A DNA stretch of 58,712 nucleotides from a virus. Lineage: Duplodnaviria; Caudoviricetes. The notes beneath the pieces were generated by a model. The model saw nothing but the letters and a program-made list of their open reading frames with translations, did not search any database and was not told the DNA's origin. Shown piece after piece: positions 1 through 58,712 of this stretch; within the stretch, counting starts at the first letter, position 1, and each line of letters opens with the position of its first letter. The stretch spans positions 1-58,712 of IMG/VR virus record IMGVR_UViG_3300014962_000008. One strand, given 5' to 3'. The position numbers and the translations under genes were made by a program.

Positions 1-294
1 GCTGTTGTCGAAGCGGTTGGCAACAAGGTTAATCGCGGAATTGAGCGATGCCGCGTAAAACGTGTTGCTGTTGTCGAAGCGGTTGGCAACGAGATTGATC
101 GCGGAATTAAGCGATGCCGCGTAGAACGTATTGGTGTTGTCAAAGCGGGCAGGCGCAAGGACAACCGGCCCCGCAGAGATGCTCGCGGCGTAGAAAGTAT
201 TGGTATTGTCAAAGCGGGTAGCCTGAACGAGTTCGTTCGGGAACGGCCCCAGCGAGGCGAAGGGCGCTTCAGCGAATGCGGTTATGCCAAACAC
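1..294 (-). CDS. 5' part of a repeat-rich virion protein (runs off the left edge; continues at the right end of the window)
   Basis: Read manually. GTG start at 294 gives MFGITAFAEAPFASLGPFPNELVQATRFDNTNTFYAAS..., then 22-aa repeats (66-nt period; gctgttgtcgaagc at 1 and 67). Open to position 1. Confidence 0.85.
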   Translation of the reverse strand, partial: MFGITAFAEAPFASLGPFPNELVQATRFDNTNTFYAASISAGPVVLAPARFDNTNTFYAASLNSAINLVANRFDNSNTFYAASLNSAINLVANRFDNS

Positions 295-343
295 GGTGCG
301 CTACCTTCCCGCAGGGGGGCTGTCTACCCCGTCATAGAAAAAC

Positions 344-673
344 TTACTCGGCCCACGGGAGGGGCGGCGTTACGACAGGCGGGTTGATCTGGTCAGCAAT
401 CTGCTGCGCCACATTGGCCTCATAGGCCGCAACCTGCTCCTCGCCCAGCGCACCCTTAACCCAGCCAACAACTTGCTCTTCGGTCAGATCGGCGTAGGGG
501 GTAAACGAAGCTTCCGGATCAAGGGTTAGGCCAACTGAGCCGTATACGCTGCCAGCGTATTCGCCGTCCGTGCCGTTCATGATCCAGTGCGCGGTGAAGA
601 CCACATCGGTTTCGCCTTCATACTCAGGGTAGCAGTTAAGCTGCGAGATGATCCAGTTGTAAGTCACGCTCAT
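344..673 (-). CDS. Conserved phage tail-associated hypothetical protein
   Basis: 109-aa ORF tightly packed in the fibre operon; FTPYADLTEEQVVGWV...PLPW pattern typical of small fibre-associated proteins. Confidence 0.75.
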   Translation of the reverse strand: MSVTYNWIISQLNCYPEYEGETDVVFTAHWIMNGTDGEYAGSVYGSVGLTLDPEASFTPYADLTEEQVVGWVKGALGEEQVAAYEANVAQQIADQINPPVVTPPLPWAE

Positions 674-676
674 GTC

Positions 677-1129
677 TTAGGCTCCCGGCGCCGTAGGCCA
701 CGTAATGTTGAAGGGATCGGGCTGCGCCGTAATGTCGCGCAGGCTTTGGCGATAAGTCGCCCACTGCTGCGTCTCGACGTTCGACAGCGGCGCGTCTGGG
801 AGCTGTGTCCAATCGCAAGCGGCCAGCTTGGCGTTGCGCTGGTTGCGGACACTTGACCATTGGTTGTCGGTGCGCTGCGCCACTTCTTCCGCGCTGGCGT
901 CGGTGACTACCCAATTCTGCACCCACTTTCCAGCGGATTGCACCGGATCGCCTTCGACGACATTTTTGGTGTAATCAACGGTGGGGAGCGGGACGCCTTC
1001 AACGGCTGCGTAGCCTTCGGGCGGCGAGAACGGCGTTGGGAAGCTGACGTTGTTGTAACGCAGCCGAATGTCGCCCTCGTACACGGGGTATTCGACAACG
1101 GCGTTATCTTCAATGCGAGCGTAAGTCAT
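677..1129 (-). CDS. Tail fibre assembly chaperone-like protein
   Basis: C-terminal VRNQRNAKLAACDWTQLPDAP...WATYRQSLRDIT...ITWP motif of phage tail assembly chaperones; lies directly after the fibre genes. Confidence 0.85.
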   Translation of the reverse strand: MTYARIEDNAVVEYPVYEGDIRLRYNNVSFPTPFSPPEGYAAVEGVPLPTVDYTKNVVEGDPVQSAGKWVQNWVVTDASAEEVAQRTDNQWSSVRNQRNAKLAACDWTQLPDAPLSNVETQQWATYRQSLRDITAQPDPFNITWPTAPGA

Positions 1130-2400
1130 ATCGTGGTCACCGTTGATGTTAGGGTTGTGGCCGCATCAGTCAGAGTGGAGGCGGCGTCGGTCAGGCTCGA
1201 GGTAGCGCCGGTCAAAGAGGACGCTGCATCTGTCTGAGAGGACGCCGCATCTGTCAAGCTCGAGGCGGCATAGGTGAAACTGTACGAGCCGACTGTGTAG
1301 GTGCCGGTAAGCGACCCGTCGCCGGGGAGTTTTGCGAAGAGGAAGTCATAGTTTCCGCTGACATTAGAGTATCCGCATACATAGACGTTAGCGGTGCTGT
1401 CTACGGCTATGCCGTATGCTTGATCGTCGCCGCTGCTACTCAAGCTCCGCTGCCATTGAATTGTGCCGGAGGTATTGTACTTAGCAAGTTGGATGTCAAA
1501 CGTTCCGTTAGCGACGCCACATACGTAAACATTCCCGCTGCTGTCTACAGCGATGCCGAACGCCTGATCGGTAGAACTACCGCCCAGCGTCCGTTGCCAC
1601 TGGATTGCGCCGGAAGTGTCATATTTAGCAAGCTGGAAATCAAACGTACCGCTGGCGGTAGACCAGCCGCATACGTAGACGTTGCTGCTACTATCTACCG
1701 CAACAGACTGGCCGCTAGTGCTGCCGCTGCCGCCCAAGCTCCGCTGCCACTGAAGCGTGCCAGAAGTGTTGTACTTGATCACTTGTAATTTTGACGTAGT
1801 ACCATTGTCGGAAGCGCCGCATAGGTAGACGTTGCCTGAAGCATCTACGGCGATGCCACGGCCAACATTGCTAGTGCTATCCCCCAAGCTTCGCTGCCAT
1901 TGAATTGTGCCGGAGGTGTTGTACTTGGCAATCTGGAAGTCGTTTGTACCGCTGACATTAGAGTATCCGCAGACGTAGACGTTGCTGCTGCTATCTACAG
2001 CAATGCTATAGCCTATCTCGCTGCTGCCACTGTCAAGGGTCCGCTGCCACTGGATTGTGCCTGAAGTGTTGTACTTAGCGAGTTGAATATCCGTCGTACC
2101 GCTGGCGGCGGAAGATCCGCAGACGTAGACGTTGCTGCTGCTGTCTACAGCGATGCCGAACGCCTGATCAGTAGAACTGCTGCCCAGTCTCCGCTGCCAC
2201 TGAATGGTGCCGGAGCTGTTGTACTTAGCAAGCTGAATATCGTTCGTACCGCTGACGACAGACCGCCCGCACATATAGACATTTCCGCTGCTATCTACAG
2301 CAACGCCGTAGCCGAGATCATCAGTACTGCCGCCGAGCAAGCCGATCCAGCCAAGGCCGGTTACATTACTGCCCGCTGATAGGAACATCCGATCCAGCAT
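1126..2400 (-). CDS. Beta-propeller repeat protein (SBBP-like), probable receptor-binding tip
   Basis: Seven near-identical repeats GIAVDSSxNVYVCG...LAKYNTSGTIQWQR. Confidence 0.8.
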   Translation of the reverse strand: MLDRMFLSAGSNVTGLGWIGLLGGSTDDLGYGVAVDSSGNVYMCGRSVVSGTNDIQLAKYNSSGTIQWQRRLGSSSTDQAFGIAVDSSSNVYVCGSSAASGTTDIQLAKYNTSGTIQWQRTLDSGSSEIGYSIAVDSSSNVYVCGYSNVSGTNDFQIAKYNTSGTIQWQRSLGDSTSNVGRGIAVDASGNVYLCGASDNGTTSKLQVIKYNTSGTLQWQRSLGGSGSTSGQSVAVDSSSNVYVCGWSTASGTFDFQLAKYDTSGAIQWQRTLGGSSTDQAFGIAVDSSGNVYVCGVANGTFDIQLAKYNTSGTIQWQRSLSSSGDDQAYGIAVDSTANVYVCGYSNVSGNYDFLFAKLPGDGSLTGTYTVGSYSFTYAASSLTDAASSQTDAASSLTGATSSLTDAASTLTDAATTLTSTVTTI

Positions 2401-3962
2401 TATTTGCTGTCCTTCATAAGCTGGACACCGCGCCAGATCGTGCCGCCATCGTCAGTAATAAAGCCGAGAACATCTACACCGCTTGTCGTTAGCGTTGGTG
2501 CCGTTCCACCGGGCCAATCAACTGATGCAGGCCACGTTTGCGTTCCTGTTCCGCCGTTGGTCAATTCCAGCAGGAAGCTATAGGCACGGGTCGCTGGAGC
2601 ATTGGTAAATGTCCAAGTCAGTGCGCCTGTAGCGGTCTTGGTGAAGTAGTTCCCAGCAGAACAATCAACAGCAGAGGCTGCAACCGCAGTGACATTGCCG
2701 CGCACAGAACCGAGAAGGTCTGCGGTTGCGGTTGTAACGGTTCCGGTAAAGGTCGGAGAGGCCGACAGGACGTTATTACCAGTTCCGGTAGAGGTGGTTA
2801 CACCCGTGCCGCCGTTCGCCACTGCCAAGGTGCCGGAAACATGGGTCGTAAGACCGATTTTACCCCAAGATGGAGCCGTTCCAGTACCACCGGAGATCAG
2901 AGCATTTCCGGTTGCTACACCAGCCAGCTTTGACAGCGCGCTGGTTGTAGAAGCGTAGAGGATGTCGCCGACTGTGTAAGATGACTGGCCCGTGCCGCCG
3001 TTTGCGGCGGGGAGCGTTCCGCTAACTTGAGTGGTCAGGCTCACGCCGGACAGCGTGCCGCCGAGTGTCAGCGAGCCGGACGAGGTGACGGTGCCAGTCA
3101 GGGTGATGCCGTTGACGCTGCCGGTGCCTGAGACACTAGTAACCGTGCCGCCGCCGGAACCAGCGCCGATAGCCGTGCGGAAGCTGGCTGCGTCCAGCGC
3201 GCTGACGGTGTTGTCTGCATTAATCTGCAAGAACGTGATGGCGCTGGGGTTGGTCAGCGTGAAGACGTTCGCGCCGACCGTGGTTGCGCCGAGGTTGGTG
3301 CGGGCCGCCGCTGCGCTTGTCGCGCCAGTGCCGCCGTTGGCCACGGCCACAGTGCCCGTGACGTTGGCCGCGTTGCCGGAGATATTGCCGCTAATGTCTG
3401 AGCCCGGAATTGTAGCGCTGGCCGTAAATGCTGAAGTACCGCTGCCCTTGACATATCCGGTCAGGGTAGTTGCGCCAGTGCCGCCATTGGCCACGGCCAC
3501 AGTGCCCGTGACGTTGGCCGCGTTGCCGGAGATATTGCCGCTAATGTCTGAGCCGGGGATGGTGGCGCTGGCCGTGAAGGCCGAGGTGCCGCTGCCCTTG
3601 ACGTAGCCCGTCAGCGTGGTTGCGCCCGTGCCGCCGTTGGCGACCGGCAGGGTGCCGGTGACCTGCGTGGTCAGGCTAACGCCAGACAGGGTGCCGCCGA
3701 GCGTCAGCGATCCGGACGACGTGACGGTGCCGGTGAGCGTAATGCCATTGACCGTGCCGGTGCCGCCAACGCTGGTGACGCTGCCGCTTGCGCCCGCGCT
3801 CGAGGCAAGGAGCTTGACGCTGCCGCCAGCGTTCTTGAAGTACAGCTTCTCATCAGTCAGGTTGATCGCCAGCTCGCCATCAGCGAGATTGACGGCAGAA
3901 GGCGTCGCAGCCGCCGTAGTGGTGCGATATAGCTGGATCGGCGTGTAGTTTGTAGCCGCCAT
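2400..3962 (-). CDS. Tail fibre protein with Gly/Thr-rich repeats
   Basis: N-terminal LADGELAIN motif, many VANGGTG repeats, C-terminal WPASVDWPGGTAPTLT..GVDVLGF domain. Confidence 0.85.
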   Translation of the reverse strand: MAATNYTPIQLYRTTTAAATPSAVNLADGELAINLTDEKLYFKNAGGSVKLLASSAGASGSVTSVGGTGTVNGITLTGTVTSSGSLTLGGTLSGVSLTTQVTGTLPVANGGTGATTLTGYVKGSGTSAFTASATIPGSDISGNISGNAANVTGTVAVANGGTGATTLTGYVKGSGTSAFTASATIPGSDISGNISGNAANVTGTVAVANGGTGATSAAAARTNLGATTVGANVFTLTNPSAITFLQINADNTVSALDAASFRTAIGAGSGGGTVTSVSGTGSVNGITLTGTVTSSGSLTLGGTLSGVSLTTQVSGTLPAANGGTGQSSYTVGDILYASTTSALSKLAGVATGNALISGGTGTAPSWGKIGLTTHVSGTLAVANGGTGVTTSTGTGNNVLSASPTFTGTVTTATADLLGSVRGNVTAVAASAVDCSAGNYFTKTATGALTWTFTNAPATRAYSFLLELTNGGTGTQTWPASVDWPGGTAPTLTTSGVDVLGFITDDGGTIWRGVQLMKDSK

Positions 3963-6337
3963 TAGAAAGTACCTCCGTCGATCCCGCCAAACGACGGGGC
4001 AGATGATCCGTTAGATAGCAGAACTTGACCTGCAGTTCCAGCAGTCGTGAAAGCGTATGCTGTACCAGTGCCGTAAGCCACAGTGCCCGCCGTGGGAGTG
4101 GCGGTGCCGTTAGTACCGCCGTTGGCAACGGGCAATGTGCCAGACACGTGTGTGGTAAGCCCGACTTTGCCCCAAGCCGGAGCAACCCCAACACCCCCGG
4201 ACAACAGCGCGTTGCCTGTGGCCACATCAGCCAGTTTTGACAGCGCAGTCGTTGTTGAGGCGTAAAGAATATCGCCTACGGTGTACGACGACTGTCCCGT
4301 GCCGCCGTTAGCTGCAGCCACGACGCCAGTAACATTAGCTGCGTTACCAGAAATGTTACCGGAAACATCGGAGCCGGGAATAGTGGCGCTGGCTGTAAAA
4401 GCCGAAGTGCCATTGCCCTTGACGTAGCCCGTCAATGTAGTTGCGCCCGAGCCACCGTTTGCCACAGGCAGCGTTCCGGTAACTTGGGTAGTAAGGCTGA
4501 CACCGCTAAGCGTGCCTCCAAGCGTCAGAGACCCTGTCGAAGTGACAGTACCCGTCAAAGTGATCCCATTGACGCTGCCAGTGCCGCTCACCGAGGTGAC
4601 CCCGGCGTTAGCAATTGAGATAGAGCCGTTGCCGTTGGTGATTGAAATCCCGGCACCAGCGGTCAACGTAGCCTTGGTCAGCGTGTTCCCAACACTATTG
4701 CCAATCAAAAGCTGGCCGTCGAGGTAGGATGTCTGCCCCGTGCCGCCGTTGGCGACAGGCAGGGTGCCAGTGACCTGCGTCGTCAAGCTGACGCCGCTCA
4801 GCGTGCCGCCCAGCGTCAGGGAGCCGCTGGTGGTAACCGTACCGCTCAGCGTGATGCCGTTGACACTGCCCGTGCCGGACACGCTGGTTACGGTGCCGAC
4901 GAACTGGTCGGCGCTGGACAGCGTGAAGTTGGGGTACGTCCCCGTAATTGTCATGTTCGACCCGGCGGTCAGCGTGACCGTCTGGTCCGGAGCCGTGTTG
5001 GTGACCGTGATCGAGCCAGCACCATTGGTAACCGAGATACCAGCGCCAGCCGTTAGCGTTGCCTTCGTCAGCGTGTTGCCGGTCGTATTACCGATCAGGA
5101 GCTGCCCGTTAGTGAAGCTGGTCTGCCCAGTGCCGCCTGCCGTCACCGGCAACGTGCCTGTGGTCAGGGCGCTGGTTGACGTGGCGTAGACGGCCCCGCC
5201 GCTGGTGTAGCTTGTCAGCCCTGTGCCGCCCAGCGACGTTGCCACAGGCGATGTTAGGCTGAACTGCGTGCCGGTCAGGGTCAGGCCAGTGCCTGCGCTG
5301 TAGACCTGCGCCGAGGACACCTGCGTAAAGGTGATGGCCGTGGTGCCAAAGTTGATCGTGCCTACGGTGTTGCACACGTAGGTCTCGCCAGCTCCGGTGT
5401 TGCCGCTGCTGATAAAGAACGCGTCGCCTTCGCCCAGAGCAGTCGGGCTTTTCACCCCGTAGCTGTTGGCGTCGGTAGCACGGGTCAGAACCCAAGCAAC
5501 GGAGCCACTGCCGACCGTTGTTACAGTGTAAACGCCGTTCTCAAACTGGTTGGTCTGATTGTAGACAAGAATGCGGTCGCCGACCTGCGCCACTACACCG
5601 TCCGGCGTGAACGCGCCGAGCGTACCTGCGTTGGTCAGGGTCGCGCCAACGCCGCCGGTACCGTTGTTGTAAGTAGCATTGAGGTTGCCGGTGGTGCCCG
5701 GCACCTCGTACTTGACCGCCGTATGGTACGTGATGCCAGAGGCCACCATCGTATCGACGTAAGTCTTGTTGGCCAGATCATTGCCGCTGCTCGGCGTTGT
5801 GCTGACCGTACCGGATGTCAGGGCCACCGAGGTCAGGGTCGGCGTCATGCTCCAACTCGGCGCGCCCCCGCTTGCCGTCAGAACGCCGGTGCCAGTGTTC
5901 AGGAAGGTCGTGGCACCTGCGCCTGTCTGGTACGGGATGGCGTTGGCCGTACCGCCCGACAGGTTGGTGGCGCTGGCCGCACTGCCAGTGATGTTGATAT
6001 TGACGTTGCCGGACGCGTCGTAGTTGACCGACTTGGCCGCCGTGTAAGTGACAAACACGTCCTTGTCGCCAGCCGAAAAGTTGACCAGCGCGTTGGCGTT
6101 GCTCGAAGCCAGCACGACATCGCGCGACAGGCTGGTGCCCGCCGCCGTGTACGTGCCGATGCCCACTTCCCACTCGGACGTGCCTACGCCCGCAATCGTG
6201 TAGTAGGTCGTGTTGCCGTTGCCAACACCGGCCCCGAAAGTGCGGAAACCAATCGGCGCAGTGCCGCTCAGAGTTACCGCTCCGGTGCCCGTAGTGGCCG
6301 TCGTGTCCTTTACGCGATCAGCGAGAACGAGCGCCAT
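3962..6337 (-). CDS. Tail fibre / virion structural protein
   Basis: MALVLADRVKDT..WEVGIGTY N-terminus, GDRILV.NQT..ENGVY domain, VANGGTG repeats. Confidence 0.85.
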   Translation of the reverse strand: MALVLADRVKDTTATTGTGAVTLSGTAPIGFRTFGAGVGNGNTTYYTIAGVGTSEWEVGIGTYTAAGTSLSRDVVLASSNANALVNFSAGDKDVFVTYTAAKSVNYDASGNVNINITGSAASATNLSGGTANAIPYQTGAGATTFLNTGTGVLTASGGAPSWSMTPTLTSVALTSGTVSTTPSSGNDLANKTYVDTMVASGITYHTAVKYEVPGTTGNLNATYNNGTGGVGATLTNAGTLGAFTPDGVVAQVGDRILVYNQTNQFENGVYTVTTVGSGSVAWVLTRATDANSYGVKSPTALGEGDAFFISSGNTGAGETYVCNTVGTINFGTTAITFTQVSSAQVYSAGTGLTLTGTQFSLTSPVATSLGGTGLTSYTSGGAVYATSTSALTTGTLPVTAGGTGQTSFTNGQLLIGNTTGNTLTKATLTAGAGISVTNGAGSITVTNTAPDQTVTLTAGSNMTITGTYPNFTLSSADQFVGTVTSVSGTGSVNGITLSGTVTTSGSLTLGGTLSGVSLTTQVTGTLPVANGGTGQTSYLDGQLLIGNSVGNTLTKATLTAGAGISITNGNGSISIANAGVTSVSGTGSVNGITLTGTVTSTGSLTLGGTLSGVSLTTQVTGTLPVANGGSGATTLTGYVKGNGTSAFTASATIPGSDVSGNISGNAANVTGVVAAANGGTGQSSYTVGDILYASTTTALSKLADVATGNALLSGGVGVAPAWGKVGLTTHVSGTLPVANGGTNGTATPTAGTVAYGTGTAYAFTTAGTAGQVLLSNGSSAPSFGGIDGGTF

Positions 6338-6358
6338 TATCAGCCCCTAACGTGTCAA

Positions 6359-6760
6359 TTACAGCGCGAAGATGCCCGTAGCATTCCACGTGATAGAGAT
6401 GTCACCGCCGTTCGGTGTCACCGGCAGATTGGTCACGCCCGTGTCGATGAAGGCCACCAGCGGCGAAGTCGCCGCGTTGCCCGTGTCGATGAAGATCACA
6501 AGGCTCACCACCTGCGACCCCGTAACCGCCGTAAACGTCACGTCGGCAGCGTCGAACACGCCGTTGGTGAAAGTCTTGCTGCCCAGCGTCTGCGGCGTGC
6601 CGACAACAGACGCGCTGACGCTGCTGTAATACTGGTTGGCAGCCGAATAGGTGTAACCGGCAGTGACGAGGGCAACCTTAACGGTCTGGCCGTCGAGGTC
6701 GTTATTAGCAGTGAACTCGAGGAGAGCCTGCTTCCACTTGGGATAAAGGGCGTTGGCCAT
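6359..6760 (-). CDS. Virion structural protein (hypothetical)
   Basis: 133-aa beta-rich ORF with good RBS (AGGAG), in the late operon. Confidence 0.75.
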   Translation of the reverse strand: MANALYPKWKQALLEFTANNDLDGQTVKVALVTAGYTYSAANQYYSSVSASVVGTPQTLGSKTFTNGVFDAADVTFTAVTGSQVVSLVIFIDTGNAATSPLVAFIDTGVTNLPVTPNGGDISITWNATGIFAL

Positions 6761-6774
6761 AGTCTAAACTCCTG

Positions 6775-7410
6775 TTAGCGCTTCTTGCCGTGAGGCATGG
6801 TGGACAGGCCGCCGTGTTTGAGGCCCAGAGCGCCGCGCAGACGGTCAACCAGCGGCTTGGCGCTAAAGCCTGCCCCTGCCGGACCACGGCGTGCGGCCTC
6901 CATTTCGGCCTTGCTGACCGGACGCGAGAGGCGACGGTCCAGTGCGGTGCGCGGCATGTCTTCGGCGACAGTGGTGCGCTCAACGGTGACCATGCGCGGC
7001 TTGGCCTTCGGGCCGTCCTTGGGCATCTTCTCGTATGGATCAGCCCGGCCCGACTTGCGCAGGATGCGCTCAGGTGTATTCAGCTCATCCATGGTCATGC
7101 GGCGGCCCTTCTTGTCCACCGGACGGGTTGAGATGCCTTCTGGCCCCATGCCCATCGGCGTGCCTTCAGCGCGCTTGACCGGGATTTTGGCACCGGCCTT
7201 GCGCGCCTCGCTCAGGGCAATCGCCACGGCCTGCTTGGGGTTGGTTACTTCGGGGCCCTTCTTGCTACCGCTGTGCAGCGTTCCCGACTTGAACTCGCCC
7301 ATGACCTTGGAAATCTTGGCCGCGCCCTTGACCTTGCCGCCCTTGGCATAGCCCTCGCACGATCCACCCTTCATGTAGTGGGTCTTGGTGCTGTTTTTGA
7401 ACCCGTCCAT
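6775..7410 (-). CDS. Basic hypothetical protein with xxKGG motifs
   Basis: 211 aa; YMKGG, YAKGG, LKHGG; internal KVMGEFKSGTLHSG...KQAVAIALSEAR domain. Confidence 0.75.
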   Translation of the reverse strand: MDGFKNSTKTHYMKGGSCEGYAKGGKVKGAAKISKVMGEFKSGTLHSGSKKGPEVTNPKQAVAIALSEARKAGAKIPVKRAEGTPMGMGPEGISTRPVDKKGRRMTMDELNTPERILRKSGRADPYEKMPKDGPKAKPRMVTVERTTVAEDMPRTALDRRLSRPVSKAEMEAARRGPAGAGFSAKPLVDRLRGALGLKHGGLSTMPHGKKR

Positions 7411-7411
7411 G

Positions 7412-8515
7412 TCACTTACCTTTCTTGCGCGCCGCGAAGGCGTTGTCTACCAGATTTGGGTACGGACGACCAGCCGCCTTGGCGCGTCGCTTGGCAGCGG
7501 CCTTCTTCTTGACGCTAAGAACCTTGGGCTTGCCTTCCGGCCTTGGCTTGTCCCAGAAGGGCTTGGCGGCGAGGCCGCCCTTGGCGAAGCGCTCGCGGTT
7601 GGCGTCAATGAAGTCCGTCAGGGCCTTGCGGCTGGCCAGATTGGCGTTGAACAACTCGGCGCCGCGTGCCTCGTCATACTCTCCCGTGGAGCGCTTGTAG
7701 GCTGTGCTGGCCGCCTCGGCTGCCGCATTGGCTTCCTCTAGCTGCTTGCGCCGCGCCTGATATGCCGCGAATGCTTCGTCGCGCGCAGGCTGCATAGCCT
7801 TCGCGGTTGCCTCGTAGTAGCCCGGAGCCATGGTCGGCTTGTAACCGCCCTGCATGGCTGCGTACTTGCTGACGGTGTCCTTCATGCCCTGCAGATTGCG
7901 CTCCCACTGCGGGAGCAACTTGTTCTGCATGTTTTCGATGGTACTTGTAAGCGAGTTGCGCTGGACAGTGTATCGCGGATCGGTGCCGTATTCGGCAAGC
8001 TGCCGCTGATAGTCCGCCAGATGCTGGCGGCCTGACGCAAGATACTTCTCGTAAGCTTCTGCCTCTTCGGCAAAGCCCCGCTGGTCGGGGTTGCCATACA
8101 GGCTCAGGTAGCCTTGAGCCTGCGTTGGCGTGGCGCGGCCTTCCATGACATCGCGCTGGACTTGGAAGGGCGTCAGCTCACGGTAGGCGTTGAGGTAGTC
8201 CGTAGCCACGTTGCTGCGGCGCGAAGGATCTTGCGTGCCAAGGTTCTTGAGCAAAATCCACTCATTCATCTTCTGAGTGTCAAGAGCCTTCTGATACGCA
8301 GTCGGGTCCGGAGCGTAGGAGCCAAGCAAGGTGGGGAAGGGGGCCTGATTTCTACCCCTGCGCGCCGCGAACTGGGCAACGGACTGAAGCCAAGAGGGCA
8401 CCTTGGCCTTGTAATCTACCCAAGTGCCCTGCGGCTCAACTGGTGCCACACCTGCGGGCTGCTGGCCAACTGGGCCACCGGCCAACAAGGCTCCGAGGTT
8501 TAGAGGATCGGCCAT
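7412..8515 (-). CDS. Hypothetical late protein with a basic C-terminal domain
   Basis: Likely ATG at 8515 (MADPLNL), just after the upstream stop; ends FAKGG...AKAAGRPYPNLVDN. Confidence 0.75.
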   Translation of the reverse strand: MADPLNLGALLAGGPVGQQPAGVAPVEPQGTWVDYKAKVPSWLQSVAQFAARRGRNQAPFPTLLGSYAPDPTAYQKALDTQKMNEWILLKNLGTQDPSRRSNVATDYLNAYRELTPFQVQRDVMEGRATPTQAQGYLSLYGNPDQRGFAEEAEAYEKYLASGRQHLADYQRQLAEYGTDPRYTVQRNSLTSTIENMQNKLLPQWERNLQGMKDTVSKYAAMQGGYKPTMAPGYYEATAKAMQPARDEAFAAYQARRKQLEEANAAAEAASTAYKRSTGEYDEARGAELFNANLASRKALTDFIDANRERFAKGGLAAKPFWDKPRPEGKPKVLSVKKKAAAKRRAKAAGRPYPNLVDNAFAARKKGK

Positions 8516-8517
8516 TC

Positions 8518-8814
8518 TTAACAATCCCACTTCCGGAGCGACAACGCCTTGCGGGTTGGGCGCCCCTTGTCGTCTTTCATCGGTCCCGGCATGCCTGACA
8601 TCCGGGCGCAGAATGACTTGCGCCGGGCGGCTGCCTTGGGCGACTTCTTTGCCTGCTTGGCGCTGACCGGAGGCTTGATATCGTGCCCCTGCGCACGCAG
8701 AGAAGCACGGCCCTTGGCGTTGAGGCCGCCTTCAGGGTTTTGCCCCTCCTTGCGCGTCCACGCCCCGCCACCCTTGGCGAGGCGCTTCACGCTAAAGTCA
8801 GAGCAAGCAGACAT
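8518..8814 (-). CDS. Conserved basic phage protein
   Basis: AWTRKEGQNPEGGLNAKGRAS...RRKSFCARM...SLRKWDC, a pattern I recognise from aquatic phages. Confidence 0.8.
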   Translation of the reverse strand: MSACSDFSVKRLAKGGGAWTRKEGQNPEGGLNAKGRASLRAQGHDIKPPVSAKQAKKSPKAAARRKSFCARMSGMPGPMKDDKGRPTRKALSLRKWDC

Positions 8815-9467
8815 TACTGCGTTGACTGCTGGACAACCGTCACGCGGGCCGTGCCGCTACCGGCGGTAAAGTTGACCCGCACAGCGCGCATCAGCACGGT
8901 GGTGCTGTGCGTTTGGTCCGTGGTAGCGCTCGTGAAGGCGGCTGCCGGGTGGGCAACTGCAAGCTGCGTGATCGAGGTGTCGAAGGGGTCTTCGTTGGTG
9001 TACTCAACGCTGTACGTAATCGCGCCGTCCAGTTCATTGACGGAGATCGTCGTGACCTGATTGGGCACGTAGATGTCAAGCGGCCACCAATCACCCGTGC
9101 CGAAGCTCGGAGTGTCGGGGTTGCCGACTTCGACCGTCTCAACGGTGTACGTGACTGCGGTAGCAACCGAGATCGCCGTGATTGTCTTGAACAGCTTCAC
9201 CGTGCTGGTGGTGCTGTTGTTCGGGCCGACCACGTTTTCGCTCTGGGTGAGGCCACTGGCATCGGTGCCGAATACGGTGAAAGTTGTGTCGCTCAGGTCG
9301 CTGGAGCTGGTGAAGTCCACGGAGGTGGCTTCGGGGAAAGTGACAACACCGCCGGAAGCAAACGCGCCGCCGAGGGTCAGGTCAACGCCGTCAACGGGCG
9401 TTTCGGCAGTGACCGCGCTGTTCGGGTCAGCAGCCGCGTAGGAAATTGTCTTCTGGATAGGGCGCAT
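8814..9467 (-). CDS. Virion structural protein (hypothetical)
   Basis: 217-aa Thr/Ser/Val-rich ORF in the head operon, coupled to the next gene. Confidence 0.75.
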   Translation of the reverse strand: MRPIQKTISYAAADPNSAVTAETPVDGVDLTLGGAFASGGVVTFPEATSVDFTSSSDLSDTTFTVFGTDASGLTQSENVVGPNNSTTSTVKLFKTITAISVATAVTYTVETVEVGNPDTPSFGTGDWWPLDIYVPNQVTTISVNELDGAITYSVEYTNEDPFDTSITQLAVAHPAAAFTSATTDQTHSTTVLMRAVRVNFTAGSGTARVTVVQQSTQ

Positions 9468-9486
9468 CTGCCGATCCTTATGTAAA

Positions 9487-9532
9487 TAGGGGCGGGCCGC
9501 CCGGGAACCCCCAGACCAAAAGCCCGCCCCTT
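9487..9532 (-). terminator. GC-rich stem-loop, probable terminator or mRNA stabiliser
   Basis: Inverted repeat aggggcgggc / gcccgcccct between two late genes, followed on the minus strand by ATTTA. Confidence 0.55.
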
Positions 9533-9543
9533 ACTACCACGTC

Positions 9544-10245
9544 TTAACGCTCTTTGGCAACGTAGACGTAATCGACCGTCATCGTCTTGGCTACGCCTTC
9601 ACCATTCTGCAGCGCGAAGCTCACGGTGCAGGTGGTGTCAGGCAGGTAGGCAGACGAGGCATCAAGCGAGCCCACGACAGCGCCATTGACTTCGTACGCC
9701 ACCTTGCCTTCGCCATCATAGTAGAAGCCGAGGGTGATGAACGTATCGTTCGCAAGCGTTGCAACAGACGACGCCGAGGTCGACCCGGTGGTGGCGTTCT
9801 TCCGGCAGACAACCGACACAGCAGTCGAGCCATCAGCCTTGAGGAAGTAAACACCGTCCGTCACGTCCAGCGGGGTCGTGTCAACGACCTGAAGGCCGAA
9901 GACGAGATCCGACTGGGTGGCGTCCGACACCTTGAAGCGGCAGCGGAAGAACAGCTTCTTGCCGGACGTGAAGGTCCAAGCAGCAGGCGTCTTCTGCAGC
10001 GCAACGAGGTCGTTGTCGGCAGCCGTGTTGGTGAGCAGCAAAAGGCCACCGTCACCGGCGGTCAGCGCCTGAGTGGCGCCTGCGTCGGTTTCGGTGACAA
10101 CCCAGTCACCAGCCGTGTACGTGTCAAAGTCGTTAAAGTACTCGTGGAACAGCGTCGGGTTGGGCTGAACCATGTCCGCAAACAGGTCAGTCTCACCGAC
10201 GTTGGTCACGCCGAACGGGAAGCGAGTATTCGAAATGTTACCCAT
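9544..10245 (-). CDS. Capsid-associated (decoration/minor capsid) protein, lectin-like fold likely
   Basis: Directly downstream of the major capsid gene; YFNDFD...MTVDYVYVAKER. Confidence 0.7.
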   Translation of the reverse strand: MGNISNTRFPFGVTNVGETDLFADMVQPNPTLFHEYFNDFDTYTAGDWVVTETDAGATQALTAGDGGLLLLTNTAADNDLVALQKTPAAWTFTSGKKLFFRCRFKVSDATQSDLVFGLQVVDTTPLDVTDGVYFLKADGSTAVSVVCRKNATTGSTSASSVATLANDTFITLGFYYDGEGKVAYEVNGAVVGSLDASSAYLPDTTCTVSFALQNGEGVAKTMTVDYVYVAKER

Positions 10246-10267
10246 GGTGTCCTCCTAGAAAGGAAGA

Positions 10268-10287
10268 CTGGGGGCCGAAGCCCCCAG
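10268..10287 (-). terminator. UUCG-tetraloop hairpin after the major capsid gene
   Basis: Minus strand ctgggggc-ttcg-gcccccag followed by tcttccttt. Confidence 0.7.
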
Positions 10288-10292
10288 CCTCA

Positions 10293-11207
10293 TTAGATAC
10301 CCGGGGTACCGTACACGCCGCGCGGGTCAGTCCAGCCGAACGCATAACGCTCGGTGGCCTTGTAACGCATGCTGTCGGTTTCGAAGTCGCCTTCCATGGA
10401 CTTTTCAAGCCCACGGCGCATCGCCAGCTTCAGGCCTTCCGGCGCATCGGTCTGGACCCACCATGCGGTGGTCGAGGTGATACGCGAGAGGTTGGCCTGC
10501 CCGTCGTCCAGAAGTCCCATCGAACGTACTGGATTTACGTCATTATTTGCCGTTCCAGCGCGCAGTGCAGACTTGAGCAGCACTTCGGCTTGGAAGACGT
10601 TTGACGGGCCGGTGACGATCTTCTTCGGGGTCAGACGGATGCGCTTGCCGTTGTTGTCAACAGCGTTGCGGATCTGAATGAGAAGCTGTTCCAGCGAGGT
10701 CTGCGAAAGGTTCGCAGAGGTGGAAAGCTTGTTCGAGAAGGTGCCGCCGGAGATCGGGTGATCGGTCGCAACCAGTTCCTTGCCGTCGCCGCCAACGTAC
10801 GAAGCGTTGAATGCACGGTTCAGAATGTTTGCACCAAGGGTTTCCTTGGTTTCGATCAGCGACTGCGCGAGGTGACGTGCATAGGTCTGACCGATGCGGA
10901 TGTGGTCACCGTCTTCGACCAGAACCTTCGTCAGAGCGAAGGCCAGACCGTAGACACGGTAGACGTAGCGCTGAATAAACAGCACGCCGCCTGACTGGTA
11001 GGTGACCGGCATGCCGTCGGGCAGTTCCGGTGCAGCGCCGAAGCCGTACAGCACAGGCTCTTCGTGGTAGTTCCGGGGGATGCCCTTGAACTCCTTGAAG
11101 ACCTGCGACCATTCGTCTGCGCGCTGGTCATAGATGCCGTTGAACTCTTCGTTCAGGATCGGCTCGACGATGGAGCGGAAATCAGTACTCCGCATTGGGG
11201 TAGCCAT
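10293..11207 (-). CDS. Major capsid protein
   Basis: 304 aa after scaffold and cement genes; C-terminal GDFETDSMRYKATERYAFGWTDPRG typical of this HK97-fold capsid family. Confidence 0.9.
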   Translation of the reverse strand: MATPMRSTDFRSIVEPILNEEFNGIYDQRADEWSQVFKEFKGIPRNYHEEPVLYGFGAAPELPDGMPVTYQSGGVLFIQRYVYRVYGLAFALTKVLVEDGDHIRIGQTYARHLAQSLIETKETLGANILNRAFNASYVGGDGKELVATDHPISGGTFSNKLSTSANLSQTSLEQLLIQIRNAVDNNGKRIRLTPKKIVTGPSNVFQAEVLLKSALRAGTANNDVNPVRSMGLLDDGQANLSRITSTTAWWVQTDAPEGLKLAMRRGLEKSMEGDFETDSMRYKATERYAFGWTDPRGVYGTPGI

Positions 11208-11220
11208 TGTTCAGCCCTCC

Positions 11221-11769
11221 TTAGTAGTCAACAATGTCCGCGACGTTCTGGTGCTCAGAAATCTGAACCTGAACGATCACGTAGGTGTCGCCCCAAGCGT
11301 TATTAGCGCCCGGAGTGATACCGATGACACGGAACGAAGCGTTGTTGGCAATCGAGGAAACATCCAGCATCTGGCTCGAAAGCCCGGTGGTGGTGTTGCC
11401 CGAAGCGGCGGTGAAGTCGTACTGAGCGCCGATCGTGGTGGCGTCCATAGCAGCGTTGCTCTGGATTTCATACACGATGGTCGGATCGAGCGTGGCGTAG
11501 GCAACGATCTGCGTGGCGTTCGCCTGAGCGACCCACTTGTTGCTTACGCGACGGCGACCGTCGCTGTCGGTCCACTCAACACCCTGAAAGGTGCCAATGA
11601 AACGATCACCGACGCCAGCGGCTTCGAGATTGCCGTCAACAAGCTTGACGGGCTGGTTTTGGTAAATAGTCGTCGCGTAGGTCGGGTCGATCGAGTAGGC
11701 GGTGGGACGAACCACGCCACTCGGCGAGTAGACCGGGCGAAGACCGAAGGGAGCCGAAGTCGAAGACAT
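11221..11769 (-). CDS. Capsid cement/decoration protein
   Basis: APFGLRPV...GTFQGVEW...DPTIVYEIQ; immediately upstream of the major capsid gene. Confidence 0.7.
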   Translation of the reverse strand: MSSTSAPFGLRPVYSPSGVVRPTAYSIDPTYATTIYQNQPVKLVDGNLEAAGVGDRFIGTFQGVEWTDSDGRRRVSNKWVAQANATQIVAYATLDPTIVYEIQSNAAMDATTIGAQYDFTAASGNTTTGLSSQMLDVSSIANNASFRVIGITPGANNAWGDTYVIVQVQISEHQNVADIVDY

Positions 11770-11805
11770 GGGCTGTACTCCGTAAAGGGTTGCGTTTTAC
11801 CCCGC

Positions 11806-12354
11806 TTAGGCGAAAATGCCGCGGCGAGGTTTGTGATCACGCATCTCCTGCATGCCGTCACCTTCGTACATACTGGCACCAGCCCGCTCAGCCTGTTCGC
11901 GCATCATCTCCGCGACTTCAGCCAGCTTGTCTTCTTCGCGCAACGGGGCGTCGTGGTGAGCCTCCTGCATGAACCTTTCGTAAAGGCTCAAGGGCAGCTT
12001 AAACGCGATCATCTCGTTCACCCCGATCATCCCGGCATACTCGCCGGTCTTGATAGAGGCATGCGCCATTCCGGGGATCTCATCTGCCTTAACAGGCTCG
12101 TAACCGAGCTGCATGCGACGGTAGATGGGGTCGCGCGGATTTTGGGTGGTCAACCAGCACATGTGATAGCCCGGAATATCCGGCAGATCAGGAAGTGCGT
12201 CGTTGAAAAGTTGATTACGGAACATTTCGAGCCGGTCGTCTTCGCTAACTTCCCGCGCTTCCGTGACCTGTCGGTCCTGTGAGCGGCGGTCGTCGCGGCG
12301 ACCTACTACATCCATGTCCTTCTTCAACCTTGCGTCTTCAGTACCGTTCGTCAT
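11806..12354 (-). CDS. Conserved head-module hypothetical protein
   Basis: LPDIPGYHMCWL...GYEPV motif; lies between scaffold and capsid genes. Confidence 0.75.
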   Translation of the reverse strand: MTNGTEDARLKKDMDVVGRRDDRRSQDRQVTEAREVSEDDRLEMFRNQLFNDALPDLPDIPGYHMCWLTTQNPRDPIYRRMQLGYEPVKADEIPGMAHASIKTGEYAGMIGVNEMIAFKLPLSLYERFMQEAHHDAPLREEDKLAEVAEMMREQAERAGASMYEGDGMQEMRDHKPRRGIFA

Positions 12355-12372
12355 GTTGTCTCACTCCTTCTT

Positions 12373-13302
12373 TCAGCGAGCCGAACCATTGTCGTAGGCC
12401 TGATACGCTTTCAAATAGCGTTGGCGAAGCACGGGATCATCCCATACTCCAGCCTCAATCATAGCCTGCTTACGTTCCGGTGTCACGTATATTTCTTTCT
12501 TGGTGCTAACAGGGGCGTGTTCACGGGTATTTCCCGTGGGCGGGCCCTTGCGTCGCGGCTTGGCAGTTTCGGTCGGAGCGTCGTCTCCGCCGATGGCTTC
12601 AGCCACCCGCGCAGTCAGTTCCTCCCAGTACTCGCGGCTGGCCGGGTTGTAGCCCTCAGACGCAAGCTCGTTGTCGATTGCCTTGGTCAGCGCACTGTCG
12701 CGGTCGCGGCCTGTCGGGTCGTACCACGGGTTGGCTTCCATCCACTCGCGAGCATAGTTGACCACGGATGGGTTTGGTGCGGCCGGTGCCGCTACCTGCT
12801 GACGCGCCTGCTCAAACTGGCGCTTGGCTTGATCGAGTTGCTGTGCCTCGGCAATCGCCTGATCGCGGATGCGCATGGCCGCCACGACATCCTCGCCATT
12901 GCCCGCCTCGGTGGCCTTGGCAATGATCGCCTCAGCCTGACGCACGTCCGCAACAGCCTTGGCGAGACGCTGCTCGAGCGTCTGCACGTTGGTGTTGACG
13001 GCGTGGGTCTCCGTGGCGGAGACGCGCTGCGACAGGGCCGCAACGGTTTCGCGCAGCATCTGCAGTTCGCGCTGGGCGGCGTCACGCGCGCGCTTCTGGC
13101 GCTCGCGTCGCTTGACCCGCTTGTCGGCCTTGACAACGTCCTCCTCGCTGTCGTCTTCGCTCTGCGCTAGACGCTCATCGTCTTGGTCGTCATCGTCCTC
13201 CTCGGCTTCCGCCGGGGCGGCTTTCTCTTCGGCCTCTTCGGGCGGAGTTTCGACGGGGATCAGCTCGTCGTCGTCTTTTTCGGTAATCGTATTGTCGGTC
13301 AT
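12373..13302 (-). CDS. Scaffolding protein (probable)
   Basis: Acidic N-terminus, long coiled coil, W..ANPWY motif; position in the head module. Confidence 0.75.
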   Translation of the reverse strand: MTDNTITEKDDDELIPVETPPEEAEEKAAPAEAEEDDDDQDDERLAQSEDDSEEDVVKADKRVKRRERQKRARDAAQRELQMLRETVAALSQRVSATETHAVNTNVQTLEQRLAKAVADVRQAEAIIAKATEAGNGEDVVAAMRIRDQAIAEAQQLDQAKRQFEQARQQVAAPAAPNPSVVNYAREWMEANPWYDPTGRDRDSALTKAIDNELASEGYNPASREYWEELTARVAEAIGGDDAPTETAKPRRKGPPTGNTREHAPVSTKKEIYVTPERKQAMIEAGVWDDPVLRQRYLKAYQAYDNGSAR

Positions 13303-13329
13303 GACCGGCTCCTTTCTAGCCTTATCGAC

Positions 13330-13758
13330 TTACAGGAAGGCCTTCATCGCCAGCGGATCGCCGGTGATCTTGCCTAGTAGGTCGAGGTCGTTGAAAATGA
13401 CAAAGAGGATTTCCTCCCCGTCCTCGTTACGGACGGACCAGCGGTCGCCCCCGTACTTCGGTGCGCGCACGAAATCGTTCACGCCGACCCACGCGCCTTC
13501 AGGCCATGGCTCCATCGTGTTGCGATTGTGGAACGCCAGCGGGCCCATGGCGATAACCTTGGCCACCTGCGTGTTCCACGTCTCCGTGTCGCGTGTCTCT
13601 CCGGACAGGATGATCCCGCCCTTGGTCTTGGTCTTGGCGCGCCTGATCTGGCACAGCACTCGGCTGCCAAACGGCTGCACGCCGGGGTCGATCGGCGGGA
13701 AGGCGTCCTCGACGCCCTCGTAGTCGAACTCGACCTTGTTCATTTCATAGGCCTGCAT
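13330..13758 (-). CDS. groES: GroES-like co-chaperonin
   Basis: QPFGSRVL...KTKGGIILS...KVIAMGP...KYGG...NDLDLLG; ATG 13758 preceded by AAGGAG. Confidence 0.85.
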   Translation of the reverse strand: MQAYEMNKVEFDYEGVEDAFPPIDPGVQPFGSRVLCQIRRAKTKTKGGIILSGETRDTETWNTQVAKVIAMGPLAFHNRNTMEPWPEGAWVGVNDFVRAPKYGGDRWSVRNEDGEEILFVIFNDLDLLGKITGDPLAMKAFL

Positions 13759-13777
13759 ATTCGCTCCTTTCTGCAGG

Positions 13778-13969
13778 TTAAAGTACGAAGTCCTTGCGCT
13801 CCTTCTCGGCAACGGTGTCGATCAGGATGCGCTTGGCCATCTCAAGTCCAGCGTAGAGCCCCACAGCCCGTCCATAGTTGAACTCCCCGGGCTGGGGGTG
13901 CTGCAGCGCCTCATGGGCGAGCTTTGATTGCTCGACCTCCAGACGCTGCAGTAGCTGCTCTAGTTTCAC
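13778..13969 (-). CDS. Small conserved hypothetical protein
   Basis: 63 aa, GTG start overlapping the upstream stop; usual position between portal and GroES. Confidence 0.7.
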   Translation of the reverse strand: MKLEQLLQRLEVEQSKLAHEALQHPQPGEFNYGRAVGLYAGLEMAKRILIDTVAEKERKDFVL

Positions 13970-14106
13970 GCAGAGGTCTTCTTGCTGCCGCTGACTTCAA
14001 ACTTGGGCGACTGGCCCATCTTGAGCAGCTTGTGCAGGTTGGTGTTCTCGGCGTTGATGCTGCCAGTTTCCTTGCCCTTGCTCAGGGCGGCGTCGTTCTT
14101 TGCCAT
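13966..14106 (-). CDS. Small basic hypothetical protein (46 aa)
   Basis: Read manually: MAKNDAALSKGKETG...; RBS AAGGA; stop overlaps next start. Confidence 0.65.
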   Translation of the reverse strand: MAKNDAALSKGKETGSINAENTNLHKLLKMGQSPKFEVSGSKKTSA

Positions 14107-14110
14107 CGTG

Positions 14111-14245
14111 TCAGTCCTTCTTCTGGCCCATAGTCAACTGCGCCGCGCGCAGGTTCTTAGGGGCGGGCTTAGGGGTGGTTACCTCGGCTTTCGTCGGGGC
14201 GGTGTCCGCAGCGGGCTGCTGGACCTTGGTCGGCTTCTTGGCCAT
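14111..14245 (-). CDS. Small basic hypothetical protein (44 aa)
   Basis: Read manually: MAKKPTKVQQPAAD...; RBS GAGG. Confidence 0.6.
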   Translation of the reverse strand: MAKKPTKVQQPAADTAPTKAEVTTPKPAPKNLRAAQLTMGQKKD

Positions 14246-14253
14246 TGTCTACC

Positions 14254-16806
14254 TCATTGGTTAGGATTAGGGTTGATGCCTGTGCCGGTGGACACGCCGA
14301 CACGCTCGCCGCTGGCGATCTCGGCTGCAGCGAGCTGCATGGCCGTGCGGTTGTCGTCCGTGTTCATGGCCATGCGTGCTTGCAGCTCTGCGGCCTTGCG
14401 TGCGTCCTCGGCGGCCTGCTGCTGCTGCGCCATCTGCACGCGCGCCTGCAGCTCGGCGATGCTGAGCTGGGCGTCCTGCTGGTCGCTGGCTGCGTCTTGC
14501 TGCATGCGCGCCTGCTCGATGGCCATGCGCTGCTGCTGCGTCTGCTGGTCGGCCTGCATGCGCATCTGCTCAAGCTGCATCTGCTGCTGAAGCTTCTGCC
14601 CCTCGAGGGCCATGCGCGGGTCTTGCATGGGCTGCGGTGCGAACTGCTGCATGATCTGCTGCGCCTGCTGGATGATCTGCGGCAGGCTCTGGAAGAGCTG
14701 CTGTCCTGCACCCAGCGCCACGCCGCTGGCGTCGGCAAGCATGCGGTCAAGGGTGCGCCGCTCCTCGTTGTCCGCGTCCTCGACCATCTCCTTGAGCACG
14801 TCGCCGATGTCCTCGCCGATGGCCTGATTGCTGACCTCGACCACCGCCGTGGCGTACCACAGGGCAAGGTGCTCCTTGAGGTGGTTGAGGATGACCGGGA
14901 TCAGGGTCGGGGCGATCAGCGGGTTCATGCCGAAGGTCGGGTCCATCATGTACGCGATGTGCGTCTGCAAGTGGGCCAAGTGGTCCTGCTCGGGGAATGC
15001 CGTGATCGGTCGGCCCAGCGACGCGGCGACGTTCTCGTTGATCGCGTTCTGCTCCTTCGGCTCCAGCGGCGGGGCAAGCAGCTCCTTGGCGTTGGGGATT
15101 TTCAGCGTGTCGAGGATGCGCTCCTCAACCTTGCGCATGTTGTAGAGCTGCGGCATCGCCTGAGCGCGCTGCGCCACGGCCTGCATCTGCGCAAAGCGCT
15201 GCGTCTCGCTGAAGATGTTCGGGTCGCTGACCGGGACAACGTCAAGCGGCCCTTCGAAGTCTGCGCGCGTTGCCAGCTCCTCGCCAGCCTCATGCTCCAG
15301 ACGCTCGTCGTCGAGGTTCATGGCGTTGAGGCGGTGGAGGATGCGCAGCATGCGCGCCATCGCGTCGTGCAGACGCCCGTGGATCGACGAGTAGACGACC
15401 ATGCCCTGCTCAAGCTTGGCCAGTGTCGTGCCGACGGGCGCGTTCGGGTTCTGGTCGGCGATGTCCTCCATGGACGTGCGCACAACGCCCTTGCCCGCGT
15501 CGATCAGGAAGCCCAGCAGGCTGAACAGCACGGGGTTGGGCGGATTGTACGGCATCGGCATGAAGATCTTGCGGATGTCGTCAACATTGAGGCCGCCCTC
15601 GATCTCGCGGATTTCGCCCGGCACGGGTGCCTCGGACTGCCCGCCGATCTTGGCGCCCTTGAGCTTCAGGCCTGCGGGCGTGTTGCTGATGTGCGCCGCG
15701 TCAAGCAGGGCACGCAGCGAGCCGGTGGCGGCAGCGCTCAGGCCGCCGATCATGTGCGGCAGGCCGATCGGGTAGGCACCGCGCCACGGGATGAAGGGGA
15801 ACTCAACGAACCACTGCAGCTCTTCCTGCGACGCGTCGTCCTCGTCCCAGTTACGGTAGATGCTCAGCACCTTGCCGGTGGATTTATCCACCGAGATGAT
15901 GTAGGGTAGCGGCCCCTCGTCTTCCACGTCCGCGATGGCGTAGATTTCGTAGACGATGCGCAGACCATCCTCGTTGTAGCTGGTCTCGTCGCGCCCCTCG
16001 ATCTTGTTGTTGGCCTTGCCCGCGCCTGACAGCTCAGGCTCCATGCCCACCGGAGCAAGGTCAACGTCGCGGTACATGCCAGATTTTACACGCTGCTCGT
16101 AGTCGAGCTGCGTCAGGTACTGCACGTGCGTCTTGCGCTGCGCCGTGTAGAAGTTGGTCGCGGCGTAGGGCAGGTACATGTCGTCGATCGCGACGAATAG
16201 GAAGTTCGGGCGGTTGCGCTTCTCGTCCCAGCCCAGCTTGAGGTACTGCGCGCCGCCCAGCGGCACCTGCGTCATGAGCTGCTCAAGCTCTGCGCGGACC
16301 TCGGGGCACTGCACGGTCATCTGCCAGTTGAGCAGGTTCGTCTTGCGCTTGGCCTTGGCCAGCTTCTCTTCGTTCTGCTTGCCCGGGATGAAGTCCTTGG
16401 CCGGTCCCTCGGGCGGGAATATCTCCTTCATGGCCCGCGCGGCAAAGTCAACGCAGGCCTCGGTCAGCATGGGGTGCACGACCTTCGACGCGCCGCTGAA
16501 CTGCGCCCCGCCGGGCGCGTCATCGCCCAGACCCGTGCGGCGCAGGCCCTCTTCGTACTGCTCGTCGCGCTTCTTGCGCGCCTCCTTGTCCTTGGCGATC
16601 AGGTCAAGGAAGGAAGACGACAGACGCATGAGGTCTGGCTCGGACATGTTCTCGGCGAGGTTGGTGTAAAACTCGCTCTGACCCTCGGGCGGGCTGTCCT
16701 CGTCATCGAAGCGCACGATCGCGCCGCCGTCCTCGGTGTCCTCCACCTCGCTGTCGGCCCCTTCGACCTCCATGTACTCGCCTTCCGGCTTCTCGTCTTC
16801 GTCCAC
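14254..16806 (-). CDS. Portal protein
   Basis: 850 aa after the terminase; VVHPMLTEACVDF, PVGTTLA and PVSDPNI motifs; Gln-rich C-terminal barrel like P22-type portals. Confidence 0.9.
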   Translation of the reverse strand: MDEDEKPEGEYMEVEGADSEVEDTEDGGAIVRFDDEDSPPEGQSEFYTNLAENMSEPDLMRLSSSFLDLIAKDKEARKKRDEQYEEGLRRTGLGDDAPGGAQFSGASKVVHPMLTEACVDFAARAMKEIFPPEGPAKDFIPGKQNEEKLAKAKRKTNLLNWQMTVQCPEVRAELEQLMTQVPLGGAQYLKLGWDEKRNRPNFLFVAIDDMYLPYAATNFYTAQRKTHVQYLTQLDYEQRVKSGMYRDVDLAPVGMEPELSGAGKANNKIEGRDETSYNEDGLRIVYEIYAIADVEDEGPLPYIISVDKSTGKVLSIYRNWDEDDASQEELQWFVEFPFIPWRGAYPIGLPHMIGGLSAAATGSLRALLDAAHISNTPAGLKLKGAKIGGQSEAPVPGEIREIEGGLNVDDIRKIFMPMPYNPPNPVLFSLLGFLIDAGKGVVRTSMEDIADQNPNAPVGTTLAKLEQGMVVYSSIHGRLHDAMARMLRILHRLNAMNLDDERLEHEAGEELATRADFEGPLDVVPVSDPNIFSETQRFAQMQAVAQRAQAMPQLYNMRKVEERILDTLKIPNAKELLAPPLEPKEQNAINENVAASLGRPITAFPEQDHLAHLQTHIAYMMDPTFGMNPLIAPTLIPVILNHLKEHLALWYATAVVEVSNQAIGEDIGDVLKEMVEDADNEERRTLDRMLADASGVALGAGQQLFQSLPQIIQQAQQIMQQFAPQPMQDPRMALEGQKLQQQMQLEQMRMQADQQTQQQRMAIEQARMQQDAASDQQDAQLSIAELQARVQMAQQQQAAEDARKAAELQARMAMNTDDNRTAMQLAAAEIASGERVGVSTGTGINPNPNQ

Positions 16807-16874
16807 GGGTCAATCCTTACTCTGTTTGCCGGACATATCGTCTCGCGCGTTTACCATGCGTGCCGTTGCAATGT

Positions 16875-17087
16875 CTACCACTCGTCAGCCTGTTCGGAGA
16901 AGCGCCTCGTCACGAAGTACAGGATGCCCACGATCTGGGCCGCCGTCAGGCCGTCCTCGATAGCCATCGTCACGGCGCGTGCAAGGTCGTCGTGCAGGGT
17001 CTGTTCGCCCGGGTGGACGTTCTCGTTGACGGGCAGGTAGCGCCTGATCTCGATTACGTTGTCGTCTTCGTCTTCGTCTTCGTCCAT
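16875..17087 (-). CDS. Small acidic hypothetical protein (70 aa)
   Basis: ATG 17087 with GGGAG RBS; MDEDEDEDDNVIEIRR... Confidence 0.6.
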   Translation of the reverse strand: MDEDEDEDDNVIEIRRYLPVNENVHPGEQTLHDDLARAVTMAIEDGLTAAQIVGILYFVTRRFSEQADEW

Positions 17088-17098
17088 ACGTATCTCCC

Positions 17099-18547
17099 TC
17101 ACGCCGCGTACGGGTTGCCGGTGTTCTTGCGCGGCACGATTACCGGCGCGTCTTCCTTGATCAGTTTGATCATACCCTTGTCCATCATGAGCCGCATGGC
17201 TTGGCTGGCGGCGTCCACGTGGTCGTCGTGCTTGATGCTGCCCTCGCCCGTGAATGCGCACAACTGCGTGATCAGCGGGTCGCACCAGTTGCGCGGCCTG
17301 CCCGGGTGCTTCTCGCTCTCCGGCACCCAGACGCGCTTCTGCGCGAAGACCGGGCTGACGATGTGCAGGCGGGTGAGCTTGTCCGCGCGCCCCGGGTTGT
17401 ATGCGTAGGCCTCGATGCCCGCCTCGGCCAGCATCTGGCGCAGGCTGATGCCGCTGCCCTTGTCCTCGATCAGCAGGATGTCCGGCTTGCGCCCGGAGGT
17501 GAGCGGCTTGCTGCTGCCGAAGAGCGGCTTGATCAGCGCCTGATCCTCGTCGTCGCCGTAGGGCGTGTTCATCTCGCGCTTCACGCGGCGCATCAGGTCG
17601 GGCAGGCCGAGGTGGTCTTCCCAGCAATCAAGCAGCATGACGTTGGAGCGCTTCTCGTGGTGGAAAACTCCCCACACGCTGCACGCCGTTGGGTCGGGGT
17701 CGCCCTTCTTGTCGAGCGACTTCTCGGTGTAGGCCGTGTCGAGGGACATGATGATCCAGTCGAAGCGCGGCAGGGGTTTGTCGTGCGGCCACAGGCGCAT
17801 CCAGCTCCGCTTGATGATGCCGCTCTCTTCGGGGTCGATCAGCTCGCCGTACAGCTCCTGCCTGCCGAGCGTCGTGCCCTCGTACTGCTCAAGCGCCTTG
17901 AAGAAGCTGTCGGGCAGGTTGGCCTTGTTGTCGAAGGTCGAGCCGCGCACGATGATACGATCGGGCGCCGGGGTGCTGAGCTTGCGGATCAGCTCCTTGG
18001 GCTTGGGTGTCGTTGTCCACAGCACCTGCGGGTTGGGGCCGAGGCGCATGCCGAACATTGCCATGTCCCACGTGTCCTCGTCGTACTGCCACGCTGCCAG
18101 CTCGTCGAACCAGCCGCGACAGTGCTGCGGCCCGCGCAAGCGCTCGGGCTTCTCCGCCGTGAAGCCGCGTATCGTGCTGACGCCGCCAGCCACGTTCTTC
18201 ATGCGGATGAGCATGTCGGACTTGTTGTGCTCGACGAGCAGCTCAGGGGGTAGCACGCTGAGGATGCCGCTCTCGCCCTCGAAGCAGGTGAACTTCACGT
18301 CGCTGTAGGTCGGGGCGATGACGCAGCTATCGAAGCCGCTCGGGTCTTCGAAGACGGCCCGCGTAATCCACTCGGCGCCGACGCGGGTCTTGCCGAAGCC
18401 GCGCCCGGCGAGGTAACCGCACTCGGTCCAGTTAGAGCCTTCAACCATTTGGTTGGGCCGCGCTGTCGCGCGCCACCTGTTCTGCCAGTCGAGGTGGACG
18501 CGCTGCTCGGGGCTGAGCTGGGCAAGGAGGGCGGCAACGTCGGTCAT
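17099..18547 (-). CDS. terL: Terminase large subunit
   Basis: Walker A AGRGFGKT, LRGPQ, Walker B WFDE, TTTP motif, nuclease motifs SLDTA and HDDHVDA. Confidence 0.95.
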   Translation of the reverse strand: MTDVAALLAQLSPEQRVHLDWQNRWRATARPNQMVEGSNWTECGYLAGRGFGKTRVGAEWITRAVFEDPSGFDSCVIAPTYSDVKFTCFEGESGILSVLPPELLVEHNKSDMLIRMKNVAGGVSTIRGFTAEKPERLRGPQHCRGWFDELAAWQYDEDTWDMAMFGMRLGPNPQVLWTTTPKPKELIRKLSTPAPDRIIVRGSTFDNKANLPDSFFKALEQYEGTTLGRQELYGELIDPEESGIIKRSWMRLWPHDKPLPRFDWIIMSLDTAYTEKSLDKKGDPDPTACSVWGVFHHEKRSNVMLLDCWEDHLGLPDLMRRVKREMNTPYGDDEDQALIKPLFGSSKPLTSGRKPDILLIEDKGSGISLRQMLAEAGIEAYAYNPGRADKLTRLHIVSPVFAQKRVWVPESEKHPGRPRNWCDPLITQLCAFTGEGSIKHDDHVDAASQAMRLMMDKGMIKLIKEDAPVIVPRKNTGNPYAA

Positions 18548-18867
18548 GCGTTCCGGTACAGGCTCAGTGCGTCGCGCAGTTGGAGGTTGGTCTCGCGGAT
18601 GCGGTCATAACGGTCGTTAGCATCGGACAGCGCGCGATCCATCGAACGCAGCTCGCGCTCAAGTTCGCGGATGCGACGCCACGGGCCGATCGGCGCGCGC
18701 CAGTTGAAGCCGAAGGGCACGGCGAACTTGAGGCGGCGTGCGTGCCGGTCCCACAGGATGTGCAGCGAGAGCCACGGCGTGCTGAGGATCACGTTCTTCG
18801 CCAGCGGTTCCCACAAGACGTTAAGCCCTGTGCGAACTTGCCCCCCTTCCCGGCGCCGGTAGATCAC
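18544..18867 (-). CDS. Hypothetical protein with C-terminal coiled coil
   Basis: 4-nt overlaps with both terminase genes. Confidence 0.65.
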   Translation of the reverse strand: MIYRRREGGQVRTGLNVLWEPLAKNVILSTPWLSLHILWDRHARRLKFAVPFGFNWRAPIGPWRRIRELERELRSMDRALSDANDRYDRIRETNLQLRDALSLYRNA

Positions 18868-19301
18868 TCGGACGATCCCGCTTTGCGCAACGCCTCGGCA
18901 AGTTGCAGCGTGAGCGCCACGGTGTCGACGTTGCTATCGACCTTGAGCGTCTCGCCATCCTTGTTGCCGACATCAACGACCTGCTTGTCGCCGTACTTCT
19001 TCGGCTTGAGCTTGCCCATGGCCCACTTGCGCGTGTCGATGCGCACGCGCTTCTCTTGCGGGTCGAGGCCTTCCCGGTCGGCGATCTCGAGGATCTCCTC
19101 GAGCATGTCCTCCGTGGCCGCTTCGCGCGCACGCGCATACTTCTCCGCGAAGTCGGGGAAGCGATCGAGCCACACGTACACGGTCGATGCGACAGGGAAC
19201 TCATCCATCATGCAAAGCTTGCGCAGGCTCACGCCCTCTGTGAGCTTGTCACAGATGCGGTTAGCCATCTCTTCGGTGTAAGTGCTCGGGCGTCCGGTCA
19301 T
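18864..19301 (-). CDS. terS: Terminase small subunit (Sf6 gp1-like)
   Basis: GRPSTYT...SLRKLC...FAEKYARARE...DTRKWAMGKLKPKKYGD. Confidence 0.9.
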   Translation of the reverse strand: MTGRPSTYTEEMANRICDKLTEGVSLRKLCMMDEFPVASTVYVWLDRFPDFAEKYARAREAATEDMLEEILEIADREGLDPQEKRVRIDTRKWAMGKLKPKKYGDKQVVDVGNKDGETLKVDSNVDTVALTLQLAEALRKAGSSE

Positions 19302-19386
19302 TGATCTGCATGCTCCGTAAACGTGACAGGGCTTCCAGTGTCACGACGCAAGATACGCTCGATCTCCACATTGCGCAAGGGTGCTG

Positions 19387-19650
19387 TCAATCGAAGACGA
19401 ACAGATCACCCTCAACGCGAAACGGCAAGTCACCTCGATCGTGCATGCGCCGCATCGCCCTGACCAGACGCTGCCTGCGCGTGTCGCGCTTCTCACCGAC
19501 ATGCGGCAGCGCCTCAATGCAATGACGCAGGAAGTCCTCGTGACCCATCGACGAGTGCACGAGGGACAGCGCCTCCCCTTGTGCCCGAACCAGCTCCTCG
19601 ACCGAACCCTTCTGTCCCCACCCCTGCTGGTTCGAAGCAAACAATCTCAT
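19387..19650 (-). CDS. Stand-alone paralogue of the primase-helicase C-terminal domain (putative DNA-binding protein)
   Basis: ATG 19650 with GGGAG RBS; EALP..KRDTRRQ..VRA..P..VEG..F is shared with the C-terminus of 28638-30683. Confidence 0.75.
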   Translation of the reverse strand: MRLFASNQQGWGQKGSVEELVRAQGEALSLVHSSMGHEDFLRHCIEALPHVGEKRDTRRQRLVRAMRRMHDRGDLPFRVEGDLFVFD

Positions 19651-19717
19651 TTTCATCTCCCTTTCACTACAACACTGAAACGCAAACATACAACATATCC
19701 GGTCACAGCGTCAAGGA

Positions 19718-19912
19718 ACTGCACCGCGAAGCATCACGGTGCAAAAGTTTCAGAGCCTGCATCATCACCGCCAGCAGCTCCTGCACCACTTGCAGCATCA
19801 GGGTTACCCCTAAAGGGGTACCCCCTCTGTGCTGCAGCAGTTGGTGCATTTCGGGGAGCTGCACCATCTGCACCGTGATGCACCATGCTGTAAATGGTGC
19901 AAATGGTGCAGG
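19718..19912. repeat. Iteron-like TGCA[C/G/T]C array around a palindrome; putative replication origin or packaging site
   Basis: About 12 TGCACC/TGCAGC/TGCATC copies in both orientations; central tacccct-aa-aggggta and ggggtacccc palindromes at 19805-19824. Confidence 0.6.
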
Positions 19913-19968
19913 CCCAAAGCCAACGAAAATTCGCTGAGAAAACTTTTTTCACACCACATGCACTTTTT

Positions 19969-20044
19969 TGCAAATAGGGGGTTGCAACGCTGCACCACAT
20001 ATGAGAGAAGAGGTCATCAGAAACGCACTTACGGAGCAAATCAG
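19969..20044 (+). promoter_or_regulatory. Early promoter and conserved leader 1
   Basis: tgcaaatagggggTTGCAAcg (21 nt identical to 30689-30709); ATCAGAAACGCA at 20016; GGAG RBS. Confidence 0.7.
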
Positions 20045-20347
20045 ATGACCGAACTCGACACCCTCCTCGCCGAAATGAAAGCTGCCACCAAGACCGTGAC
20101 ACTCGACGATCTCGGATCTGCCCAGCGCAAGGCTGCTGAGCGTGTCATCGCTAAGGTCGTTGGCGAGCGCAAGGAGATCAAGAAGCTCACGATCCACCGC
20201 TTCGCAGACAACCGCTACGTAACGCTGTACGTTGAAGCTGGTCTGCCCAACGACGAAGGCACGCTTGCTGCGATCTTCGCTCGTGACGAAGCTCACGTTC
20301 GGGTCGGCATCAACGGCGGTGTCACCGACATCACCCGCAACCGCTAA
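20045..20347 (+). CDS. Early hypothetical protein
   Basis: ATG 20045 after GGAG; MTELDTLLAEMK... Confidence 0.75.
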   Translation: MTELDTLLAEMKAATKTVTLDDLGSAQRKAAERVIAKVVGERKEIKKLTIHRFADNRYVTLYVEAGLPNDEGTLAAIFARDEAHVRVGINGGVTDITRNR

Positions 20348-20358
20348 CCCAACCTCTC

Positions 20359-20402
20359 GGGGGCTTCGGCCCCCACCCATCAGCAACGCAGGAGTACCCG
20401 AC
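20359..20402 (+). promoter_or_regulatory. UUCG hairpin followed by conserved leader 2
   Basis: gggggc-ttcg-gccccc with no U-tract, then ATCAGCAACGCAGGAGTAC (20379-20397). Confidence 0.7.
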
Positions 20403-20672
20403 ATGGCCCATCTCATCACCCCGCGCCTCAACATCAACGGCACCAGCGCCGTTGACCTGATCGACCCGCGCCGCAAGGCGATCGACCTGATCGGCGAGCT
20501 GGTCGAGACGCTCAAGCAGGTCACGCCCAACGGACGCGACTACCCGGCGGAGCACGCCACCCGTCTGAGTGGCGACCGTGCCACCCACTTCGACCGCCTG
20601 TCGGCCCTGCGCGACCTGCAGGCCGCCCTGCTTCAAGAAGCCGTACAGATCATGCAACAAGAGGAGGCTTGA
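20403..20672 (+). CDS. Early hypothetical protein
   Basis: ATG 20403 after AGGAG; MAHLITPRLNINGTS...PNGRDY. Confidence 0.8.
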   Translation: MAHLITPRLNINGTSAVDLIDPRRKAIDLIGELVETLKQVTPNGRDYPAEHATRLSGDRATHFDRLSALRDLQAALLQEAVQIMQQEEA

Positions 20673-20675
20673 CCC

Positions 20676-20894
20676 ATGCCACTAGAACTGACCAGCTTCA
20701 CCGGCGCACTCCGTGAGCGCCACCCCAACATCGAGAGCGTGATCGACCGGCTGGCCGACACCTTCACCGGGTCGCTGATCTCCAGCAGCCCCTACACCAC
20801 CGAGGCAGGCAGCATCGCCTACCGCATCTGGGTAGACAACGACCAGCTCTACGGCTGGGCCATCCCGCTCAGCGACATCTACGAGGGAGACTGA
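20676..20894 (+). CDS. Hypothetical protein
   Basis: RBS GGAGG, tight packing. Confidence 0.7.
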   Translation: MPLELTSFTGALRERHPNIESVIDRLADTFTGSLISSSPYTTEAGSIAYRIWVDNDQLYGWAIPLSDIYEGD

Positions 20895-20898
20895 CATC

Positions 20899-21099
20899 AT
20901 GACCGCAGACAACCAGCAACGCCGCCTCGACCTGAACAGCCTGCTGCTGACCTTCGAGAGCGACATCATCCGCCGATACGACCTACAGCGCGCCGACCCA
21001 CCGGAGGATTTCCTCGACATCGACGTTGACGCATCAGTCGCCAAGGTGAGCACGCGCATTGAGCGCATCCGCGAGAAGATCCTTGCCTACGCAAACTAG
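20899..21099 (+). CDS. Hypothetical protein
   Basis: RBS GGGAG, tight packing. Confidence 0.7.
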   Translation: MTADNQQRRLDLNSLLLTFESDIIRRYDLQRADPPEDFLDIDVDASVAKVSTRIERIREKILAYAN

Positions 21100-21100
21100 C

Positions 21101-21164
21101 GCTTGCAATGTAGCATTGCACGTGCCAGACAGGACAACCAATCAGCAACAAAGGAGACGCTGAC
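21101..21164 (+). promoter_or_regulatory. Promoter and conserved leader 3
   Basis: TTGCAA 21103, TTGCAC 21116, ATCAGCAACAAAGGAG 21141-21156. Confidence 0.65.
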
Positions 21165-21437
21165 ATGTTTAAGTACCTCATCGCCGCAGCCGCGCTGCTC
21201 ACGCCCACCGCCGCCAGCGCAGCCGAGATCATGATTACCTCCGGGCGCCAGAGCGTCCTGACCGAGGCCGCCAAGACCATCTGCCGCACGGTGATGGAGA
21301 CCAAGGGGCGGGCGGGCGAGACCTTCGACCGCGAGGTGTCCTACCTCCGCCTCACCCCCGACGAGCAGGTCTACCTGCTCTCGCTGTGCGTCCTCTACGC
21401 GCAGGGCCGTGTTGATCAGGCAAGGGCGCAGCGGTGA
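21165..21437 (+). CDS. Secreted/periplasmic hypothetical protein
   Basis: Signal-peptide-like N-terminus MFKYLIAAAALLTPTAASA. Confidence 0.7.
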   Translation: MFKYLIAAAALLTPTAASAAEIMITSGRQSVLTEAAKTICRTVMETKGRAGETFDREVSYLRLTPDEQVYLLSLCVLYAQGRVDQARAQR

Positions 21438-21661
21438 TGACTGATCTCGACAAGGCGAACCGCGAACTGGACGCAATCATGCTGCCCGTGAACAACGAAC
21501 TGGGCGACCGGATCGTCAGGACGTGGCTCAAGCTGCACATCGCATGGGCGCAGGAGGCATATGACACTGCGACCCACGAAGAGGACAGGGTCAATGCGCT
21601 GGCTGACCTCCATGCCATGAGCCAAGTGCTGAACTACGCAGGGGGTGAGTTCGATGACTGA
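21434..21661 (+). CDS. Hypothetical protein
   Basis: Start overlaps upstream stop. Confidence 0.7.
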   Translation: MMTDLDKANRELDAIMLPVNNELGDRIVRTWLKLHIAWAQEAYDTATHEEDRVNALADLHAMSQVLNYAGGEFDD

Positions 21662-21708
21662 TCCTTGCAAATTGGGAGCGGCGCTCCGGATATTTGGGAG
21701 TGAAGGAG

Positions 21709-21906
21709 ATGACTGACAACATTTCCACGTTCTCGACCGGCTGGTGCTTCACCTGCGGCACGAACGCATGTGAGCATGTGAAGCATCTGAACCTCTGCAA
21801 CCGGAACGCGTTTGATATGTTGCTGCGCGATCTAATGGAACAGAAGCCAAAGACCAAACTGCCGGGACTAACTGGCGAACCGTGGAGGAGGTACCCCCAT
21901 GACTGA
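21709..21906 (+). CDS. Small Cys/His-containing hypothetical protein
   Basis: ATG 21709; CFTC..CEH possible zinc site. Confidence 0.55.
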   Translation: MTDNISTFSTGWCFTCGTNACEHVKHLNLCNRNAFDMLLRDLMEQKPKTKLPGLTGEPWRRYPHD

Positions 21907-22126
21907 CATCCGCATTGAATGGCTGACCGCCAGCACAGATTGCGACCAAGCCGGTTGCAGCGGCGGCTACTCCGAAGGCGCACGGGTCTGGTTCGACGGT
22001 GAACTGGCCCTCGACCTTCCGCCAGAACCATCCTGCTACGGTTCGGCCTTCTACGATCAAGAGCAAGTGTTCGGCCTGATCCTAGCCAAGCTGGGGCATA
22101 ACCTTGTGGAGACTAGCTATGACTGA
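21899..22126 (+). CDS. Hypothetical protein
   Basis: RBS GGAGG; overlaps neighbours. Confidence 0.7.
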   Translation: MTDIRIEWLTASTDCDQAGCSGGYSEGARVWFDGELALDLPPEPSCYGSAFYDQEQVFGLILAKLGHNLVETSYD

Positions 22127-22475
22127 CAGTATTGAGCAGAAAGCACTGGCACTGATTGACAAGACGCGCCGCAATAGTGACTTGCCAAAGGCCAGAGACG
22201 AAAACGCGCGTGGCAGTGTGGCGTTTCCAGCCTTGCTCTGCGCCATCGAACAGCACGAAGCCTTCAAGTTGGAAGTGAGCGATGCGGTGGCGGCTGCGTT
22301 AGATTGCGGCGATGTTGAGCGCCTGCGCCGTGAAGGCATCCTTTCCCGCTTCATCATCGCCAAGCCCGACCCGCTGGTTGATTACCTAACTAACGACGAG
22401 GGGTATTTCCCAAGGGTGGCAAAGGAAGTCGCTGACAGGCTGCGTTCCAAGTTTGAGATAAAGGAGAAGCGGTGA
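22119..22475 (+). CDS. Hypothetical protein
   Basis: ATG 22119 after GGAG. Confidence 0.7.
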   Translation: MTDSIEQKALALIDKTRRNSDLPKARDENARGSVAFPALLCAIEQHEAFKLEVSDAVAAALDCGDVERLRREGILSRFIIAKPDPLVDYLTNDEGYFPRVAKEVADRLRSKFEIKEKR

Positions 22476-22675
22476 TGCCTGAAGATGAACTCGTGGAGTG
22501 GCTGCGTAGTGATGGCGTCTACGAAGGCCGCGCGTTTTTGCAGCAAGCCGCCGACTGCATCGAAGCCCTTGAGGCCGAGAACGAGCGGCTGCGTGAGGCG
22601 CTAAGAAACATTGATGCGTGGGGCGACGAATGGGCTGCGTCAAAAGCCCGCGCCGCACTCGCAGGAGAACAGTAA
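22472..22675 (+). CDS. Small coiled-coil protein (IEALEAENERLR family)
   Basis: AADCIEALEAENERLREAL...ARAALAG. Confidence 0.7.
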   Translation: MMPEDELVEWLRSDGVYEGRAFLQQAADCIEALEAENERLREALRNIDAWGDEWAASKARAALAGEQ

Positions 22676-22989
22676 TGTCCAAAGAACGTAGCAAAATTAT
22701 GGACAACCTGATCGCACAGGACGCGGACTTGATAGCCAAGCTGCGCGATGAGGACAGCTATTACCGCCTTCAAGAGAAGCACTGGTGCATCGACGCTGAA
22801 GAACTGGAGCGCCAGCGTCTAGCTGCTGCTGATCGTATTGAGGCCCTTGAGGCCGGATTGCGTGAAGTGTTCGAGCAATGGGCTGGCAGTGAAGGCTTCA
22901 TCCCTGAAACAGCACCGGAGGGGTATCTGCTCCAACTAACCAAGCGCATGGCTGACATCGCCCGCGCAGCCTTGGGAGAAAAGCAATGA
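22675..22989 (+). CDS. Small coiled-coil protein (same family)
   Basis: ATG 22675; AADRIEALEA...ARAALGE. Confidence 0.7.
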   Translation: MSKERSKIMDNLIAQDADLIAKLRDEDSYYRLQEKHWCIDAEELERQRLAAADRIEALEAGLREVFEQWAGSEGFIPETAPEGYLLQLTKRMADIARAALGEKQ

Positions 22990-23222
22990 CAGAGATTGAA
23001 CGCAAAGCGCGGGTGGAGTTTCTGCGAACAGAGGCGGAATTTACGCATGAGTTTCATATTGCCGCCGACCAGATCGAAGCAGACGGCAAGCGCATTGAAG
23101 CCCTTGAGGCCGAGAACGAGCGGCTGCGTGACCAACTAGAATATGCGGTAAAAGAGCTTTCCAGTTACCGCGCAAAGTACATGGTCGGCACCAGCGCACC
23201 CTTAGGAGACAGCCATGACTAA
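22986..23222 (+). CDS. Small coiled-coil protein (same family)
   Basis: KRIEALEAENERLRDQL. Confidence 0.7.
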   Translation: MTEIERKARVEFLRTEAEFTHEFHIAADQIEADGKRIEALEAENERLRDQLEYAVKELSSYRAKYMVGTSAPLGDSHD

Positions 23223-23385
23223 GCAGCTAACCCCGCTACGCCGCAAGGACCAAGCCACGGGCTATCAAGCTGCGGTCAGGGATATCGTAGCGTGGTTGCG
23301 GCGCGACGAAGACCCGTACCCTGACAGCTACGATATAGCCGACGAGATCGAAGCCAAGTTTGGAAAAGCCAATGTGGCTGACTGA
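23215..23385 (+). CDS. Hypothetical protein (56 aa)
   Basis: Read manually; RBS AGGAG; MTKQLTPLRRKD... Confidence 0.6.
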   Translation: MTKQLTPLRRKDQATGYQAAVRDIVAWLRRDEDPYPDSYDIADEIEAKFGKANVAD

Positions 23386-23458
23386 CCTACGCAACTGGCT
23401 CTGGGATAACTTCGGCTTCGAGCTAATCGACTGGGCCGAGGACGACATCAGGTTTTGA
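23372..23458 (+). CDS. Small Trp-rich hypothetical protein (28 aa)
   Basis: Read manually: MWLTDLRNWLWDNFGFELIDWAEDDIRF; fills the gap to the convergent gene. Confidence 0.45.
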   Translation: MWLTDLRNWLWDNFGFELIDWAEDDIRF

Positions 23459-23466
23459 AGGAAGTG

Positions 23467-24603
23467 CTAGTGCTCAATCATCTCCGGGCAGACCATGACA
23501 CGCCCCACCTGACCGAAGCGCTTGTGGTACGTGATGGCCTGCGCAGCCCGATCAGCGATCCAGCCGCCACGCGCGGCGTACGCGTCACGCGCTGCCAGCG
23601 TCGGGTGCTGCACAACGGTGACGCCGTTGTATTCCTTCTCGTCCCGGTGATGCCGGTGGCCGCAGTGGATCTCGCGGCGGCGAGTGGCGCCCCACGTCTC
23701 CGGGAACTGGGCGGCGAAGAGCAGCGGGAGCTGCTCGTTCTTGACCTTGTGCCCGTGGTGGACGCCAAGCATCGTCTCGCCCCACTGGAAGACGTAGAAG
23801 GGCAGGTCGCTGTCATTGACGCGCAGGCGCGGCTCATCCTCGTAATGCACGGCGAACAGGTCGGACAGCCAGCCAGCACCCTCCTCGTCGTGATTGCCCT
23901 CGGCTATGATCAGATGCACATCGTTATGCCGCTCAAGGGACATGCGCACCAACTCGCGGATCAGGCGGATGGCGCTGCGGCGGATCTTGGGGTAGCGGCT
24001 GTCGGCGTCGAGGATGTTCTTGCTGGCGGGCGTGAGGGGGAGCTTGCCGTCCGTGTGCAGGAAGTCACCTTGGATATTGATCACGGCGGCGTGCGCTGCG
24101 GGGGATTGCTCCACCATGGCGCGCATTGCGCCCAGCAGGACACGCTCGGCGATGGCCAGATCCCAGTCCGCGCCGCCCTCGTTGTGCCACGCGTACATGC
24201 CGAGGTGGTAGTCGGTAAAGGTGTAGAGGTTACACAGGTCGGCGTTGACCAGACCCGGCGCGGTGATCGCCTCGGCCTTGGGCAAGTCTTCCTTCAGGGC
24301 CTCGACCACCTCCAGCATGGCCGCGCGCATGGCCTCGCGATCGGGAGACTGCCTCTCCCACGTCCGCTCGACGTTGCCCGTGGGCCCGCGCTGGATGGTG
24401 ACCTTGCCCATGGCGTAGCCGGGCGCCACGCCACTCTCGAAGTGGCCCGGAGCGAAGCCGCGCGCCGCCGCAGCCCGCACCCTCGCTTGGAAGGTGCTGC
24501 GCGGCATGCCGAGGGCCGCAGCGGCCTCAGTTTCCGTTCCGTATTGTTGGAGCGCTTCTACAGTCTCGCGAAGGACATCTTCGGACAGTGGCTGTGCAGG
24601 CAT
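23467..24603 (-). CDS. Calcineurin-like metallophosphoesterase with N-terminal HTH
   Basis: All five motifs: TDYH, GDFLH, GNHD, HHGH, GHRH; N-terminal TEAAAALGMPRSTF HTH. Confidence 0.85.
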   Translation of the reverse strand: MPAQPLSEDVLRETVEALQQYGTETEAAAALGMPRSTFQARVRAAAARGFAPGHFESGVAPGYAMGKVTIQRGPTGNVERTWERQSPDREAMRAAMLEVVEALKEDLPKAEAITAPGLVNADLCNLYTFTDYHLGMYAWHNEGGADWDLAIAERVLLGAMRAMVEQSPAAHAAVINIQGDFLHTDGKLPLTPASKNILDADSRYPKIRRSAIRLIRELVRMSLERHNDVHLIIAEGNHDEEGAGWLSDLFAVHYEDEPRLRVNDSDLPFYVFQWGETMLGVHHGHKVKNEQLPLLFAAQFPETWGATRRREIHCGHRHHRDEKEYNGVTVVQHPTLAARDAYAARGGWIADRAAQAITYHKRFGQVGRVMVCPEMIEH

Positions 24604-24678
24604 CAAGACCTCGAACGTAGTTCGGGGCGGACATATACAGCGAATGTTTCACTTTTGCACTAAAAAAGGAATTGACAG

Positions 24679-25254
24679 TTGTTTATAAGCGACACCATCG
24701 CCAAGTGCGCGGACTTATTTTACGTCAACCAGAACCTCATAACCTCGAAAAGCAGGTTGCGCACTGCCGTCCGCGCCCGTCAGGCTTTGGCCATGGCCCT
24801 CTCAATTCGCGGGCACTCGACTGCCGCGATCGGGCGCTGGCTGGGGCGAGACCACACCACGATTATGCACAGCCTCGACGTGGCCAAGGAACTCATGTCT
24901 CGCGACAGTATGTTTGGCGAGAAGGTTTTCCTCTTGGCGCAGAGCGTGCACGAGGTGGATAACCCCCACCCCCAGCGCCACAAGCAGAAGGCCAAGCTGG
25001 ACAAGGAAGCCAAGACAATCGTTCTAGACGACACCCCGGAGGAGAAGGTCGAGGCGGAAAAGGAGCTGCGCTACTCTGGGCCGGAGGCTTGGGGCTGCGA
25101 CAAAGGCGTGCCCACGCACAACAACCTCAACCGCAGCCTGCGCTACGTATCGGAAAAGCTCCTCGAGAGCATCAACCGCGAACTCAAGAAAGCCGCGATG
25201 GCACGCGCAGCCAAGCCGCACTATCGCCTTGTGGGAGGACTGACCAGTGACTGA
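24679..25254 (+). CDS. DnaA C-terminal (domain IV)-like HTH protein
   Basis: VRARQALA...STAAIGRWLGRDHTTIMHSL matches the DnaA domain IV signature. Confidence 0.75.
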   Translation: MFISDTIAKCADLFYVNQNLITSKSRLRTAVRARQALAMALSIRGHSTAAIGRWLGRDHTTIMHSLDVAKELMSRDSMFGEKVFLLAQSVHEVDNPHPQRHKQKAKLDKEAKTIVLDDTPEEKVEAEKELRYSGPEAWGCDKGVPTHNNLNRSLRYVSEKLLESINRELKKAAMARAAKPHYRLVGGLTSD

Positions 25255-25501
25255 AGACGAACTGCACAACGAGGCTCACCTCAACGCCGAGCATGAAGTG
25301 CGCGAGGTGCTGAACGCCACCTTTTACGATGAAAACCTGCGCTGCTGCCGGGCAGATGTCTTGCTCAATGTTCTGGAGGATGAGTTCATGCAGATGGACG
25401 ACAGCGACGACGTGTCCTTCGTCCTGTTCCGCATGGTCGCCTTGGCCCTGCAGCGCAATCAACAAGACGCCCAAATCTTCGACACGGTGGGGTCAGCATG
25501 A
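25247..25501 (+). CDS. Acidic hypothetical protein
   Basis: GTG start after GGAGG; overlaps neighbours. Confidence 0.65.
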   Translation: MTEDELHNEAHLNAEHEVREVLNATFYDENLRCCRADVLLNVLEDEFMQMDDSDDVSFVLFRMVALALQRNQQDAQIFDTVGSA

Positions 25502-25596
25502 AAATCCTGAGCAACGCAGCCATGCTGCTGGGAGGCAGCCTGCTTGTCGCCCAGTGGCTCGTCCTCTTCTGGGCCCTGTGGGTGATGACGCCATGA
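25498..25596 (+). CDS. Small membrane peptide (32 aa)
   Basis: Read manually: MKILSNAAMLLGGSLLVAQWLVLFWALWVMTP; ATGA overlaps at both ends. Confidence 0.5.
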   Translation: MKILSNAAMLLGGSLLVAQWLVLFWALWVMTP

Positions 25597-25691
25597 TAGC
25601 AGCCATCATCTCCCTGACTGCGGTCGTTGTGGCCATCGTCGCGGGCGATTGGCTGGGGCGCGCAATCAGTGAATGGAAAAAGTTCAAATAG
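25593..25691 (+). CDS. Small membrane peptide (32 aa)
   Basis: MIAAIISLTAVVVAIVAGDWLGRAISEWKKFK; ATGA-coupled. Confidence 0.5.
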   Translation: MIAAIISLTAVVVAIVAGDWLGRAISEWKKFK

Positions 25692-25750
25692 GGTATTGCA
25701 ACGCTCCGTTGCATGGCTTATGGGTCAGTCATCAGCAACGGAGATACCCC
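25685..25750 (+). promoter_or_regulatory. Promoter and conserved leader 4
   Basis: caaatagggtaTTGCAAcg (TTGCAA 25696), TTGCAT 25709, TATGGG at 17-nt spacing, ATCAGCAACGGAG 25731-25743. Confidence 0.7.
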
Positions 25751-26038
25751 ATGAACAACCCTGAATATACCGCCCACGCCATCAACGAAGCCCTTTCCGG
25801 GCATGGCATCGGCGTAGTCTGGGACGGCAGCGAGGCGGAAGCCGATGGCGTTGAGCTGTTCTACGTCTGCGCAGACGGCGACGACACCGACCTGATCGTC
25901 TTGGATCACGGCTACTGCCTCGAGATCGTAGAGAATGTGGGCGACCGCTCCTACGTGTCGGTCGACGAGGCAATGAGCTTCGATAGTTTGGCCGCCAAGC
26001 TGGTGAACATCATTGACCGACTGGGAGAAGAGGTATGA
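25751..26038 (+). CDS. Acidic hypothetical protein
   Basis: ATG 25751 after GGAG. Confidence 0.75.
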   Translation: MNNPEYTAHAINEALSGHGIGVVWDGSEAEADGVELFYVCADGDDTDLIVLDHGYCLEIVENVGDRSYVSVDEAMSFDSLAAKLVNIIDRLGEEV

Positions 26039-26295
26039 GGCTTTCGGACATCATCAACCCGTGGAGTGCACTGCGCCGTGCGCGCCAGCGCTATGACGAC
26101 CTGTGCGCTAACACGGCTATCGCCATGCGCAACGCTGAGCGCAAGGTTGAAGAGAGCGAGAAGTCTGCGCGAGAGGCACGCCTGCGCGCCGCCATCGCCA
26201 AGACGGACATCACACGACTGGAGGCTGCGCTGAAGGAGGCGCACTTCCGTAATCCAAAGACGGGCCGCTTGGGCCGCAAGGGGGAGCGCTTCTAA
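26035..26295 (+). CDS. Coiled-coil hypothetical protein
   Basis: ATGA-coupled; C-terminal RNPKTGR motif. Confidence 0.7.
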   Translation: MRLSDIINPWSALRRARQRYDDLCANTAIAMRNAERKVEESEKSAREARLRAAIAKTDITRLEAALKEAHFRNPKTGRLGRKGERF

Positions 26296-26489
26296 TGAGC
26301 ACCGAGAAAGAAATATCAGCCCGCGCGCGTAAACTGTTTGCGCGCCGTGAGCGCCTTGAGGCACAGCTCCGCGCGATTGACGCCGAGCTTGTCAAGGCGC
26401 GCAGTGAGTACCGCGAGGTGACGCGTGTCTTCATCAACGACATGCCGCGTTTCCGCAACGCAGTACACCAGATTAAGGTAGCAGCATGA
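26295..26489 (+). CDS. Hypothetical protein
   Basis: TAATG-coupled. Confidence 0.7.
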   Translation: MSTEKEISARARKLFARRERLEAQLRAIDAELVKARSEYREVTRVFINDMPRFRNAVHQIKVAA

Positions 26490-26722
26490 CCACTAAAAAC
26501 GAACGTATCGCCGCCCTTGACCTCGCCATTGAGCGAGGGGGCGGCATCGTCAAGTTCACCAAGGCCATGGGCGTGACGCACCAAGCGATCTACGCGTGGC
26601 GCAAGCGCGGCTGGGTGCCGCCCGAGCGTGCCGTCGTGATCGAGAGCATCTTCGGCATCGACCGCGGCCTGCTCATGAACCCAAATCTCGTGCGCGCCGT
26701 CAGCGGACAAGTGGGAGACTAA
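26486..26722 (+). CDS. Cro/YdaS-like HTH regulator
   Basis: GGIVKFTKAMGVTHQAIYAWRKRGWVPPERAVVIE. Confidence 0.8.
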   Translation: MTTKNERIAALDLAIERGGGIVKFTKAMGVTHQAIYAWRKRGWVPPERAVVIESIFGIDRGLLMNPNLVRAVSGQVGD

Positions 26723-26724
26723 AG

Positions 26725-28641
26725 TTGCGCTACGGTTCCGTCTGCAGCGGCATTGAGGCCGCGACTGCCGCATGGCACCACATGGGCTGGGAACCCGCCT
26801 TCTTTTCAGAGATTGAGGCTTTCCCGCGCGCGGTGCTTGAACACCACTACCCTGAAGTCCCACTGCATGGCGACTTCACAACCATTGAGAAGAACCAATA
26901 TGGCCAAATCGACCTCCTCGTTGGCGGAACCCCCTGCCAATCCTTCAGCGTTGCCGGTCTCCGAGGGGGACTGGATGATGAACGTGGTAACCTCGCCCTT
27001 GAGTTTTGCCGACTTGCTCAGCGCGAGCAACCTCGCTGGATTGTCTGGGAAAACGTCCCCGGTGTCCTGTCATCGAACGGAGGACGGGACTTTGGTTCCA
27101 TCCTCGGGGCGCTGGAAGACCTCGGGTACGGTCTCGCGTACCGGGTCTTGGACGCTCAGTACTTCGGAGTGGCCCAGCGACGCCGCCGTGTGTTTGTTGT
27201 CGGATATCTTGGAGACTGGCGACCTGCCGCAGCGGTTCTTTTTGAGCGCCACAGCATGTCAGGGCATCCTGCGCCGAGCCGAGAAGCGCGGAAAGAAGCT
27301 GCCAGAGCAGCTTCAGTCAGCACTCATGAGTGTGGTGGAATTGGAAGCTACAACGAAAGCGACATCAGCAGCCCTCTCCTCCGATCAGGAGCTGACAAAG
27401 GACACGGATGCGAAGCCCTCATCGCTGGAGGGGATGGACTTGCTCTGACCGAGACAGTCGGCACGCTGCGCACCCGCCGCCCGGGCGAGGGCGGCGTGCA
27501 AGGTGACTTCGACCACATCGTGCCGGTGGTCAGCCCTGCCTTGAACACGCAGAGCGGGTCGCACCACGCGCCCGACACCAAGGCCTATGTCGTTGTCCAC
27601 GGTACGCAAGACCCCTGTGTCTCCACAGACACTGCTTTCGCCTTGGGCCGCAATAATGGTGGCGAAAACGCCATCGCCTACTCCATCATGCCGATGAACA
27701 GCGGCAAGGACTACAAGGCCCGCGAGACTGAGGTCGCGCAGCCGATCATGGCGGGCGGCCCAGTGGGCGGCAATCAGGGCGGCGACTATGTTGTTCAGCC
27801 AACCATCGCCATCCAAGATGTTCGCGGTACCGATAAGGCACAGAACGGCAAGGGCTGGTCTGATGAGGGGGCTAGCTACACCGTTGACACCCACGCAACG
27901 CAAGGTGTGTCAAAAACAGTTGCCGCACGCAACGATCAGGACACGGCTTCCTGTGTGGCCTTTACGGCTCGCGATTACGGCGCGGATGCTACAGAAAACT
28001 TAGCACCCACCATGCGGTCTTTGGCGAGGGGCGCGGACGGGCATCAGTCAGGGTCACATGGTTTGGCCGTGGCATTCGCACAGAACACCCGCGATGAGGT
28101 TCGTCTGATTGGCGATGATCGCGCACTGTCATTGCAGCGCAGCCAGACACAGGCAATTGCACTCCAAGATGTGCGTGGGATTAAAAAAGCGCAGAATGGG
28201 CGCGGTTGGAACGATGATGGGTCAGCATATACAGTTGACACACGGGCAACGCAAGGTGTGGCTTACCCAGTGGGCAGCAATCAGGGCGGCTTTACCAACA
28301 GCCACCAGAACGGCGGCGTGATGCCTGCAGTTGCGATCGGCTTCAACGAGGACGGCACTGCGCGGACATTGACTGCGCGTCACGACAGCAGCCCGTGTGC
28401 TGATCGCGGGCCAGATGTGGTATCGCAAACCTCTGCCGTTCGCCGCCTGACCCCTGTTGAGTGCGAGAGGCTGCAAGGGTTTCCTGACAACTTCACGGCA
28501 ATCCCGTGGAAGAAGAAGGGACCAGAGCAGTGCCCCGATGGCCCGCGCTACAAGGCGCTCGGCAACAGCATGGCGGTTCCGGTCATGCGGTGGATCGGTG
28601 AGCGCATCCAGCTTGTTGATGACTTGATTTCGGTCCTATGA
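26725..28641 (+). CDS. C5-cytosine DNA methyltransferase with expanded modular variable region
   Basis: Motif I SVCSGIEA, IV GGTPCQSFS, VI WENVPG, VIII QRRRRVF, IX-X RRLTPVECERLQGFPD..GNSMAVPV; TTG start 26725 after GGGAG. Confidence 0.92.
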   Translation: MRYGSVCSGIEAATAAWHHMGWEPAFFSEIEAFPRAVLEHHYPEVPLHGDFTTIEKNQYGQIDLLVGGTPCQSFSVAGLRGGLDDERGNLALEFCRLAQREQPRWIVWENVPGVLSSNGGRDFGSILGALEDLGYGLAYRVLDAQYFGVAQRRRRVFVVGYLGDWRPAAAVLFERHSMSGHPAPSREARKEAARAASVSTHECGGIGSYNESDISSPLLRSGADKGHGCEALIAGGDGLALTETVGTLRTRRPGEGGVQGDFDHIVPVVSPALNTQSGSHHAPDTKAYVVVHGTQDPCVSTDTAFALGRNNGGENAIAYSIMPMNSGKDYKARETEVAQPIMAGGPVGGNQGGDYVVQPTIAIQDVRGTDKAQNGKGWSDEGASYTVDTHATQGVSKTVAARNDQDTASCVAFTARDYGADATENLAPTMRSLARGADGHQSGSHGLAVAFAQNTRDEVRLIGDDRALSLQRSQTQAIALQDVRGIKKAQNGRGWNDDGSAYTVDTRATQGVAYPVGSNQGGFTNSHQNGGVMPAVAIGFNEDGTARTLTARHDSSPCADRGPDVVSQTSAVRRLTPVECERLQGFPDNFTAIPWKKKGPEQCPDGPRYKALGNSMAVPVMRWIGERIQLVDDLISVL

Positions 28642-30683
28642 GCGGAGAGGACAACGACATGACAAACATCAGGGCAATTGCGCCCGCGCTACAGGCTGTT
28701 CGCGTTCCGGAGCCGCTCAGGGCATTGCCCGGCTGGCTGATCTGGCGCTATGAGCAGTTCGCAGGCGAGGCCAAGCCGCGCAAGATCCCCTACTGGGCAG
28801 ACGGCACCCGTCGCCACGGCCAGCAGGGCGGCCCGCAGGATCGCGATCGGCTGTCCACCTTCGTGGCTGCGCAGGACGCGGCGATCAGGCTGGGCTTCGA
28901 CGGCGTGGGCTTCGCGTCTCTGGCCGACTTTGGCTACGTCTTCCTCGACTTCGACGCCTGCGTCGACGTGCATGGCAACATGCCCAAGGAAGTCGAGGAC
29001 ATCGTCAACCGGACCTATGCCGAATACAGCCCGAGCGGCAAGGGCGTGCGCGCCGTGCTCAAGGGTGATCTGGGCAACCACAAGAGTTATCCAACGCCCG
29101 ACCAGTACGGCTTCGAGACGTTCAGTTCCACAGGCTTCGTGACCTTCACCGGCAACATCCTGCCGATCGTTGAGGTGCTGGGGTACGAGGACCACATCGC
29201 CGACGTGGACGAAAAGACCAAGGCGCTGTGCGAGCGGCGCTTCGGTGCGTCCGCAGGGACGACCTTCGACGCGGACGACTTCATGGCCGGGCGCGAGCCG
29301 AAGGTTGGCTTGACCGTCAGCCAGATGCAGGAGCTACTGTCGCACCTCGACCCAAGCATGGGCCGCGAGCCGTGGCTGCGCGTCGGTCTGGCCCTTCATC
29401 ACGAGACCGAGGGTGACGACACCGGCTTTGAGCTGTGGGACGAGTGGTCGAGTGAGGGCGAGACCTACCCGGGCACAGAGGGCCTGCGCTACCAGTGGGA
29501 AAGCTTCAGGCCGACACCGGGCAAGCGCCAAGTCACCATGGCCTCGGTGATCAAGATGGCCAAGGAGGCGGGCTACCGCCCCACTGAGGCAGGCAGCCGC
29601 GAGGAAGTGTTCGCCAAGGCCGAGGCGATCATGGCTGACCTGCCAGCGAAGAGCACAGGCCGCTTCGGCCCGGTGCCGATTTACGACCTGACCCAGCGCG
29701 AGCCGATGAGCTGGCTGATCAAGGCCGTGCTGCCCAAGGCCAAGCTTGGCATCCTGTTCGGCGCGTCAGGCAGCGGCAAGACCTTTGTCGCGCTGGACCT
29801 CGCCTTCTCAATCGCGCGGGGCAATGCGTGGCGCACGCGCAAGACGACCAAGGGGCGTGTTGTGATCATCGCCGCGGAGGGCGGCAGCGGTCTGGGCAAG
29901 CGCGCCGAGGCCTACGCACAGTTCCACGGCTTCGACCTGCGCAGCGTGCCAGACCTGCACGTCATCACCGCTGCACCCAACTTCCTCGACAGTGACGACA
30001 TCTCGGAGGTGATTGCCGAGATCAAGAACCTTGGCCCGGTCGATCTGGTCGTAACCGACACGCTGGCGCAGGTCACGCCGGGTGCGAACGAAAACACGTC
30101 CGAGGACATGGGCCGCGCACTGGCCAATCTCAACCTGCTGCACGAAGCGACGGGGGCGATGAACCTCGCCGTACACCACGCGGGCAAGGATCTCACCAAG
30201 GGCTCGCGCGGCTGGTCCGGCATCAAGGCCGCCGCCGACGTGCAGATCGAGGTGCTGCGCCACGAGAACGGCGAGCGCGAGATCGTCATCGAGAAGATGA
30301 AGGACGGCGAGGACGGGCTGCGATGGGGCTTCAAGCTCGAGGTGGTTGAGCTGGGCGTAGACTACGACGGCGACAGCATCACGAGTTGCGTCGCGGTGGA
30401 GGCCGACCTGTCTAAGCCAAGCGAGGACATGGAAGACCGCAAGGGCCTGAAGCGCCGCGGGCGCATCGAGAACCACGTCCTTGAGGTCATGACGCTCTTC
30501 GGCGCAGAGAGCGTTGTCAGCGCGGTCGAGCTTATTGACAAGGCCGTCGAGGCCCTTCCGGCACCGGAAGAGGGCAAGCGCGACACGCGCCGACAGTCCG
30601 TGGTGCGCGCGATTAACGGCCTGAGCCGGGAGAAAGATGGCCCACTTAAAGTGGAAGGCGGAAAAATTATCTTCTACGAGTAA
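28638..30683 (+). CDS. Primase-polymerase / PriCT / RecA-like (AAA_25) helicase fusion
   Basis: AEP motifs FLDFD and YAEYSPSGKG; W..VGLAL..WDEWS PriCT; Walker A GASGSGKT; DTL and HHAGK..RGWS. Alternative start 28659. Confidence 0.9.
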   Translation: MSGEDNDMTNIRAIAPALQAVRVPEPLRALPGWLIWRYEQFAGEAKPRKIPYWADGTRRHGQQGGPQDRDRLSTFVAAQDAAIRLGFDGVGFASLADFGYVFLDFDACVDVHGNMPKEVEDIVNRTYAEYSPSGKGVRAVLKGDLGNHKSYPTPDQYGFETFSSTGFVTFTGNILPIVEVLGYEDHIADVDEKTKALCERRFGASAGTTFDADDFMAGREPKVGLTVSQMQELLSHLDPSMGREPWLRVGLALHHETEGDDTGFELWDEWSSEGETYPGTEGLRYQWESFRPTPGKRQVTMASVIKMAKEAGYRPTEAGSREEVFAKAEAIMADLPAKSTGRFGPVPIYDLTQREPMSWLIKAVLPKAKLGILFGASGSGKTFVALDLAFSIARGNAWRTRKTTKGRVVIIAAEGGSGLGKRAEAYAQFHGFDLRSVPDLHVITAAPNFLDSDDISEVIAEIKNLGPVDLVVTDTLAQVTPGANENTSEDMGRALANLNLLHEATGAMNLAVHHAGKDLTKGSRGWSGIKAAADVQIEVLRHENGEREIVIEKMKDGEDGLRWGFKLEVVELGVDYDGDSITSCVAVEADLSKPSEDMEDRKGLKRRGRIENHVLEVMTLFGAESVVSAVELIDKAVEALPAPEEGKRDTRRQSVVRAINGLSREKDGPLKVEGGKIIFYE

Positions 30684-30688
30684 AAAAG

Positions 30689-30763
30689 TGCAAATAGGGG
30701 GTTGCAACGTCAGATTGAAGCTACTATATAGGGTTCATCGCAACGCATATAGGAGTTCATACA
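30689..30763 (+). promoter_or_regulatory. Promoter and conserved leader 5
   Basis: TTGCAA 30702, TATATA at 17-nt spacing, ATC-GCAACGCA at 30737, AGGAG RBS. Confidence 0.75.
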
Positions 30764-31075
30764 ATGGCAACTGCACCCGTACTCGATTTCGTTTCCGCCG
30801 CCATCGACCAGCTCGGCTCGGTCAAGGCCCGCATCGCAGAACTCAAGGCCGAGGAAGCCCGTCTGGCTTCCCTGATCGCCGAGAGCGGTCACGATGCGTA
30901 CGAGGGCAACCTCTTCCGCGCCACCGTCTCGAAGGTCGCCGACCGCCAGTCGCTGGACGTTAAGGCAGCCGAAGCCAAGCTCCGCGAGCTGGGCGTTGAT
31001 GGCCGCTGGTTCAGCAAGAACCAGAAGACCAGCAAGGGGTACACGACCGTCAAGGTCGTGGCTCGCAAGGCGTAA
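30764..31075 (+). CDS. Conserved phage hypothetical protein
   Basis: IDQLGSVKARIAELKAEE...YEGNLFRATV; strong RBS. Confidence 0.8.
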   Translation: MATAPVLDFVSAAIDQLGSVKARIAELKAEEARLASLIAESGHDAYEGNLFRATVSKVADRQSLDVKAAEAKLRELGVDGRWFSKNQKTSKGYTTVKVVARKA

Positions 31076-31085
31076 GGAGGCAGAC

Positions 31086-31262
31086 ATGCACGGCATCCTC
31101 GCAGCAGAATACACGACGGGTACCAATCGGTACCCGCCGACCCTCTACATCAACCGCATCATCAGCGGCCACCGCTCAAACGTGATTGCGTTCAACGTAA
31201 AGAACAAGCGCGAGGCGCGCGAACTGGCCAAGCGCTACGGCGCCACGCCTTGGAACTTTTGA
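31086..31262 (+). CDS. Hypothetical protein (58 aa)
   Basis: RBS AAGGAGG; MHGILAAEY...PWNF. Confidence 0.75.
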   Translation: MHGILAAEYTTGTNRYPPTLYINRIISGHRSNVIAFNVKNKREARELAKRYGATPWNF

Positions 31263-31273
31263 GGAGACACCCA

Positions 31274-31573
31274 ATGCCTGACCGCAGCTATTACCGCCTC
31301 GAGGGCGACAAGCGTCTGATCGAGGACGCCAAGTACAATCCCAGCCGTGAACTGGCCATCGCTCTGGGCGAGCGTCTGGAGGACGTTTTGGCTGAGTTTG
31401 ACGAGAAGGTCGGCGAGCAGAAAGACCGCGCCGCCGATGCAGAGCGCGATGCCAGCAAGCTTGAATACAAGATTGAGGAGATGGACGGCATCATCGCCAA
31501 ACTGGAAATGGCCCTCGACTACCGGGACAACCGCATTGCCGAACTTGAAGCACAACTGAAGAAAGGAAACTGA
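31274..31573 (+). CDS. Coiled-coil hypothetical protein
   Basis: ATG 31274 after GAGGAG. Confidence 0.75.
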   Translation: MPDRSYYRLEGDKRLIEDAKYNPSRELAIALGERLEDVLAEFDEKVGEQKDRAADAERDASKLEYKIEEMDGIIAKLEMALDYRDNRIAELEAQLKKGN

Positions 31574-31575
31574 GA

Positions 31576-32064
31576 GTGTACAAGATTGAGATCACCGCAG
31601 ACACGCTGGCGGAGTTGTCCGGCAAGGTCATGACGCTGGCGGCCAAGCTGAACACCGGCGCGGCAACCGAGGCTCCGCGTAGGGCCGATTTTGAGGAGGT
31701 CGAACGCCTTATCGACCGTGAGCTGCCTTTCTTGGGGCGCGTTAACCCCGTCATGCCGGAGGTGGCCGAGATGGCAGCCGCCCCGGAGCCTGCGAACGAG
31801 GCCACCGAAGCACCATCGGCCCCGGATACTTCGCCGGAAAGTGGTACCCCGACATCCGGCACTGGCCCGACTGCGGAGACTGCATCCCCTACTGAGCTGA
31901 ACTTCGAGACCGACGTGGCACCCTACGTGCTGCAGGTCGTGAAGGAGAAGGGTAAGCCTGCAGCGCAGGAAATCCTGAGCCAGTTTGGTGTGGAGAAAGC
32001 ATCAAACCTTGACCCGGCCATGTGGCCTGAACTTGTTGAAGCACTGAAAGGAGCACTGTCATGA
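31576..32064 (+). CDS. Hypothetical protein of the replication module
   Basis: Low-complexity linker plus C-terminal GKPAAQEILSQFGVEKASNL domain, in the usual slot before the exonuclease. Confidence 0.75.
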   Translation: MYKIEITADTLAELSGKVMTLAAKLNTGAATEAPRRADFEEVERLIDRELPFLGRVNPVMPEVAEMAAAPEPANEATEAPSAPDTSPESGTPTSGTGPTAETASPTELNFETDVAPYVLQVVKEKGKPAAQEILSQFGVEKASNLDPAMWPELVEALKGALS

Positions 32065-32303
32065 CCTACCAGATTGTTAAGAACAAGCCGTTCCCGGGCA
32101 TCAAGCGCGGCACGCGCTCGAAGTATCCCTTCAGCAAGATGAAAGTTGGAGATGCCTTCGAGGTGACCGACAAGCCCTGCAATCCAAAAGTCCGTAACGT
32201 ACTGGCGTCGGCTGCACGTCAATACGCCCGGCACCACAACCCCAAGGCTGCCTTCGCGACGCGCATTGTTGATGGTAGCCTCTGGATCTGGAGGACAGCA
32301 TAA
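32061..32303 (+). CDS. Small basic putative DNA-binding protein
   Basis: KYPFSKMKVGDAF...IWRT. Confidence 0.7.
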   Translation: MTYQIVKNKPFPGIKRGTRSKYPFSKMKVGDAFEVTDKPCNPKVRNVLASAARQYARHHNPKAAFATRIVDGSLWIWRTA

Positions 32304-33544
32304 TGGCCCACGCCAAGCTTAGCCCATCGGGCGCGCATCGCTGGATGGCGTGCCCGGGCAGCGTGGTGCTGGAGGCTCAATACCCGGACGAGGGCAGTAG
32401 CTACGCCCGAGAGGGAAGCGCTGCGCACGAACTGGCCGCGATCGTCCTCGAGGAAGATGACGATCTGGCCGCCAACTACATCGGCAAGAAGGTCGAGTTC
32501 TTCGAGGGCGATGACCCGCTCTTGTGGGACGTGACGCAGAGCATGGCCGATCACGTCGATGACTACGTCAGGCTTGTCCGCGAGTACGCCGAGGGCGGGA
32601 CGCTCATGGTCGAGCAGCGCCTTGGCATTGGCCACATCACGGGGGAGGAAGGTGCCAAGGGCACCAGCGACGTTGTGATCGTCAAGGGCGGCGAACTGAT
32701 CGTCATTGACCTCAAGTTTGGCATGGGCGTGAAGGTAGACGCTGCGGACAACCCGCAGCTCCAGCTCTACGCGCTGGGTGCGCTGAACGAGTTCGACATG
32801 CTGGGGGACTTCCACACCGTCACTATGGTGGTCCACCAGCCTCGCTTGAACCACGTCAGCGAATGGTCGATCCCGGTTGCGCAGCTACGCGAGTTCGCTC
32901 TTTCCGCCGAGGCTGCAGCGAACATTACAAGGGATGCCGAAGACGTTTTGGCGCAGAACGGCAAGCTTGATTGGATGTACCTCAACCCCGGCGAGAAGCA
33001 GTGCAAGTTCTGCAAGGCCAAGTCCTCGTGCCCTGCGCTGCGTGCCGAGATCACCGAAGTGGTCGGCGGGTCTGCCGCTGCCACGATCGAGGAGTTCGCT
33101 GAGTTCACGCCGGAGACGGTCGACATGCAGACGGGTGATAACTACCTGCCGATCGCCATGTCCAAGGTCGAGCTGGTCGAGCAGTGGTGCAAGGCCGTTC
33201 GCGCCGAGGTCGAGCGTCGCCTGCTCGCCGGGCAGCCGGTAGACGGCTACAAGCTTGTCGAGGGCAAGCGCGGCTCACGCAAGTGGAGCAGCGAGGCGGA
33301 CGTTGAGGCTCTCTTCAAGTCTTTCCGCCTGCGGCAAGACGAGATGTACGATTTCAGCTTGATTTCCCCGACAAAGGCGGAGAAGCTGTTCAAGGAAAAC
33401 CCCAAGCGCTGGTCCAAGGTTCTCGACCTTGTCACGCAAAGCTCGGGAAAGCCGTCTGTGGCACCCGCCACCGACAAGCGGCAAGAGATTGCCGTTCAAT
33501 CCGTTGCGGATGACTTCCGCGACTTACTGCAAACTGACAATTGA
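32303..33544 (+). CDS. Cas4-like PD-(D/E)XK exonuclease (DUF2800-type)
   Basis: HAKLSPSGAHRWMACP, GTSD, IDLKFG, QLQLYA, CKFCKAKSSC. Confidence 0.9.
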   Translation: MAHAKLSPSGAHRWMACPGSVVLEAQYPDEGSSYAREGSAAHELAAIVLEEDDDLAANYIGKKVEFFEGDDPLLWDVTQSMADHVDDYVRLVREYAEGGTLMVEQRLGIGHITGEEGAKGTSDVVIVKGGELIVIDLKFGMGVKVDAADNPQLQLYALGALNEFDMLGDFHTVTMVVHQPRLNHVSEWSIPVAQLREFALSAEAAANITRDAEDVLAQNGKLDWMYLNPGEKQCKFCKAKSSCPALRAEITEVVGGSAAATIEEFAEFTPETVDMQTGDNYLPIAMSKVELVEQWCKAVRAEVERRLLAGQPVDGYKLVEGKRGSRKWSSEADVEALFKSFRLRQDEMYDFSLISPTKAEKLFKENPKRWSKVLDLVTQSSGKPSVAPATDKRQEIAVQSVADDFRDLLQTDN

Positions 33545-33563
33545 AGAAGTGGACAACTGAACT

Positions 33564-34148
33564 ATGGCTACTCGCATTATGCTCAAGAACGTCGTTCTGG
33601 CTTTCCCGGCTCTGGCCGAACCGCAAGCCTTCGGTGAAGGCGACCCGGCTTATGGCGCAAAGTTCCCCATTGAACCTAACAGCGAACAGCAGAAGGCCAT
33701 TGAAGCCGCAATGCTGGCCGAGGCCAAGGAGACGTGGAAGGACAAGGCAGACAGCGTTCTGAAGATGCTGGCCGAAGACAACAAGCTGGCCTTCACCAAG
33801 AAGGTCTATCGGTCAAAGAAGACTGGAGAGGCCTATCAGGGCTTCGAAGGCAAGCACTACCTGTCCGCGCGCAATGCCAAGACCCAGCCGACTGTGTTTA
33901 ACCAGTATGGCGAAGAACTGGCCAGCAAGGGCGACATTGAGCGTCAGGCGTTCAGCGGTGCCGTTGTCAACGCCTCGATCGAGATCTGGGCGCAGGACAA
34001 CAAGTGGGGCCGTCGCATCAACTGCTCGCTGCGCGGCGTCATGCTGACCGGCGAGGGTGAAAACTTCGGTGGGGGCTCTAGCCCAGCCAGCGCCGATGAA
34101 TTTGCCTCTCTGGCCAAGGCCAAGGCCGATGCGGAGGACATCCTGTGA
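33564..34148 (+). CDS. Single-stranded DNA-binding protein (DUF2815-type)
   Basis: [11 protein letters not shown]...[15 protein letters not shown]...GENF; acidic tail; between exonuclease and polymerase. Confidence 0.85.
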
Positions 34149-34399
34149 GCGACGCCGGGCACAACGTGACCGACGACCGCCTGCGTCTTCTGATCGAGCG
34201 CGTCGAGCGTTTGGAAGAAGAGAAGGCGGCTATCGCCGATGACATCAAGGATGTGTTCCTTGAGGCCAAGGCGGTAGGCTACGACGCCAAGATCATGAAG
34301 CAGGTGATCCGCCTGCGGAAGATGCAGCCCGACGACCGGCGTGAGATGGAAACCATCCTCGACCTGTACAAGTCGGCCCTTGGCATGGACCTACTTTAA
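34145..34399 (+). CDS. gapR: GapR-like nucleoid-associated protein (DUF2312)
   Basis: [56 protein letters not shown]. Confidence 0.9.
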
Positions 34400-34403
34400 C
34401 ACT

Positions 34404-34556
34404 ATAGGAGCGGTGTGACGGGATCATTGTCCCTCTGGCAATGTCGCTAAGCCCGTCACACCCTCTATTCTGGCGAGCCGCGCGAAGGTGCGGGTGTACT
34501 CCTGCGTTGCTGATACTCCTCCGCGCGGCTCACCAGAATAGAGGGACTTATCAGCA
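34404..34556. ncRNA. Structured RNA / polymerase 5' leader: two overlapping hairpins, with a loop complementary to early-gene leaders
   Basis: Stem 34412-34422/34452-34462 (11 bp); stem 34461-34488/34518-34545 (26 of 28 bp); 34496-34514 is the exact reverse complement of 20379-20397. Confidence 0.75.
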
Positions 34557-36553
34557 TGGCCACTCTCTGGCTCGATCTCGAAACGTACAGCACCATCCCG
34601 ATCAAGAACGGCGCACACAAGTACGCCGAGGGCGCCGAGGTGCTCCTCGTTGCGTGGGCATGGGACGACGAGCCCGTGGTCGTGTGGGACTGCACAGAAG
34701 GCGTGTGGGATACCTTCGCGCACGGCTTGCAGAAGGCGGTTGATCAGGCGGAGAGCGTGGTCATCCACAACAGCGCTTTTGACCGCACGGTGTTGCGTCA
34801 CTGCGGCGTAAATATACCTGTGGAAAAAGTTGATGACACCATGATCACCGCTCTGGCGCACAGTTTGCCGGGTTCTCTGGGCCAGCTCTGTGACGTTCTG
34901 GGCGTGCCGCAAGATAAGTCTAAGGACAAAGCCGGTAGACGGTATATACAGTTGTTCACGAAGCCGTGTCCGAGGAACTGGAAGATACGGCGAGCAACGA
35001 GGGAGACACACCCTGATGAGTGGAACGCCTTCATCGAATACGCCCGCCTCGATGTGGACGCAATGCGAAACATACATCGACGCCTGCCTCATTGGAACAA
35101 TACACACGGTGAGCGGCACCTTTGGCGACTCGACCAGAGAATTAATGACCGTGGTGTGTCCGTCGATCTGGACTTCGCCCAATGCGCAATCGGAGCTTTT
35201 TCACGAGCTACGCGATCTCTGGCCACTCGTGCAGCCGCTCTGACGGGCGGTATTGTCTCCTCAACAACGCAGCGGCAGAAGTTCATTGACTACCTGCGCG
35301 ACGTGCGCGGCTTCGAGGCCGATGACCTGACCAAGGGCACCGTGGAGGGCTTGCTCAAGGGCGAGCTTGACCCGAAGGTGCGCGAGCTGCTGGAGATCCG
35401 GCAGCAGGCCGCAGCGACCAGCCCGGCCAAGTACAAGGTGCTGATCGAGGCGACATCGCGCGACGGACGCCTGCGCGGCACGATCCAGTTCTGCGGTGCC
35501 GCGCGCACCGGGCGCGATGCGGGGCGGATATTCCAGCCGCAGAACCTGCCCCGCTCGCCTGACTGGTTCGACGGCGAGGTGCAGGAAACCACGATCGAGG
35601 CCATCAAGCACGACTGCGAAGACATCATTTATGAGAACGTCAGCGAACGCTGCGCCTTCGCGGTGCGCGGGACGCTGCTGGCCGCGCCCGGCAAGAAGCT
35701 TGTCATTGCCGACTTGTCGAACATCGAAGGCCGCGTGCTGGCGTGGCTGGCGGGTGAGGATTGGAAGATCGAAGCCTTCAAGGAATACGACAAGGGCGTT
35801 GGGCCTGACCTCTACAAGGTGACCGCCGGGCGCATCTTGAACAAAGATCCGTTCGAAGTTACCAAGACCGAGCGACAGAACCAAGGCAAGGTTCCCGAAC
35901 TAGCGGGGGGCTACGGGGGCGGGCTGGGTGCGTACCGCAAGATGGGTGGAGACACCTTCAACGCCATGGACGATGACACGATCGGGGGGATCGTGCAGGC
36001 ATGGCGCGCGGCGCACCCAGCCACAAAACGCCTGTGGTATGATGTCGAGGGCGCCGTTCGCTCCGCCGTCCGTGAGCCGGGTGAGAGCTTTGAAGTGCGC
36101 GCCCTGCTGCGCGTCGACACGGCCAAGGGCCCGGACAACGTGGACTACGTCCGCATCCGCCTGCCGAGCGGTCGCTACCTGTGCTACCGCAACATGCACA
36201 TCACCTCCGGCGACGATGAGTTCGGCGGCAAGGTGGCGGGGCAACTCGTCTACGAGGGCGTCAACCAGTTCACGCGCAAGTGGGAGCTGCTGGAGACCTA
36301 TTACGGCAAGCTGGTCGAGAACATCGTGCAGGCCATCGCCCGGGACGTGTTCATGTCCGGCATGCGCCGCGCCGAAGAGGCTGGCTATTGCGTCGTCCTG
36401 CGCGTGCATGACGAACTGGTCTGCGAAGTGCCAGACGATCCGTCATACACGCACGAGCAACTGGCCGAGATGATGGCCACGAACCCTAGCTGGTCACTTG
36501 GCCTGCCGCTGGCAGCGGCTGGCTTCGAAAGCTACCGATACAGAAAAGAATGA
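34556..36553 (+). CDS. Family A DNA polymerase (APSE-like) with 3'-5' exonuclease
   Basis: Exonuclease DLET and HNSAFD; RTGR; motif A ADLSNIEGR; motif B R..QGKVPELAGGYG; motif C VHDE. Confidence 0.95.
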   Translation: MATLWLDLETYSTIPIKNGAHKYAEGAEVLLVAWAWDDEPVVVWDCTEGVWDTFAHGLQKAVDQAESVVIHNSAFDRTVLRHCGVNIPVEKVDDTMITALAHSLPGSLGQLCDVLGVPQDKSKDKAGRRYIQLFTKPCPRNWKIRRATRETHPDEWNAFIEYARLDVDAMRNIHRRLPHWNNTHGERHLWRLDQRINDRGVSVDLDFAQCAIGAFSRATRSLATRAAALTGGIVSSTTQRQKFIDYLRDVRGFEADDLTKGTVEGLLKGELDPKVRELLEIRQQAAATSPAKYKVLIEATSRDGRLRGTIQFCGAARTGRDAGRIFQPQNLPRSPDWFDGEVQETTIEAIKHDCEDIIYENVSERCAFAVRGTLLAAPGKKLVIADLSNIEGRVLAWLAGEDWKIEAFKEYDKGVGPDLYKVTAGRILNKDPFEVTKTERQNQGKVPELAGGYGGGLGAYRKMGGDTFNAMDDDTIGGIVQAWRAAHPATKRLWYDVEGAVRSAVREPGESFEVRALLRVDTAKGPDNVDYVRIRLPSGRYLCYRNMHITSGDDEFGGKVAGQLVYEGVNQFTRKWELLETYYGKLVENIVQAIARDVFMSGMRRAEEAGYCVVLRVHDELVCEVPDDPSYTHEQLAEMMATNPSWSLGLPLAAAGFESYRYRKE

Positions 36554-36563
36554 GCAATCTCAT

Positions 36564-36761
36564 ATGCTTACGCAATTAAACCCTTCTCTACCCCTCGACA
36601 CGCCCAAGGGCGCGGGTTACGCTGTGGCCGTCATTGACTACGGTCTGGAGCATAGCCTGCTATGGGTAGTCGCGCTAAACGATACCGGCGAGATATGGTG
36701 CGTCCCGAACAGCGAGGTGAGGATGCAGAAAAACTGGTCCGCAGGACGGCGCGGGGAATGA
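36564..36761 (+). CDS. Conserved small phage protein
   Basis: MLTQLNPSLPLDTPKG..AVIDYG..TGEIW. Confidence 0.7.
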   Translation: MLTQLNPSLPLDTPKGAGYAVAVIDYGLEHSLLWVVALNDTGEIWCVPNSEVRMQKNWSAGRRGE

Positions 36762-37051
36762 CCCCGGCAGGCAAGCTGCAGGGGCACCTGCGCAAGCTGG
36801 TGCAGGGCAGCGGGGGTCAGTACCGCAAGATCCGCTACGAGGGGCGCAGGGGCTGCCCAGACTGCCTGATATGGTGGGACTGGCCTGCCCTCGCCTTTGT
36901 CGAGATCAAGGCGGAGGGTGACCGCTACAGCAAGCTGCAGGAGCGTGAGATTGAGCGCATGCGCGCGGCGAATATCCCCGTATTCACCGCAAGGACTGCG
37001 GAGGATGTGGAAAAAATCGTTGACCTAGTTAAAAAGGGGGTTGCAACCTGA
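36758..37051 (+). CDS. VRR-NUC domain nuclease
   Basis: GRRGCPDCLI...FVEIKA...SKLQ. Confidence 0.85.
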   Translation: MTPAGKLQGHLRKLVQGSGGQYRKIRYEGRRGCPDCLIWWDWPALAFVEIKAEGDRYSKLQEREIERMRAANIPVFTARTAEDVEKIVDLVKKGVAT

Positions 37052-37097
37052 CATTGCAAGTGCTATAAGGGCGCATCAGCAACGAAGGAGTAACCAA
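37031..37097 (+). promoter_or_regulatory. Promoter and conserved leader 6
   Basis: gggggTTGCAA 37041, TTGCAA 37054, TGcTATAAG at 17-nt spacing, ATCAGCAACGAAGGAGTA 37075-37092. Confidence 0.8.
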
Positions 37098-37259
37098 ATG
37101 TCCAAGACCCAAGCAGAACTGAAGGCCATTGCCTACTCGCTGGCCGACGAGATCGAGACCCGCGCTGCGCCCCGCATCAAGGCTGGGCTGAGCCGCGAGA
37201 AGGCCCTGATGCTGACTATCATGGAGCTGGGCGGCAAGATCACGATCGTGAAAGGGTAG
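37098..37259 (+). CDS. Hypothetical protein (53 aa)
   Basis: ATG 37098 after AAGGAG. Confidence 0.75.
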   Translation: MSKTQAELKAIAYSLADEIETRAAPRIKAGLSREKALMLTIMELGGKITIVKG

Positions 37260-37262
37260 GAC

Positions 37263-38000
37263 ATGGCTCGGACAATTTGCTGGTTTAGCTGCGGCGCTGC
37301 CAGCGCCGTTGCTACCAAGCTGACGTTAAAAGATACGCCAGACGCTATCATTGCATACTGCGAAACCGGCGCTGAACATCTCGACAACGAGCGTTTTTTG
37401 CGCGACTGCGAAGAATGGTTTGGCAAAGAGGTTACGCGCATCCGGTCGGAGCAATACGCCTCTACTTGGGAAGTGTGGGAGAAGCGACGCTATCTGGCGG
37501 GGATTAACGGCGCGCCTTGCACCAGCGAATTGAAGTTTATTCCTAGGCTTAACTTTCAGCTTCCCAGCGACATTCATGTGTTTGGCTACACCAACGACAA
37601 AGCGGACGTGAACCGCGCCAAGCGCATGGTGGAGACATACCCGGAGATGAAGCAGCGGCACCCGTTAATAGACTACAAGCTGGATAAACGGGCTTGTTTG
37701 GCAATGGTTATGAACGCCGGAATTGAAGCGCCGGTAATGTACTCGTTGGGGTTCCAGAACAACAATTGCATCCCCTGCGTAAAGGCTACCAGCCCCTCTT
37801 ACTGGGCGTTGGTTCGGAAACAATTTCCAGAGGAGTTCAAGCGTATGTCAGATTTGTCCCGCGCGCTTGGTGCGCGGCTGACGCGCATTAAAGGCGATCG
37901 CGCTTTTATTGATGAGATACCGGCAGACCAGCCCACGACCGATCCAATTGCACCGGCGTGCGATTTTCTCTGCCAGTTCGCGGAGAGCGAATTAGACTAA
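37263..38000 (+). CDS. PAPS-reductase-like (adenine nucleotide alpha-hydrolase) protein
   Basis: PP-loop-like WFSCGAASA; APCT..LK; NNNCIPCVKA; ACDFLC. Confidence 0.75.
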   Translation: MARTICWFSCGAASAVATKLTLKDTPDAIIAYCETGAEHLDNERFLRDCEEWFGKEVTRIRSEQYASTWEVWEKRRYLAGINGAPCTSELKFIPRLNFQLPSDIHVFGYTNDKADVNRAKRMVETYPEMKQRHPLIDYKLDKRACLAMVMNAGIEAPVMYSLGFQNNNCIPCVKATSPSYWALVRKQFPEEFKRMSDLSRALGARLTRIKGDRAFIDEIPADQPTTDPIAPACDFLCQFAESELD

Positions 38001-39364
38001 TGACTTTCAAGCCCCACCCATATCAAGAGGAGGCCATGGCGCACCTGTACAAGGTGCGCCGCAGCGCCCTGTGGATGCCGATGGGCGGCGGCAAGACTGT
38101 CACCACCCTGACGGCCCTCGACAACCTGAGCATGGTCGAGGACGTATTCCCCGCGCTGGTACTGGCACCGCTGCGCGTCGCCCGATCGACGTGGCCCGAG
38201 GAAGTCAAGAAGTGGCCGCACCTCTCGCACCTCCGGGTCAGTGTCATCACCGGCACGCCGAAGCAGCGCGAGCGGGCGCTGGCCGAGGAGGCGGACATTT
38301 ATTGCACTAACTACGACAACCTCGTGTGGCTCCGCAACGCGCTGGGCAACGAGTGGCCCTTCAAGACGGTCGTGGCGGACGAGTTCACGCGCCTGAAGTC
38401 CTTCCGCATCTGGCAGGGCGGCTCCAGAGCGCGTGCGCTTGGTCAGGTGGCCCACACCCACGTCAAGCGCTTCATCGGGCTGACTGGCACGCCCGCACCG
38501 AACGGCGTCAAGGATCTCTGGGGCCAGATATGGTTCCTCGATCAGGGCGAGCGGCTGGGGCGCACGTTCAGCGCCTTCGAGCAGCGCTGGTTCCGCAAGG
38601 GCTACGACGGCTACAGTCTCGTGCCGTATGAGCACACGCAGAAGGAGGTCGAGGACAAGCTGCGTGACATCTGCCTGACCGTTCAGGGCTTGCAGGTGGA
38701 CGAGCCGATCACCAGCCCAATCTACGTTGACCTGCCGCCCGCGGCGCGCAAGGTGTACGACGAAATGGAGAAGGAGATGTTCGCCGTCATCAACGATGAG
38801 GGCGTCGAGGCGGCCAACGCGGCGGTGAGGACACAGAAGTGCTTGCAGCTTGCCAACGGCGCGCTGTACGTTGACGAGGACGGGAACTGGGAGGCCGCCC
38901 ACGATGCAAAGCTGGACGCGCTGGAAAGCATCATTGAAGAGGCGAATGGTGCTCCGGTGCTGGTGGCCTACAATTTCAAGCACGATCTGGAGCGGCTACG
39001 GCGTCGTTTCCCTAAAGGCCGGGTCTTGGACGCTGACCCTGACACGATCAAACAGTGGAACGCGGGACGGATTTCGGTCTTATTCGCTCACCCTGCGTCA
39101 GCAGGCCACGGCCTCAACCTCGCCGACGGAGGAAACATCCTCGCATTCTTCGGAGTAAACTGGAACCTCGAGGAGCACATGCAGATCATCGAACGTATCG
39201 GGCCCATGCGCCAGAAGCAGGCAGGCTATGATCGCCCAGTGTTTGTTTACCCCATCCTCGCCCGCAAGACGGTCGACGGTCTGGTCATGGACAGACTGTC
39301 GTCGAAGAAGAGCGTGCAGGAAATCTTGTTGGAAGCGCTGAAGCGCCGGAAAGGAACGAAGTGA
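38000..39364 (+). CDS. SNF2-family helicase
   Basis: MGGGKT, ADEF, LTGTP, HPASAGHGLNL, QIIERI. Confidence 0.92.
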   Translation: MTFKPHPYQEEAMAHLYKVRRSALWMPMGGGKTVTTLTALDNLSMVEDVFPALVLAPLRVARSTWPEEVKKWPHLSHLRVSVITGTPKQRERALAEEADIYCTNYDNLVWLRNALGNEWPFKTVVADEFTRLKSFRIWQGGSRARALGQVAHTHVKRFIGLTGTPAPNGVKDLWGQIWFLDQGERLGRTFSAFEQRWFRKGYDGYSLVPYEHTQKEVEDKLRDICLTVQGLQVDEPITSPIYVDLPPAARKVYDEMEKEMFAVINDEGVEAANAAVRTQKCLQLANGALYVDEDGNWEAAHDAKLDALESIIEEANGAPVLVAYNFKHDLERLRRRFPKGRVLDADPDTIKQWNAGRISVLFAHPASAGHGLNLADGGNILAFFGVNWNLEEHMQIIERIGPMRQKQAGYDRPVFVYPILARKTVDGLVMDRLSSKKSVQEILLEALKRRKGTK

Positions 39365-39804
39365 CCCACACCTACATTTGCCGGACGTGCGGCATCGAAC
39401 ACGACACGATCCCCAAGGCCATGGCCTGTTTCGACGCGCACGAGGAGGAAGCCGTTGGCCAGTTCATCGAGGCGGCGGCGGACGAGGTACTGCTTGAAGT
39501 ATCGCCGCCGGATGTCGAAGTGCCCCTCGCCGAGGCCCCTGAGCTGCTGGGCCGCGCAGCGCGTCACATGCACGACCGCTCCAATGTCTATGACAAGCCG
39601 GAGGGCGAGCGGTCTATGGGCCGCGCCGTGCAGGCCTTCAATGCCATCACCGGGCACAACCTGACCGAGAGCGAAGGCTGGCTATTGCTGCAGGTGCTCA
39701 AGGACGTGCGCCTGTTCACTCGGTCGGAGTACCATCCGGACAGCGCCGAAGATTGTATTGCTTACGCGGCGCTGAAGGCCGAGGCCAAGAGTAAGGGGCT
39801 GTGA
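39361..39804 (+). CDS. Conserved phage protein (DUF6378-like, possible nucleotide hydrolase)
   Basis: R...YD...GERSM...LK.VR...DSAEDCIAYAAL. Confidence 0.7.
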   Translation: MTHTYICRTCGIEHDTIPKAMACFDAHEEEAVGQFIEAAADEVLLEVSPPDVEVPLAEAPELLGRAARHMHDRSNVYDKPEGERSMGRAVQAFNAITGHNLTESEGWLLLQVLKDVRLFTRSEYHPDSAEDCIAYAALKAEAKSKGL

Positions 39805-39805
39805 G

Positions 39806-39973
39806 ATGACACACGAAGACGCTGTAAACGCAGCGCTGTCCGACATGGGCCTCCCCCGCACACGGGAGAATTATCTGTACGTGTTGTTTGGTGGAGAGCC
39901 GCTGCCGGAAGAATGGGGGCCGGAGGACGAAGCGCGTAACTTGCCCGCCGACCTCCGCGCTCCGTTTACTTAA
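39806..39973 (+). CDS. Small acidic hypothetical protein (55 aa)
   Basis: Read manually: MTHEDAVNAALSDMGLPRTRENYLYVLF...; overlaps the convergent gene by 8 nt. Confidence 0.55.
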   Translation: MTHEDAVNAALSDMGLPRTRENYLYVLFGGEPLPEEWGPEDEARNLPADLRAPFT

Positions 39974-41477
39974 CGCTGAACACGCGCTTTACCGGGCGGC
40001 CCATCAACTCCGCGATGCGGAAGCGAGCCTCGTCAGGCGAAGACGAAGTGCGCCAGATGTCGGCAACCGCATTCTTCAGCGCCTCTGTCTTGGCGTTCGA
40101 CCCCCACAAGTCTCGCACACCTTCCCAAGTGATAGACTGAACTGCGTTTCCGCGCGGGATGCCTAGCTCCTTGGCCGCAAGGTTATGAGCATCGCTGATA
40201 AGGCCGTAATAGCCCTTAGACCCAGTTGGTGCGGATGTCATGCCCATACCCATGCCGCGCGTTGCGATAGTGTCGTTCGCTCCAGCCGGGAACAAACCAG
40301 TCGCGCCGGTAGAATGGGTGTCAGCGGTGATGATGTCGCCCGCCAGATTAGGGTCAGCAATGTCGTTGTAGAACGACGGCACCTTGCCCCCACCAGTCAG
40401 CGTGCCGCGAATATTCGCCATTGAAGGATCTTGCATCATCGACAGCGCGTTGGACAAGTCGCGGCTGTTGCCCCACGTCATCGCACCGAACGTGTCGCCC
40501 AGTTCTCCGGACGGTAGGATGTTTGGCACTTGCTGTTCGAACCGCGACTTGTCGGCAAGAACAATGCGCGAGTACAGATCCATCGGGTCTGTGAGTTCAC
40601 CAAAGTCGCTACGAGCGATGCGGTCCACGTAATCAAGTCCGCGACGTACCGGGGCGAGTTGCTTTGTTGGATCGGAAAGCGACGTCTGCTGCGCAAGGAA
40701 GGCGCGCAAACCAGAAGGATCGACGGCGAAGTCATCCCCCATCATTTGCGACATGCGGTCGATACGGGCCACGTTTACAGGCCACGGGGTTTGCGGAGAG
40801 GTGGCGGCAAGACCAGCCCACCCTGCTTCTGGCGCTTTATTGATGCGCGCGGCGAAGTCACGACCAAGCCGGTTTGCTGTCGGATACCATTCCATGGACG
40901 CAGTGGCAGTTTCCGGGTCCATTAAGTCTTCAGCGATGAACTTCAGGTTGTCAGCACCTCGGCGAACACCTTCCTCGTAAATCGCGTCCGGAGACATCCC
41001 CTTCATGTCAGCCATGAAAGGCTCATCGGTCAGCAAATCCATAGAGCGGGCGAACGCCTTGGGGTTCAGCTTCATGCCTTCGCCGGTCTGCGTAAGCAGC
41101 ACTTCGTCCGGGTTCCCAAAAACAGCAAAGTTCTTTTCGTTCGGGCGGCGCGTACTAATCAAGCTGGTGCCTTCCAGCGGCATAGCCCCGAGGTTGCTAA
41201 CTTCAGGTGTCGGTTTAGCCGCGAGGCTTGATTGTTCTTTTTTCTTGGCGGGGGCCTTTGCTTTTGACTTGGGCGCCGATGTTTCCGGCGCAGTTGCTGC
41301 GGGCTTCCCGCCCGTTGGTTTAGCAGCCAGCGGCTTGGCCTGTTCGACCTTGGGCGTGCGCTTCTCACTACGCTGCGCCGTTCGGGTGACCTTGCCCCCG
41401 AGGGCGGGTATGTCGAGGCCGGTGGCGTCCTCCACACCTCGCACAAAGACTTCAAGCTTGTTTGGTCTCTTTGCCAC
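39966..41477 (-). CDS. Late protein with basic N-terminus and putative HhH DNA-glycosylase-like domain
   Basis: WY, AATSPQTPW..N, KVPSFY, DTH and QSITW motif series; family assignment from memory. Confidence 0.6.
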   Translation of the reverse strand: MAKRPNKLEVFVRGVEDATGLDIPALGGKVTRTAQRSEKRTPKVEQAKPLAAKPTGGKPAATAPETSAPKSKAKAPAKKKEQSSLAAKPTPEVSNLGAMPLEGTSLISTRRPNEKNFAVFGNPDEVLLTQTGEGMKLNPKAFARSMDLLTDEPFMADMKGMSPDAIYEEGVRRGADNLKFIAEDLMDPETATASMEWYPTANRLGRDFAARINKAPEAGWAGLAATSPQTPWPVNVARIDRMSQMMGDDFAVDPSGLRAFLAQQTSLSDPTKQLAPVRRGLDYVDRIARSDFGELTDPMDLYSRIVLADKSRFEQQVPNILPSGELGDTFGAMTWGNSRDLSNALSMMQDPSMANIRGTLTGGGKVPSFYNDIADPNLAGDIITADTHSTGATGLFPAGANDTIATRGMGMGMTSAPTGSKGYYGLISDAHNLAAKELGIPRGNAVQSITWEGVRDLWGSNAKTEALKNAVADIWRTSSSPDEARFRIAELMGRPVKRVFSVK

Positions 41478-42181
41478 TACTTTGCCCTCTTCACTGCAAG
41501 GCCACCCCGACGCATAGCGGGCAGACCGCCAACCACATCTTCCTCGTTCACGATCTCGCCGTTCTCGTCAATGTAGCGGCGCACACCGTCTGTGTTCTTT
41601 GCGGCCAAGGATTTCTTTGCCTTCTTGTCCTTCAAGTATCGGCGCGTACCTGAGAGGCCCTCGGTGGCAGCACGAAAGCCGAGGGATGTGACGGCGTTCG
41701 CCAGTGCGTCGTCGCGAATTTTCTGCAAGATGTCGGACGGCGTGTCAGCCTGCCCGGCGCTGTACATCGCGCCATTGAGCACCTCGTCGCCAACGCCGAC
41801 AGCTAGGCGCCCCGGCATCGAGCCTGTGGCCGCCGTCAGCACGTTGGGGGCGTAGCGCTTCAATAGCGCTTCGAGGGGTGCGTCCAGCGCACGGGCCGCT
41901 CTAGCCACGCGCATGCCGCTGGCAGCCGCCGCGCCCTGACCACCCGGAACAAAGGAACCGACGATCCCGGGAACAAGCGATCCGCCTATAAGCGCGCCCA
42001 TTGCCATTTTGGGGTTTTCTTCCGCCCATTCCTGTGTGCGGCGTTCGATGTCCTCCTTCAGGTTGCGGTACGCGCCCTGTCGGAGGAGGTACGCGCGCAG
42101 CGCCGCCTCCGCCTCGTCGGTCGTACCGAAGGACAGGCCCTGCCCCGTTTGGCGGAGGAGGTTGGCTAGGTAGTCAGGCAC
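41477..42181 (-). CDS. Internal virion protein (ejection-protein-like)
   Basis: GTG start; QGLSFGTTDEAEA motif seen in DNA-transfer proteins. Confidence 0.65.
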   Translation of the reverse strand: MPDYLANLLRQTGQGLSFGTTDEAEAALRAYLLRQGAYRNLKEDIERRTQEWAEENPKMAMGALIGGSLVPGIVGSFVPGGQGAAAASGMRVARAARALDAPLEALLKRYAPNVLTAATGSMPGRLAVGVGDEVLNGAMYSAGQADTPSDILQKIRDDALANAVTSLGFRAATEGLSGTRRYLKDKKAKKSLAAKNTDGVRRYIDENGEIVNEEDVVGGLPAMRRGGLAVKRAK

Positions 42182-42186
42182 TTACC

Positions 42187-45100
42187 TTAGCTCCCGTAGT
42201 ACGGCGTCACAGCCTTTGCCTTTTCAGCAATTTGCTGCTTGACCACTTCCGCCGGAATTGTTTCACCCATGCGAGTGGTAACGCTGCCGTCGGGATTTAG
42301 CTTGGAGCCGCTACCGTACACCATGTCGAGCACAACGCCTTGCGACAGCGGTTGCGGTGCCACGTAGTACTCCTCGGGGCGATCACCCTCGGCCATAACA
42401 TTTACCGCCCCAAGGCCGCCAGCATAGGTGCCAAGTGCGCGCGGTGCCTGAGCGCTCTGCGCATAGTCAGCAACACTCTGCTGCGCTTTCTGCAGCGTTG
42501 ACAGCGCGCCTTCTGGCTCAAGGTTCATAAGCATCGGAGCAAGCTCCTTGGCGCGTGCGCCAGCACGGTACGGAGCGCCCAAACCAAAGGTGTCGGCCAG
42601 CCAACCGCGAACGCCCGGTTGCGCGGCGGCGTTGCGAACCAGATTGGCCGCGCTGAGTACGGGCGAGCCGGTGAGCAGCGTATCGCCGATTGCGCCCAGC
42701 AGATTGGCGCCGGTCAAGCCAGCTTCAGCCTCCGCTCGGCTTGCGGCTGGGATGGACGGCTTTACGACTTGCTCGGTCGCCAGCATGCGGCCTTCCAGCT
42801 CAGCACTCTTGGCAAAGTCCGCCGCATTGGGAGCAATCAGGTTCAGCTTCTGCTGCTGACGCTTTGTCCCCAGCAGCACGCCATACGGGTCGGTGTTCGC
42901 GCTGCGAGCGTTGTCAACAGCCGTGCGCTGCGCGGTGGCGAAGCCGCGCTGGTAGCTTTCCAACGCCCTCGCCTTGAGCGCCGCCTGTTCCGGCGTTCCT
43001 TCTGGCATGGCGTTGATCCGCGCCAGTGTGCGCTCAACGTCGGCTGGCGGCGTATTCGGGTCAAGAGCCTTAACCCCTTGCGCCAAATAGTCGCGCGGCG
43101 CGATGTACTGCGACCAAGCCGACTTGGCCGATGCGTAATCCGGGTTCAGGTAATCGAGCCGCTTGTCGAAGCGCCGCAGGAAGTTCTGCGCGTTGTCAAC
43201 AGCTGGGTTCTTCGTGTCGAGGGTCAGAGTTACCGGATCGCGGTACTGATCAACTTCGCGCTGCAGACCTTTCCGAATGTAGTGCAGGGTCTCCCACGAC
43301 GGCTTCTGGACGAGTTTAACGATGCCTTGATCATCGAGATCAAAGCCCAGCGCCTTAGGGTCTACGCCACGGCTTTCAGCATACACGTATGCTTGCTGGA
43401 GGCCTTTGCGCCCAAGCGTGGTGTCGAGCAACGCGTCGATCTTTTCATCAACCGGAGCGGGGCGGGACAGCGCCTTTTCGTAAAGCGGAGCGGCGGCGTA
43501 GTCGGCGGCACGCTCAATTTCAGCCTGCGCAGTCCGCAGGTCGTCATATGGCTGCCCGACAAACTTGGTAATGCTTTCCTTCAAGCGGTCAATCCGGTTC
43601 GCCGCACGCTCGCCAAGGGCCGCTTCAGCCTCACCAGCTATGTCCTGCGAGCGGCGCGTTGTCTGTCTCCCAAGGGTCTGAGCCGGAGTTGACACGTCAA
43701 CAAGGCCCATAGGCAGCTCAAGCCGTGCAGCCTCGCTAAGGCGCTGTTCGATCTCGTCCATCGGACCAAGTTTGCCAGAAATGGTAGTTTCGCCGTAAGT
43801 CGGCTTAGGGGCCAATTTCGGGCCGTACTTGCTGGACAGCGCGGACAAGCCGCGCCCCGTGGCTTCAAGCGCAGGGGCGAGTGCGTACCGGCCCGCCATG
43901 CTGCCGAGCGTTGACACGCCTGCGCCAGTGATAGCACCGAGCAATGGGTTATCTGGGCTTTCACCGGCGCCGGTCGTGGCTCCGTATCCAAGGTCGGCCA
44001 AGAATGCTGCGCGGGTCGGCGCAAGACCCGCCTTCATCAACCCACCCGTAAGGCCGATTGATGTCGGAATTGATCCAGCAAAGGTTCCGGCAAAGGAAGC
44101 CCCGGGCGAAGCCTCGCTGTAAATGTCCATTGAGCGCTGTTGACGCTCAGCGGCTGCCGGGTCAAAAATGCTGGTAATGTTCGGACCTTGACTAGCCAGC
44201 AACGCGTTCCCGGTCTTAGCGAGAAACGCATTGACAGGGTCATTCAGCGCCCTGACCTCTGCCATCTTCTCCGGCGTAATCGGCGTCTCCGCCGGAACAA
44301 TCAACGCACCGCTGGGCCCGCGCCCGCCTTGCCGCAGATAATTGTCGCGGTATTCAATGACGGGGCGAAGCTTGGCGCTGTCAAGCGGCGGCATGCGCAA
44401 CGCCTTAGCAAGGTCTTGAAGCTTCTGCTCATCCGCACCCTCGTCCAACGCTTGTTGGAGGATAGCTGCGTTTTTGCGATCAAGGTCCGACACGCCAAGG
44501 CCGGTCTCTTCCGGCACAGTCTTGTATTCGGGCTCGTTGATGCGTCCCGGCAAGGGGGCTGAACGATCCACGCCCGGCTCTGGCATAACAGTCAGTCCGG
44601 AAGGCGCGCTAAGCGATGGGAGTGCTGCCGGTTGTTCAGCGGGCGCCCCCTCTGGCGCCAGTTCTTGGGGCACGTCAAGGAACGTGCCTACTTCGCGAAC
44701 CCCGATATTCCGTCGCTCTTCTTCAGGCAGCGCGAGGTAGTCGCGGGCGCTTTTCGCGTTTGGTTCTACCCAATTGATGGGGGCGAACCCCATGGATTTT
44801 GCTTTGGCGTCCAAACGGCGGCGCAGGTTGTAGAGCTTCCCAAGATATGTGTAATCAAAGTCAGTCGTCGAGGGCTGGTTAGCGGCGACAAAACGCTCCG
44901 CGTCCTTGTCCGATTGTGCGCCTGCGCCCGGAACCTTGAACACAGACAGGCCGACATCTGCAAGACCTGCTCCGGTCGCGTTGATCGCGCCTTTCTCTTG
45001 CGATGGAAGATACTCAAGCGTAGACTTGATAAGGCCGCGACCAGACAGCGTCTGGTTGAACTGACGGGTCAGCAGGTTGATCGTGTTGATCGCGGCCTGC

Positions 45101-45369
45101 ATGTTGCTGACAGTCGTGTCGAATGCAGCTTTTTCAGCCGAGGGCGGCTTGGGCTTACCGGCTTCGCGAGCTTCGATTTCGGCCTTAGTGGCCTTGGCTT
45201 CTGCTTCACGCTTTTCTGCGGGCAGAAGTTCGAGTGTCCGCTTAGTGCTGGCGCGAGATTGGCCAGACGATGCGCCGCTCTGCTCAATATCAGCACCGAC
45301 TTTACGCTCCTGCGGGGTTCGCCCGGAAGCCGCTTGTACGTCCGCTGCCCACCATTCGTTCTGTGCCAT
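42187..45369 (-). CDS. Large internal virion / DNA ejection protein
   Basis: 1060 aa, Ala/Gly-rich helical segments; last of a three-gene ejection-like block. Confidence 0.75.
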   Translation of the reverse strand: MAQNEWWAADVQAASGRTPQERKVGADIEQSGASSGQSRASTKRTLELLPAEKREAEAKATKAEIEAREAGKPKPPSAEKAAFDTTVSNMQAAINTINLLTRQFNQTLSGRGLIKSTLEYLPSQEKGAINATGAGLADVGLSVFKVPGAGAQSDKDAERFVAANQPSTTDFDYTYLGKLYNLRRRLDAKAKSMGFAPINWVEPNAKSARDYLALPEEERRNIGVREVGTFLDVPQELAPEGAPAEQPAALPSLSAPSGLTVMPEPGVDRSAPLPGRINEPEYKTVPEETGLGVSDLDRKNAAILQQALDEGADEQKLQDLAKALRMPPLDSAKLRPVIEYRDNYLRQGGRGPSGALIVPAETPITPEKMAEVRALNDPVNAFLAKTGNALLASQGPNITSIFDPAAAERQQRSMDIYSEASPGASFAGTFAGSIPTSIGLTGGLMKAGLAPTRAAFLADLGYGATTGAGESPDNPLLGAITGAGVSTLGSMAGRYALAPALEATGRGLSALSSKYGPKLAPKPTYGETTISGKLGPMDEIEQRLSEAARLELPMGLVDVSTPAQTLGRQTTRRSQDIAGEAEAALGERAANRIDRLKESITKFVGQPYDDLRTAQAEIERAADYAAAPLYEKALSRPAPVDEKIDALLDTTLGRKGLQQAYVYAESRGVDPKALGFDLDDQGIVKLVQKPSWETLHYIRKGLQREVDQYRDPVTLTLDTKNPAVDNAQNFLRRFDKRLDYLNPDYASAKSAWSQYIAPRDYLAQGVKALDPNTPPADVERTLARINAMPEGTPEQAALKARALESYQRGFATAQRTAVDNARSANTDPYGVLLGTKRQQQKLNLIAPNAADFAKSAELEGRMLATEQVVKPSIPAASRAEAEAGLTGANLLGAIGDTLLTGSPVLSAANLVRNAAAQPGVRGWLADTFGLGAPYRAGARAKELAPMLMNLEPEGALSTLQKAQQSVADYAQSAQAPRALGTYAGGLGAVNVMAEGDRPEEYYVAPQPLSQGVVLDMVYGSGSKLNPDGSVTTRMGETIPAEVVKQQIAEKAKAVTPYYGS

Positions 45370-45378
45370 GATGACCTC

Positions 45379-46179
45379 TTACTTGACTTTAGGGACGATT
45401 TGACCAGCTTGCGGGCCAGCAGGGACAACGTAAAACTCGCCAACAGGGATAGCATCATAATCCGCTTTAGTCACGGGGCGATGCACAAACTTAGGCACCT
45501 CGACTGGCTTGCCGGTCAAAGGATTGATCTGGTAGCTGGGAGCGCGAGCTTTTGCCGCGGCTGCCTCCGCTTGTGCTTCTTTAATTTTCGCTTCTTCTTC
45601 AGCCTTGGCGATGTTGTAGCGCATCTTGAGCGAGGTTTCGTAATCGTCGGACATGCCCTTGTCGTAGGCGTTCCTCAGTTCCATCTCCGCCAATGCACGC
45701 TTCCGCTGGGCGTCTTGTTGCGTCTTCGCAACGTCACCCAGCGCAGAGCTGACGTTCGCCACGGTGCCTGCAAAGCCGCGGTAGGGCTTCGGGCTGAGAA
45801 GAGCTTTGGACAGCGCAAAGAGTTGCTGCGACAGGTTAGGACCGCCGTATGCCTGCGCGATATACTCGCGCCCCTTGGCGAGGGCGGCCTCGCGTTCGCT
45901 TTGCCGCCTAGCAGGGTAGTCGAGTATTTCTTGCCGAACTCCCGCGAAGCCGCCAAGCGGGGACGGCGTTTGCGCGTTGTTGCCGGAAGCGACCGTGGAC
46001 AAGGGTCCAGCAGACGGCTGCCCAGAACTCGGGGGCAACTCAGCGCCGGGGAGAGAAAAGGTTCTCTCCGCTGCGTCCACTTCGTAACCGTTTTCTTGCG
46101 CCCACTGCATGGCCGCAGGAACGCTGCCCAATTTCTGCGCAACGGCGTTGAGTTCCTTAGTGCTGATGTATTTTGGCAT
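45379..46179 (-). CDS. Internal virion protein
   Basis: 266-aa helical protein in the ejection block. Confidence 0.7.
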   Translation of the reverse strand: MPKYISTKELNAVAQKLGSVPAAMQWAQENGYEVDAAERTFSLPGAELPPSSGQPSAGPLSTVASGNNAQTPSPLGGFAGVRQEILDYPARRQSEREAALAKGREYIAQAYGGPNLSQQLFALSKALLSPKPYRGFAGTVANVSSALGDVAKTQQDAQRKRALAEMELRNAYDKGMSDDYETSLKMRYNIAKAEEEAKIKEAQAEAAAAKARAPSYQINPLTGKPVEVPKFVHRPVTKADYDAIPVGEFYVVPAGPQAGQIVPKVK

Positions 46180-46193
46180 CTAGCGCTTCCTTA

Positions 46194-47756
46194 TCATATA
46201 CCAAGGAGTTTACCGAGGGCGTTGGTGCTATTGGCTTGCGCCAGAATACCAGCCGCACCGGACAGCGCGCCGCCGATGGTCTCCGCCGTACTCGGCTGGT
46301 ACGTGGCGGTGTTGCCCGTGGGCACGATGCCTTCTTCGGTCACGGCCTTGGGGACGCCGCCCACAACGCCTTGGAACGTAGCCAGCGCGTTGTTGATCTG
46401 TTCTTGGTTGTAACCCTGCTGACGGAGGAAGTCGCCGTATGCCACGTCGAGGTTCTTCTGCGCCTGACCCTGTTGGAGGCTGCCCATCTGCTGCAGCGCG
46501 CCCGCGCCCGTGAGGCCGAGGCTTTGGGCCTGCCCGCCCAACCCGGCGAGCTGTCCAGCAGCCGCAAGCTGGCGGCTGATGTCTGCGCCGCCGAGCGCAC
46601 CAATTTGCGAGCCGATGTCGGCCAGAGCGCTCTGCTGCGCCGTTGTAAGGTTGCCGCCGATCTGGCCAAGGGCGCCAAGCTGCTGGCCTGCCTGAGCGAG
46701 GGCCTGCTGCTGAGCGGTGCCGAGTTGACCGCGCTGCGCCCCAATGTTGGCCAAGGCCTGCTGTTGGGCCTGCGTAAGCTGGCCAAGCTGAGTGCCCATG
46801 CCCGCCTGCTGCTGCGCCGCCTCGAGCAGTGCCTGCTGCTGCGCTGTGCCAAGCTGGCCAGTCGTGGCGGCAAGCTGAGCCTGACGGGCGAGGTCGGCCT
46901 GAGCCGTGGCCTGCGCCTGCGTGTAGCCCTGCGAGAGGAGCTGTGCCTGCTGCGCGCGCACGTTCTCGTCAACATCGCGCAAGGCGCGTGCCGTGTCGGT
47001 CATCATGCCGGACGGCGTGCTGACGCCACCCCCGCGGGGGCCAAAGCCAAGCTGACCGGCGCGAACATAACGCCCCTCGATCTCGGGAAGCAGTTTTTCG
47101 CGCAGGGCGCGTGCGCCCATCTCACCTGCCCGATCAACCACCTGCGAGATGTAGGGGTTCATATACTGCGACACGTCAGTCGTAAGCTGACCGGCCTGCG
47201 AGAGCAGTGGCTGCGCAGCGCTGAGACCGCCAGCCGCAGTGCCTTGCGCCATGGTGCCAAGGGCCTGCTGGTAGGACGGCGCGGCGGCGGCCACGCTATT
47301 AAGTTTCTCGGCGGTGGAGAGCGTCGGCTCTGCGGCCTGCATGCCAAGGGCTTGCGTGCTCTGCTGCGCCAGTTGCTGGCCCTGCTGGAGGTAAGGCTGG
47401 GCGGCGCCCAGACCTGACATGCCTGCCGCCTGACTGAAATAGGGCTGCGCCGCGCCGAGGGCGTTCTGCCCCATGATGTTCTGCGTTGCCGTAGTCGCCG
47501 TGCCAAGGGCGGGCTGATAGGCCGTTGCGGCGGCGGGCACTGCGCCGAAGGCTTGCTGCTGCAGGGGCGAGAACTCGGCAACGCGCGGGCCCTGATACGC
47601 CGTGTAAGGCGTAGCCATCTGCGCCTGCTGGTTCGACAGCAATTGCATGGCGTAGTTGGTGTACCAGTCAGGCAGCACCGTCTGGCTGGTCAGCGACTTA
47701 TACGCCATCTGCGCCGGGATCTGCCCATCGGCCAAGAAGGAGGAAATATCAGCCAT
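46194..47756 (-). CDS. Gln/Ala/Gly-rich DNA ejection (pilot-like) protein
   Basis: TVLPDWY, YQGPRVAEFSPLQQQA, YMNPY motifs; QLG-TAQQQ repeats. Confidence 0.75.
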   Translation of the reverse strand: MADISSFLADGQIPAQMAYKSLTSQTVLPDWYTNYAMQLLSNQQAQMATPYTAYQGPRVAEFSPLQQQAFGAVPAAATAYQPALGTATTATQNIMGQNALGAAQPYFSQAAGMSGLGAAQPYLQQGQQLAQQSTQALGMQAAEPTLSTAEKLNSVAAAAPSYQQALGTMAQGTAAGGLSAAQPLLSQAGQLTTDVSQYMNPYISQVVDRAGEMGARALREKLLPEIEGRYVRAGQLGFGPRGGGVSTPSGMMTDTARALRDVDENVRAQQAQLLSQGYTQAQATAQADLARQAQLAATTGQLGTAQQQALLEAAQQQAGMGTQLGQLTQAQQQALANIGAQRGQLGTAQQQALAQAGQQLGALGQIGGNLTTAQQSALADIGSQIGALGGADISRQLAAAGQLAGLGGQAQSLGLTGAGALQQMGSLQQGQAQKNLDVAYGDFLRQQGYNQEQINNALATFQGVVGGVPKAVTEEGIVPTGNTATYQPSTAETIGGALSGAAGILAQANSTNALGKLLGI

Positions 47757-50440
47757 TACTTACGACCTTTCAGGTACTGCTCGGGCTTTTTTGCGTTGGC
47801 GCTAAACTCGCCCTTGGCCATGTGCCGCCCCTTGTGCTTACGCACGTTAACACGAAACTGGTCAAGAGCCTCGGCCCCTGCCTTGCTTGATCCGTTGCCA
47901 AGCATGGCAACCGTTTCCGCATCTATAACATATTCTCCGTCCGACAACATGGCGGGGATTTTGTCGTCCCGCCCGTCACCCGGGCCGCCGACTGCGTAGC
48001 CCTGCGTGGACTGCCCCAGACCGCCCCCAGCCATGCCGCCTTCGGCATACTTGGGTGACGCATCGACAACGCGCTGCAGGTCCGCGAGGCGGCTGTTGTA
48101 GTCGGCGAGGAGGGTGTTCCTGACTTCCGGATTGGTGGTCTCGGCGATGTGGCCACGCAGGTATTCAAGGTAGTCAAGCTTGGCCTGCAGGTCGCGCCCG
48201 GCGTACTGCGGGTCGCCCGTGATGAACGAGGGGGTAGCATTCGCGCCGAACATGTTGGCATACTCGGTGCGGTACTGATCCATGTAGGGCTTGAACTCGG
48301 AAAACGGTTCCGGATTGCGCGTGTTGGCGAGGTACGACCCAGCCGCCACGCGGCGCAGCATGTCCGCCGGAACGCCGTATTCCGTCATGTACTTCTGGTT
48401 CATCGCGTCCAGCGCGCCTACGCGGTTCTGGAGTTCTGCCAGTAGCGCCGGGTCAATCGCCTGCGCCTCGGGCAGCGTACCAGCCTGCGTCATGGCGGCG
48501 ATTTCAGCCTGCCGCCTAGCCCAAGCGTTTGCTGCCTGCTTGTCAAAGGCTTCCAACTCAGCGGCGGAGAAGCCGCTGCTGGGGCTGATGTCTGCGGCGG
48601 TAGAGGCTGGCGCGTTCGATGTACCCAAGGACGCGGCGGCGCCAAGGCCGGACATTCCGGCGCCAGAAACTGTCGGAGTGGAAGCAACTGGGGTGGATGC
48701 TGCCGGAGCGGTAACATTCTGCAGCGCGCCAGTAGTGCGACCGGCACCCTCGCCGTAGCCCGTGTAGGCGTTGCTGAGGTTCGCCGCGCCTTGCGGCACG
48801 TTGCTGAAGAAGCTTTGCTCGGGGCCGTAGCCGTAGCGATACCAATCCGTCCCCGCCATTGAGCGGGGCGCAGCCTGCTGCAGGTTCGACGTGGGAAGCT
48901 GGGCGCTGAAGATCGGGTTTAGCGGGCCGCGCATACCAGCAAGGCCGCTCAGCCCGCTGCTGCTTCCCTTGCCGCCCAGACCGCCGAGGGTGCTGGCTGC
49001 CAAGCCAGCGAGGCGGAGATAGTCGGACGTGGTAAGACCTTTCTTCGTGTCGGTCGTTGTGGGTTGCGTTACGCCCGTGTTTACCAATGTTGGGGCTACT
49101 CCCCCAACCACAGACGCAAGCGTCTCGTTGAACGAGGGCGGCTTGTATTTGTTGCTGACAACGATTTCGTTCGGGTTGGTGGTAGCGGGGGCGGGTGCCG
49201 TAGGCACTACGGGGACCGAGATGCCCGCGTTTACCGGCTTATTTTTACCACTTGAGACCTCGACAAGATTCTCATTGGGGTAGTACGTTCCGGCTCCCGG
49301 AACCGTTCCCGCTATGCCTCCGGCAAGGCCCCCTGCAGCCGATGCCGGATTGGAAATCGGGGCGCCGTACACTGTGGTGGGGGCGCCGAACGTCTCGTCA
49401 AATTGCTCTTCAAGGGAGGGCCCTTGGTTGTATATCTGATCGCCGTAGTTGACACCGCTTAGCGCACCTGAAGCCGCGCCGAGGGCACCGCTCAAGAAGC
49501 TAGTCGGGATATTGCTGACGCCTTTGCTACCGATAACCTGAATAAGATTACCGCCAGCAGTAGGAGCGCCTGCAGCGCCGCCGAAACCGCCAGCAGCGCC
49601 GCCAACGTTGCTAAGTGATCCAGATGCGATTTGGTTAGCAAGAGTAGGGTTGACACCCAAACCGGAAAGCAAGTCGGCAGTGTCAATAGCCCGCGCTTCA
49701 AGATCTCCAACGTTAGGAGTTTTGCCGCCACCCAAAAGGCCCGTCATTGCTGCGCTAGACAGGCCAGCCATCGCGCCGGATTTAAGGGCATCAGCAAGAC
49801 TTGCGCCTGTAGCCAGATTAGCGGCGGCGTTTACACCCCCCGCAGCAAGGCCCGCACCAAGCGGCGTTGCTGCCGCCCCAACAGCGCCCGGAGCGACAGT
49901 GCCCGCACCTTGGATGTAGGGGCCGAGGAGGCCACCGCCCATCGCGGTTGCACCTGCGATCAGCACGTTCTTCAGGGTGTCGTCTTTCGGTGACCGCCCA
50001 AAAAGCTGCGCACCGGGCGTCACATCACCTTGGTACAATTTCCAGCCGCCGGGAGCTTGCTTATCTGCCGCAGAAATCAGGGACTGCATTTCTTCGGGGG
50101 TAGCTGCCGAGCCGATTACATTGTTTTTATAGTCGGTCAGAGCGTACGTCTGTCCCGGCTGGAACACCACAGGAGCCGCATTCCTGTAAGTAAAACCGCC
50201 TTGTTCGTCCGGCACGCCTATTTTGGCTCCGGTGTCGAAGCGGTAAACCATGTTGGGGTCGTACGCCGCGCCCGGGTCCGAAAGAAGGTTCAGGTCTCTG
50301 GTGTTAACCATGCCGATGTTCCAGTCGCCTAGGTCGAGTGGAGCATACTCAGTAACCGCCTGCACCGGCTGTTCAGTCGGCAAGCGCTGGACGCCCGATG
50401 TCAGGTCGTTTGTGAAACCGGGAATGTAGTATTCGTCCAT
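47756..50440 (-). CDS. Gly/Ala-rich internal virion protein with C-terminal GPGDGRDD-IPAMLSDGEYV domain
   Basis: Likely ATG 50440; the C-terminal motif is also known from tape-measure-type proteins. Confidence 0.75.
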   Translation of the reverse strand: MDEYYIPGFTNDLTSGVQRLPTEQPVQAVTEYAPLDLGDWNIGMVNTRDLNLLSDPGAAYDPNMVYRFDTGAKIGVPDEQGGFTYRNAAPVVFQPGQTYALTDYKNNVIGSAATPEEMQSLISAADKQAPGGWKLYQGDVTPGAQLFGRSPKDDTLKNVLIAGATAMGGGLLGPYIQGAGTVAPGAVGAAATPLGAGLAAGGVNAAANLATGASLADALKSGAMAGLSSAAMTGLLGGGKTPNVGDLEARAIDTADLLSGLGVNPTLANQIASGSLSNVGGAAGGFGGAAGAPTAGGNLIQVIGSKGVSNIPTSFLSGALGAASGALSGVNYGDQIYNQGPSLEEQFDETFGAPTTVYGAPISNPASAAGGLAGGIAGTVPGAGTYYPNENLVEVSSGKNKPVNAGISVPVVPTAPAPATTNPNEIVVSNKYKPPSFNETLASVVGGVAPTLVNTGVTQPTTTDTKKGLTTSDYLRLAGLAASTLGGLGGKGSSSGLSGLAGMRGPLNPIFSAQLPTSNLQQAAPRSMAGTDWYRYGYGPEQSFFSNVPQGAANLSNAYTGYGEGAGRTTGALQNVTAPAASTPVASTPTVSGAGMSGLGAAASLGTSNAPASTAADISPSSGFSAAELEAFDKQAANAWARRQAEIAAMTQAGTLPEAQAIDPALLAELQNRVGALDAMNQKYMTEYGVPADMLRRVAAGSYLANTRNPEPFSEFKPYMDQYRTEYANMFGANATPSFITGDPQYAGRDLQAKLDYLEYLRGHIAETTNPEVRNTLLADYNSRLADLQRVVDASPKYAEGGMAGGGLGQSTQGYAVGGPGDGRDDKIPAMLSDGEYVIDAETVAMLGNGSSKAGAEALDQFRVNVRKHKGRHMAKGEFSANAKKPEQYLKGRK

Positions 50441-50673
50441 CAGCCTACGCCTTCGAGCATCGGATACGCACGTATAGCCCAATCGCGCCAGTTTGAAAAC
50501 TGGTACGGATCAGGTACAACCTGCTTTGCAAAAGAGGGCGACCGGAGGAAGCCCACCGCGAAACCTTGCCACTTAGCCTCCTCGGGAGGCTTGCCAAACG
50601 ACCAAGCGTCGCCAACGGCCAGAATAACCGAAGAGGCCCAGTCTTGCCAAGTCATGCCGATCGGGTTGATCAT
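50440..50673 (-). CDS. Small Trp-rich tail-module protein
   Basis: PIGMTWQDWA...PDPYQFSNWRDWA; coupled on both sides. Confidence 0.75.
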   Translation of the reverse strand: MINPIGMTWQDWASSVILAVGDAWSFGKPPEEAKWQGFAVGFLRSPSFAKQVVPDPYQFSNWRDWAIRAYPMLEGVG

Positions 50674-52301
50674 CCGCCCAACACGGTTGCGTCACCCGGC
50701 TGCAAGTGCGCCAGTATGAGGCCCATCTGATAGTCGCCGCCGATGCAATTGCTCTCAAAGCGGAAGCGCAATTCGCGGCGCTGTTCCTTGAAGAACACGA
50801 CCTGCTCCTGCGGCGTCTGAGGCTCTTCGACAATTGTCTTGACTTCTCCGGCGATTTCCTGAGCGCGGGCGTTGGCGCGGCCCATGGCCTGAACCGTAAG
50901 CGGCCCTGACTGGACGAAGTCGGGCTCCATCATCAGAACCTGCAGGGCGTTATTTTGCTGCGCCTGCACAGGAAGCGACAAGTCAGCCGTCTCGAAGTAG
51001 GACTGGATCGGATTAAGGGTCAGGCCGTCAATCTCATCCGTGCCGATTTCATGCACCCAGAACTTGTAGCGAATGGCGTTGCTGTCCTCGGTCACGCGAA
51101 CGTCCACGCCGTTTTCGTCTACGCGGGTGTATGCGCTGTCTTCGGTGATGCGGTCATCTTCAGGAAGAAGGTAAGGCTCGCAGCCAGCCATGAGGGGTCG
51201 GCGGAAGACTGCCGGGAACAGGCCCGCGCTGCGCCCACCGTTAGGCAGGGCGGTGTCGTACCACGTATCTTCACGAGTGTTGTAGATAACTGCGTGGTTC
51301 GGCTCAAGGCTGTCGCCCTTCGGGAAGCACCACCAGATTTCGCCGAAGCGCGGCACCTTGAAGGCGAACACTTTCTGCCGCTGCGCGTAATTCAGATTGT
51401 CAAAGAAAAAGTTCAGGTTGAGGTTGTTCGGCACCTCTCGCACGACACCATTGAACATCAGGAAGCGGTCTGTGCCGACCCAGTAGAACACGCCGTCGTA
51501 CTCGATAACGCTCTGGGCCGACAGTATAGATGTCTGCGCCGAGATCGTGTCAAAGGCGAAGGCTGTCGTCGTTGGGTCGCCCGTGTACGTCATGCGGATC
51601 AGGCTGTCCGCCGACCAGAGGAGGCCTGACGGGCTGCTGCCCGGGCCGCCGCGCAGGGGCATACCGCGCACGATCTTCTGCCCGGTGACATAGGCAAAGC
51701 CAGCGCCGCTGCCCGTGTAGTCCGTTGGATCTCCCGGCACCGACCACATGACGAAGCCGTCACTGCCGAAGGCCACAGTGTATGGGTGCAGCGAGACGAC
51801 ACCCCCCGTGACGCTGTAGCCGGACGGGAAGTTGGTGATTTCGGTGAGCGGCGCGGTGCCGAATGCGTCGCCGTAGAAGAGCTGCCCGTCATTGCTGTTG
51901 CAGATGCAGTTGAGGTTTGGGGCTACCTGCGCAACGAGTTGGAGGCCGCTGCCCGTAGATGTCTCAACGTCAAACTGCCACAGATTGGCGTCGCTCTGGA
52001 TCAGCGTGTTAGGCGTGCGGTCGGTGATGACACTCGTGTTCAGGTTGCCGTCAATATAGAAGCGCTCAAGGGCATTGGCCGACCCGGCGTGGACATAAGT
52101 AAGCTGGTCAAGCGTGTACTCATGCAGGGTGCGAGCTACGCCCAGCAAGTACTTGTTGATCGAGCGATACCCGCCGATTTTACGCGGCAGACCGCGCTGA
52201 AAGCGCACCCACTGCCCGTCAACGTAGGCGTCGCCTTCAAACTTGGTTCCGTCCCGCTTGATGCCGGGCGCGGAACGGATTTGGACGATGTTCTCGGCCA
52301 T
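50670..52301 (-). CDS. Tail hub / DNA stabilisation protein (P22 gp10-like position)
   Basis: PGIKRDGT..DGQWVRFQRGLPRKIGGY; FGEIWW..P; beta-rich 543 aa. Confidence 0.8.
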   Translation of the reverse strand: MAENIVQIRSAPGIKRDGTKFEGDAYVDGQWVRFQRGLPRKIGGYRSINKYLLGVARTLHEYTLDQLTYVHAGSANALERFYIDGNLNTSVITDRTPNTLIQSDANLWQFDVETSTGSGLQLVAQVAPNLNCICNSNDGQLFYGDAFGTAPLTEITNFPSGYSVTGGVVSLHPYTVAFGSDGFVMWSVPGDPTDYTGSGAGFAYVTGQKIVRGMPLRGGPGSSPSGLLWSADSLIRMTYTGDPTTTAFAFDTISAQTSILSAQSVIEYDGVFYWVGTDRFLMFNGVVREVPNNLNLNFFFDNLNYAQRQKVFAFKVPRFGEIWWCFPKGDSLEPNHAVIYNTREDTWYDTALPNGGRSAGLFPAVFRRPLMAGCEPYLLPEDDRITEDSAYTRVDENGVDVRVTEDSNAIRYKFWVHEIGTDEIDGLTLNPIQSYFETADLSLPVQAQQNNALQVLMMEPDFVQSGPLTVQAMGRANARAQEIAGEVKTIVEEPQTPQEQVVFFKEQRRELRFRFESNCIGGDYQMGLILAHLQPGDATVLGG

Positions 52302-53581
52302 TAGAAGGTTCCGCCATTGACGCCATTTGCTGTTCCGGTGCCGCCGTTAGCACTCGGTAATATGCCAGACACGTGAGTAGTCAGGGCCACCTTGCCCCAC
52401 GCCGGGGCAACACCTACGCCGCCCGAGAGGAGGGCGTTGCCCACGGCCACGTCACTTAACTTGGCTAGTGTGGTCGTGCTGTTCGCGTAGAGCAGATCGC
52501 CGATCGCGTAGCTAGTGATGCCAGTGCCGCCATCGCCAACCCCCAGAGGCAGCGAGATAGCCGCCGTATCTGCGTCGATTACGTTGGTTCCGTTGCAGTA
52601 ATAGATGCCGCGAGAACCCTGTGGGACGAGGACCGGAGTGCCGCTGGCAGTACGTATATACAGGCTGTATGCACCGCTCGTGGCGTTATCGACCCAGTAC
52701 TGCTGCACCGTTGTGGGGACAATGATGTACTGATCCGAAGTCAGCGTGCCAACGAACTTGTAGGCAATTCGGTTCAGTTCCGAACCGGCCAGCGTGTAGT
52801 TCCCGCCGGTGACCGTGATCGACGTGAAGTCAAAGGCGAAGACCGCCTCCTGCCCGAGGCCTAGCGTGAACCACTCAAGGCCGTCGGTGATCAGGCTAGT
52901 GCTTTCGCCGGGGCGGAGGATAAGCGTGGCCGTGTCATCGACCGTCTGGCTGCCCGCCGGGTCGATAGTCAGGTCGCCGCCGCCGCTGTTGCGGACGGAG
53001 ACAAAGAAGTTATTCCCAACGGTGACCGTGCTGGGCAGATTGACCGTGCCCGTTCCGGTGCCCGTCCAGACCAGCACTTGAGCGCGATCGGTGTCTAGCA
53101 CCGTGCGCGGGCTGGTGTTGAAGGTTACAACCGGCGTGGACTGCGACAGCGTGTTAGACGTGACAGTCAGGCCGTAACCGGCCAGCGCCGACGCCTGCAC
53201 GGTGGCCGTCGAGGCACCGTAGCGGAAGACGCGCCACGTGCCCGCGGCTGTCGTGGTGGCGGCGAGGTACAACTGCCACTGCTCGCCCACGCCAACGGTG
53301 GCGATAGTGTTACCCGCAAAGTCCTTGATCGTGAAGGCGCTGGAGCTTGCAACGAGGTTGTTGAACAGGATCGTCTGCCCAGCGCCCGTCTGCGTGGCGT
53401 CCGGCATGATAACCGAGAAGGCGCCCGTGGCCGTTACGTCAATGATGCGCGCGGCGGGAGGCGTGTCCCCGGAGTTCTCCAGCGGCCACTCAAGGGGCGT
53501 GTCAACATCCAGCGTCAGCGACAGATACGACACGTCCGAAGGGTAGATAGTGCCCCCGCCGAATACGTTGGTGTAGCTCAT
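52301..53581 (-). CDS. Tail fibre/spike-like structural protein
   Basis: Beta-rich; C-terminal module shared with the fibre genes at 2400-6337. Confidence 0.75.
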   Translation of the reverse strand: MSYTNVFGGGTIYPSDVSYLSLTLDVDTPLEWPLENSGDTPPAARIIDVTATGAFSVIMPDATQTGAGQTILFNNLVASSSAFTIKDFAGNTIATVGVGEQWQLYLAATTTAAGTWRVFRYGASTATVQASALAGYGLTVTSNTLSQSTPVVTFNTSPRTVLDTDRAQVLVWTGTGTGTVNLPSTVTVGNNFFVSVRNSGGGDLTIDPAGSQTVDDTATLILRPGESTSLITDGLEWFTLGLGQEAVFAFDFTSITVTGGNYTLAGSELNRIAYKFVGTLTSDQYIIVPTTVQQYWVDNATSGAYSLYIRTASGTPVLVPQGSRGIYYCNGTNVIDADTAAISLPLGVGDGGTGITSYAIGDLLYANSTTTLAKLSDVAVGNALLSGGVGVAPAWGKVALTTHVSGILPSANGGTGTANGVNGGTF

Positions 53582-54231
53582 GCTTCTTTCCTTACAGCGG
53601 AGCGATCAAGGATTTTTGCCAAGTCCTCGCCGTTGAGCATCGCAGCGGCGCGGTCGTAATACTGCTGCCACGTGCCGATGCGCTCGTCATTCTTGAGGAA
53701 GGGCGTGGCCTCCAGCAGCGTGCCGTACAGCAAGAGCTGAGGCGCGTACTCGGTCAGCCAGTTGGTCTGGACGCTGTCATCAAGCAGCGGAGGCAGCTCG
53801 TAATACAGCACCTCAAATGGATACGCCTCGTCCGGCGTCGGCGCGAACAGCCAGTTGTCGTAGTTGTAATCGGCGTAAAACAGCGGCGTATCGGTTTCGC
53901 TCTCATTCGGCCAATACGAGCGGCAGTACTCGTAATCGCGGGTGTAGAGCGTTGTGCGGTTAGCGTTTCCGGCACCCGTGCCAATGTTGATCGAGACGGT
54001 GTCGCGCCAGCGATCAGGCTTGGCGTACACGGACTGACCCGGCACCATGGTGTCGGTCACTACGGCGATGAAGCCCTGAACCTTCAGTTCGCGGGCAATG
54101 CGCCGCTCCGCCAGATTGATCAGGCGCGGGATCTGCTCATAGACGATGGGGTCAGCCGCAAGCGTCGCGCCGCGCTCAAGGTAGCGCTGCACGTCCTGCT
54201 TTAGCGTCTCGAATGTCATCGTCGTGGCCAT
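53578..54231 (-). CDS. Head-tail adaptor protein
   Basis: INLAERRI, FAPTPDEAY, TNWLTEYAPQLLLYGTLLEA. Confidence 0.8.
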   Translation of the reverse strand: MATTMTFETLKQDVQRYLERGATLAADPIVYEQIPRLINLAERRIARELKVQGFIAVVTDTMVPGQSVYAKPDRWRDTVSINIGTGAGNANRTTLYTRDYEYCRSYWPNESETDTPLFYADYNYDNWLFAPTPDEAYPFEVLYYELPPLLDDSVQTNWLTEYAPQLLLYGTLLEATPFLKNDERIGTWQQYYDRAAAMLNGEDLAKILDRSAVRKEA

Positions 54232-54245
54232 ATGGAACCTCTATA

Positions 54246-54506
54246 TCACTTTTCAGCCGCCTGCACAGCACCCCGCCACGCATCAAGCGTAGCGCGGTGT
54301 TTTGCAGCGCACAGCCCGTAGGCATACACTATATCAGCCTCCCACTGGACCCGCGCCGGGTCAATCAGCGGTTCTGGCACCCCCGGAAGCGGCGCGCACG
54401 GCTGTGCGAGGTTCGCCGGAGGCAGCGGCATTGGCGTTGACACGCGCGTCGTCGAGCAGCCGGACACCAGCATCAGGAACGGCGCAATCAGCAGGTACTT
54501 CGACAT
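54246..54506 (-). CDS. Outer-membrane spanin (Rz1-like lipoprotein)
   Basis: MSKYLLIAPFLMLVSG-C lipobox, Pro-rich; overlaps the i-spanin in another frame. Confidence 0.8.
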   Translation of the reverse strand: MSKYLLIAPFLMLVSGCSTTRVSTPMPLPPANLAQPCAPLPGVPEPLIDPARVQWEADIVYAYGLCAAKHRATLDAWRGAVQAAEK

Positions 54507-54750
54507 TGCGGTACACCTCACGAATGGTGTTTCTGGTTTTGACTTCGAGCGGCTGCATGCCAGCCGCAAGGTTTTCAAAGAGGGCAGATGACTTGCTGAC
54601 GGCAGCCACGGCAGCGTCTTGCGCCTTGGCAGCGGCCTCAACGGCCTTGAGAGCGTCCGCGTCGGCCTTCCAATCGCGGATACCCCAGCCCGTGATCACT
54701 CCGACTAGCAGCGCGCCCCCGGCGGCGTAGAACATCAACGGATTAAGCAT
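54361..54750 (-). CDS. Inner-membrane spanin (Rz-like)
   Basis: N-terminal TM helix, Ala-rich coiled coil, C-terminal Cys. Confidence 0.8.
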   Translation of the reverse strand: MLNPLMFYAAGGALLVGVITGWGIRDWKADADALKAVEAAAKAQDAAVAAVSKSSALFENLAAGMQPLEVKTRNTIREVYRNVEVPADCAVPDAGVRLLDDARVNANAAASGEPRTAVRAASGGARTAD

Positions 54751-55003
54751 TGTCCGACACTCCCTTGATCTTTCCCCACTCGCGCACCGCGAAGGCTCCG
54801 GCGATAGCGGTGACTAGGAGAGACAGGCCGGTGAGATCCGTGCTTGGCATCTCGTCGTGCTTGAACAGGCGGTAGAGAGGCACGATCACGCCATGTACAG
54901 CCATGGTGCCTGCGATCCAGACACAGGTCACCGGGCGCCACCACTTGCGGATGACGCACAGGGCGACTTTCTCGCCCGCAAGGAGACGTTCCTTTAGGGT
55001 CAT
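54743..55003 (-). CDS. Holin-like membrane protein
   Basis: WRP motif, two TM segments, REWGKIKGV end; between endolysin and spanins. Confidence 0.7.
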   Translation of the reverse strand: MTLKERLLAGEKVALCVIRKWWRPVTCVWIAGTMAVHGVIVPLYRLFKHDEMPSTDLTGLSLLVTAIAGAFAVREWGKIKGVSDNA

Positions 55004-55482
55004 GCCTCGTTCGTCGATACGACGCCCCCTGCCCGGCGCACGGGACCGCCAACGACCGGCACGTCCTTCGGCCAGCGAATTGCGATGCAGCGAGCCTTGG
55101 CCAGCTTCATGATGTTTACGGCGTTCCCTTGGTTGCCGCCCAACACGTAGAAATAGGTGTTATCCTCGCCAACGTAGAAGCCAACGTGCCCGCCGCCCTG
55201 CCGCGCAAAGACGAGGACGGCACCGGGCGCAACGTGTGTGCTGCGCAGATTGGAGCCCCAGTCAGCCCACGCCTTGGCGCGCATCCAGTCCTTGGGCAGC
55301 GGCAGGTTCGCCTGACGCATGCAGTGCGCCACGAAGACGCCGCACCACGGGGTCTCGTCGTCCCGCCACCACGCCTTGAGGCGCTCCAGCCAGCCGAGGA
55401 TTACGGCGTTGTGACGCGCGCCGGGGACTTCTTTAAGCCCAACGTGCTTGCGTGCCTCAACTAACCATGCTGGCTCAGTCAC
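55000..55482 (-). CDS. Endolysin candidate, TIGR02594-type NlpC/P60 peptidase
   Basis: GTG 55482; DDETPWCG, GGGHVGF, LGGNQ. Confidence 0.85.
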   Translation of the reverse strand: MTEPAWLVEARKHVGLKEVPGARHNAVILGWLERLKAWWRDDETPWCGVFVAHCMRQANLPLPKDWMRAKAWADWGSNLRSTHVAPGAVLVFARQGGGHVGFYVGEDNTYFYVLGGNQGNAVNIMKLAKARCIAIRWPKDVPVVGGPVRRAGGVVSTNEA

Positions 55483-55492
55483 CGCCTTCTCC

Positions 55493-55807
55493 CTAAAGGC
55501 CAGCCGACTTGGCAATGAGGACTGCGCCTGCTCCGGCGAGGCCCACAAGCCCGCGATCCACCCACTTAGCGACTTCAGTGTATTGAGGCCTTTGCTCGGC
55601 ATAGGTCTTCTCCATGGCGGTCAGGCGATCCTCGATCTTGCCGATAGCCTTGAAGGCACGCTCCAACGCCTCTGCGGTCTGCGCCTGACGCTCCTCAACG
55701 AGGGCCAGCTTCGTGATGGCTTCGGACAACTTGTTAAGCGCGGATTTCACCTCCGTGACATCCGTATGAAGTGCTTCAAGTTTGACCGTGAGTACATTGT
55801 CAATCAC
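55493..55807 (-). CDS. Coiled-coil protein with C-terminal TM (holin/XhlA-like)
   Basis: KLALVEERQ coil plus hydrophobic C-terminus; upstream of the endolysin. Confidence 0.65.
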   Translation of the reverse strand: MIDNVLTVKLEALHTDVTEVKSALNKLSEAITKLALVEERQAQTAEALERAFKAIGKIEDRLTAMEKTYAEQRPQYTEVAKWVDRGLVGLAGAGAVLIAKSAGL

Positions 55808-55818
55808 CGCTACCGCCC

Positions 55819-56178
55819 CTACTTCAGGTTACGCAATTTGTAGATCGTTGACAGGTACACATCGGTGACGCCGTCGATCAGGTTAGCAACGGCACGATTG
55901 CCCTTGCAGATTTCTTCGTGGTGCTCTTCGATCCACTCGGCATCACCCTCCAGTACGGACAGCACTTCGCTGCCAGCCTTGGGCGCGGGGATGTTGCCGA
56001 TCAGGTCAAACGCGCCCTGATACGCCTCGACAAGTCGGTCGATGGCGTCGATCACATCATCATAGAAACTGCCCAGCGCCTGATGCTTGGCATAGCTGCC
56101 GGTACCTGTGGCGCGCCAATGCTCAAAGTGCGCGAGGTTGCGGGCGTAGAAGACCCGGCTGATCAGTTGCTCGATCAC
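55819..56178 (-). CDS. Ferritin/Dps-like small protein (DUF5856-type)
   Basis: HFEHW..SYAKHQALGSFYD..DRLVEAYQG..TIYKLRNLK. Confidence 0.75.
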   Translation of the reverse strand: MIEQLISRVFYARNLAHFEHWRATGTGSYAKHQALGSFYDDVIDAIDRLVEAYQGAFDLIGNIPAPKAGSEVLSVLEGDAEWIEEHHEEICKGNRAVANLIDGVTDVYLSTIYKLRNLK

Positions 56179-56777
56179 AGGTCGATCCTTTCAGTCACAA
56201 CGATCGCAGACGGAACGGCAGGGGCGATAGCCCCGGCTGCCGTGTGCTCAAGAGTTACGGCCACGTTTTCCGGCAGCCACATGACCTCAATGTATTGCCC
56301 CGCCGTTACGGTAACGTAAAACACAGATGAGAAAAATGCGTTTCCGCCATCGCCTGCCTTGGGGACAGTTATCTTGGTCGCAGAGGCGGCGATTGCTGTG
56401 CCTTGCTTAGCAAGCCATACGGTCGCGTCGTGGTCGGAGGCATCGCTGTTTGCAAACTGCAGGCTCGGAGAGATCATGTACGTTCCGGCTTCCGCATACG
56501 TGATGCGGGTGAGCGCCGAGCCATTTGTGACGACCGTTACACCCTTGGTGTTGATGTCATTGGTGCCAAACTTGACAGCCGTGGCCGCGCTGACACTTCC
56601 GGTCTGGTCCGTGACATCGTAAAACGCACCGTACTTGGTCCCCGCGTAGGCAATGTCCTCGCTGGCGGTATTGACGCTGTTGTAGACGCCGCCGGATAGC
56701 TGGGAGACCTCGAGCAATTCTGCCCCGGTAAGGGGCGTAGATGCTGGCGTCAGTTCGCTAATTTTCTTCGTAGCCAT
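56175..56777 (-). CDS. Virion structural protein
   Basis: MATKKISEL anchor, YGAFYD.T.Q, C1q-like beta-sandwich pattern. Confidence 0.75.
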   Translation of the reverse strand: MATKKISELTPASTPLTGAELLEVSQLSGGVYNSVNTASEDIAYAGTKYGAFYDVTDQTGSVSAATAVKFGTNDINTKGVTVVTNGSALTRITYAEAGTYMISPSLQFANSDASDHDATVWLAKQGTAIAASATKITVPKAGDGGNAFFSSVFYVTVTAGQYIEVMWLPENVAVTLEHTAAGAIAPAVPSAIVVTERIDL

Positions 56778-56796
56778 GTCTTAACTCCTAAGCGTA

Positions 56797-56836
56797 ACGA
56801 CGCCGACGGCTGGGGAGGGGCAGCCGCCGACGCCGC
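56797..56836 (-). other. 16-bp hairpin with CCCCUCCC loop in a 120-nt intergenic region
   Basis: Minus strand gcggcgtcggcggctg-cccctccc-cagccgtcggcgtcgt; fully paired only on the minus strand (four G-U pairs). Confidence 0.6.
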
Positions 56837-56897
56837 CACACGGCAAGTGGAGCGAACCTGTAGCCGTAGTGGTTCGGGATTTGCTCCGTTGCATCTC

Positions 56898-57125
56898 TTA
56901 CGGCTCCAGCGGCGTGTCGGGGCGCGGAAAGCGCACGCTGATGTTTTCCGTCTGCCGGGCTGGCAGTCGGTACGGGTCGTAATCGTCAAGGTCGGCTGCA
57001 CAGACGCGCAAACCGGGGTAATTCGGATCGGGCATCAGTTCGTCAAGCGGAAACTTGCGAGAGCAGCGCCCGCAGATGCCTATGGCGAGGGTCGCGTTGC
57101 CCGTGGTGTCGAGGAAGACTGCCAT
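56898..57125 (-). CDS. Small Cys-containing conserved phage protein
   Basis: ICGRCS...LRVC..D.D..DP...PRPD. Confidence 0.8.
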   Translation of the reverse strand: MAVFLDTTGNATLAIGICGRCSRKFPLDELMPDPNYPGLRVCAADLDDYDPYRLPARQTENISVRFPRPDTPLEP

Positions 57126-57128
57126 GGC

Positions 57129-58115
57129 TTACCTCGTGTAGGCCCCGATGGACGGGGCAATGTTGATCGGAGAATTGTCGCGCTCTTCCTGCTGCGCCAT
57201 GTACAGGGTCTGCTGCGCCTTGGCCTCAAGCATGGGAGCCATCTGCGCGTCCACCTCGACGAACTCCATGGCAAGCTTTGCGGCGAGCATGGCTACGATC
57301 GTCTCATACCAGCGCTGCGGAACCTCGATTTCCTGCGTCATGGTGCCCACATCCATGATGTGGCGGTGCGACCAGACTACAATCTGCATGACTTCGGCAG
57401 CCTGATTAGGCACCGGCCAGAGGTTCATGACCGGCGAAAGCGACTGGCGGTCAAGCCAATATTGCAGGGGGCGGTTACTCTGGAACGTCTTGTTGGGGAG
57501 GTTGGTGTAGTCGTCCCGGTTCAGACGAGCCAGCGGGATTTCCGTCGGCGTGTTCCCGAGGTATATCTGGCTGAAGTCTAGAATGCCGCTGGTTGCCCGC
57601 ACGCGGAAATAGTTTGCCGCAACGACGCTGTCTAGATCGTACCAAGACCACTCCCCGACACCTTCATTCGGCACTTCAGCCTGAATGATAGTCCACGTCA
57701 AGCCATCGTCCGAGCGGGAAAACTCAATGGGGGCGGAGGGGCCAGCCCACCGCACGCCGACCGTGCTGACCTGCGTTGGCGATGCGAACTCGGTCACCTG
57801 CGTTGTGGCAGTCACCGTATCGGTGCCGCTTACTTCCTGCAGCCAGCGCAGGTTGGCGTTCAGGATGTCAACGGTGCCGCTCTGGGTCGTGATGTAGTTG
57901 GTGCCATCATACAGCGGGTAGATGGTCTTTTGGATACACCAGAGGGGCGCGCCCTGATTGGCGAGATCCGACAGCATGAGGTACAGCGCGTCGTTGGCGA
58001 TGTCCACATGCTCGGCGCTCAGGCTTTGCGCAGGCATCTTGCACCGGCGAGCGGCATGCTCAATCACGCGGCGCGTGTTGAACGTCGTCTGAGATACAGT
58101 GCCGGAATAGGCCAT
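57129..58115 (-). CDS. Head completion / adaptor protein
   Basis: ATG 58115; LANQG..LW, LNRDDYTNLPNK..RPLQYW..LWPVP. Confidence 0.8.
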   Translation of the reverse strand: MAYSGTVSQTTFNTRRVIEHAARRCKMPAQSLSAEHVDIANDALYLMLSDLANQGAPLWCIQKTIYPLYDGTNYITTQSGTVDILNANLRWLQEVSGTDTVTATTQVTEFASPTQVSTVGVRWAGPSAPIEFSRSDDGLTWTIIQAEVPNEGVGEWSWYDLDSVVAANYFRVRATSGILDFSQIYLGNTPTEIPLARLNRDDYTNLPNKTFQSNRPLQYWLDRQSLSPVMNLWPVPNQAAEVMQIVVWSHRHIMDVGTMTQEIEVPQRWYETIVAMLAAKLAMEFVEVDAQMAPMLEAKAQQTLYMAQQEERDNSPINIAPSIGAYTR

Positions 58116-58211
58116 AAGATGATCGCTCGCTTGGTCAAGACAGCAGCTCGCCACGGTCGGGCAAGCATCTCTGGCGGTTATCTATGTAGCAAAAGGCTGC
58201 TCCCGTGTAAA

Positions 58212-58712
58212 CTAGCACCCGGGCTGCATTGCTTTTCGGGGTAACTGCTTAATCGTCATGCTGCCGCGCGGAAGCTCCGTTATGGTCATAGCACCGCGGG
58301 GCAGCTCAACAACAGTCATGTCCTGCCGCTGGCAGCGCGGATGGTACGGGATCGGCACCGGACTGCCGCCGGTGATAGAGGCGGCATAGAAGATATTGGT
58401 GTCGGCTATGAACGGCGGATACAGCGGGTTTAAGTTGACCAGATTGACCGGGTAGAACGTGTTGCTGTTGTCTAGCCGCGCCGTCTGGGTCAGCGCAATT
58501 GCGCTGTTCAGCGATGCGGCGTAGAACGTGTTCTGGTTGTCAAAGCGCGCTGGAAGGAGCGTAATCGCGCTGCTCAGGGTGGCTGCGTAGAACGTGTTAG
58601 TATTGTTGAGGCGCGCTGTCTGGGTCAGCGCAATTGCGCTGTTCAGCGATGCGGCGTAGAACGTGTTCTGGTTGTCAAAGCGCGCTGGAAGGAGCGTAAT
58701 CGCGCTGCTCAG
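58212..58712 (-). CDS. 3' part of the repeat-rich virion protein begun at 294
   Basis: Open from the right edge to TAG 58212; ARFDNQNTFYAAS repeats (135-nt double unit); ends with three MTxxxLPR repeats. Confidence 0.85.
   Translation of the reverse strand: MSSAITLLPARFDNQNTFYAASLNSAIALTQTARLNNTNTFYAATLSSAITLLPARFDNQNTFYAASLNSAIALTQTARLDNSNTFYPVNLVNLNPLYPPFIADTNIFYAASITGGSPVPIPYHPRCQRQDMTVVELPRGAMTITELPRGSMTIKQLPRKAMQPGC

Follow-up and report, generated by a model that had tools for sequence, protein, structure and literature searches.

Phage P4 alpha combines a primase-helicase with a DNA-binding tail, and the P4 origin carries repeated short sites. To our knowledge, the P4 copy-number regulator Cnr is not a copy of the alpha tail. 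A free form of an initiator tail is reportedly made by HSV-1. This protein, OBPC (UL8.5; said to have been described by Baradaran et al. in 1994), is reportedly the separately expressed C-terminal DNA-binding part of UL9, and it is said to be an in-frame product of the UL9 gene that is identical to the initiator's tail. As far as we know, the switch from replication initiation to late expression and packaging in tailed phages is understood for a few model phages only.

According to the available part of the published account of the SaPI Rep and PriRep proteins (PMC9371898), their C-terminal winged helices (WHs) bind iterons of 5 to 6 nt, with six to twelve iterons per origin. The iterons point in opposite directions on the origin's two sides and lie immediately downstream of rep, around an AT-rich center. 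The same part of that account assigns the SaPI Rep helicases to the superfamily-3 type.

The sequence analyzed here, called the window, is an entire IMG/VR virus record (58,712 bp; completeness rated at 98%). Its nearest cultured relatives are Caulobacter phage RW and the relatives of that phage (proposed genus Riverwalkvirus). RW gp051 aligns with 99% of the window primase-helicase at 51.5% identity, and RW shares the two-arm layout with terS at the head of the minus arm. The RW primase tail carries a WH (E 1.8e-12); this was the only match in the 62,362-bp RW genome, in which no free-standing WH copy was found. RW gp003c, which lies upstream of terS, is unrelated to the WH protein of the window (hhalign probability 0.5%), and, unlike those of the window, the RW junction repeats are of another kind. 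The RW junction also holds a double TTGCAA element that is similar to the 21-mer TGCAAATAGGGGGTTGCAACG of the window. The available part of the Riverwalkvirus description gives no origin (PMC11053796).

The winged-helix gene and its family

The accessory WH gene of the window encodes the protein P0001 (Table 1). Its frame opens with an ATG at 19650, with AGGGAG six bases before it. The homologues share this start, with MRLF or MKLF. Within the gene, GC3 is 0.69 versus a GC2 of 0.41. On the minus strand, the gene is followed by terS, a 107-aa ORF, terL, and an 850-aa ORF. We considered a terminator between the WH gene and terS, and dropped it because the folding energies were no better than those of shuffles at five of five loci (z -0.11 to +1.44).

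A crude gene map divides the record into two transcription arms. The minus arm runs from 19650 down to 1 and then from 58712 to 39966 if the record is circular, which is an assumption, as the record is listed as linear in IMG/VR. The plus arm runs from 20045 to about 39800 and includes genes for a DnaA-C-like HTH protein, a Cro/YdaS-like protein, a cytosine methyltransferase, and the primase-helicase. Because the arms diverge from 19650 and 20045, the 394-bp gap at 19651-20044 is a divergent junction. The WH gene is the first gene of the minus arm, since the plus arm begins at 20045. The earlier note had called it the first gene on the late strand, ahead of terS; the gene map agrees with this position, and "late", like "origin", is used here as a label for the arm or the array and not as an observation.

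Table 1. Coordinates of features at the arm junction and of the primase-helicase in the window
Feature	Position	Strand	Details
terL, terminase large subunit	17099..18547	-	Terminase_6N E 1.7e-19; Terminase_6C E 1.4e-8
terS, terminase small subunit, next gene downstream of the WH gene	18864..19301	-	PF20901 E 2.8e-36; phrog_1482 E 3.6e-41
Accessory WH gene (P0001)	19387..19650	-	87 aa; stop codon included
Sigma-70-like promoter TTGACG-18-TATGTT, reading into the WH gene	19685..19714	-	Consensus match only
Inverted repeat TGCACCG-N10-CGGTGCA, beside the -35 hexamer	19720..19743		
TGCACC/GGTGCA (TGCA-core) array, divergent intergenic region	19720..19996	both orientations	10 exact TGCACC; 16 TGCA cores
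Central G/C palindrome GGGTTACCCCT/AGGGGTACCCC, within the array	19800..19824		
21-mer TGCAAATAGGGGGTTGCAACG, early-side edge of the array	19969..19989	+	Exact second copy at 30689-30709
Primase-helicase	28638..30683	+	PriCT_2 231-308, AAA_25 351-518, then WH tail
Primase-helicase C-terminal WH domain (residues 596-681)	30423..30680	+	BLASTP, HMMER, AF2

Near-identical pieces of the 17000-21000 region were found in runs X1 to X20, which are aquatic, freshwater, estuary, aquaculture, and wastewater metagenomes from 14 studies. The WH gene is covered by contigs of X16 (probably DNA) and X2 (DNA), and one X2 DNA contig spans 19378-19972, i.e., the WH gene and most of the array, with 12 differences. 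The contigs of the metatranscriptome runs X19 and X20 leave 19144-19813 without cover, which has no bearing on transcription either way.

P0001 matched no Pfam family (E up to 0.1), no PHROG, and no NCBIfam entry. None of the 18 members of alignment A1 had a meaningful Pfam family, with a single chance-level row in one of the 18 (E 0.0055). A word-indexed protein search returned four P0001 clusters of 87 to 90 aa at 66 to 99% identity. A HMMER scan of 1.84 billion representatives returned 28 free-form proteins at E up to 1e-3 (50%-identity clusters). Fourteen of these are 81 to 104 aa long, and nine are 127 to 210 aa long with the domain C-terminal or duplicated. The remaining five are long proteins (651 to 2559 aa) with partial multi-stretch matches, and they were not counted as family members. 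The form fused to a primase-helicase is far commoner, with 185 clusters (90% identity) at E up to 1e-3. Among the matches listed, the fused proteins are PriCT_2 plus AAA_25 proteins of 650 to 681 aa, and one of 1006 aa. This longer relative, P0047, has PF14528 (LAGLIDADG-type) between PriCT_2 and AAA_25, which suggests that the insertion may be an intein or a homing endonuclease.

A tblastn search of P0001 against 50,697 phage records found no match, and a megablast search of 17000-31000 found methyltransferase pieces only. The plus-strand cytosine-methyltransferase-like ORF at 26596-28641 has 81% nucleotide identity over 565 bp to Caulobacter phage DMCA and about 90% identity over 80 bp to Burkholderia phages. 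No P0001 relative was found by a single-protein scan of viral contigs or by a pattern scan of species-representative genomes, both of which were pattern-limited. Alignment A1 was too diverse for locus scans, and the narrower alignment A2 was used for them. A literature search on phage primase-helicases, winged helices, and iterons returned no paper on the P0001 family, and one on truncated or dominant-negative origin-binding domains in phage returned nothing relevant by title and abstract. Judged by its sequences, the P0001 family is unannotated and mostly free-standing.

Relationship of P0001 to the primase-helicase tail

The earlier note had aligned the C-termini of P0001 and the primase-helicase, the latter a match to several PHROG primase/helicase families. 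Both ends that it quoted are exact in the translations, and BLASTP confirmed the likeness: P0001 residues 39-86 and primase residues 631-679 are identical at 21 of 49 positions (43%; E 8e-10). A six-frame HMMER search of the record gave exactly two matches, which were the WH gene itself and the primase 3' end. The second match covers residues 10-86 of the P0001 query (E 1.2e-7). Therefore, nearly the whole of P0001 is homologous to the primase tail.

The AF2 model of P0001, made with the 18-row alignment (pLDDT 85.5), has the element order H-E-H-H-E-E (H16-29, E34-36, H37-47, H58-72, E78-80, and E83-85). The AF2 model of the primase tail (30396-30680; pLDDT 84) has the same order (H23-35, E40-42, H43-53, H65-77, E84-87, and E90-93). 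Both models thus have the H1-S1-H2-H3-S2-S3 order of a winged helix, with the β-hairpin wing after helix 3. The earlier note had asked for this comparison and had named different folds as grounds against its claim; because one winged-helix topology is predicted for both domains, this objection fails.

In a structure search independent of Foldseek, winged helices head the lists for both models, and the chain 3o6b_B is first in both, with Z 7.4 for P0001 (rmsd 2.5; 66 residues aligned) and Z 8.6 for the primase tail. P0001 also matched an MCM C terminus (Z 6.9), the DNA-bound DpnI WH (Z 6.8), and H5 (Z 6.5), and the primase tail matched 4esj_A (DpnI-DNA; Z 8.6) and ORC/Cdc6 domains (Z 7.6 to 8.1). 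In general, MCM, ORC/Cdc6, and histone H1/H5 domains score Z 6 to 8 against the two models. We take the recognizable rows among the structural matches of both models to be winged-helix domains. Because the Z values are middling (below 9), they support the fold class and nothing finer. Foldseek found no P0001 match at E up to 0.001, and all recognizable ones among its weak matches are winged helices. A profile of the 18 sequences against all PDB chains returned designed repeat proteins and other chance rows (E at least 0.06). The best ESM Atlas score for P0001 was 0.88, which is a lead only.

Five columns are invariant across the accessory and primase types, namely the R, D, R, Q, and R of RDTRRQ..R, and all five sit at the start of helix 3. 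In P0001, nine of the 20 residues at 53-72 are K or R. Helix 3 is the usual DNA-reading helix of winged helices, and many winged helices bind proteins, not DNA. By alignment and predicted fold, P0001 is a stand-alone winged-helix domain and an old paralogue of the primase-helicase tail.

We compared accessory domains with the primase of their own genome and with 10 other primase rows, a set that includes two identical rows. For the G005 accessory domain, identity to the own primase is 70%, versus 49 to 55% to the others; for that of G007, the values are 70% and 42 to 66%. There was no clear own-genome excess for the window (35% versus 25 to 32%), G001 (26% versus 25 to 27%), or G002 (33% versus 32 to 39%), and for the window domain the difference is within chance. 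The accessory and primase copies of G007 share a rare RDIRR variant. A tree built from 32 domains places the accessory domain of G005 as sister to that of its primase (99/98) within the primase clade (97/99), and P0001 of the window falls in a separate, poorly resolved group of free-standing forms. In an AU test on the 76-column alignment, the six primase domains as one clade were not rejected (p 0.387). Because a single old duplication followed by co-divergence predicts equal distance to all primases, the own-genome excess points to repeated duplication or gene conversion, by which the accessory domains of G005 and G007 would have been re-matched to their own primases. The AU result, the short alignment, and the three accessory domains without a clear own-genome excess weigh against this reading. 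A target shared by the two domains is the most economical explanation of the re-matching.

Repeat array and synteny in related phages

As the earlier note had stated, the WH gene borders a TGCACC array. Within these 277 bp (19720-19996) lie 10 of the window's 32 TGCACC sites, a hexamer that is depleted window-wide (32 found versus 46 expected). About 300 bp here contain 16 TGCA cores, where 1.1 would be expected, and the second densest 300-bp stretch of the record contains 9. That stretch, at about 14325-14625, is inside the 850-aa minus-strand ORF. The boxes of the array run 9 to 10 bp apart in both orientations. The array is kept in the window, L003, L004, L005, and L007 with 70% mean column identity and invariant boxes, and the WH proteins of these loci are only 48 to 58% identical. 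The array also contains a strictly conserved block, GCAGGCTCTGAAACTTTT, and equivalents of its central palindrome are found in L003, L004, L005, L007, L025, L026, G005, L037, and G009.

The promoter-like sequence beside the array matches 9 of 12 consensus positions; one such site was found, and shuffles predict 0.3. The window, L003, and L005 share TTGACG at this point of the alignment, and L004 and L007 differ there. If transcription starts about 7 nt after the -10 hexamer, the center of the inverted repeat would be near -53.5. The second exact copy of TGCAAATAGGGGGTTGCAACG is directly after the primase-helicase stop codon, and a third match with 3 mismatches is at 25683-25703, making three matches (up to 3 mismatches) versus none in shuffles. 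Both exact copies precede plus-strand genes and lie on the strand of those genes, and TGCAAATAGGGGGTTGCAACG probably serves the plus arm as a promoter or operator.

A distance of 8.7 kb separates the array from the primase gene, near which there are two TGCACC sites only (29972 and 30772). The cumulative GC skew of the record was uninformative: it increases monotonically and does not turn at the array. Measured over 60 bp, GC content is lowest in the record at 24629 (0.32), within 24590-24700. This interval is flanked on one side by a minus-strand exonuclease gene embedded in the plus arm (23467-24606; phrog_704 E 2.8e-111) and on the other by the DnaA-C-like HTH gene (24679-25254; PF08299 E 5e-11). 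It is an alternative candidate location for the origin.

We collected related loci by scans of viral and metagenome contigs and by whole-record searches, and read them ORF by ORF. Synteny in related phages was another check that the earlier note had proposed, and it came out in favor: the WH-bearing gene is directly upstream of terS on the same strand in all 14 loci with downstream DNA (window, L003, L004/G001, L005, L006, L007, L008/G002, L020/G005, L026, L029, L032, L033, L036/G007, and L037). L025 was not counted, as its sequence stops 19 bp beyond the gene. The genes have three architectures. A single domain is found in the window, L003 to L005, and L026, and a tandem WH-WH in L006, L007, and P0007. 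The third type, a predicted four-cysteine zinc ribbon followed by a WH, is found in G002, L029, L033, G005, G007, and L037, and also in P0168, P0170, P0172, P0173, P0174, and P0179. The N-terminal domain of G005 is homologous to the G002-type N-terminal domain (hhalign probability 87%, E 4e-6). As read from sequence, the zinc ribbon plus winged helix is a new architecture.

The TGCA array touches the WH-bearing gene in all 13 loci with flank sequence. In seven loci of the single or tandem type, GGTGCA is the commonest hexamer and the array is upstream of the gene. The array is likewise upstream in G002, L029, and L033, with GTTGCA as the commonest hexamer, and it lies between the accessory gene and terS in G005, G007, and L037, with GCTGCA. 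G008 and G009, which have no accessory WH, carry dense TGCA arrays before the late operon, with GTTGCA and GCTGCA, respectively. The G008 and G001 primase domains are 84% identical, and their arrays differ (GTTGCA versus GGTGCA). The G009 primase domain is 66% identical to that of the window, yet its array has GCTGCA. The QSVVRAI helix is the same in these primase domains, and no consistent rule relating helix-3 residues to hexamer flavor was found across the loci, so that this comparison gave no support to sequence-specific repeat binding by the primase copy.

Three of the seven near-complete genomes have the accessory gene (window, G002, and G005). It is absent from the other four, G004, G008 (91% complete), G009 (94% complete), and Caulobacter phage RW, and it is therefore an optional add-on. 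In G004 (58,714 bp, 100% complete), the slot upstream of terS holds an AAA_25 protein. This slot gene (L022 112-1263, plus strand) encodes a 383-aa AAA_25 (RepA-like) protein (Pfam E 6.7e-16) that is distant from the primase-helicase (31% over 84 residues), and it is followed by a G/C palindrome and a few GTTGCA boxes. G009 (L087, reverse-complemented 1085-1423) has a homologue of the first plus-strand gene of the window, 20045-20347. The homologue lies downstream of the array, shares the strand of terS, and immediately precedes that gene; the junction has therefore been rearranged between relatives. Where they occur together, the WH gene, the TGCA array, and terS form a conserved three-part module at the arm junction.

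Possible roles of the free domain, and known systems

We tentatively favor, as a reasonable possibility, a reading in which the free domain occupies an array that it shares with the primase tail, modulates both initiation and the adjacent promoter, and so links replication to late expression. In this scenario, the basic third helix of P0001, KRDTRRQRLVRAMRRM, would read the TGCA core of the array, and the primase-helicase tail would read the same TGCA sites when the enzyme assembles there. With the free domain on these sites, both initiation at the junction and the adjacent promoter, which would drive the WH gene and the packaging genes, would be modulated. Replication would thereby be coupled to the start of late expression. 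DNA binding is an inference here, as are the choice of the array as target, its role as origin, and the direction in which the free domain acts. The array is most likely the shared target because helix 3 is basic and invariant and the neighborhood is constant. Because the hexamer flavor does not follow the primase domain, it would be the TGCA core that is read, if the array is read at all.

Counted in favor of this reading are the homology, the shared fold, the invariant helix 3, the synteny at 14 of 14 loci and array contact at 13 of 13, the tandem WH-WH forms, the re-matching in G005 and G007, and the SaPI Rep precedent. Counted against it are the hexamer flavor that does not track the primase domain, the 8.7 kb to the array, the arrays of G008 and G009 without an accessory WH, and the absence of the gene from four of seven near-complete relatives. 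The lack of own-genome preference in the window, G001, and G002, the AU result (p 0.387), and the fold Z values below 9 also count against it. The earlier note had inferred a dominant-negative origin binder that switches replication to packaging, or else a late-transcription regulator or loader. Its parts on homology, shared fold, and synteny were borne out, whereas the reading as a simple competitor at the origin met contrary evidence from the arrays and from the absence of the gene in four of seven near-complete relatives.

Much of the junction would also suit a plain transcription factor, which would act as activator or autoregulator of its own and the packaging promoter, as repressor of the divergent early promoter, or both. 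Its likeness to the primase tail would then be shared ancestry, and the primase tail would not bind the array. A small gene of DNA-binding type lies beside divergent promoters with repeats between them, the sigma-70-like promoter is immediately downstream of the array, and the inverted repeat abuts its -35 hexamer. In G005, G007, and L037, the gene is upstream of the array and the array directly before terS, a layout expected of a separately expressed late-promoter activator. At all 13 loci, hexamer flavor and accessory type go together (GGTGCA in the seven that have a single or tandem WH, GTTGCA in the three of the G002 type, and GCTGCA in the three that have zinc ribbon plus primase-type WH), but this link may be plain phylogeny. 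A transcription factor leaves the re-matching to the own primase in G005 and G007 unexplained, ten to sixteen sites are far beyond the need of an ordinary operator, and the arrays of G008 and G009, where the gene is absent, would need another reader. We consider this account unlikely, though far from negligible.

The position before terS invites a role in packaging instead, in which the WH would mark a pac-like site in the array or aid assembly of the small terminase there. Site-specific DNA-binding domains guide terminases in other phages. The adjacency to terS holds at all 14 loci, in each of the three architectures and for WHs of at least two origins; the array is directly before terS in G005, G007, L037, and G008; and the central G/C palindrome, with repeats of opposite orientation on its flanks, could mark the place of cleavage or assembly. 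However, such a role does not explain the link to the primase tail, and four of seven near-complete relatives package without the gene. In addition, terL is of the Terminase_6N/6C type, which usually means headful packaging with loose site needs. A packaging role is improbable. A protein-binding decoy, finally, would bind the protein partner of the primase tail, either the helicase ring or a host replication factor, and regulate the enzyme without contacting DNA. Winged helices that bind proteins (such as cullin WHB, MCM, and RPA32 C-terminal domains) are numerous among the best structural matches, and the re-matching to the own primase fits a shared protein partner equally well. In the available part of the SaPI account, the Rep C-terminal domain packs against the neighboring ATPase subunit (PMC9371898). 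We nevertheless regard a decoy as very improbable, given that the invariant residues cluster as basic positions where helix 3 begins and that the constant repeat-array neighborhood would be a coincidence.

A bolder version of our favored reading, of a free domain on an array shared with the primase tail, is doubtful. In it, a group of uncultured aquatic phages would repeatedly copy the initiator tail to the head of the packaging operon and keep it matched by gene conversion. After the late arm has been switched on, the free domain would displace the primase-helicase from a junction origin or block it there. If true, this would be a built-in timer from initiation to packaging with an evolutionary signature that can be read in sequence, and a phage counterpart of the herpesvirus OBPC idea. 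If the array is the shared target, it would be the first candidate origin for Riverwalkvirus-like phages. The domain re-matching is a sequence-level sign of a target common to both proteins. The module is compact and testable, comprising an 87-aa protein, a 300-bp array, and the tail of a primase-helicase, and it recurs in many aquatic and wastewater phage genomes.

Unlike P4 alpha, the window has a primase and helicase of a different type and no PDB profile match. The SaPI Rep and P4 alpha domains are absent among the fold matches listed, which excludes nothing. The window primase-helicase resembles SaPI Rep in its predicted C-terminal winged helix, and the window repeat resembles the SaPI iterons in its length of 6 nt, its 10 exact copies, and its two orientations. 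However, its ATPase is AAA_25/RepA-like, and the array surrounds a G/C palindrome 8.7 kb from the primase gene; beside that gene, we found a copy of TGCAAATAGGGGGTTGCAACG after the stop codon and two TGCACC sites only. The domain is C-terminal on a primase-helicase in the primase copy and not in P0001, which is free-standing, and the available part of the SaPI account describes no stand-alone copy of the domain (PMC9371898). In its proposed logic, a free initiator DNA-binding domain alongside the full protein, the module would resemble HSV-1 OBPC. Unlike OBPC, P0001 is the product of a separate gene, 9 kb away on the other strand, and 43% identical to the tail over 49 residues; OBPC also belongs to a eukaryotic virus and an unrelated fold family. 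The idea of a stand-alone initiator DNA-binding domain is thus already known, and the present module varies it. By analogy, its closest counterpart in kind is the C-terminal winged helix of SaPI Rep, and its closest counterpart in logic is HSV-1 OBPC.

Follow-up and report, generated by a model that had tools for sequence, protein, structure and literature searches.

Hairpins that bury a Shine-Dalgarno (SD) sequence and antisense RNAs encoded by phages are both known already. The lambda N leader and the T7 R sites are phage hairpins that are processed by RNase III, and in some cases cleavage frees an occluded ribosome-binding site (RBS). We know of no RNase III site with a loop complementary to the leaders of other operons. 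In alphaproteobacteria, the C/U-rich unpaired loops of anti-SD-loop sRNAs pair with SD regions, and in the rpoS/DsrA system a hairpin in the untranslated region (UTR) buries the SD. The loops of the P1/P7 c4 RNA are reportedly complementary to a downstream ribosome-binding region. According to one report (PMC8198154), the immI operon of P1/P7 consists of c4, icd and ant1/2, full repression of ant needs the C4 antisense RNA, and a C4 binding site exists. Another report (PMC3014915) describes T4 RegB as cutting GGAG in early initiation regions and RegA as binding ~30 mRNAs at the AUG or immediately 5' of it; T4 gp43, gp32 and RegA are all described there as binding their target RNAs.

The window analysed here is a 58,712-nt stretch of DNA from a virus of the Caudoviricetes. 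Its gapR-polymerase spacer is 156 nt long and carries a two-hairpin RNA element. The gapR-like gene (34145-34399, plus strand, 84 aa; Pfam GapR_DNA-bd, E 9.8e-34; stop TAA 34397-34399) closes the operon upstream of the spacer and precedes the element in 20/21 distinct relatives. The first gene after the element encodes a family A DNA polymerase of 665 aa (34556-36553, plus strand; Pfam DNA_pol_A / DNA_pol_A_exo1, PHROG 17), and its N-terminus, MATLWLDLET, agrees with homologues, backing ATG 34556-34558 as the start codon. The polymerase ribosome-binding region (34541-34558, plus strand) is made up of the SD GAGGG (34541-34545), AUCAGCA (34550-34556) and this ATG; AUCAGCA stands immediately 5' of the AUG in 22 of 31 distinct elements. 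The gene 3' of the element varies among the relatives and is often not the polymerase but another gene that is translationally coupled to it, while the position of the element after gapR is kept. No tRNAs were found. The nearest cultured relative, Caulobacter phage RW (MK929790), has the same gene order (DUF2800, DUF2815, gapR-like, polymerase), and the window polymerase is 58.5% identical to that of RW. In a single-sequence fold, the 96-nt spacer of RW forms two hairpins, the second of which pairs CUCCG with CGGAG of the polymerase RBS. This spacer (L035, among 37 sources) gave no match to the covariance model described below and lacks the GUUGCUGAUA loop of the window element.

Like P1/P7 c4, the element is a structured RNA upstream in the operon of its presumptive target, with a loop complementary to a downstream ribosome-binding region. 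Unlike c4, the loop has its best and universal partners in the leaders of other operons, and the hairpin that carries the loop itself buries the SD of the gene that follows. The two RNAs are unrelated in sequence and in Rfam. The element would resemble T4 RegB, RegA and the gp43/gp32 operators in that many early-mRNA initiation regions are targeted at the early-to-middle transition and replication genes are controlled. The T4 regulators are proteins, whereas the candidate here is an RNA loop that would base pair with a shared 9-nt leader. A long, near-perfect helix of about two turns between phage genes is shared with the lambda N leader and the T7 R sites, with cleavage being hypothetical here. 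The C/U-rich unpaired loop recalls the anti-SD-loop sRNAs, and the burial of an SD by a UTR hairpin recalls rpoS/DsrA. Unlike the alphaproteobacterial sRNAs, the element belongs to an mRNA spacer and is not known to be an sRNA gene in its own right, and the motif that it would target is specific to the phage and situated 5' of the SD. Neither Rfam nor the literature outside subscription journals yielded a description of a hairpin loop in a UTR that is complementary to, and co-evolves with, a shared leader.

The spacer RNA is predicted to adopt one dominant fold of two abutting hairpins. The minimum free energy (MFE) of the spacer region was -87.8 kcal/mol compared to -59.8 ± 4.3 in 200 shuffles (z = -6.46), none of which was as good, and both hairpins were present side by side in the MFE and centroid structures. 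Hairpin 1 (34412-34462, plus strand) has a GC-rich 11-bp stem (34412-34422 / 34452-34462), an inner 7-bp stem (34425-34431 / 34437-34443) and the apical loop CCUCU (34432-34436). The arms of the outer stem, which an earlier note on this DNA had picked out from the letters alone, are complementary at 11 of 11 positions. A hairpin adjoins hairpin 2, with a gap of 0-2 nt, in 20/20 relatives that keep this part; its stem sequences vary and its ΔG ranges from -11 to -32 kcal/mol. By visual impression, the hairpin-1 loops are mostly C/U-rich. Hairpin 2 (34463-34543, plus strand) comprises P1 (34463-34473 / 34533-34543, extendable to 34461 / 34545), P2 (34475-34484 / 34522-34531) and an apical part (34485-34521), with a conserved 1x1 mismatch (C34474 / A34532) between P1 and P2. 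It amounts to a 23-bp helix whose length is constant across the family, and its 28-nt arms (34461-34488 / 34518-34545) are 93% complementary. P1 (11-13 bp), the 1x1 mismatch and P2 (10 bp) together attain the length of an RNase III substrate, at least ~20 bp of near-continuous dsRNA. Hairpin 2 with the RBS had a ΔG of -45.5 to -65.2 kcal/mol in 21/21 sequences, and helix 1 of the model was paired at 98.9-99.8% across alignments; this very high stability does not fit an RNA thermometer of the ROSE or fourU type. A riboswitch was also rejected: the element is a simple extended hairpin in which the only invariant unpaired bases are those of the ~10-nt loop, the sequence of this loop tracks other phage RNAs, and no Rfam riboswitch matched.

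In hairpin 2, the 3' arm has at its base the SD of the gene that follows (the polymerase here, other genes in relatives), so the RBS is predicted to be held closed. The purine SD tract is always the final part of this arm, 5-14 nt upstream of the start codon. For the polymerase SD of the window, P(unpaired) was ≤ 0.06 at 34540-34544, supporting the earlier view that this SD is locked in hairpin 2. Among the relatives, the mean P(unpaired) of the SD was 0.02-0.53; it was ≤ 0.2 in 14/21 sequences, and in the other 7/21 the SD was only partly buried. The proposal that the spacer is a translational control element is, as a prediction, supported.

The covariance model (CM) was built from 7 sequences. 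It matched 27 IMG/VR loci (21 distinct) and later 47 loci (31 distinct), as well as 44 metagenome loci with at least 38 distinct sequences; the IMG/VR and metagenome sets overlap. The metagenome scan found at least 217 relatives, of which 80 were kept. Contigs from four runs labelled RNA-Seq (a guessed label; they are probably DNA) showed DNA of relatives only and revealed no transcript starts or ends. A first loop-pattern scan of viral contigs returned 119 stretches, mostly chance matches or leader copies, and the CM located the element in 4 of the first 100 and, among the rest, in L159 and L165. A flank-pattern scan returned 82 stretches, and the CM was run on 65 new and 21 earlier loci. Genome contigs scanned with polymerase peptides yielded 32 stretches with no relative among them. 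The loop-pattern scan of genome contigs yielded 56 stretches in which the element itself was not found, the sole CM match being a CRISPR spacer. This spacer, in a Sandarakinorhabdus genome, targets the hairpin-2 loop region and provides a host lead in the Sphingomonadales, which makes the question experimentally approachable. Rfam 15 gave 0 matches for the whole window at gathering thresholds, and for 34300-34650 at E ≤ 10 the only match was a chance one to mir-134 on the minus strand (18.1 bits; gathering score 68). Judged by sequence comparison, the element defines a structured RNA family that is new to Rfam and previously uncatalogued. It is represented by 38 or more distinct sequences, and the phages that carry it are abundant in freshwater and aquatic settings.

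The two-hairpin RNA is conserved, with strong covariation in hairpin 2. In alignment A3 (21 distinct sequences), 14/20 helix-1 pairs showed compensatory changes and 99.5% of cells were paired; the corresponding values in alignment A7 (38 distinct metagenome sequences) were 15/20 and 98.9%. Both sides had changed at 16/26 pairs in the first alignment, compared to 5.3 ± 1.5 in shuffles (0/500 as high) and ≤ 7 in slid controls, and at 17/26 pairs in A7, compared to 5.7 ± 1.3 in shuffles. Alignment A6 held 28 minus-strand rows and was excluded from the pair counts, with A7 used instead. Read on the plus strand, helix 1 of A7 contains 17 G-U cells. Helix 2 of the model, the apical pairing, showed weak covariation (2/6 pairs) and differs from the single-sequence MFE.

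The hairpin-2 loop had P(unpaired) > 0.93 at 34507-34516, and its sequence, GUUGCUGAUA, is nearly invariant while the stems vary: the 10-mer is identical in 28/31 (IMG/VR) and 27/38 (metagenome) distinct sequences. The importance that had been attached to the TGCTGATA loop is borne out in that it is nearly invariant and predicted to be unpaired. GUUGCUGAUA is the reverse complement of a leader, AUCAGCAAC, that opens the other early operons of the phage immediately 5' of the SD, and the loop is also complementary to the AUCAGCA that precedes the regulated AUG. The anti-leader (34499-34517, plus strand) consists of CUCCUGC followed by the unpaired loop UUGCUGAUACU (34507-34517), with the core GUUGCUGAU at 34506-34514. 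As CUCCU..GUUGCUGAUA, it is the reverse complement of leader plus SD, AUCAGCAAC-N-GGAG. The 19 nt at 34496-34514 are the exact reverse complement of 20379-20397 (E 1.8e-4). Here, a AUCAGCAAC leader with the SD AGGAG and ATG 20403 of an 89-aa early ORF (20379-20405, plus strand) follows a GC hairpin and no promoter. Three further plus-strand AUCAGCAAC leaders, each with an SD and ATG, lie at 21141-21167 (ATG 21165), 25731-25753 (ATG 25751) and 37075-37100 (ATG 37098). The former two follow a TTGCAA-type promoter; the last follows a TTGCAA-N17-TATAAG promoter and matches the loop complement at 18/19 positions. A degenerate leader, AUCGCAAC, with an SD and ATG 30764 (30737-30766, plus strand) heads the operon that ends with gapR. 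If transcription reads through, this operon carries the element. The window leaders are spread over about 17 kb. Exact ATCAGCAAC occurs in 6 copies in the window, 4 of them on the sense strand directly 5' of an SD and ATG and 1 being the loop, on the opposite strand; with ≤ 1 mismatch, there were 35 matches in the window compared to 12.5 ± 4.0 expected. In relatives, the same leader also occurs with a different promoter type (G009) and after promoterless GC hairpins.

Across contigs of up to 59 kb, loop and leaders co-vary as four types. The majority of relatives combine the loop GUUGCUGAU with the leader AUCAGCAAC. In the second type, the loop GUUGUUGAU goes with the leader AUCAACAAC (6/6 leaders in G006), and in the third the loop GUUGCUGAG goes with CUCAGCAAC (2/2 leaders). 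The fourth type combines the loop GUUGUUGGU with ACCAACAAC at 10/11 leader-context sites in 6 loci; the other site has CCCAACAAC and none has AUCAGCAAC. Complementarity continues through the SD; it spans 19 nt in the window and 15 nt in G004, and there are two stretches of 16 nt in G006 and stretches of 13 and 11 nt in G010. Contiguous loop-leader matches of 10-13 nt lie within the range of shuffled queries (maximum 13-15). Predicted duplex energies beat the random background (minimum -36.8, 5th percentile -31.3) for only 2/6 window leaders (-43.5 and -38.0). Match lengths and duplex energies lend the pairing modest support. Some leaders begin with C or G opposite the loop U (3/6 in G008), and no leader matching the loop GUUGCUGAC of G003 was found in its 49 kb (77% complete). 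Predicted leader binding covers 34487-34515 only, above P2, and would not by itself free the SD. The co-variation of loop and leaders would be equally expected if both copies were a site for one dsDNA-binding protein, and it would also be expected if gene conversion homogenised the inverted leader copy.

We lean somewhat towards the reading that the spacer is an SD-occluding UTR element whose unpaired loop is an anti-leader that pairs with early-operon leaders as RNA. Hairpin 2 would hold the RBS of the following gene, the polymerase here, closed. Its apex would display the anti-leader for RNA-RNA pairing with the leaders of other early and middle operons, and through this pairing the replication operon would be linked in its expression to the early transcripts of the phage. 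We infer the pairing as RNA, the regulated partner and the manner of SD release; for the latter, our preferred guess is RNase III cleavage of the long helix. Hairpin 1 may be an accessory stem, acting as a 5'-terminal stabiliser if the candidate promoter described below is real, or alternatively serving the gapR operon by stabilising its 3' end or weakly terminating it. Should the pairing be genuine, it would offer compact coordination of early and replication genes without a protein regulator, and a clean natural case of trans RNA-RNA covariation that is readable from metagenomes alone. A bolder version, possible but rather doubtful, is an RNA-only timing circuit. Every early and middle operon would carry the shared 9-nt leader, a single anti-leader loop would sit in the replication-RBS hairpin, and one processing event (e.g. 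by RNase III) would have two effects: the polymerase SD would become accessible, and a small hairpin RNA would be set free whose loop, by pairing with the leader and SD of all early operons, shuts these off or marks them for decay. Such a circuit would be an RNA counterpart of T4 RegA/RegB, with loop and leaders forming a co-evolving, genome-wide address system.

The earlier note had proposed a multi-state translational switch, in which an extended hairpin 1 alternates with hairpin 2, two anti-SDs compete, and ribosomes completing gapR or translating an upstream ORF (uORF) set the state. All the sequence elements that it quoted are present in the window at their coordinates, and all the complementarities exist. 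The extension of hairpin 1 by pairing ATAGGAG (34404-34410) with CTCTAT (34463-34468) is available but forcing it costs +7.4 kcal/mol (-81.9 compared to -89.3), and it is unconserved, with 2-4 contiguous nt in 21/21 relatives and never above shuffles (p ≥ 0.21). The hairpin-1 apex GTCCCTCT (34429-34436) and the SD region AGAGGGAC (34540-34547) are complementary at 8/8 positions, but forcing this pairing costs +12.6 kcal/mol. The 8-nt match is unique to the window (0/500 shuffles there), the other 20 sequences having 2-6 nt (p ≥ 0.10). The loop TGCTGATA (34508-34515) and the start region TATCAGCA (34549-34556) are likewise complementary at 8/8 positions, but nested forcing costs +16.2 kcal/mol. 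This c4-type complement between a loop and a downstream start region on the same transcript speaks for the switch in being kept by 13-15 of the 21 distinct sequences (8 nt in 13, 7 nt in 1, 5 nt in 1 and ≤ 4 nt in 6), with L165 keeping it via one compensatory change. However, the GUUGUUGGU clade lacks this cis site altogether, and, from geometry, the loop of an intact 23-bp hairpin 2 could probably not reach a site that starts 3 nt past the helix base. The extended hairpin 1 could perhaps exist briefly while transcription is under way and the 3' arm of hairpin 2 has yet to be synthesised. Instead of mutually exclusive hairpins, a single dominant fold is predicted, with the alternatives 7-16 kcal/mol worse and two of the three unconserved. 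A single stable fold with an accessible SD was the outcome that the note itself had set against its switch; the first half of this holds, as there is one stable fold, but in that fold the SD is occluded. Coupling to gapR termination fares badly: 62 nt separate the stop from hairpin 2, and a ribosome terminating there would probably reach nothing but the unconserved extension. Nor is the 11-codon uORF conserved: 6/20 relatives have no start codon there, and the rest have 1 to 138 codons encoding unrelated peptides. Comparison has already largely refuted the switch, and we consider it very improbable.

Other readings account for parts of the data. Intercistronic RNase III hairpins are well known in phages, and a 23-bp helix that is constant in length, conserves its 1x1 mismatch and occupies a mosaic junction with differing downstream genes could be a processing and stability element. 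The spacer would then contain an RNase III-type site and mRNA end-stabiliser between operons, the loop would be a protein contact, and recombination among leader copies would have produced its likeness to the leaders as a side effect. We regard this as unlikely, since it explains neither why loop-leader complementarity is kept through four co-varying types over kilobases nor why the SD is always at the base of the 3' arm. Less likely again is an element that acts as DNA, with the 9-bp motif as a protein site at +1 of early promoters and its inverted copy in the spacer palindrome as an operator, roadblock or cruciform. A changing DNA-binding specificity would produce co-varying motif copies, predicted transcription starts coincide with the motif or are close to it, and the element is also a DNA palindrome, on the minus strand of which the model scores 21-43 bits. 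Candidate HTH proteins of the phage include a 78-aa regulator (26486-26722). Against this reading, every leader-context copy lies on the sense strand and keeps a fixed, short distance from SD and ATG, three motif copies come after a hairpin and not a promoter, and the likeness runs on through the SD. G-U pairs are tolerated on the plus strand only, and the inverted copy lies exactly in the unpaired apex of the helix whose 3' arm is the SD. By analogy with T4 gp43 and gp32, the polymerase, the Gp2.5-like SSB or GapR might repress the operon that encodes it by binding to hairpin 2 or to the loop. Such an autogenous operator would suit a replication operon whose SD lies in or beside a hairpin, and a loop that is both single-stranded and conserved. 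It would not by itself account for the loop-leader co-variation, and the first regulated gene in relatives is often not the polymerase; we hold it to be improbable.

Signals for transcription around hairpin 1 were also considered. No terminator-like site was called on the plus strand in 33500-37300. Hairpin 1 was rejected as an intrinsic terminator: a GC-rich stem is present with no U-tract, its 3' side running into the 5' arm of hairpin 2, in which C and U are mixed. A phage-RNAP promoter (T7/SP6-class) built from CACTATAGGAG after the gapR stop was also rejected, as this sequence is single in the window and, with ≤ 2 mismatches, gave 4 matches compared to 6.4 expected. A candidate sigma70-type promoter lies at 34380-34408 on the plus strand (TTGGCA 34380-34385, a 17-nt spacer and TATAGG 34403-34408). 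It would start transcription at ~34415, 3 nt within hairpin 1. A consensus promoter scan left this candidate uncalled, but it insists on a T at position 6 and therefore also overlooks the recurrent promoter of the phage at 37040; as it misses promoters of the phage itself, the scan is uninformative here. The layout of the candidate matches that of the promoter at 37040, and by eye the TTGGNN-N17-TA-box geometry is seen in 17/20 relatives having hairpin 1. The T of the CTT or ATT codon that makes TTG is kept, though CTT accounts for 13.6% of Leu codons and ATT for 20.6% of Ile codons.

The 58.7-kb IMG/VR virus record is linear, 98% complete and 61% GC. Its late genes (small and large terminase, portal and tail fibres) occupy the minus strand up to ~19.3 kb. 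The early/replication block on the plus strand encodes a primase-helicase (28638-30683), a DUF2800 exonuclease (32303-33544), a Gp2.5/Enc34-type SSB (33564-34148), a GapR-like protein (34145-34399) and a family A polymerase (34556-36553), together with VRR-NUC, a PAPS-reductase-like protein and an SNF2 helicase. The element studied here is the 156-nt spacer from gapR to the polymerase gene. The SNF2 helicase gene is flanked by those of the PAPS-reductase-like protein (PHROG 424) and a DUF6378 protein (37263-38000 and 39361-39804), which may mark a DNA-modification module. Among cultured phages, Caulobacter phage RW and its relatives are nearest (polymerase identity 58.5%). The 665-aa polymerase query aligns to phage RW (MK929790.1, 24426-27299) as two pieces across 2874 nt, which means that the RW gene carries an insertion of ~290 codons.

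The minimum free energy (MFE) of the spacer was -87.8 kcal/mol, compared to -59.8 ± 4.3 kcal/mol in shuffles (z = -6.46). An earlier note had proposed that mutually exclusive hairpins here form a multi-state translational switch. Every motif that it quoted was found in place, and the observation behind it is real. Hairpin 1 (34412-34462) and hairpin 2 (34463-34543), however, coexist in both the MFE and the centroid structure; as modelled, the spacer is one structure rather than a competing set. The polymerase Shine-Dalgarno (SD) sequence was indeed locked in hairpin 2, with P(unpaired) ≤ 0.06 at 34540-34544. The start codon is mostly unpaired in the predicted ensemble, and the hairpin 2 loop (34507-34516) had P(unpaired) > 0.93. 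When forced, the three alternative pairings cost +7.4, +12.6 and +16.2 kcal/mol. The supposed extension of hairpin 1 spanned 2-4 nt in all 21 distinct sequences and never exceeded shuffles, the complement between the hairpin 1 apex and the SD reached 8 nt in the window only (2-6 nt in the other distinct sequences), and the 11-codon uORF showed no conservation among relatives. The complement between the loop and the start region fared better, being 8 nt long in 13 of the 21 sequences, 7 nt in one and 5 nt in one; locus L165 retains it via a compensatory change. Since this partner begins 3 nt past the base of the 23-bp helix, the geometry would keep it beyond the loop's reach for as long as hairpin 2 remains intact.

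A polymerase protein query recovered 28 IMG/VR loci, several of which repeat the gapR/two-hairpin/polymerase layout. A covariance model built from hairpin 2 and the ribosome-binding site (RBS) matched the element in most of the remaining loci, where its end falls on the start codon of another gene, located before the polymerase and overlapping the polymerase start. Because the downstream gene varies, what the element goes with is its place behind gapR and the RBS of the next gene, not the polymerase as such. The model gave 27 matches in IMG/VR, 21 of them distinct, and 47 (31 distinct) after a flank-pattern scan. Metagenomes yielded 44 matches (38 distinct) in 67 loci found by polymerase alignment, a set not independent of the IMG/VR one because the two share some contigs. 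Both-side changes were found in 16 of the 26 model pairs, compared to 5.3 ± 1.5 in shuffles (0/500) and at most 7 in slid controls. The metagenome alignment gave 17 of 26. These alignments were fitted to the model, which biases toward structure, and the controls were nonetheless far lower. The main 20-bp helix had 14-15 compensatory pairs and was 98.9-99.8% paired, while the model's small apical helix had weak covariation support. Hairpin 1, which abuts hairpin 2, was present in all 20 sequences retaining that part, with varying stem sequences. In the L014 clade (L014, L015 and L031, 2560-2612), a deletion takes out the 3' part of gapR, a candidate promoter and the 5' arm of hairpin 1, so that the remaining 5' part of gapR runs straight into the hairpin's 3' arm; hairpin 1 is thereby lost and hairpin 2 retained. 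We found no Rfam family for the element and, by literature search, no published account of it. The element is a well-supported new RNA family.

At the 3' end of the element, a mosaic junction was observed at AUCAGCAUG in loci L007, L008/L009, L012, L014, L016, L021 and L027-L031. It is followed by the polymerase, a PAPS-reductase-like gene, a ~98-aa ORF or a ~250-aa ORF with Cys-rich motifs, the non-polymerase genes each overlapping the polymerase start. The shared motif may be a recombination linker.

In a self-search, the hairpin 2 apex (34496-34514) matched 20379-20397 on the opposite strand without a mismatch (E 1.8e-4); an early ORF has its ribosome-binding region there. The core, ATCAGCAAC, has six copies in the window. 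Four sense-strand copies lie immediately 5' of an SD and ATG, mostly 5-9 nt downstream of a sigma70-like promoter (TTGCAA-N17-TATAAG-like); the other two are the loop itself, on the opposite strand, and one within coding sequence. The same leader starts the early and middle operons of those relatives whose contigs were examined. It is present in contig G009 despite a different promoter type, and a GC hairpin instead of a promoter precedes three leader sites, so the motif would seem to belong, at the RNA level, to translation initiation regions rather than to a promoter. At window 20348-20403, G010 36814 and G006 920, 4 nt separate a GC hairpin (GGGGGCUUCGGCCCCC) from the leader motif and RBS downstream of it. 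This intra-operonic, promoterless arrangement is conserved in relatives and may mark a point of processing or re-initiation.

The loop is near-invariant, and in the rare cases where it differs, the leaders of that genome carry the matching change. Most genomes combine loop GUUGCUGAU with leader AUCAGCAAC. Loop GUUGUUGAU occurs with AUCAACAAC in G006 (6/6 leaders), and GUUGCUGAG with CUCAGCAAC (2/2). Loop GUUGUUGGU, found in seven distinct elements, occurs with ACCAACAAC at 10 of 11 leader-context sites in six loci; the eleventh is CCCAACAAC and none is AUCAGCAAC. Since the GUUGUUGGU clade has no cis AUCAGCA ahead of the AUG, the loop-leader relation is the universal one. In G003 a loop variant is kept and a matching leader was not found, and in some leaders the first base differs. 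Complementarity often continues through the SD, over 19 nt (window), 16 nt (two cases in G006), 15 nt (G004) and 13 and 11 nt (G010), a measure whose weight is bounded by the 13-15 nt contiguous matches that shuffled queries attain. Duplex energies exceeded those of 298 random windows for just two of the six window leaders.

Covariation alone would also be compatible with a shared operator acting at the DNA level, the loop and leaders being copies of one DNA site. Against this, the leader motif is limited to the sense strand and its spacing to the SD is fixed, the likeness carries on through the SD, G-U pairs are present on the plus strand, and the motif is placed in the open apex of a hairpin; we consider such an operator quite improbable. 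That the element is purely a processing site is unlikely, and that it is a protein operator very unlikely. The multi-state switch is mostly wrong as proposed and, as an account of the element, highly unlikely.

The helix with the SD at its 3' base is conserved, the loop is accessible, and the leader common to other operons co-varies with it. We propose that the loop base-pairs, RNA to RNA, with the leaders (and, where present, with AUCAGCA at its own start) and that the long helix would serve both as occluder of the downstream RBS and as scaffold for the loop. Predicted leader binding is confined to 34487-34515 and alone would not open the SD, which makes action of the loop on the leaders the more natural direction. 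SD release would need some further factor; by analogy, the constant 23-bp length and a conserved 1x1 mismatch suggest RNase III. The element-leader link is unusual. The element blends likenesses to an SD-occluding leader hairpin, to the P1 c4 antisense arrangement (PMC8198154) and, functionally, to the way T4 RegA/RegB shut off early initiation regions (PMC3014915), and is a member of none of them. The gapR-polymerase spacer of phage RW also has two hairpins, analogous yet unrelated.

Directly upstream of hairpin 1, a TTGGNN-N17-TA-box was seen by eye in 17 of 20 sequences, and a rare codon is preserved at its TTG. This suggests a weak candidate promoter whose transcript would start with hairpin 1. 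Just past the gapR stop, CACTATAGGAG (34400-34410) is similar to the promoter core of T7/SP6-class phage RNA polymerases. It is a single copy, and matches with ≤ 2 mismatches were not above chance in the window; we take its TATAGG for a candidate host -10 box instead. Early promoters (window 19981, 21102, 25695, 30701 and 37040; also G001, G002, G004, G006, G008 and G010) have an unusual layout in common: A/T-rich sequence and TAGGGGG, then TTGCAAC, ~5 nt, a second RTTGCA half-site in the spacer, then the -10. This order suggests a bound factor. Promoters of G009 and the GUUGUUGGU clade are TTGAC..CTGCAAC variants. The divergent boundary between late (minus) and early (plus) genes at 19700-19960 holds dense GGTGCA/TGCACC-type short repeats, which may be operators or an origin.

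A 34-nt CRISPR spacer (5452-5485 of locus L283) in Sandarakinorhabdus limnophila DSM 17366 (NZ_ATVO01000010.1) matches the hairpin 2 apex at 32/34 positions in locus L190 and 22/34 in the window, a host lead to Sphingomonadales. The array (L283 5150-6170) has 16 repeats and is adjoined by cas1/cas4-like and cas2-like ORFs.

Follow-up and report, generated by a model that had tools for sequence, protein, structure and literature searches.

A conserved, structured RNA leader at the head of a phage replication operon carries a loop complementary to putative early and middle leaders

Introduction

Why should the loop of a hairpin lying just upstream of a phage DNA polymerase gene read as the antisense of a ribosome-binding region some 14 kb away? 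A first-pass annotation of this DNA, made from the letters alone, drew attention to the match and offered three models for it: (a) an antisense RNA, made with the replication operon, that silences early genes; (b) a natural toehold switch, in which early mRNAs open the hairpin and license polymerase translation; and (c) a minus-strand decoy RNA that displays the sense motif to a repressor protein. Here we weigh these models, and several others, against the window (the whole 58,712-nt stretch of DNA that was analysed) and against a large set of related phage contigs.

Results

Complementarity between the loop and distant leaders

The segment GTACTCCTGCGTTGCTGAT (34496-34514) is the reverse complement of 20379-20397 without a mismatch. 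A pattern search of the window for this 19-mer returned 20379-20397 (plus strand, 0 mismatches), 34496-34514 (minus strand, 0 mismatches), and 37075-37093 (plus strand, 2 mismatches); dinucleotide shuffles of the window held 0.01 matches on average, and three matches were reached in 0 of 100. The exact complementarity originally described is therefore borne out, as is the view that it did not arise by chance. The weaker copies, when re-read, also proved to be as first described:

20379..20397, plus strand: leader copy, perfect 19-nt match to the loop, 5' of gene 20403
37075..37092, plus strand: leader copy, 17/18, 5' of gene 37098; TTGCAA at 37041-46, 29 nt upstream; predicted duplex with the loop, -36.5 kcal/mol
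21141..21156, plus strand: leader copy, 14/16, 5' of gene 21165; TTGCAA at 21103-08; predicted duplex, -32.2 kcal/mol
25731..25740, plus strand: leader copy, 10/10, 5' of ATG 25751; TTGCAA at 25696-701; predicted duplex, -31.8 kcal/mol
20016..20027, plus strand: variant leader ATCAGAAACGCA, 11/12, at the first plus-strand gene (ATG 20045); TTGCAA at 19982-87
30737..30747, plus strand: variant leader ATCGCAACGCA, one base missing (matched with one gap), 5' of gene 30764; predicted duplex, -29.1 kcal/mol

All six sites lie directly 5' of plus-strand start codons, and their description as intergenic leaders stands with one proviso: the 25731 site is intergenic only if ORF 25673-26038 is translated from its in-frame ATG at 25751. 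The leaders complementary to the loop are sense RNAs located 2.5 to 14 kb from it. For the 20379 leader the predicted duplex reaches -43.3 kcal/mol (shuffled leaders, -21.5 +/- 3.4), and the window duplexes of the leader copies span -32 to -43 kcal/mol, where shuffling gives means of -16 to -22 kcal/mol; the duplex with the 20016 leader (-27.2 kcal/mol) falls inside its shuffled-control range (minimum, -34.7). The 8-mer core of the match, TCAGCAAC, is present in 11 copies where 2.2 are expected, a count reached in 0/100 shuffles. Five of these copies are four leaders and the loop itself, and the remainder lie within coding sequence. The leader and promoter copy at 37076 stands downstream of pol.

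The setting of TCAGCAAC recurs. It lies ~29 to 33 nt downstream of TTGCAA and, in another lineage, after TTGACA-N17-TTTATA-N7, spacings that place the motif at about +1; we infer that it marks approximately the +1 position of a phage-wide promoter class heading early and middle operons. The promoter-class nature of the leader had gone unremarked in the first-pass annotation. The 20379 leader is without an upstream promoter and is preceded by a GC hairpin (20358-20376). Loop and leaders of most phages have different spacers between TCAGCAAC and GGAG, so that pairing would be in two parts; the likeness of loop and leaders spans this variable-length spacer to the Shine-Dalgarno (SD) sequence and ACC(C). 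As a defined class of promoter and leader, it can be used for annotating these phages.

A structured leader downstream of gapR

The loop belongs to a leader of about 145 nt, between a gapR-like gene and the polymerase gene, with the following parts:

34145..34399, plus strand: gapR-like gene (PF10073 GapR_DNA-bd, 115.2 bits; phrog_4212)
34380..34408, plus strand: candidate sigma-70-like promoter (TTGGCA 34380-85, 17-nt spacer, TATAGG 34403-08)
34412..34462, plus strand: hairpin 1 (HP1), an 11-bp GC-rich stem (34412-22/34452-62) and an inner helix in minimum free energy (MFE) folds
34463..34543, plus strand: hairpin 2 (HP2), a long stem (34463-34484/34522-34543) with the SD in its 3' arm
34485..34521, plus strand: apical loop of HP2 in MFE folds, with a small inner helix inside
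34496..34514, plus strand: anti-leader, exact reverse complement of 20379-20397; core GTTGCTGA at 34506-34513
34540..34545, plus strand: SD of the first cistron, AGAGGG, base-paired in HP2
34549..34556, plus strand: cis partner of the loop, TATCAGCA, pairing with 34508-34515 and ending at the A of ATG
34556..36553, plus strand: family A DNA polymerase gene (phrog_17, E 2e-113; PF00476, PF01612), first cistron after the leader

From the candidate promoter, transcription of the leader would start at ~34412-34416. A TTGGCA or TTGGCT box and a (C)TATAn box directly 3' of the gapR stop recur in relatives, and the conservation of the -35 box is ambiguous because it overlaps conserved GapR codons at the end of the gene; a strict consensus scan found no promoter at the leader on either strand. 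HP1 would form the 5' end of the leader RNA or lie close to it. No sequencing run recorded as RNA contained the stretch. Contigs of four runs taken as probable RNA, searched on 33900-35100 at 85% likeness, gave patchy pieces of relatives only, uninformative on 5' ends and strand, and three of the four runs are marked as probably DNA.

The plus-strand leader (161 nt) has a predicted fold of -82.2 kcal/mol (z = -5.8), matched by 0/200 shuffles. In the MFE structure HP2 comprises 21 Watson-Crick pairs around a C34474-A34532 mismatch. The 28-bp stem first described is recovered as 28 paired positions (34461-34488 with 34518-34545) that include two C-A mismatches, and the polymerase SD indeed lies within, or ends, the 3' arm, where 34538-34545 have a mean predicted P(unpaired) of 0.10. 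The loop is predicted to be open: GUUGCUGAU has a P(unpaired) of 0.88 in the window and of at least 0.5 in 55 of 56 distinct elements, and G34506, T34507, T34508, G34509, T34511, and G34512 are invariant across the 56 sequences. No start codon with an SD was seen inside 34412-34548, and on the plus strand neither HP1 nor HP2 was picked out by a scan for terminator-like sites (GGGACTTATCAGC comes after HP2). With its 21 to 24 Watson-Crick pairs and one conserved mismatch, HP2 has the at least ~20 bp of near-perfect double-stranded RNA that characterizes RNase III sites, a feature that would be necessary and insufficient for a candidate cleavage site.

Conservation, structure, and strand

About 80 of the 103 related phage contigs carry the element. 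A heuristic search of the 103 polymerase loci flagged 75, one of them a false positive; a covariance model added copies in L029, L111, and L113 (72 to 81 bits) and diverged ones in L122, L124, L129, and L133 (43 to 47 bits), and it found a single plus-strand locus in each genome searched. The first-pass annotation had suggested that covariation within the stem be sought, and it is abundant: compensatory changes occur in 24 of 29 predicted pairs, at 11/11 pairs of HP1 (31 distinct sequences) and, as changes on both sides, at 13/18 pairs of HP2 helices 3 and 4, where 97.6% and 97.8% of cells are paired. The overall share of paired cells is 91.2%; shuffles give 78.6% (0/500 reach the observed value) and slid controls 35 to 51%. 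These substitution patterns identify the stem as a conserved RNA helix that is predicted to bury the SD.

They also bear on the strand, for which the first-pass annotation had found conflicting signs. Its observation that G-U pairs favour the plus strand extends to the relatives, in which the stems contain 47 G-U cells against 9 C-A cells, or 31 against 4 in a second count taken outside the conserved mismatch and a ragged end pair. Its use of the C-A mismatches as support for a minus-strand decoy fared less well, since among the 56 distinct elements 34474/34532 reads C-A 44 times and U-U 12 times; this is a conserved mismatch and thus not a hidden minus-strand G-U pair.

In many relatives another small gene stands between the element and pol, and TATCAGC-ATG is retained regardless of which ORF follows. 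By this comparison of gene order the element is best assigned to the head of the operon after gapR and not to pol itself; that the first cistron is often not the polymerase argues against strict polymerase autoregulation.

A pseudoknot between the loop and the start codon

The first-pass annotation did not include a second predicted interaction of the loop, with the start region of its own operon. Eight contiguous pairs link 34508-15 with 34549-56 in the window, and 7 to 12 contiguous cis pairs, with the partner ending at the start codon, can form in 38 of the 56 distinct elements. The flanks of this helix co-vary (AUAAC/GUUAU, AUACAC/GUGUAU, and AUCC/GGAU, with a U-G wobble in L108), and loops pair better with their own start regions than with permuted ones (mean helix 8.09 versus 7.20 +/- 0.12; p ~5e-4, kinship ignored). 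The diverged L129 lineage keeps the pseudoknot in a wholly different sequence, GGUUGUCCCA with UGGGACAACC. Taken with the covarying stems, these comparisons define a conserved, single-copy, plus-strand structured 5' leader, predicted to consist of two hairpins and a loop-to-start-codon pseudoknot.

Co-variation of the loop with distant leaders

Whether the loop and the distant leaders change together was a check that the first-pass annotation had called for. Matched changes occur in at least four lineages, with the leader/loop pairs TCAACAAC/GTTGTTGA, CCAACAAC/GTTGTTGG, TCAAGCAA/TTGCTTGA, and TCTCAGC/GCTGAGA. The loop of L017 is GTTGTTGA, and its leader-context copies read TCAACAAC in 4/4 cases; L117 and L137 have the loop GTTGTTGG and the leaders CCAACAAC; L111 and L113 have the loop GTTTGCTTGA and leaders TCAAGCAA (2/2), a one-base insertion being common to loop and leaders; and in the L020 lineage the loop is GCTGAGA and the leaders are TTCTCAGCAA (3/3). 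Where the loop carries GTTGCTGA, 79 of 86 distinct promoter-leaders carry TCAGCAAC and 7 deviate from their loop. L096 and L156 show a loop-leader mismatch at position -1. The anti-SD part of the loop likewise scores higher against its own leaders (mean, 14.9) than against those of other phages (12.5; p ~1e-4 over 21 loop types, with relatedness among sequences uncorrected in the loop-leader permutation tests).

One genome departs from the pattern. G003 (L033/L034) keeps the loop GTTGCTGAC, and its 49 kb (77% complete) hold no leaders with TTGCAA or TCAGCAAC; a search by its loop gave a sole 10-nt match, 5' of ATG 14491, which is within chance (~1.8 expected, an estimate). At the loci checked, all antisense copies besides the loop fall in coding sequence, as do the extra plus-strand copies of GTTGCTGA in relatives. 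From its conservation, its predicted single-stranded presentation, and its co-variation with leaders across lineages, we conclude that the loop-leader complementarity is not a product of chance.

Discussion

A proposed contest for the loop

We propose that the element is a translational operator whose loop is contested by its cis partner and, in trans, by leader-bearing mRNAs, a reading that we would as readily accept as doubt. By default, the initiation region of the polymerase operon would be closed twice: first by holding the SD in the 3' arm of HP2, and second by pairing the 8 nt that end at the A of AUG with the apical loop, which forms the pseudoknot. The loop (5'-..CUCCUGCGUUGCUGAUA..) would act as the antisense of the standard leader of early and middle mRNAs (5'-AUCAGCAAC, 1 to 8 nt, GGAG..), so that mRNAs bearing this leader could bind it in trans, in competition with the cis partner. 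Polymerase-operon translation would thereby be coupled to the pool of early and middle transcripts, and, reciprocally, the 5' end and SD of those mRNAs would be covered. Comparison among relatives establishes the fold and its strand, the pairing in cis, and the joint change of loop and leaders; the transcription start sites, the formation of trans duplexes between the loop and leader mRNAs, and the sign of any effect on either partner are what we infer. Models (a) and (b) of the first-pass annotation, insofar as they invoke a plus-strand RNA pairing with leader mRNAs, remain the leading readings, the toehold part of (b) being a loose fit. Against trans pairing stand G003, the leaders that deviate from their loop, and the differing spacers; in addition, a 19-bp duplex within a closed 37-nt loop is topologically strained, and one leader RNA would face several mRNA species, a matter of stoichiometry.

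Alternative explanations

The rival that survives best holds that the operator works in cis only, HP2 and the pseudoknot keeping the first cistron's ribosome site shut until it is opened by some agent (RNase III cleavage of the long stem, a helicase, temperature, or binding by a protein, e.g., the polymerase, SSB, or GapR). The leader match would then be a by-product, since the start region of the operon is built from the same standard leader parts. We consider this unlikely, even though the pseudoknot and the SD-containing stem on which it relies are the best-supported features of the element, the 21- to 24-bp stem with its conserved internal mismatch is a plausible recognition site for RNase III or a protein, and precedents exist in T4 gp43 and gp32, replication proteins reported to repress their own mRNAs through leader structures (PMC3014915). 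What tells against it is the behaviour of the loop where cis pairing is missing: the 18 of 56 distinct elements without a cis helix of at least 7 bp still contain GUUG(C/U)UG(A/G), and in L117/L137 and L111/L113 the loop has changed along with the distant leaders although the cis partner is absent. Moreover, the invariant GU (34506-07) and the CUCC part of the loop lie outside the cis helix and are left unused by it.

A second rival places the motif at the level of DNA: TCAGCAAC, placed at +1 of early and middle promoters, would be the site of one phage or host DNA-binding protein, the inverted copy in the polymerase-operon leader would serve as a roadblock or operator, and the co-changes would follow from altered protein specificity. 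The fixed position of the motif relative to the -10 box in two promoter types is in keeping with such a site, a single protein reading double-stranded DNA predicts the observed co-variation of all copies, and the phage encodes Cro/HTH-like proteins (e.g., 26486-26722). We nevertheless judge it improbable. The inverted copy always sits, and always in antisense, in the predicted single-stranded apical loop of a helix that obeys plus-strand RNA rules (G-U far exceeding C-A), the other antisense copies at the loci checked being coding sequence; the likeness crosses a variable spacer to reach RNA-level features, the SD and ACC(C); and the loop base-pairs in cis, with co-variation, with the AUCAGC sequence. 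Promoterless copies keep the motif and co-vary (20379 in the window; 13430 in L017), and in the L129 lineage the loop partner is the SD/spacer motif rather than the +1 motif.

A protein-bound loop, that is, an operator for an RNA-binding protein such as a polymerase under autogenous control, with the leader complementarity playing no role, strikes us as quite improbable. Protein operators typically present conserved loop nucleotides on a stable stem, and the gp43 proteins of T4 and RB69 (PMC3014915) recognize a hairpin loop upstream of their own ribosome-binding site (RBS); such a protein, however, leaves unexplained the co-change of the loop with distant leaders in at least four lineages, the shared L111/L113 insertion included, and the involvement of the loop in a co-varying RNA helix in 38/56 elements. 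Model (c), the minus-strand decoy, we disfavour as very improbable indeed: the minus strand of the region folds equally well (-82.4 kcal/mol, z -7.6) and both window mismatches become G-U on it, but the U-U found at 34474/34532 in 12 elements would be A-A there, the G-U excess cited above runs the opposite way, the pseudoknot partner and the U-G wobble lie on the plus strand by the start codon, and the minus-strand copy has neither a TTGCAA-type promoter before it nor an ORF after it.

Implications of the proposed operator

The proposed contest for the loop admits a broader form, which we advance tentatively, as possible rather than probable. The 5' untranslated region (UTR) of the polymerase operon would be a hub RNA whose loop pairs with every early and middle mRNA, at a 5' end and SD region that all of them share, reads the abundance of those mRNAs through competition with the pseudoknot, and so times the translation of replication genes. 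Under this hub reading the diverged loop/leader pairs GUUGCUGA/UCAGCAAC, GUUGUUGA/UCAACAAC, GUUGUUGG/CCAACAAC, and UUGCUUGA/UCAAGCAA would constitute orthogonal specificity groups, comparable to those of plasmid incompatibility or P1/P7 immunity, that govern cross-talk between co-infecting relatives.

If pairing in trans does occur, a widespread group of uncultured aquatic phages wires early and middle expression through one RNA-RNA code, in which an 8- to 9-nt tag common to the start of every early and middle mRNA is matched by an antisense loop on the replication operon, set atop a structure that closes that operon's ribosome site. Such a many-to-one RNA layout would, as far as we found, be undescribed for phages. 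The existence of natural compensatory variant pairs makes the proposal directly testable. Even a cis-only element would be a clear new pseudoknotted translational operator on a phage replication operon, and the 56 distinct sequences, with their strong co-variation, give good support to a new structured RNA family.

Relatives and hosts

No cultured phage was found to carry the element: a blastn search with a 141-nt element against 50,697 phage records gave no match. Among cultured phages that share the gene order, Caulobacter phage RW comes closest; in its genome covariance model R1 detects an HP1-like hairpin only (19.8 bits, E 0.003) and TCAGCAAC is unenriched (91 matches with at most one mismatch, against 71 for a control pattern). 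The element is undescribed in Rfam and in the best-ranked literature on the motif, GapR, freshwater phage, and DNA polymerase. A host search with the element pattern gave 0 matches in genome contigs. Polymerase-profile matches were considered as pointers to hosts and rejected: they comprise three short or phage-like contigs in metagenome-assembled genomes (MAGs) of three phyla, and look like binning artefacts.

Comparison with known systems

Across the whole window, Rfam 15 returned 0 matches at gathering thresholds; over 34350-34600, the only match at E<=1 was mir-134, on the minus strand, with 18.1 bits against a threshold of 68. The scan presumably included the C4 family, to which the element gave no match.

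In synthetic toehold and loop-initiated riboregulators, the SD is held in a hairpin and the trigger is complementary to an exposed part of it; in toehold designs the trigger binds single-stranded RNA on the 5' side and continues into the stem, which it displaces. The 19-nt complementarity at 34496-34514 lies wholly inside the loop (34485-34521), short of both stem arms, and the analogy is loose because, with complementarity so confined, there is no stem invasion. A further class for comparison is formed by 5' UTR elements that also act in trans.

The c4 RNA of phages P1 and P7 (icd-ant, immI) reportedly has loops that pair with the ribosome-site region of a target in its own transcription unit, and its loops and targets are said to co-vary between related phages, setting specificity. 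It is a processed small RNA with one downstream target, whereas the phage element studied here is the 5' UTR of a replication operon and its motif heads many operons. C4 is described in PMC8201110 as an antisense RNA that regulates ant.

A likeness of another sort is found in T4 and RB69 genes 43 and 32, replication genes in whose mRNA leaders ribosome access is governed by structure, a hairpin for gp43 and a pseudoknot for gp32 (PMC3014915). The present leader also has structure at the RBS of a replication gene, with the SD in the 3' arm of HP2 and the start codon in the predicted pseudoknot. The T4 and RB69 operators differ in being short and bound by their own protein products, and no antisense partner is known for them; the T4 polymerase, in addition, belongs to family B and that of this phage to family A.

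The nearest parallel in layout is repZ (repA) of the IncI-alpha/IncB plasmids, as in ColIb-P9. There, according to PMC8053102, the leader hairpin loop of a replication gene pairs beside the ribosome site to form a pseudoknot, and the loop can also be bound competitively by a second, complementary RNA. In the phage, too, the loop can pair next to the RBS and start codon (8 bp in the window). We found no sequence or Rfam relationship between the two, and they part company in other respects. In the plasmids the competing RNA is transcribed from the other strand of the leader locus itself and serves as a dedicated antisense, whereas in the phage that part would fall to sense leaders from several operons far away; the minus-strand copy is not preceded by a TTGCAA box, and the consensus scan found no promoter there. 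The plasmid system involves a leader peptide, whose translation opens the structure, and none was seen between the phage element and the first cistron. Finally, the plasmid pseudoknot activates translation, whereas the phage pseudoknot covers the spacer and the A of AUG and is therefore probably repressive.

A structured leader at the head of the replication operon

The 58,712-bp IMG/VR virus record that makes up the whole window (CheckV completeness, 98%) is that of a tailed phage, with structural and lysis genes on the minus strand (1-19.3 kb and 41.5-58.7 kb) and an early and replication block on the plus strand (~20-41.5 kb) encoding a primase-helicase, an exonuclease, a gp2.5-like SSB, GapR (PF10073, 115 bits), a family A DNA polymerase (pol), and a helicase. 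The window holds no tRNA genes and matches no Rfam families. The gapR-pol spacer, the element studied here, is predicted to fold into two hairpins (-82.2 kcal/mol, z = -5.8).

34412-34462, plus strand: hairpin HP1 (predicted fold)
34463-34543, plus strand: hairpin HP2 (predicted fold), 21 Watson-Crick pairs flanking a C34474-A34532 mismatch

The 37-nt apical loop of HP2 contains a 19-mer, the anti-leader; the ensemble leaves GUUGCUGAU 88% unpaired, and in 55 of 56 elements the unpaired share of the anti-leader motif is 50% or more. The first-pass annotation had proposed examining relatives for conservation and covariation of the stem, and both are evident: among 31 distinct sequences, compensatory changes occur at 24 of 29 predicted pairs, and 91.2% of cells are paired, compared with 78.6% after column shuffling (no shuffle among 500 attains 91.2%) and 35-51% after sliding partners by 1-3 columns. 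G-U/U-G cells number 47 and C-A/A-C cells 9 in these sequences. Across the HP2 pairs of 56 sequences there are 31 G-U and 56 C-A cells, the latter deriving from a single conserved mismatch column (44), a ragged terminal pair (8), and positions elsewhere (4). The annotation had also read the stem mismatches as minus-strand G-U pairs favoring a decoy RNA; that argument falls away, as the 34474/34532 mismatch is C-A in 44 of 56 elements and U-U in 12, so the position is conserved as unpaired and is no disguised minus-strand G-U. Judged by these comparisons, the element is an RNA structure of the plus strand. Its long stem and conserved mismatch may also form a recognition site for RNase III or a protein.

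Polymerase searches yielded 28 viral and 80 metagenome loci (L-numbers), of which 102 include the polymerase start, making 103 with the window. For 75 of these, a motif-plus-stem heuristic located the element at most 1.3 kb upstream of pol, including one coding-sequence false positive (L133). R1, a covariance model of the element derived from 56 distinct sequences, was then applied to 42 sources, comprising four whole or partial genomes, the heuristic-negative loci, and the later loci L153-L156. It added L029, L111, and L113 (72-81 bits), L155 (82 bits), and L156 (75 bits), together with diverged copies in L122, L124, L129, and L133 (43-47 bits) and weak matches in L132 and Caulobacter phage RW (about 20-22 bits); the window and the related phage genomes G001, G002, and G003 have one locus only per genome. 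R1 found no match in L009, L035, L120, L121, L125, L126, L128, L130, L131, L135, L139, L143, L144, L145-L152, or L154. The contigs L154, L155, and L156 are filed in MAGs labelled Bacteroidia, Pseudomonadota, and Chloroflexota; these placements resemble binning artefacts and are uninformative on host.

The element always lies 3′ of gapR, at the operon head. Depending on the phage, the ORF that comes next is pol or a small gene, of which there are at least three unrelated kinds, while (G)TATCAGC-ATG is kept immediately before the start codon whichever ORF follows; the element thus belongs to the operon head, not to pol itself. The small genes between element and pol differ among relatives, and the element still heads the operon in all. 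It is located ~345 nt (L008, L013, L015, L031, and others), ~670-720 nt (L017, L022, L030, L081), or ~1020-1070 nt (L010, L074, L076, L100) before pol. One inserted ORF of ~97 aa, ending ..ISEILHGKR, has no match in Pfam; another begins MIKAIETRYK, and a third MSHKTLTG. The cultured Caulobacter phage RW (L153, MK929790; 3441-3536) has the gene order of this group, with an exonuclease, an SSB, an 84-aa GapR-like gene, a 96-nt spacer, and pol. Its spacer carries an HP1-like hairpin and neither HP2 nor the anti-leader, and its genome shows no enrichment of TCAGCAAC, the core of the leader motif preceding early and middle genes.

A common leader motif and its putative promoters

The core TCAGCAAC occurs 11 times in the window (2.2 expected). 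In the window and relatives it stands 29-33 nt past a conserved box, aAAtAGGGGgTTGCAAc, and a -10-like CATAt/CTATAa separates the two; in the L028/L029/L031 lineage TTGACA-N17-TTTATA-N7 precedes it, the distance to the -10 box being unchanged. By this spacing the motif would mark roughly the +1 position of host-type promoters, with mRNAs expected to start (A)UCAGCAAC, followed by 1-8 nt, GGAG, ACC(C), and AUG. We infer a phage-wide class of TTGCAA/TCAGCAAC promoters, with the following members in the window.

19982-20044, plus strand: promoter-class region, promoter-leader 19982/20016 (variant)
21103-21164, plus strand: promoter-class region, promoter-leader 21103/21142
25696-25750, plus strand: promoter-class region, promoter-leader 25696/25732
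37041-37097, plus strand: promoter-class region, promoter-leader 37041/37076

The order within the class is an A-rich/GGGG box, TTGCAA, ~17 nt (often containing a second TTGCA/TTGA 7 nt later), CATAt/CTATAa, ~7 nt, and TCAGCAAC; it recurs in G001 (six copies), G002, G004, and G005. The minus-strand late genes of the window have no such leaders, and a consensus scan found no promoter upstream of HP1. The perfect leader copy at 20379 has no promoter and lies downstream of a GC hairpin, an arrangement repeated at L017 13430. In these two distant phages the promoter-less leader lies 4-10 nt past a GC-rich hairpin without a U run (window 20355-20402, where the hairpin is GGGGGCTTCGGCCCCC; L017 13395-13450), which may be an RNA processing or stabilizing site that recreates the standard 5′ end within a polycistronic RNA.

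Two further features adjoin the first plus-strand promoter. The divergent region between it and the packaging genes (19715-19998) is dense in TGCACC/GGTGCA repeats in both orientations, with 13 inverted-repeat pairs and 6 of the window's 17 CTGCACC copies inside 278 bp; it resembles an operator array or an origin-like one. The leader of the first early gene may fold back onto its own start codon, given 90% complementarity of its GGTCATCAGA (20012-21) to TCAGATGACC (20041-50), a stretch spanning ATG 20045.

Two proposed partners for one loop

The first-pass annotation had noted that 34496-34514 is the exact reverse complement of the 19-mer at 20379-20397. That match holds (shuffle mean, 0.01 matches), a third copy lies at 37075 with 2 mismatches, and the weaker leader copies it reported are present. 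Predicted loop-leader duplexes in the window reach -43.3, -36.5, -32.2, and -31.8 kcal/mol, compared with shuffled means of -15.6 to -21.5. The annotation was likewise right about the hairpin that bears this loop, whose 3′ arm includes the Shine-Dalgarno (SD) sequence AGAGGG, and it overlooked a pseudoknot: loop UGCUGAUA (34508-15) pairs with UAUCAGCA (34549-56), whose end is the A of AUG (cis helix, -14.1 kcal/mol). The first cistron's start region is thus closed twice, HP2 enclosing the SD and the pseudoknot the spacer and the start codon.

By an alignment-free count, 38 of 56 distinct elements have 7-12 contiguous loop/start-region pairs. The pseudoknot flanks co-vary (AUAAC/GUUAU, AUACAC/GUGUAU, AUAACUU/GGGUUAU, AUCC(UU)/(AA)GGAU), L108 has a U-G wobble, and the cis partner of L101 is a complete GGAUCAGCAAC. 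An element's own loop and start region share 8.09 bp on average, versus 7.20 +/- 0.12 when permuted (p about 5e-4). The L122/L124/L129/L133 lineage keeps the architecture with another helix (loop GGUUGUCCCA, pre-AUG UGGGACAACC), and there GGGACAACC doubles as the SD/spacer motif of other genes. Several genes of the L129/L124 lineage share the start-region motif GAGGGACAACC-(N1-3)-ATG, to which, and not to the +1 tag, the HP2 loop is complementary.

L129, 7040-7075: GAGGGACAACC-(N1-3)-ATG site
L129, 7440-7460: same motif
L124, 1840-1870: same motif
L124, 2255-2275: same motif

Loops and leaders also switch together among relatives, the covariation that the annotation had suggested seeking. Where the loop is GTTGCTGA, 79 of 86 distinct promoter-leaders carry TCAGCAAC, and 7 differ from what their loop predicts. 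L017 and L093 have loop GTTGTTGA and TCAACAAC in 4 of 4 leader-context copies, the promoter-less one included; L117 and L137 have loop GTTGTTGG and leaders CCAACAAC. In L111 and L113, loop GTTTGCTTGA and both promoter-leaders, TCAAGCAA(G/T)C, share a one-base insertion, the 9th position of one leader giving a U-G pair. The L020/L021/L123 lineage combines loop GCUGAGA with three distinct leaders, UUCUCAGCAA(C/U). No cis partner occurs in L117/L137 or L111/L113, so their co-variation concerns RNAs or sites kilobases distant. In every lineage the reverse complement of the loop resembles the whole leader: TCAGCAAC, spacer, GGAG, and ACC. Loops score higher against their own leaders than against those of other phages (mean local score, 14.9 versus 12.5; p about 1e-4 over 21 loop types, in a test that ignores relatedness). 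G003 keeps the loop, but the 77% of its genome covered shows no leaders that match it.

A candidate translational operator

We propose that the element would act as a translational operator of the replication operon, its apical loop having two alternative partners: the cis sequence adjoining the AUG and, in trans, the 5′ leaders on the remaining early and middle mRNAs of the phage. The effect of the pseudoknot on translation is probably repressive, and leader binding could open the polymerase operon, silence the leader-bearing mRNAs, or both. Counting against this reading are G003 with its lack of matching leaders, the 7 deviating leaders among 86, the negative consensus scan upstream of HP1, and the topological strain of a long duplex within a closed loop. 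An operator working in cis only would account for the best-supported features; we consider it rather unlikely, as it leaves unexplained the loop/leader co-variation where the cis partner is absent, and G34506 and U34507 are invariant yet unused by the cis helix. A single double-stranded DNA motif recognized by one protein would give rise to the same co-variation; this reading is, however, improbable, for it fails to explain the constant placement of the inverted copy in a single-stranded loop on a plus-strand RNA helix, the extension of the likeness to the SD, and the SD/spacer partner of the L129 lineage. A minus-strand decoy is disfavored by the G-U counts.

Comparison with known systems

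The operator that we propose is assembled from parts of known kinds: an SD-sequestering hairpin, a loop-RBS pseudoknot, and antisense pairing. We could not find its layout described: a single UTR loop matching the 5′ tag that a phage's early and middle mRNAs have in common, with compensatory variants that occur naturally. In line with the first-pass annotation, which knew of no such system, the element has no Rfam family, no match among 50,697 deposited phage genomes, no prophage copy among 185,579 reference genomes, and no published description in a limited literature search. The nearest precedent is the copy-number control of ColIb-P9, in which a loop has two fates, pseudoknot formation beside the ribosome site of repZ or capture by an antisense RNA (PMC8053102). 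Unlike that system, the phage element has no evident leader peptide, its pseudoknot is probably repressive, and its competitor RNAs would be the sense leaders of many operons.
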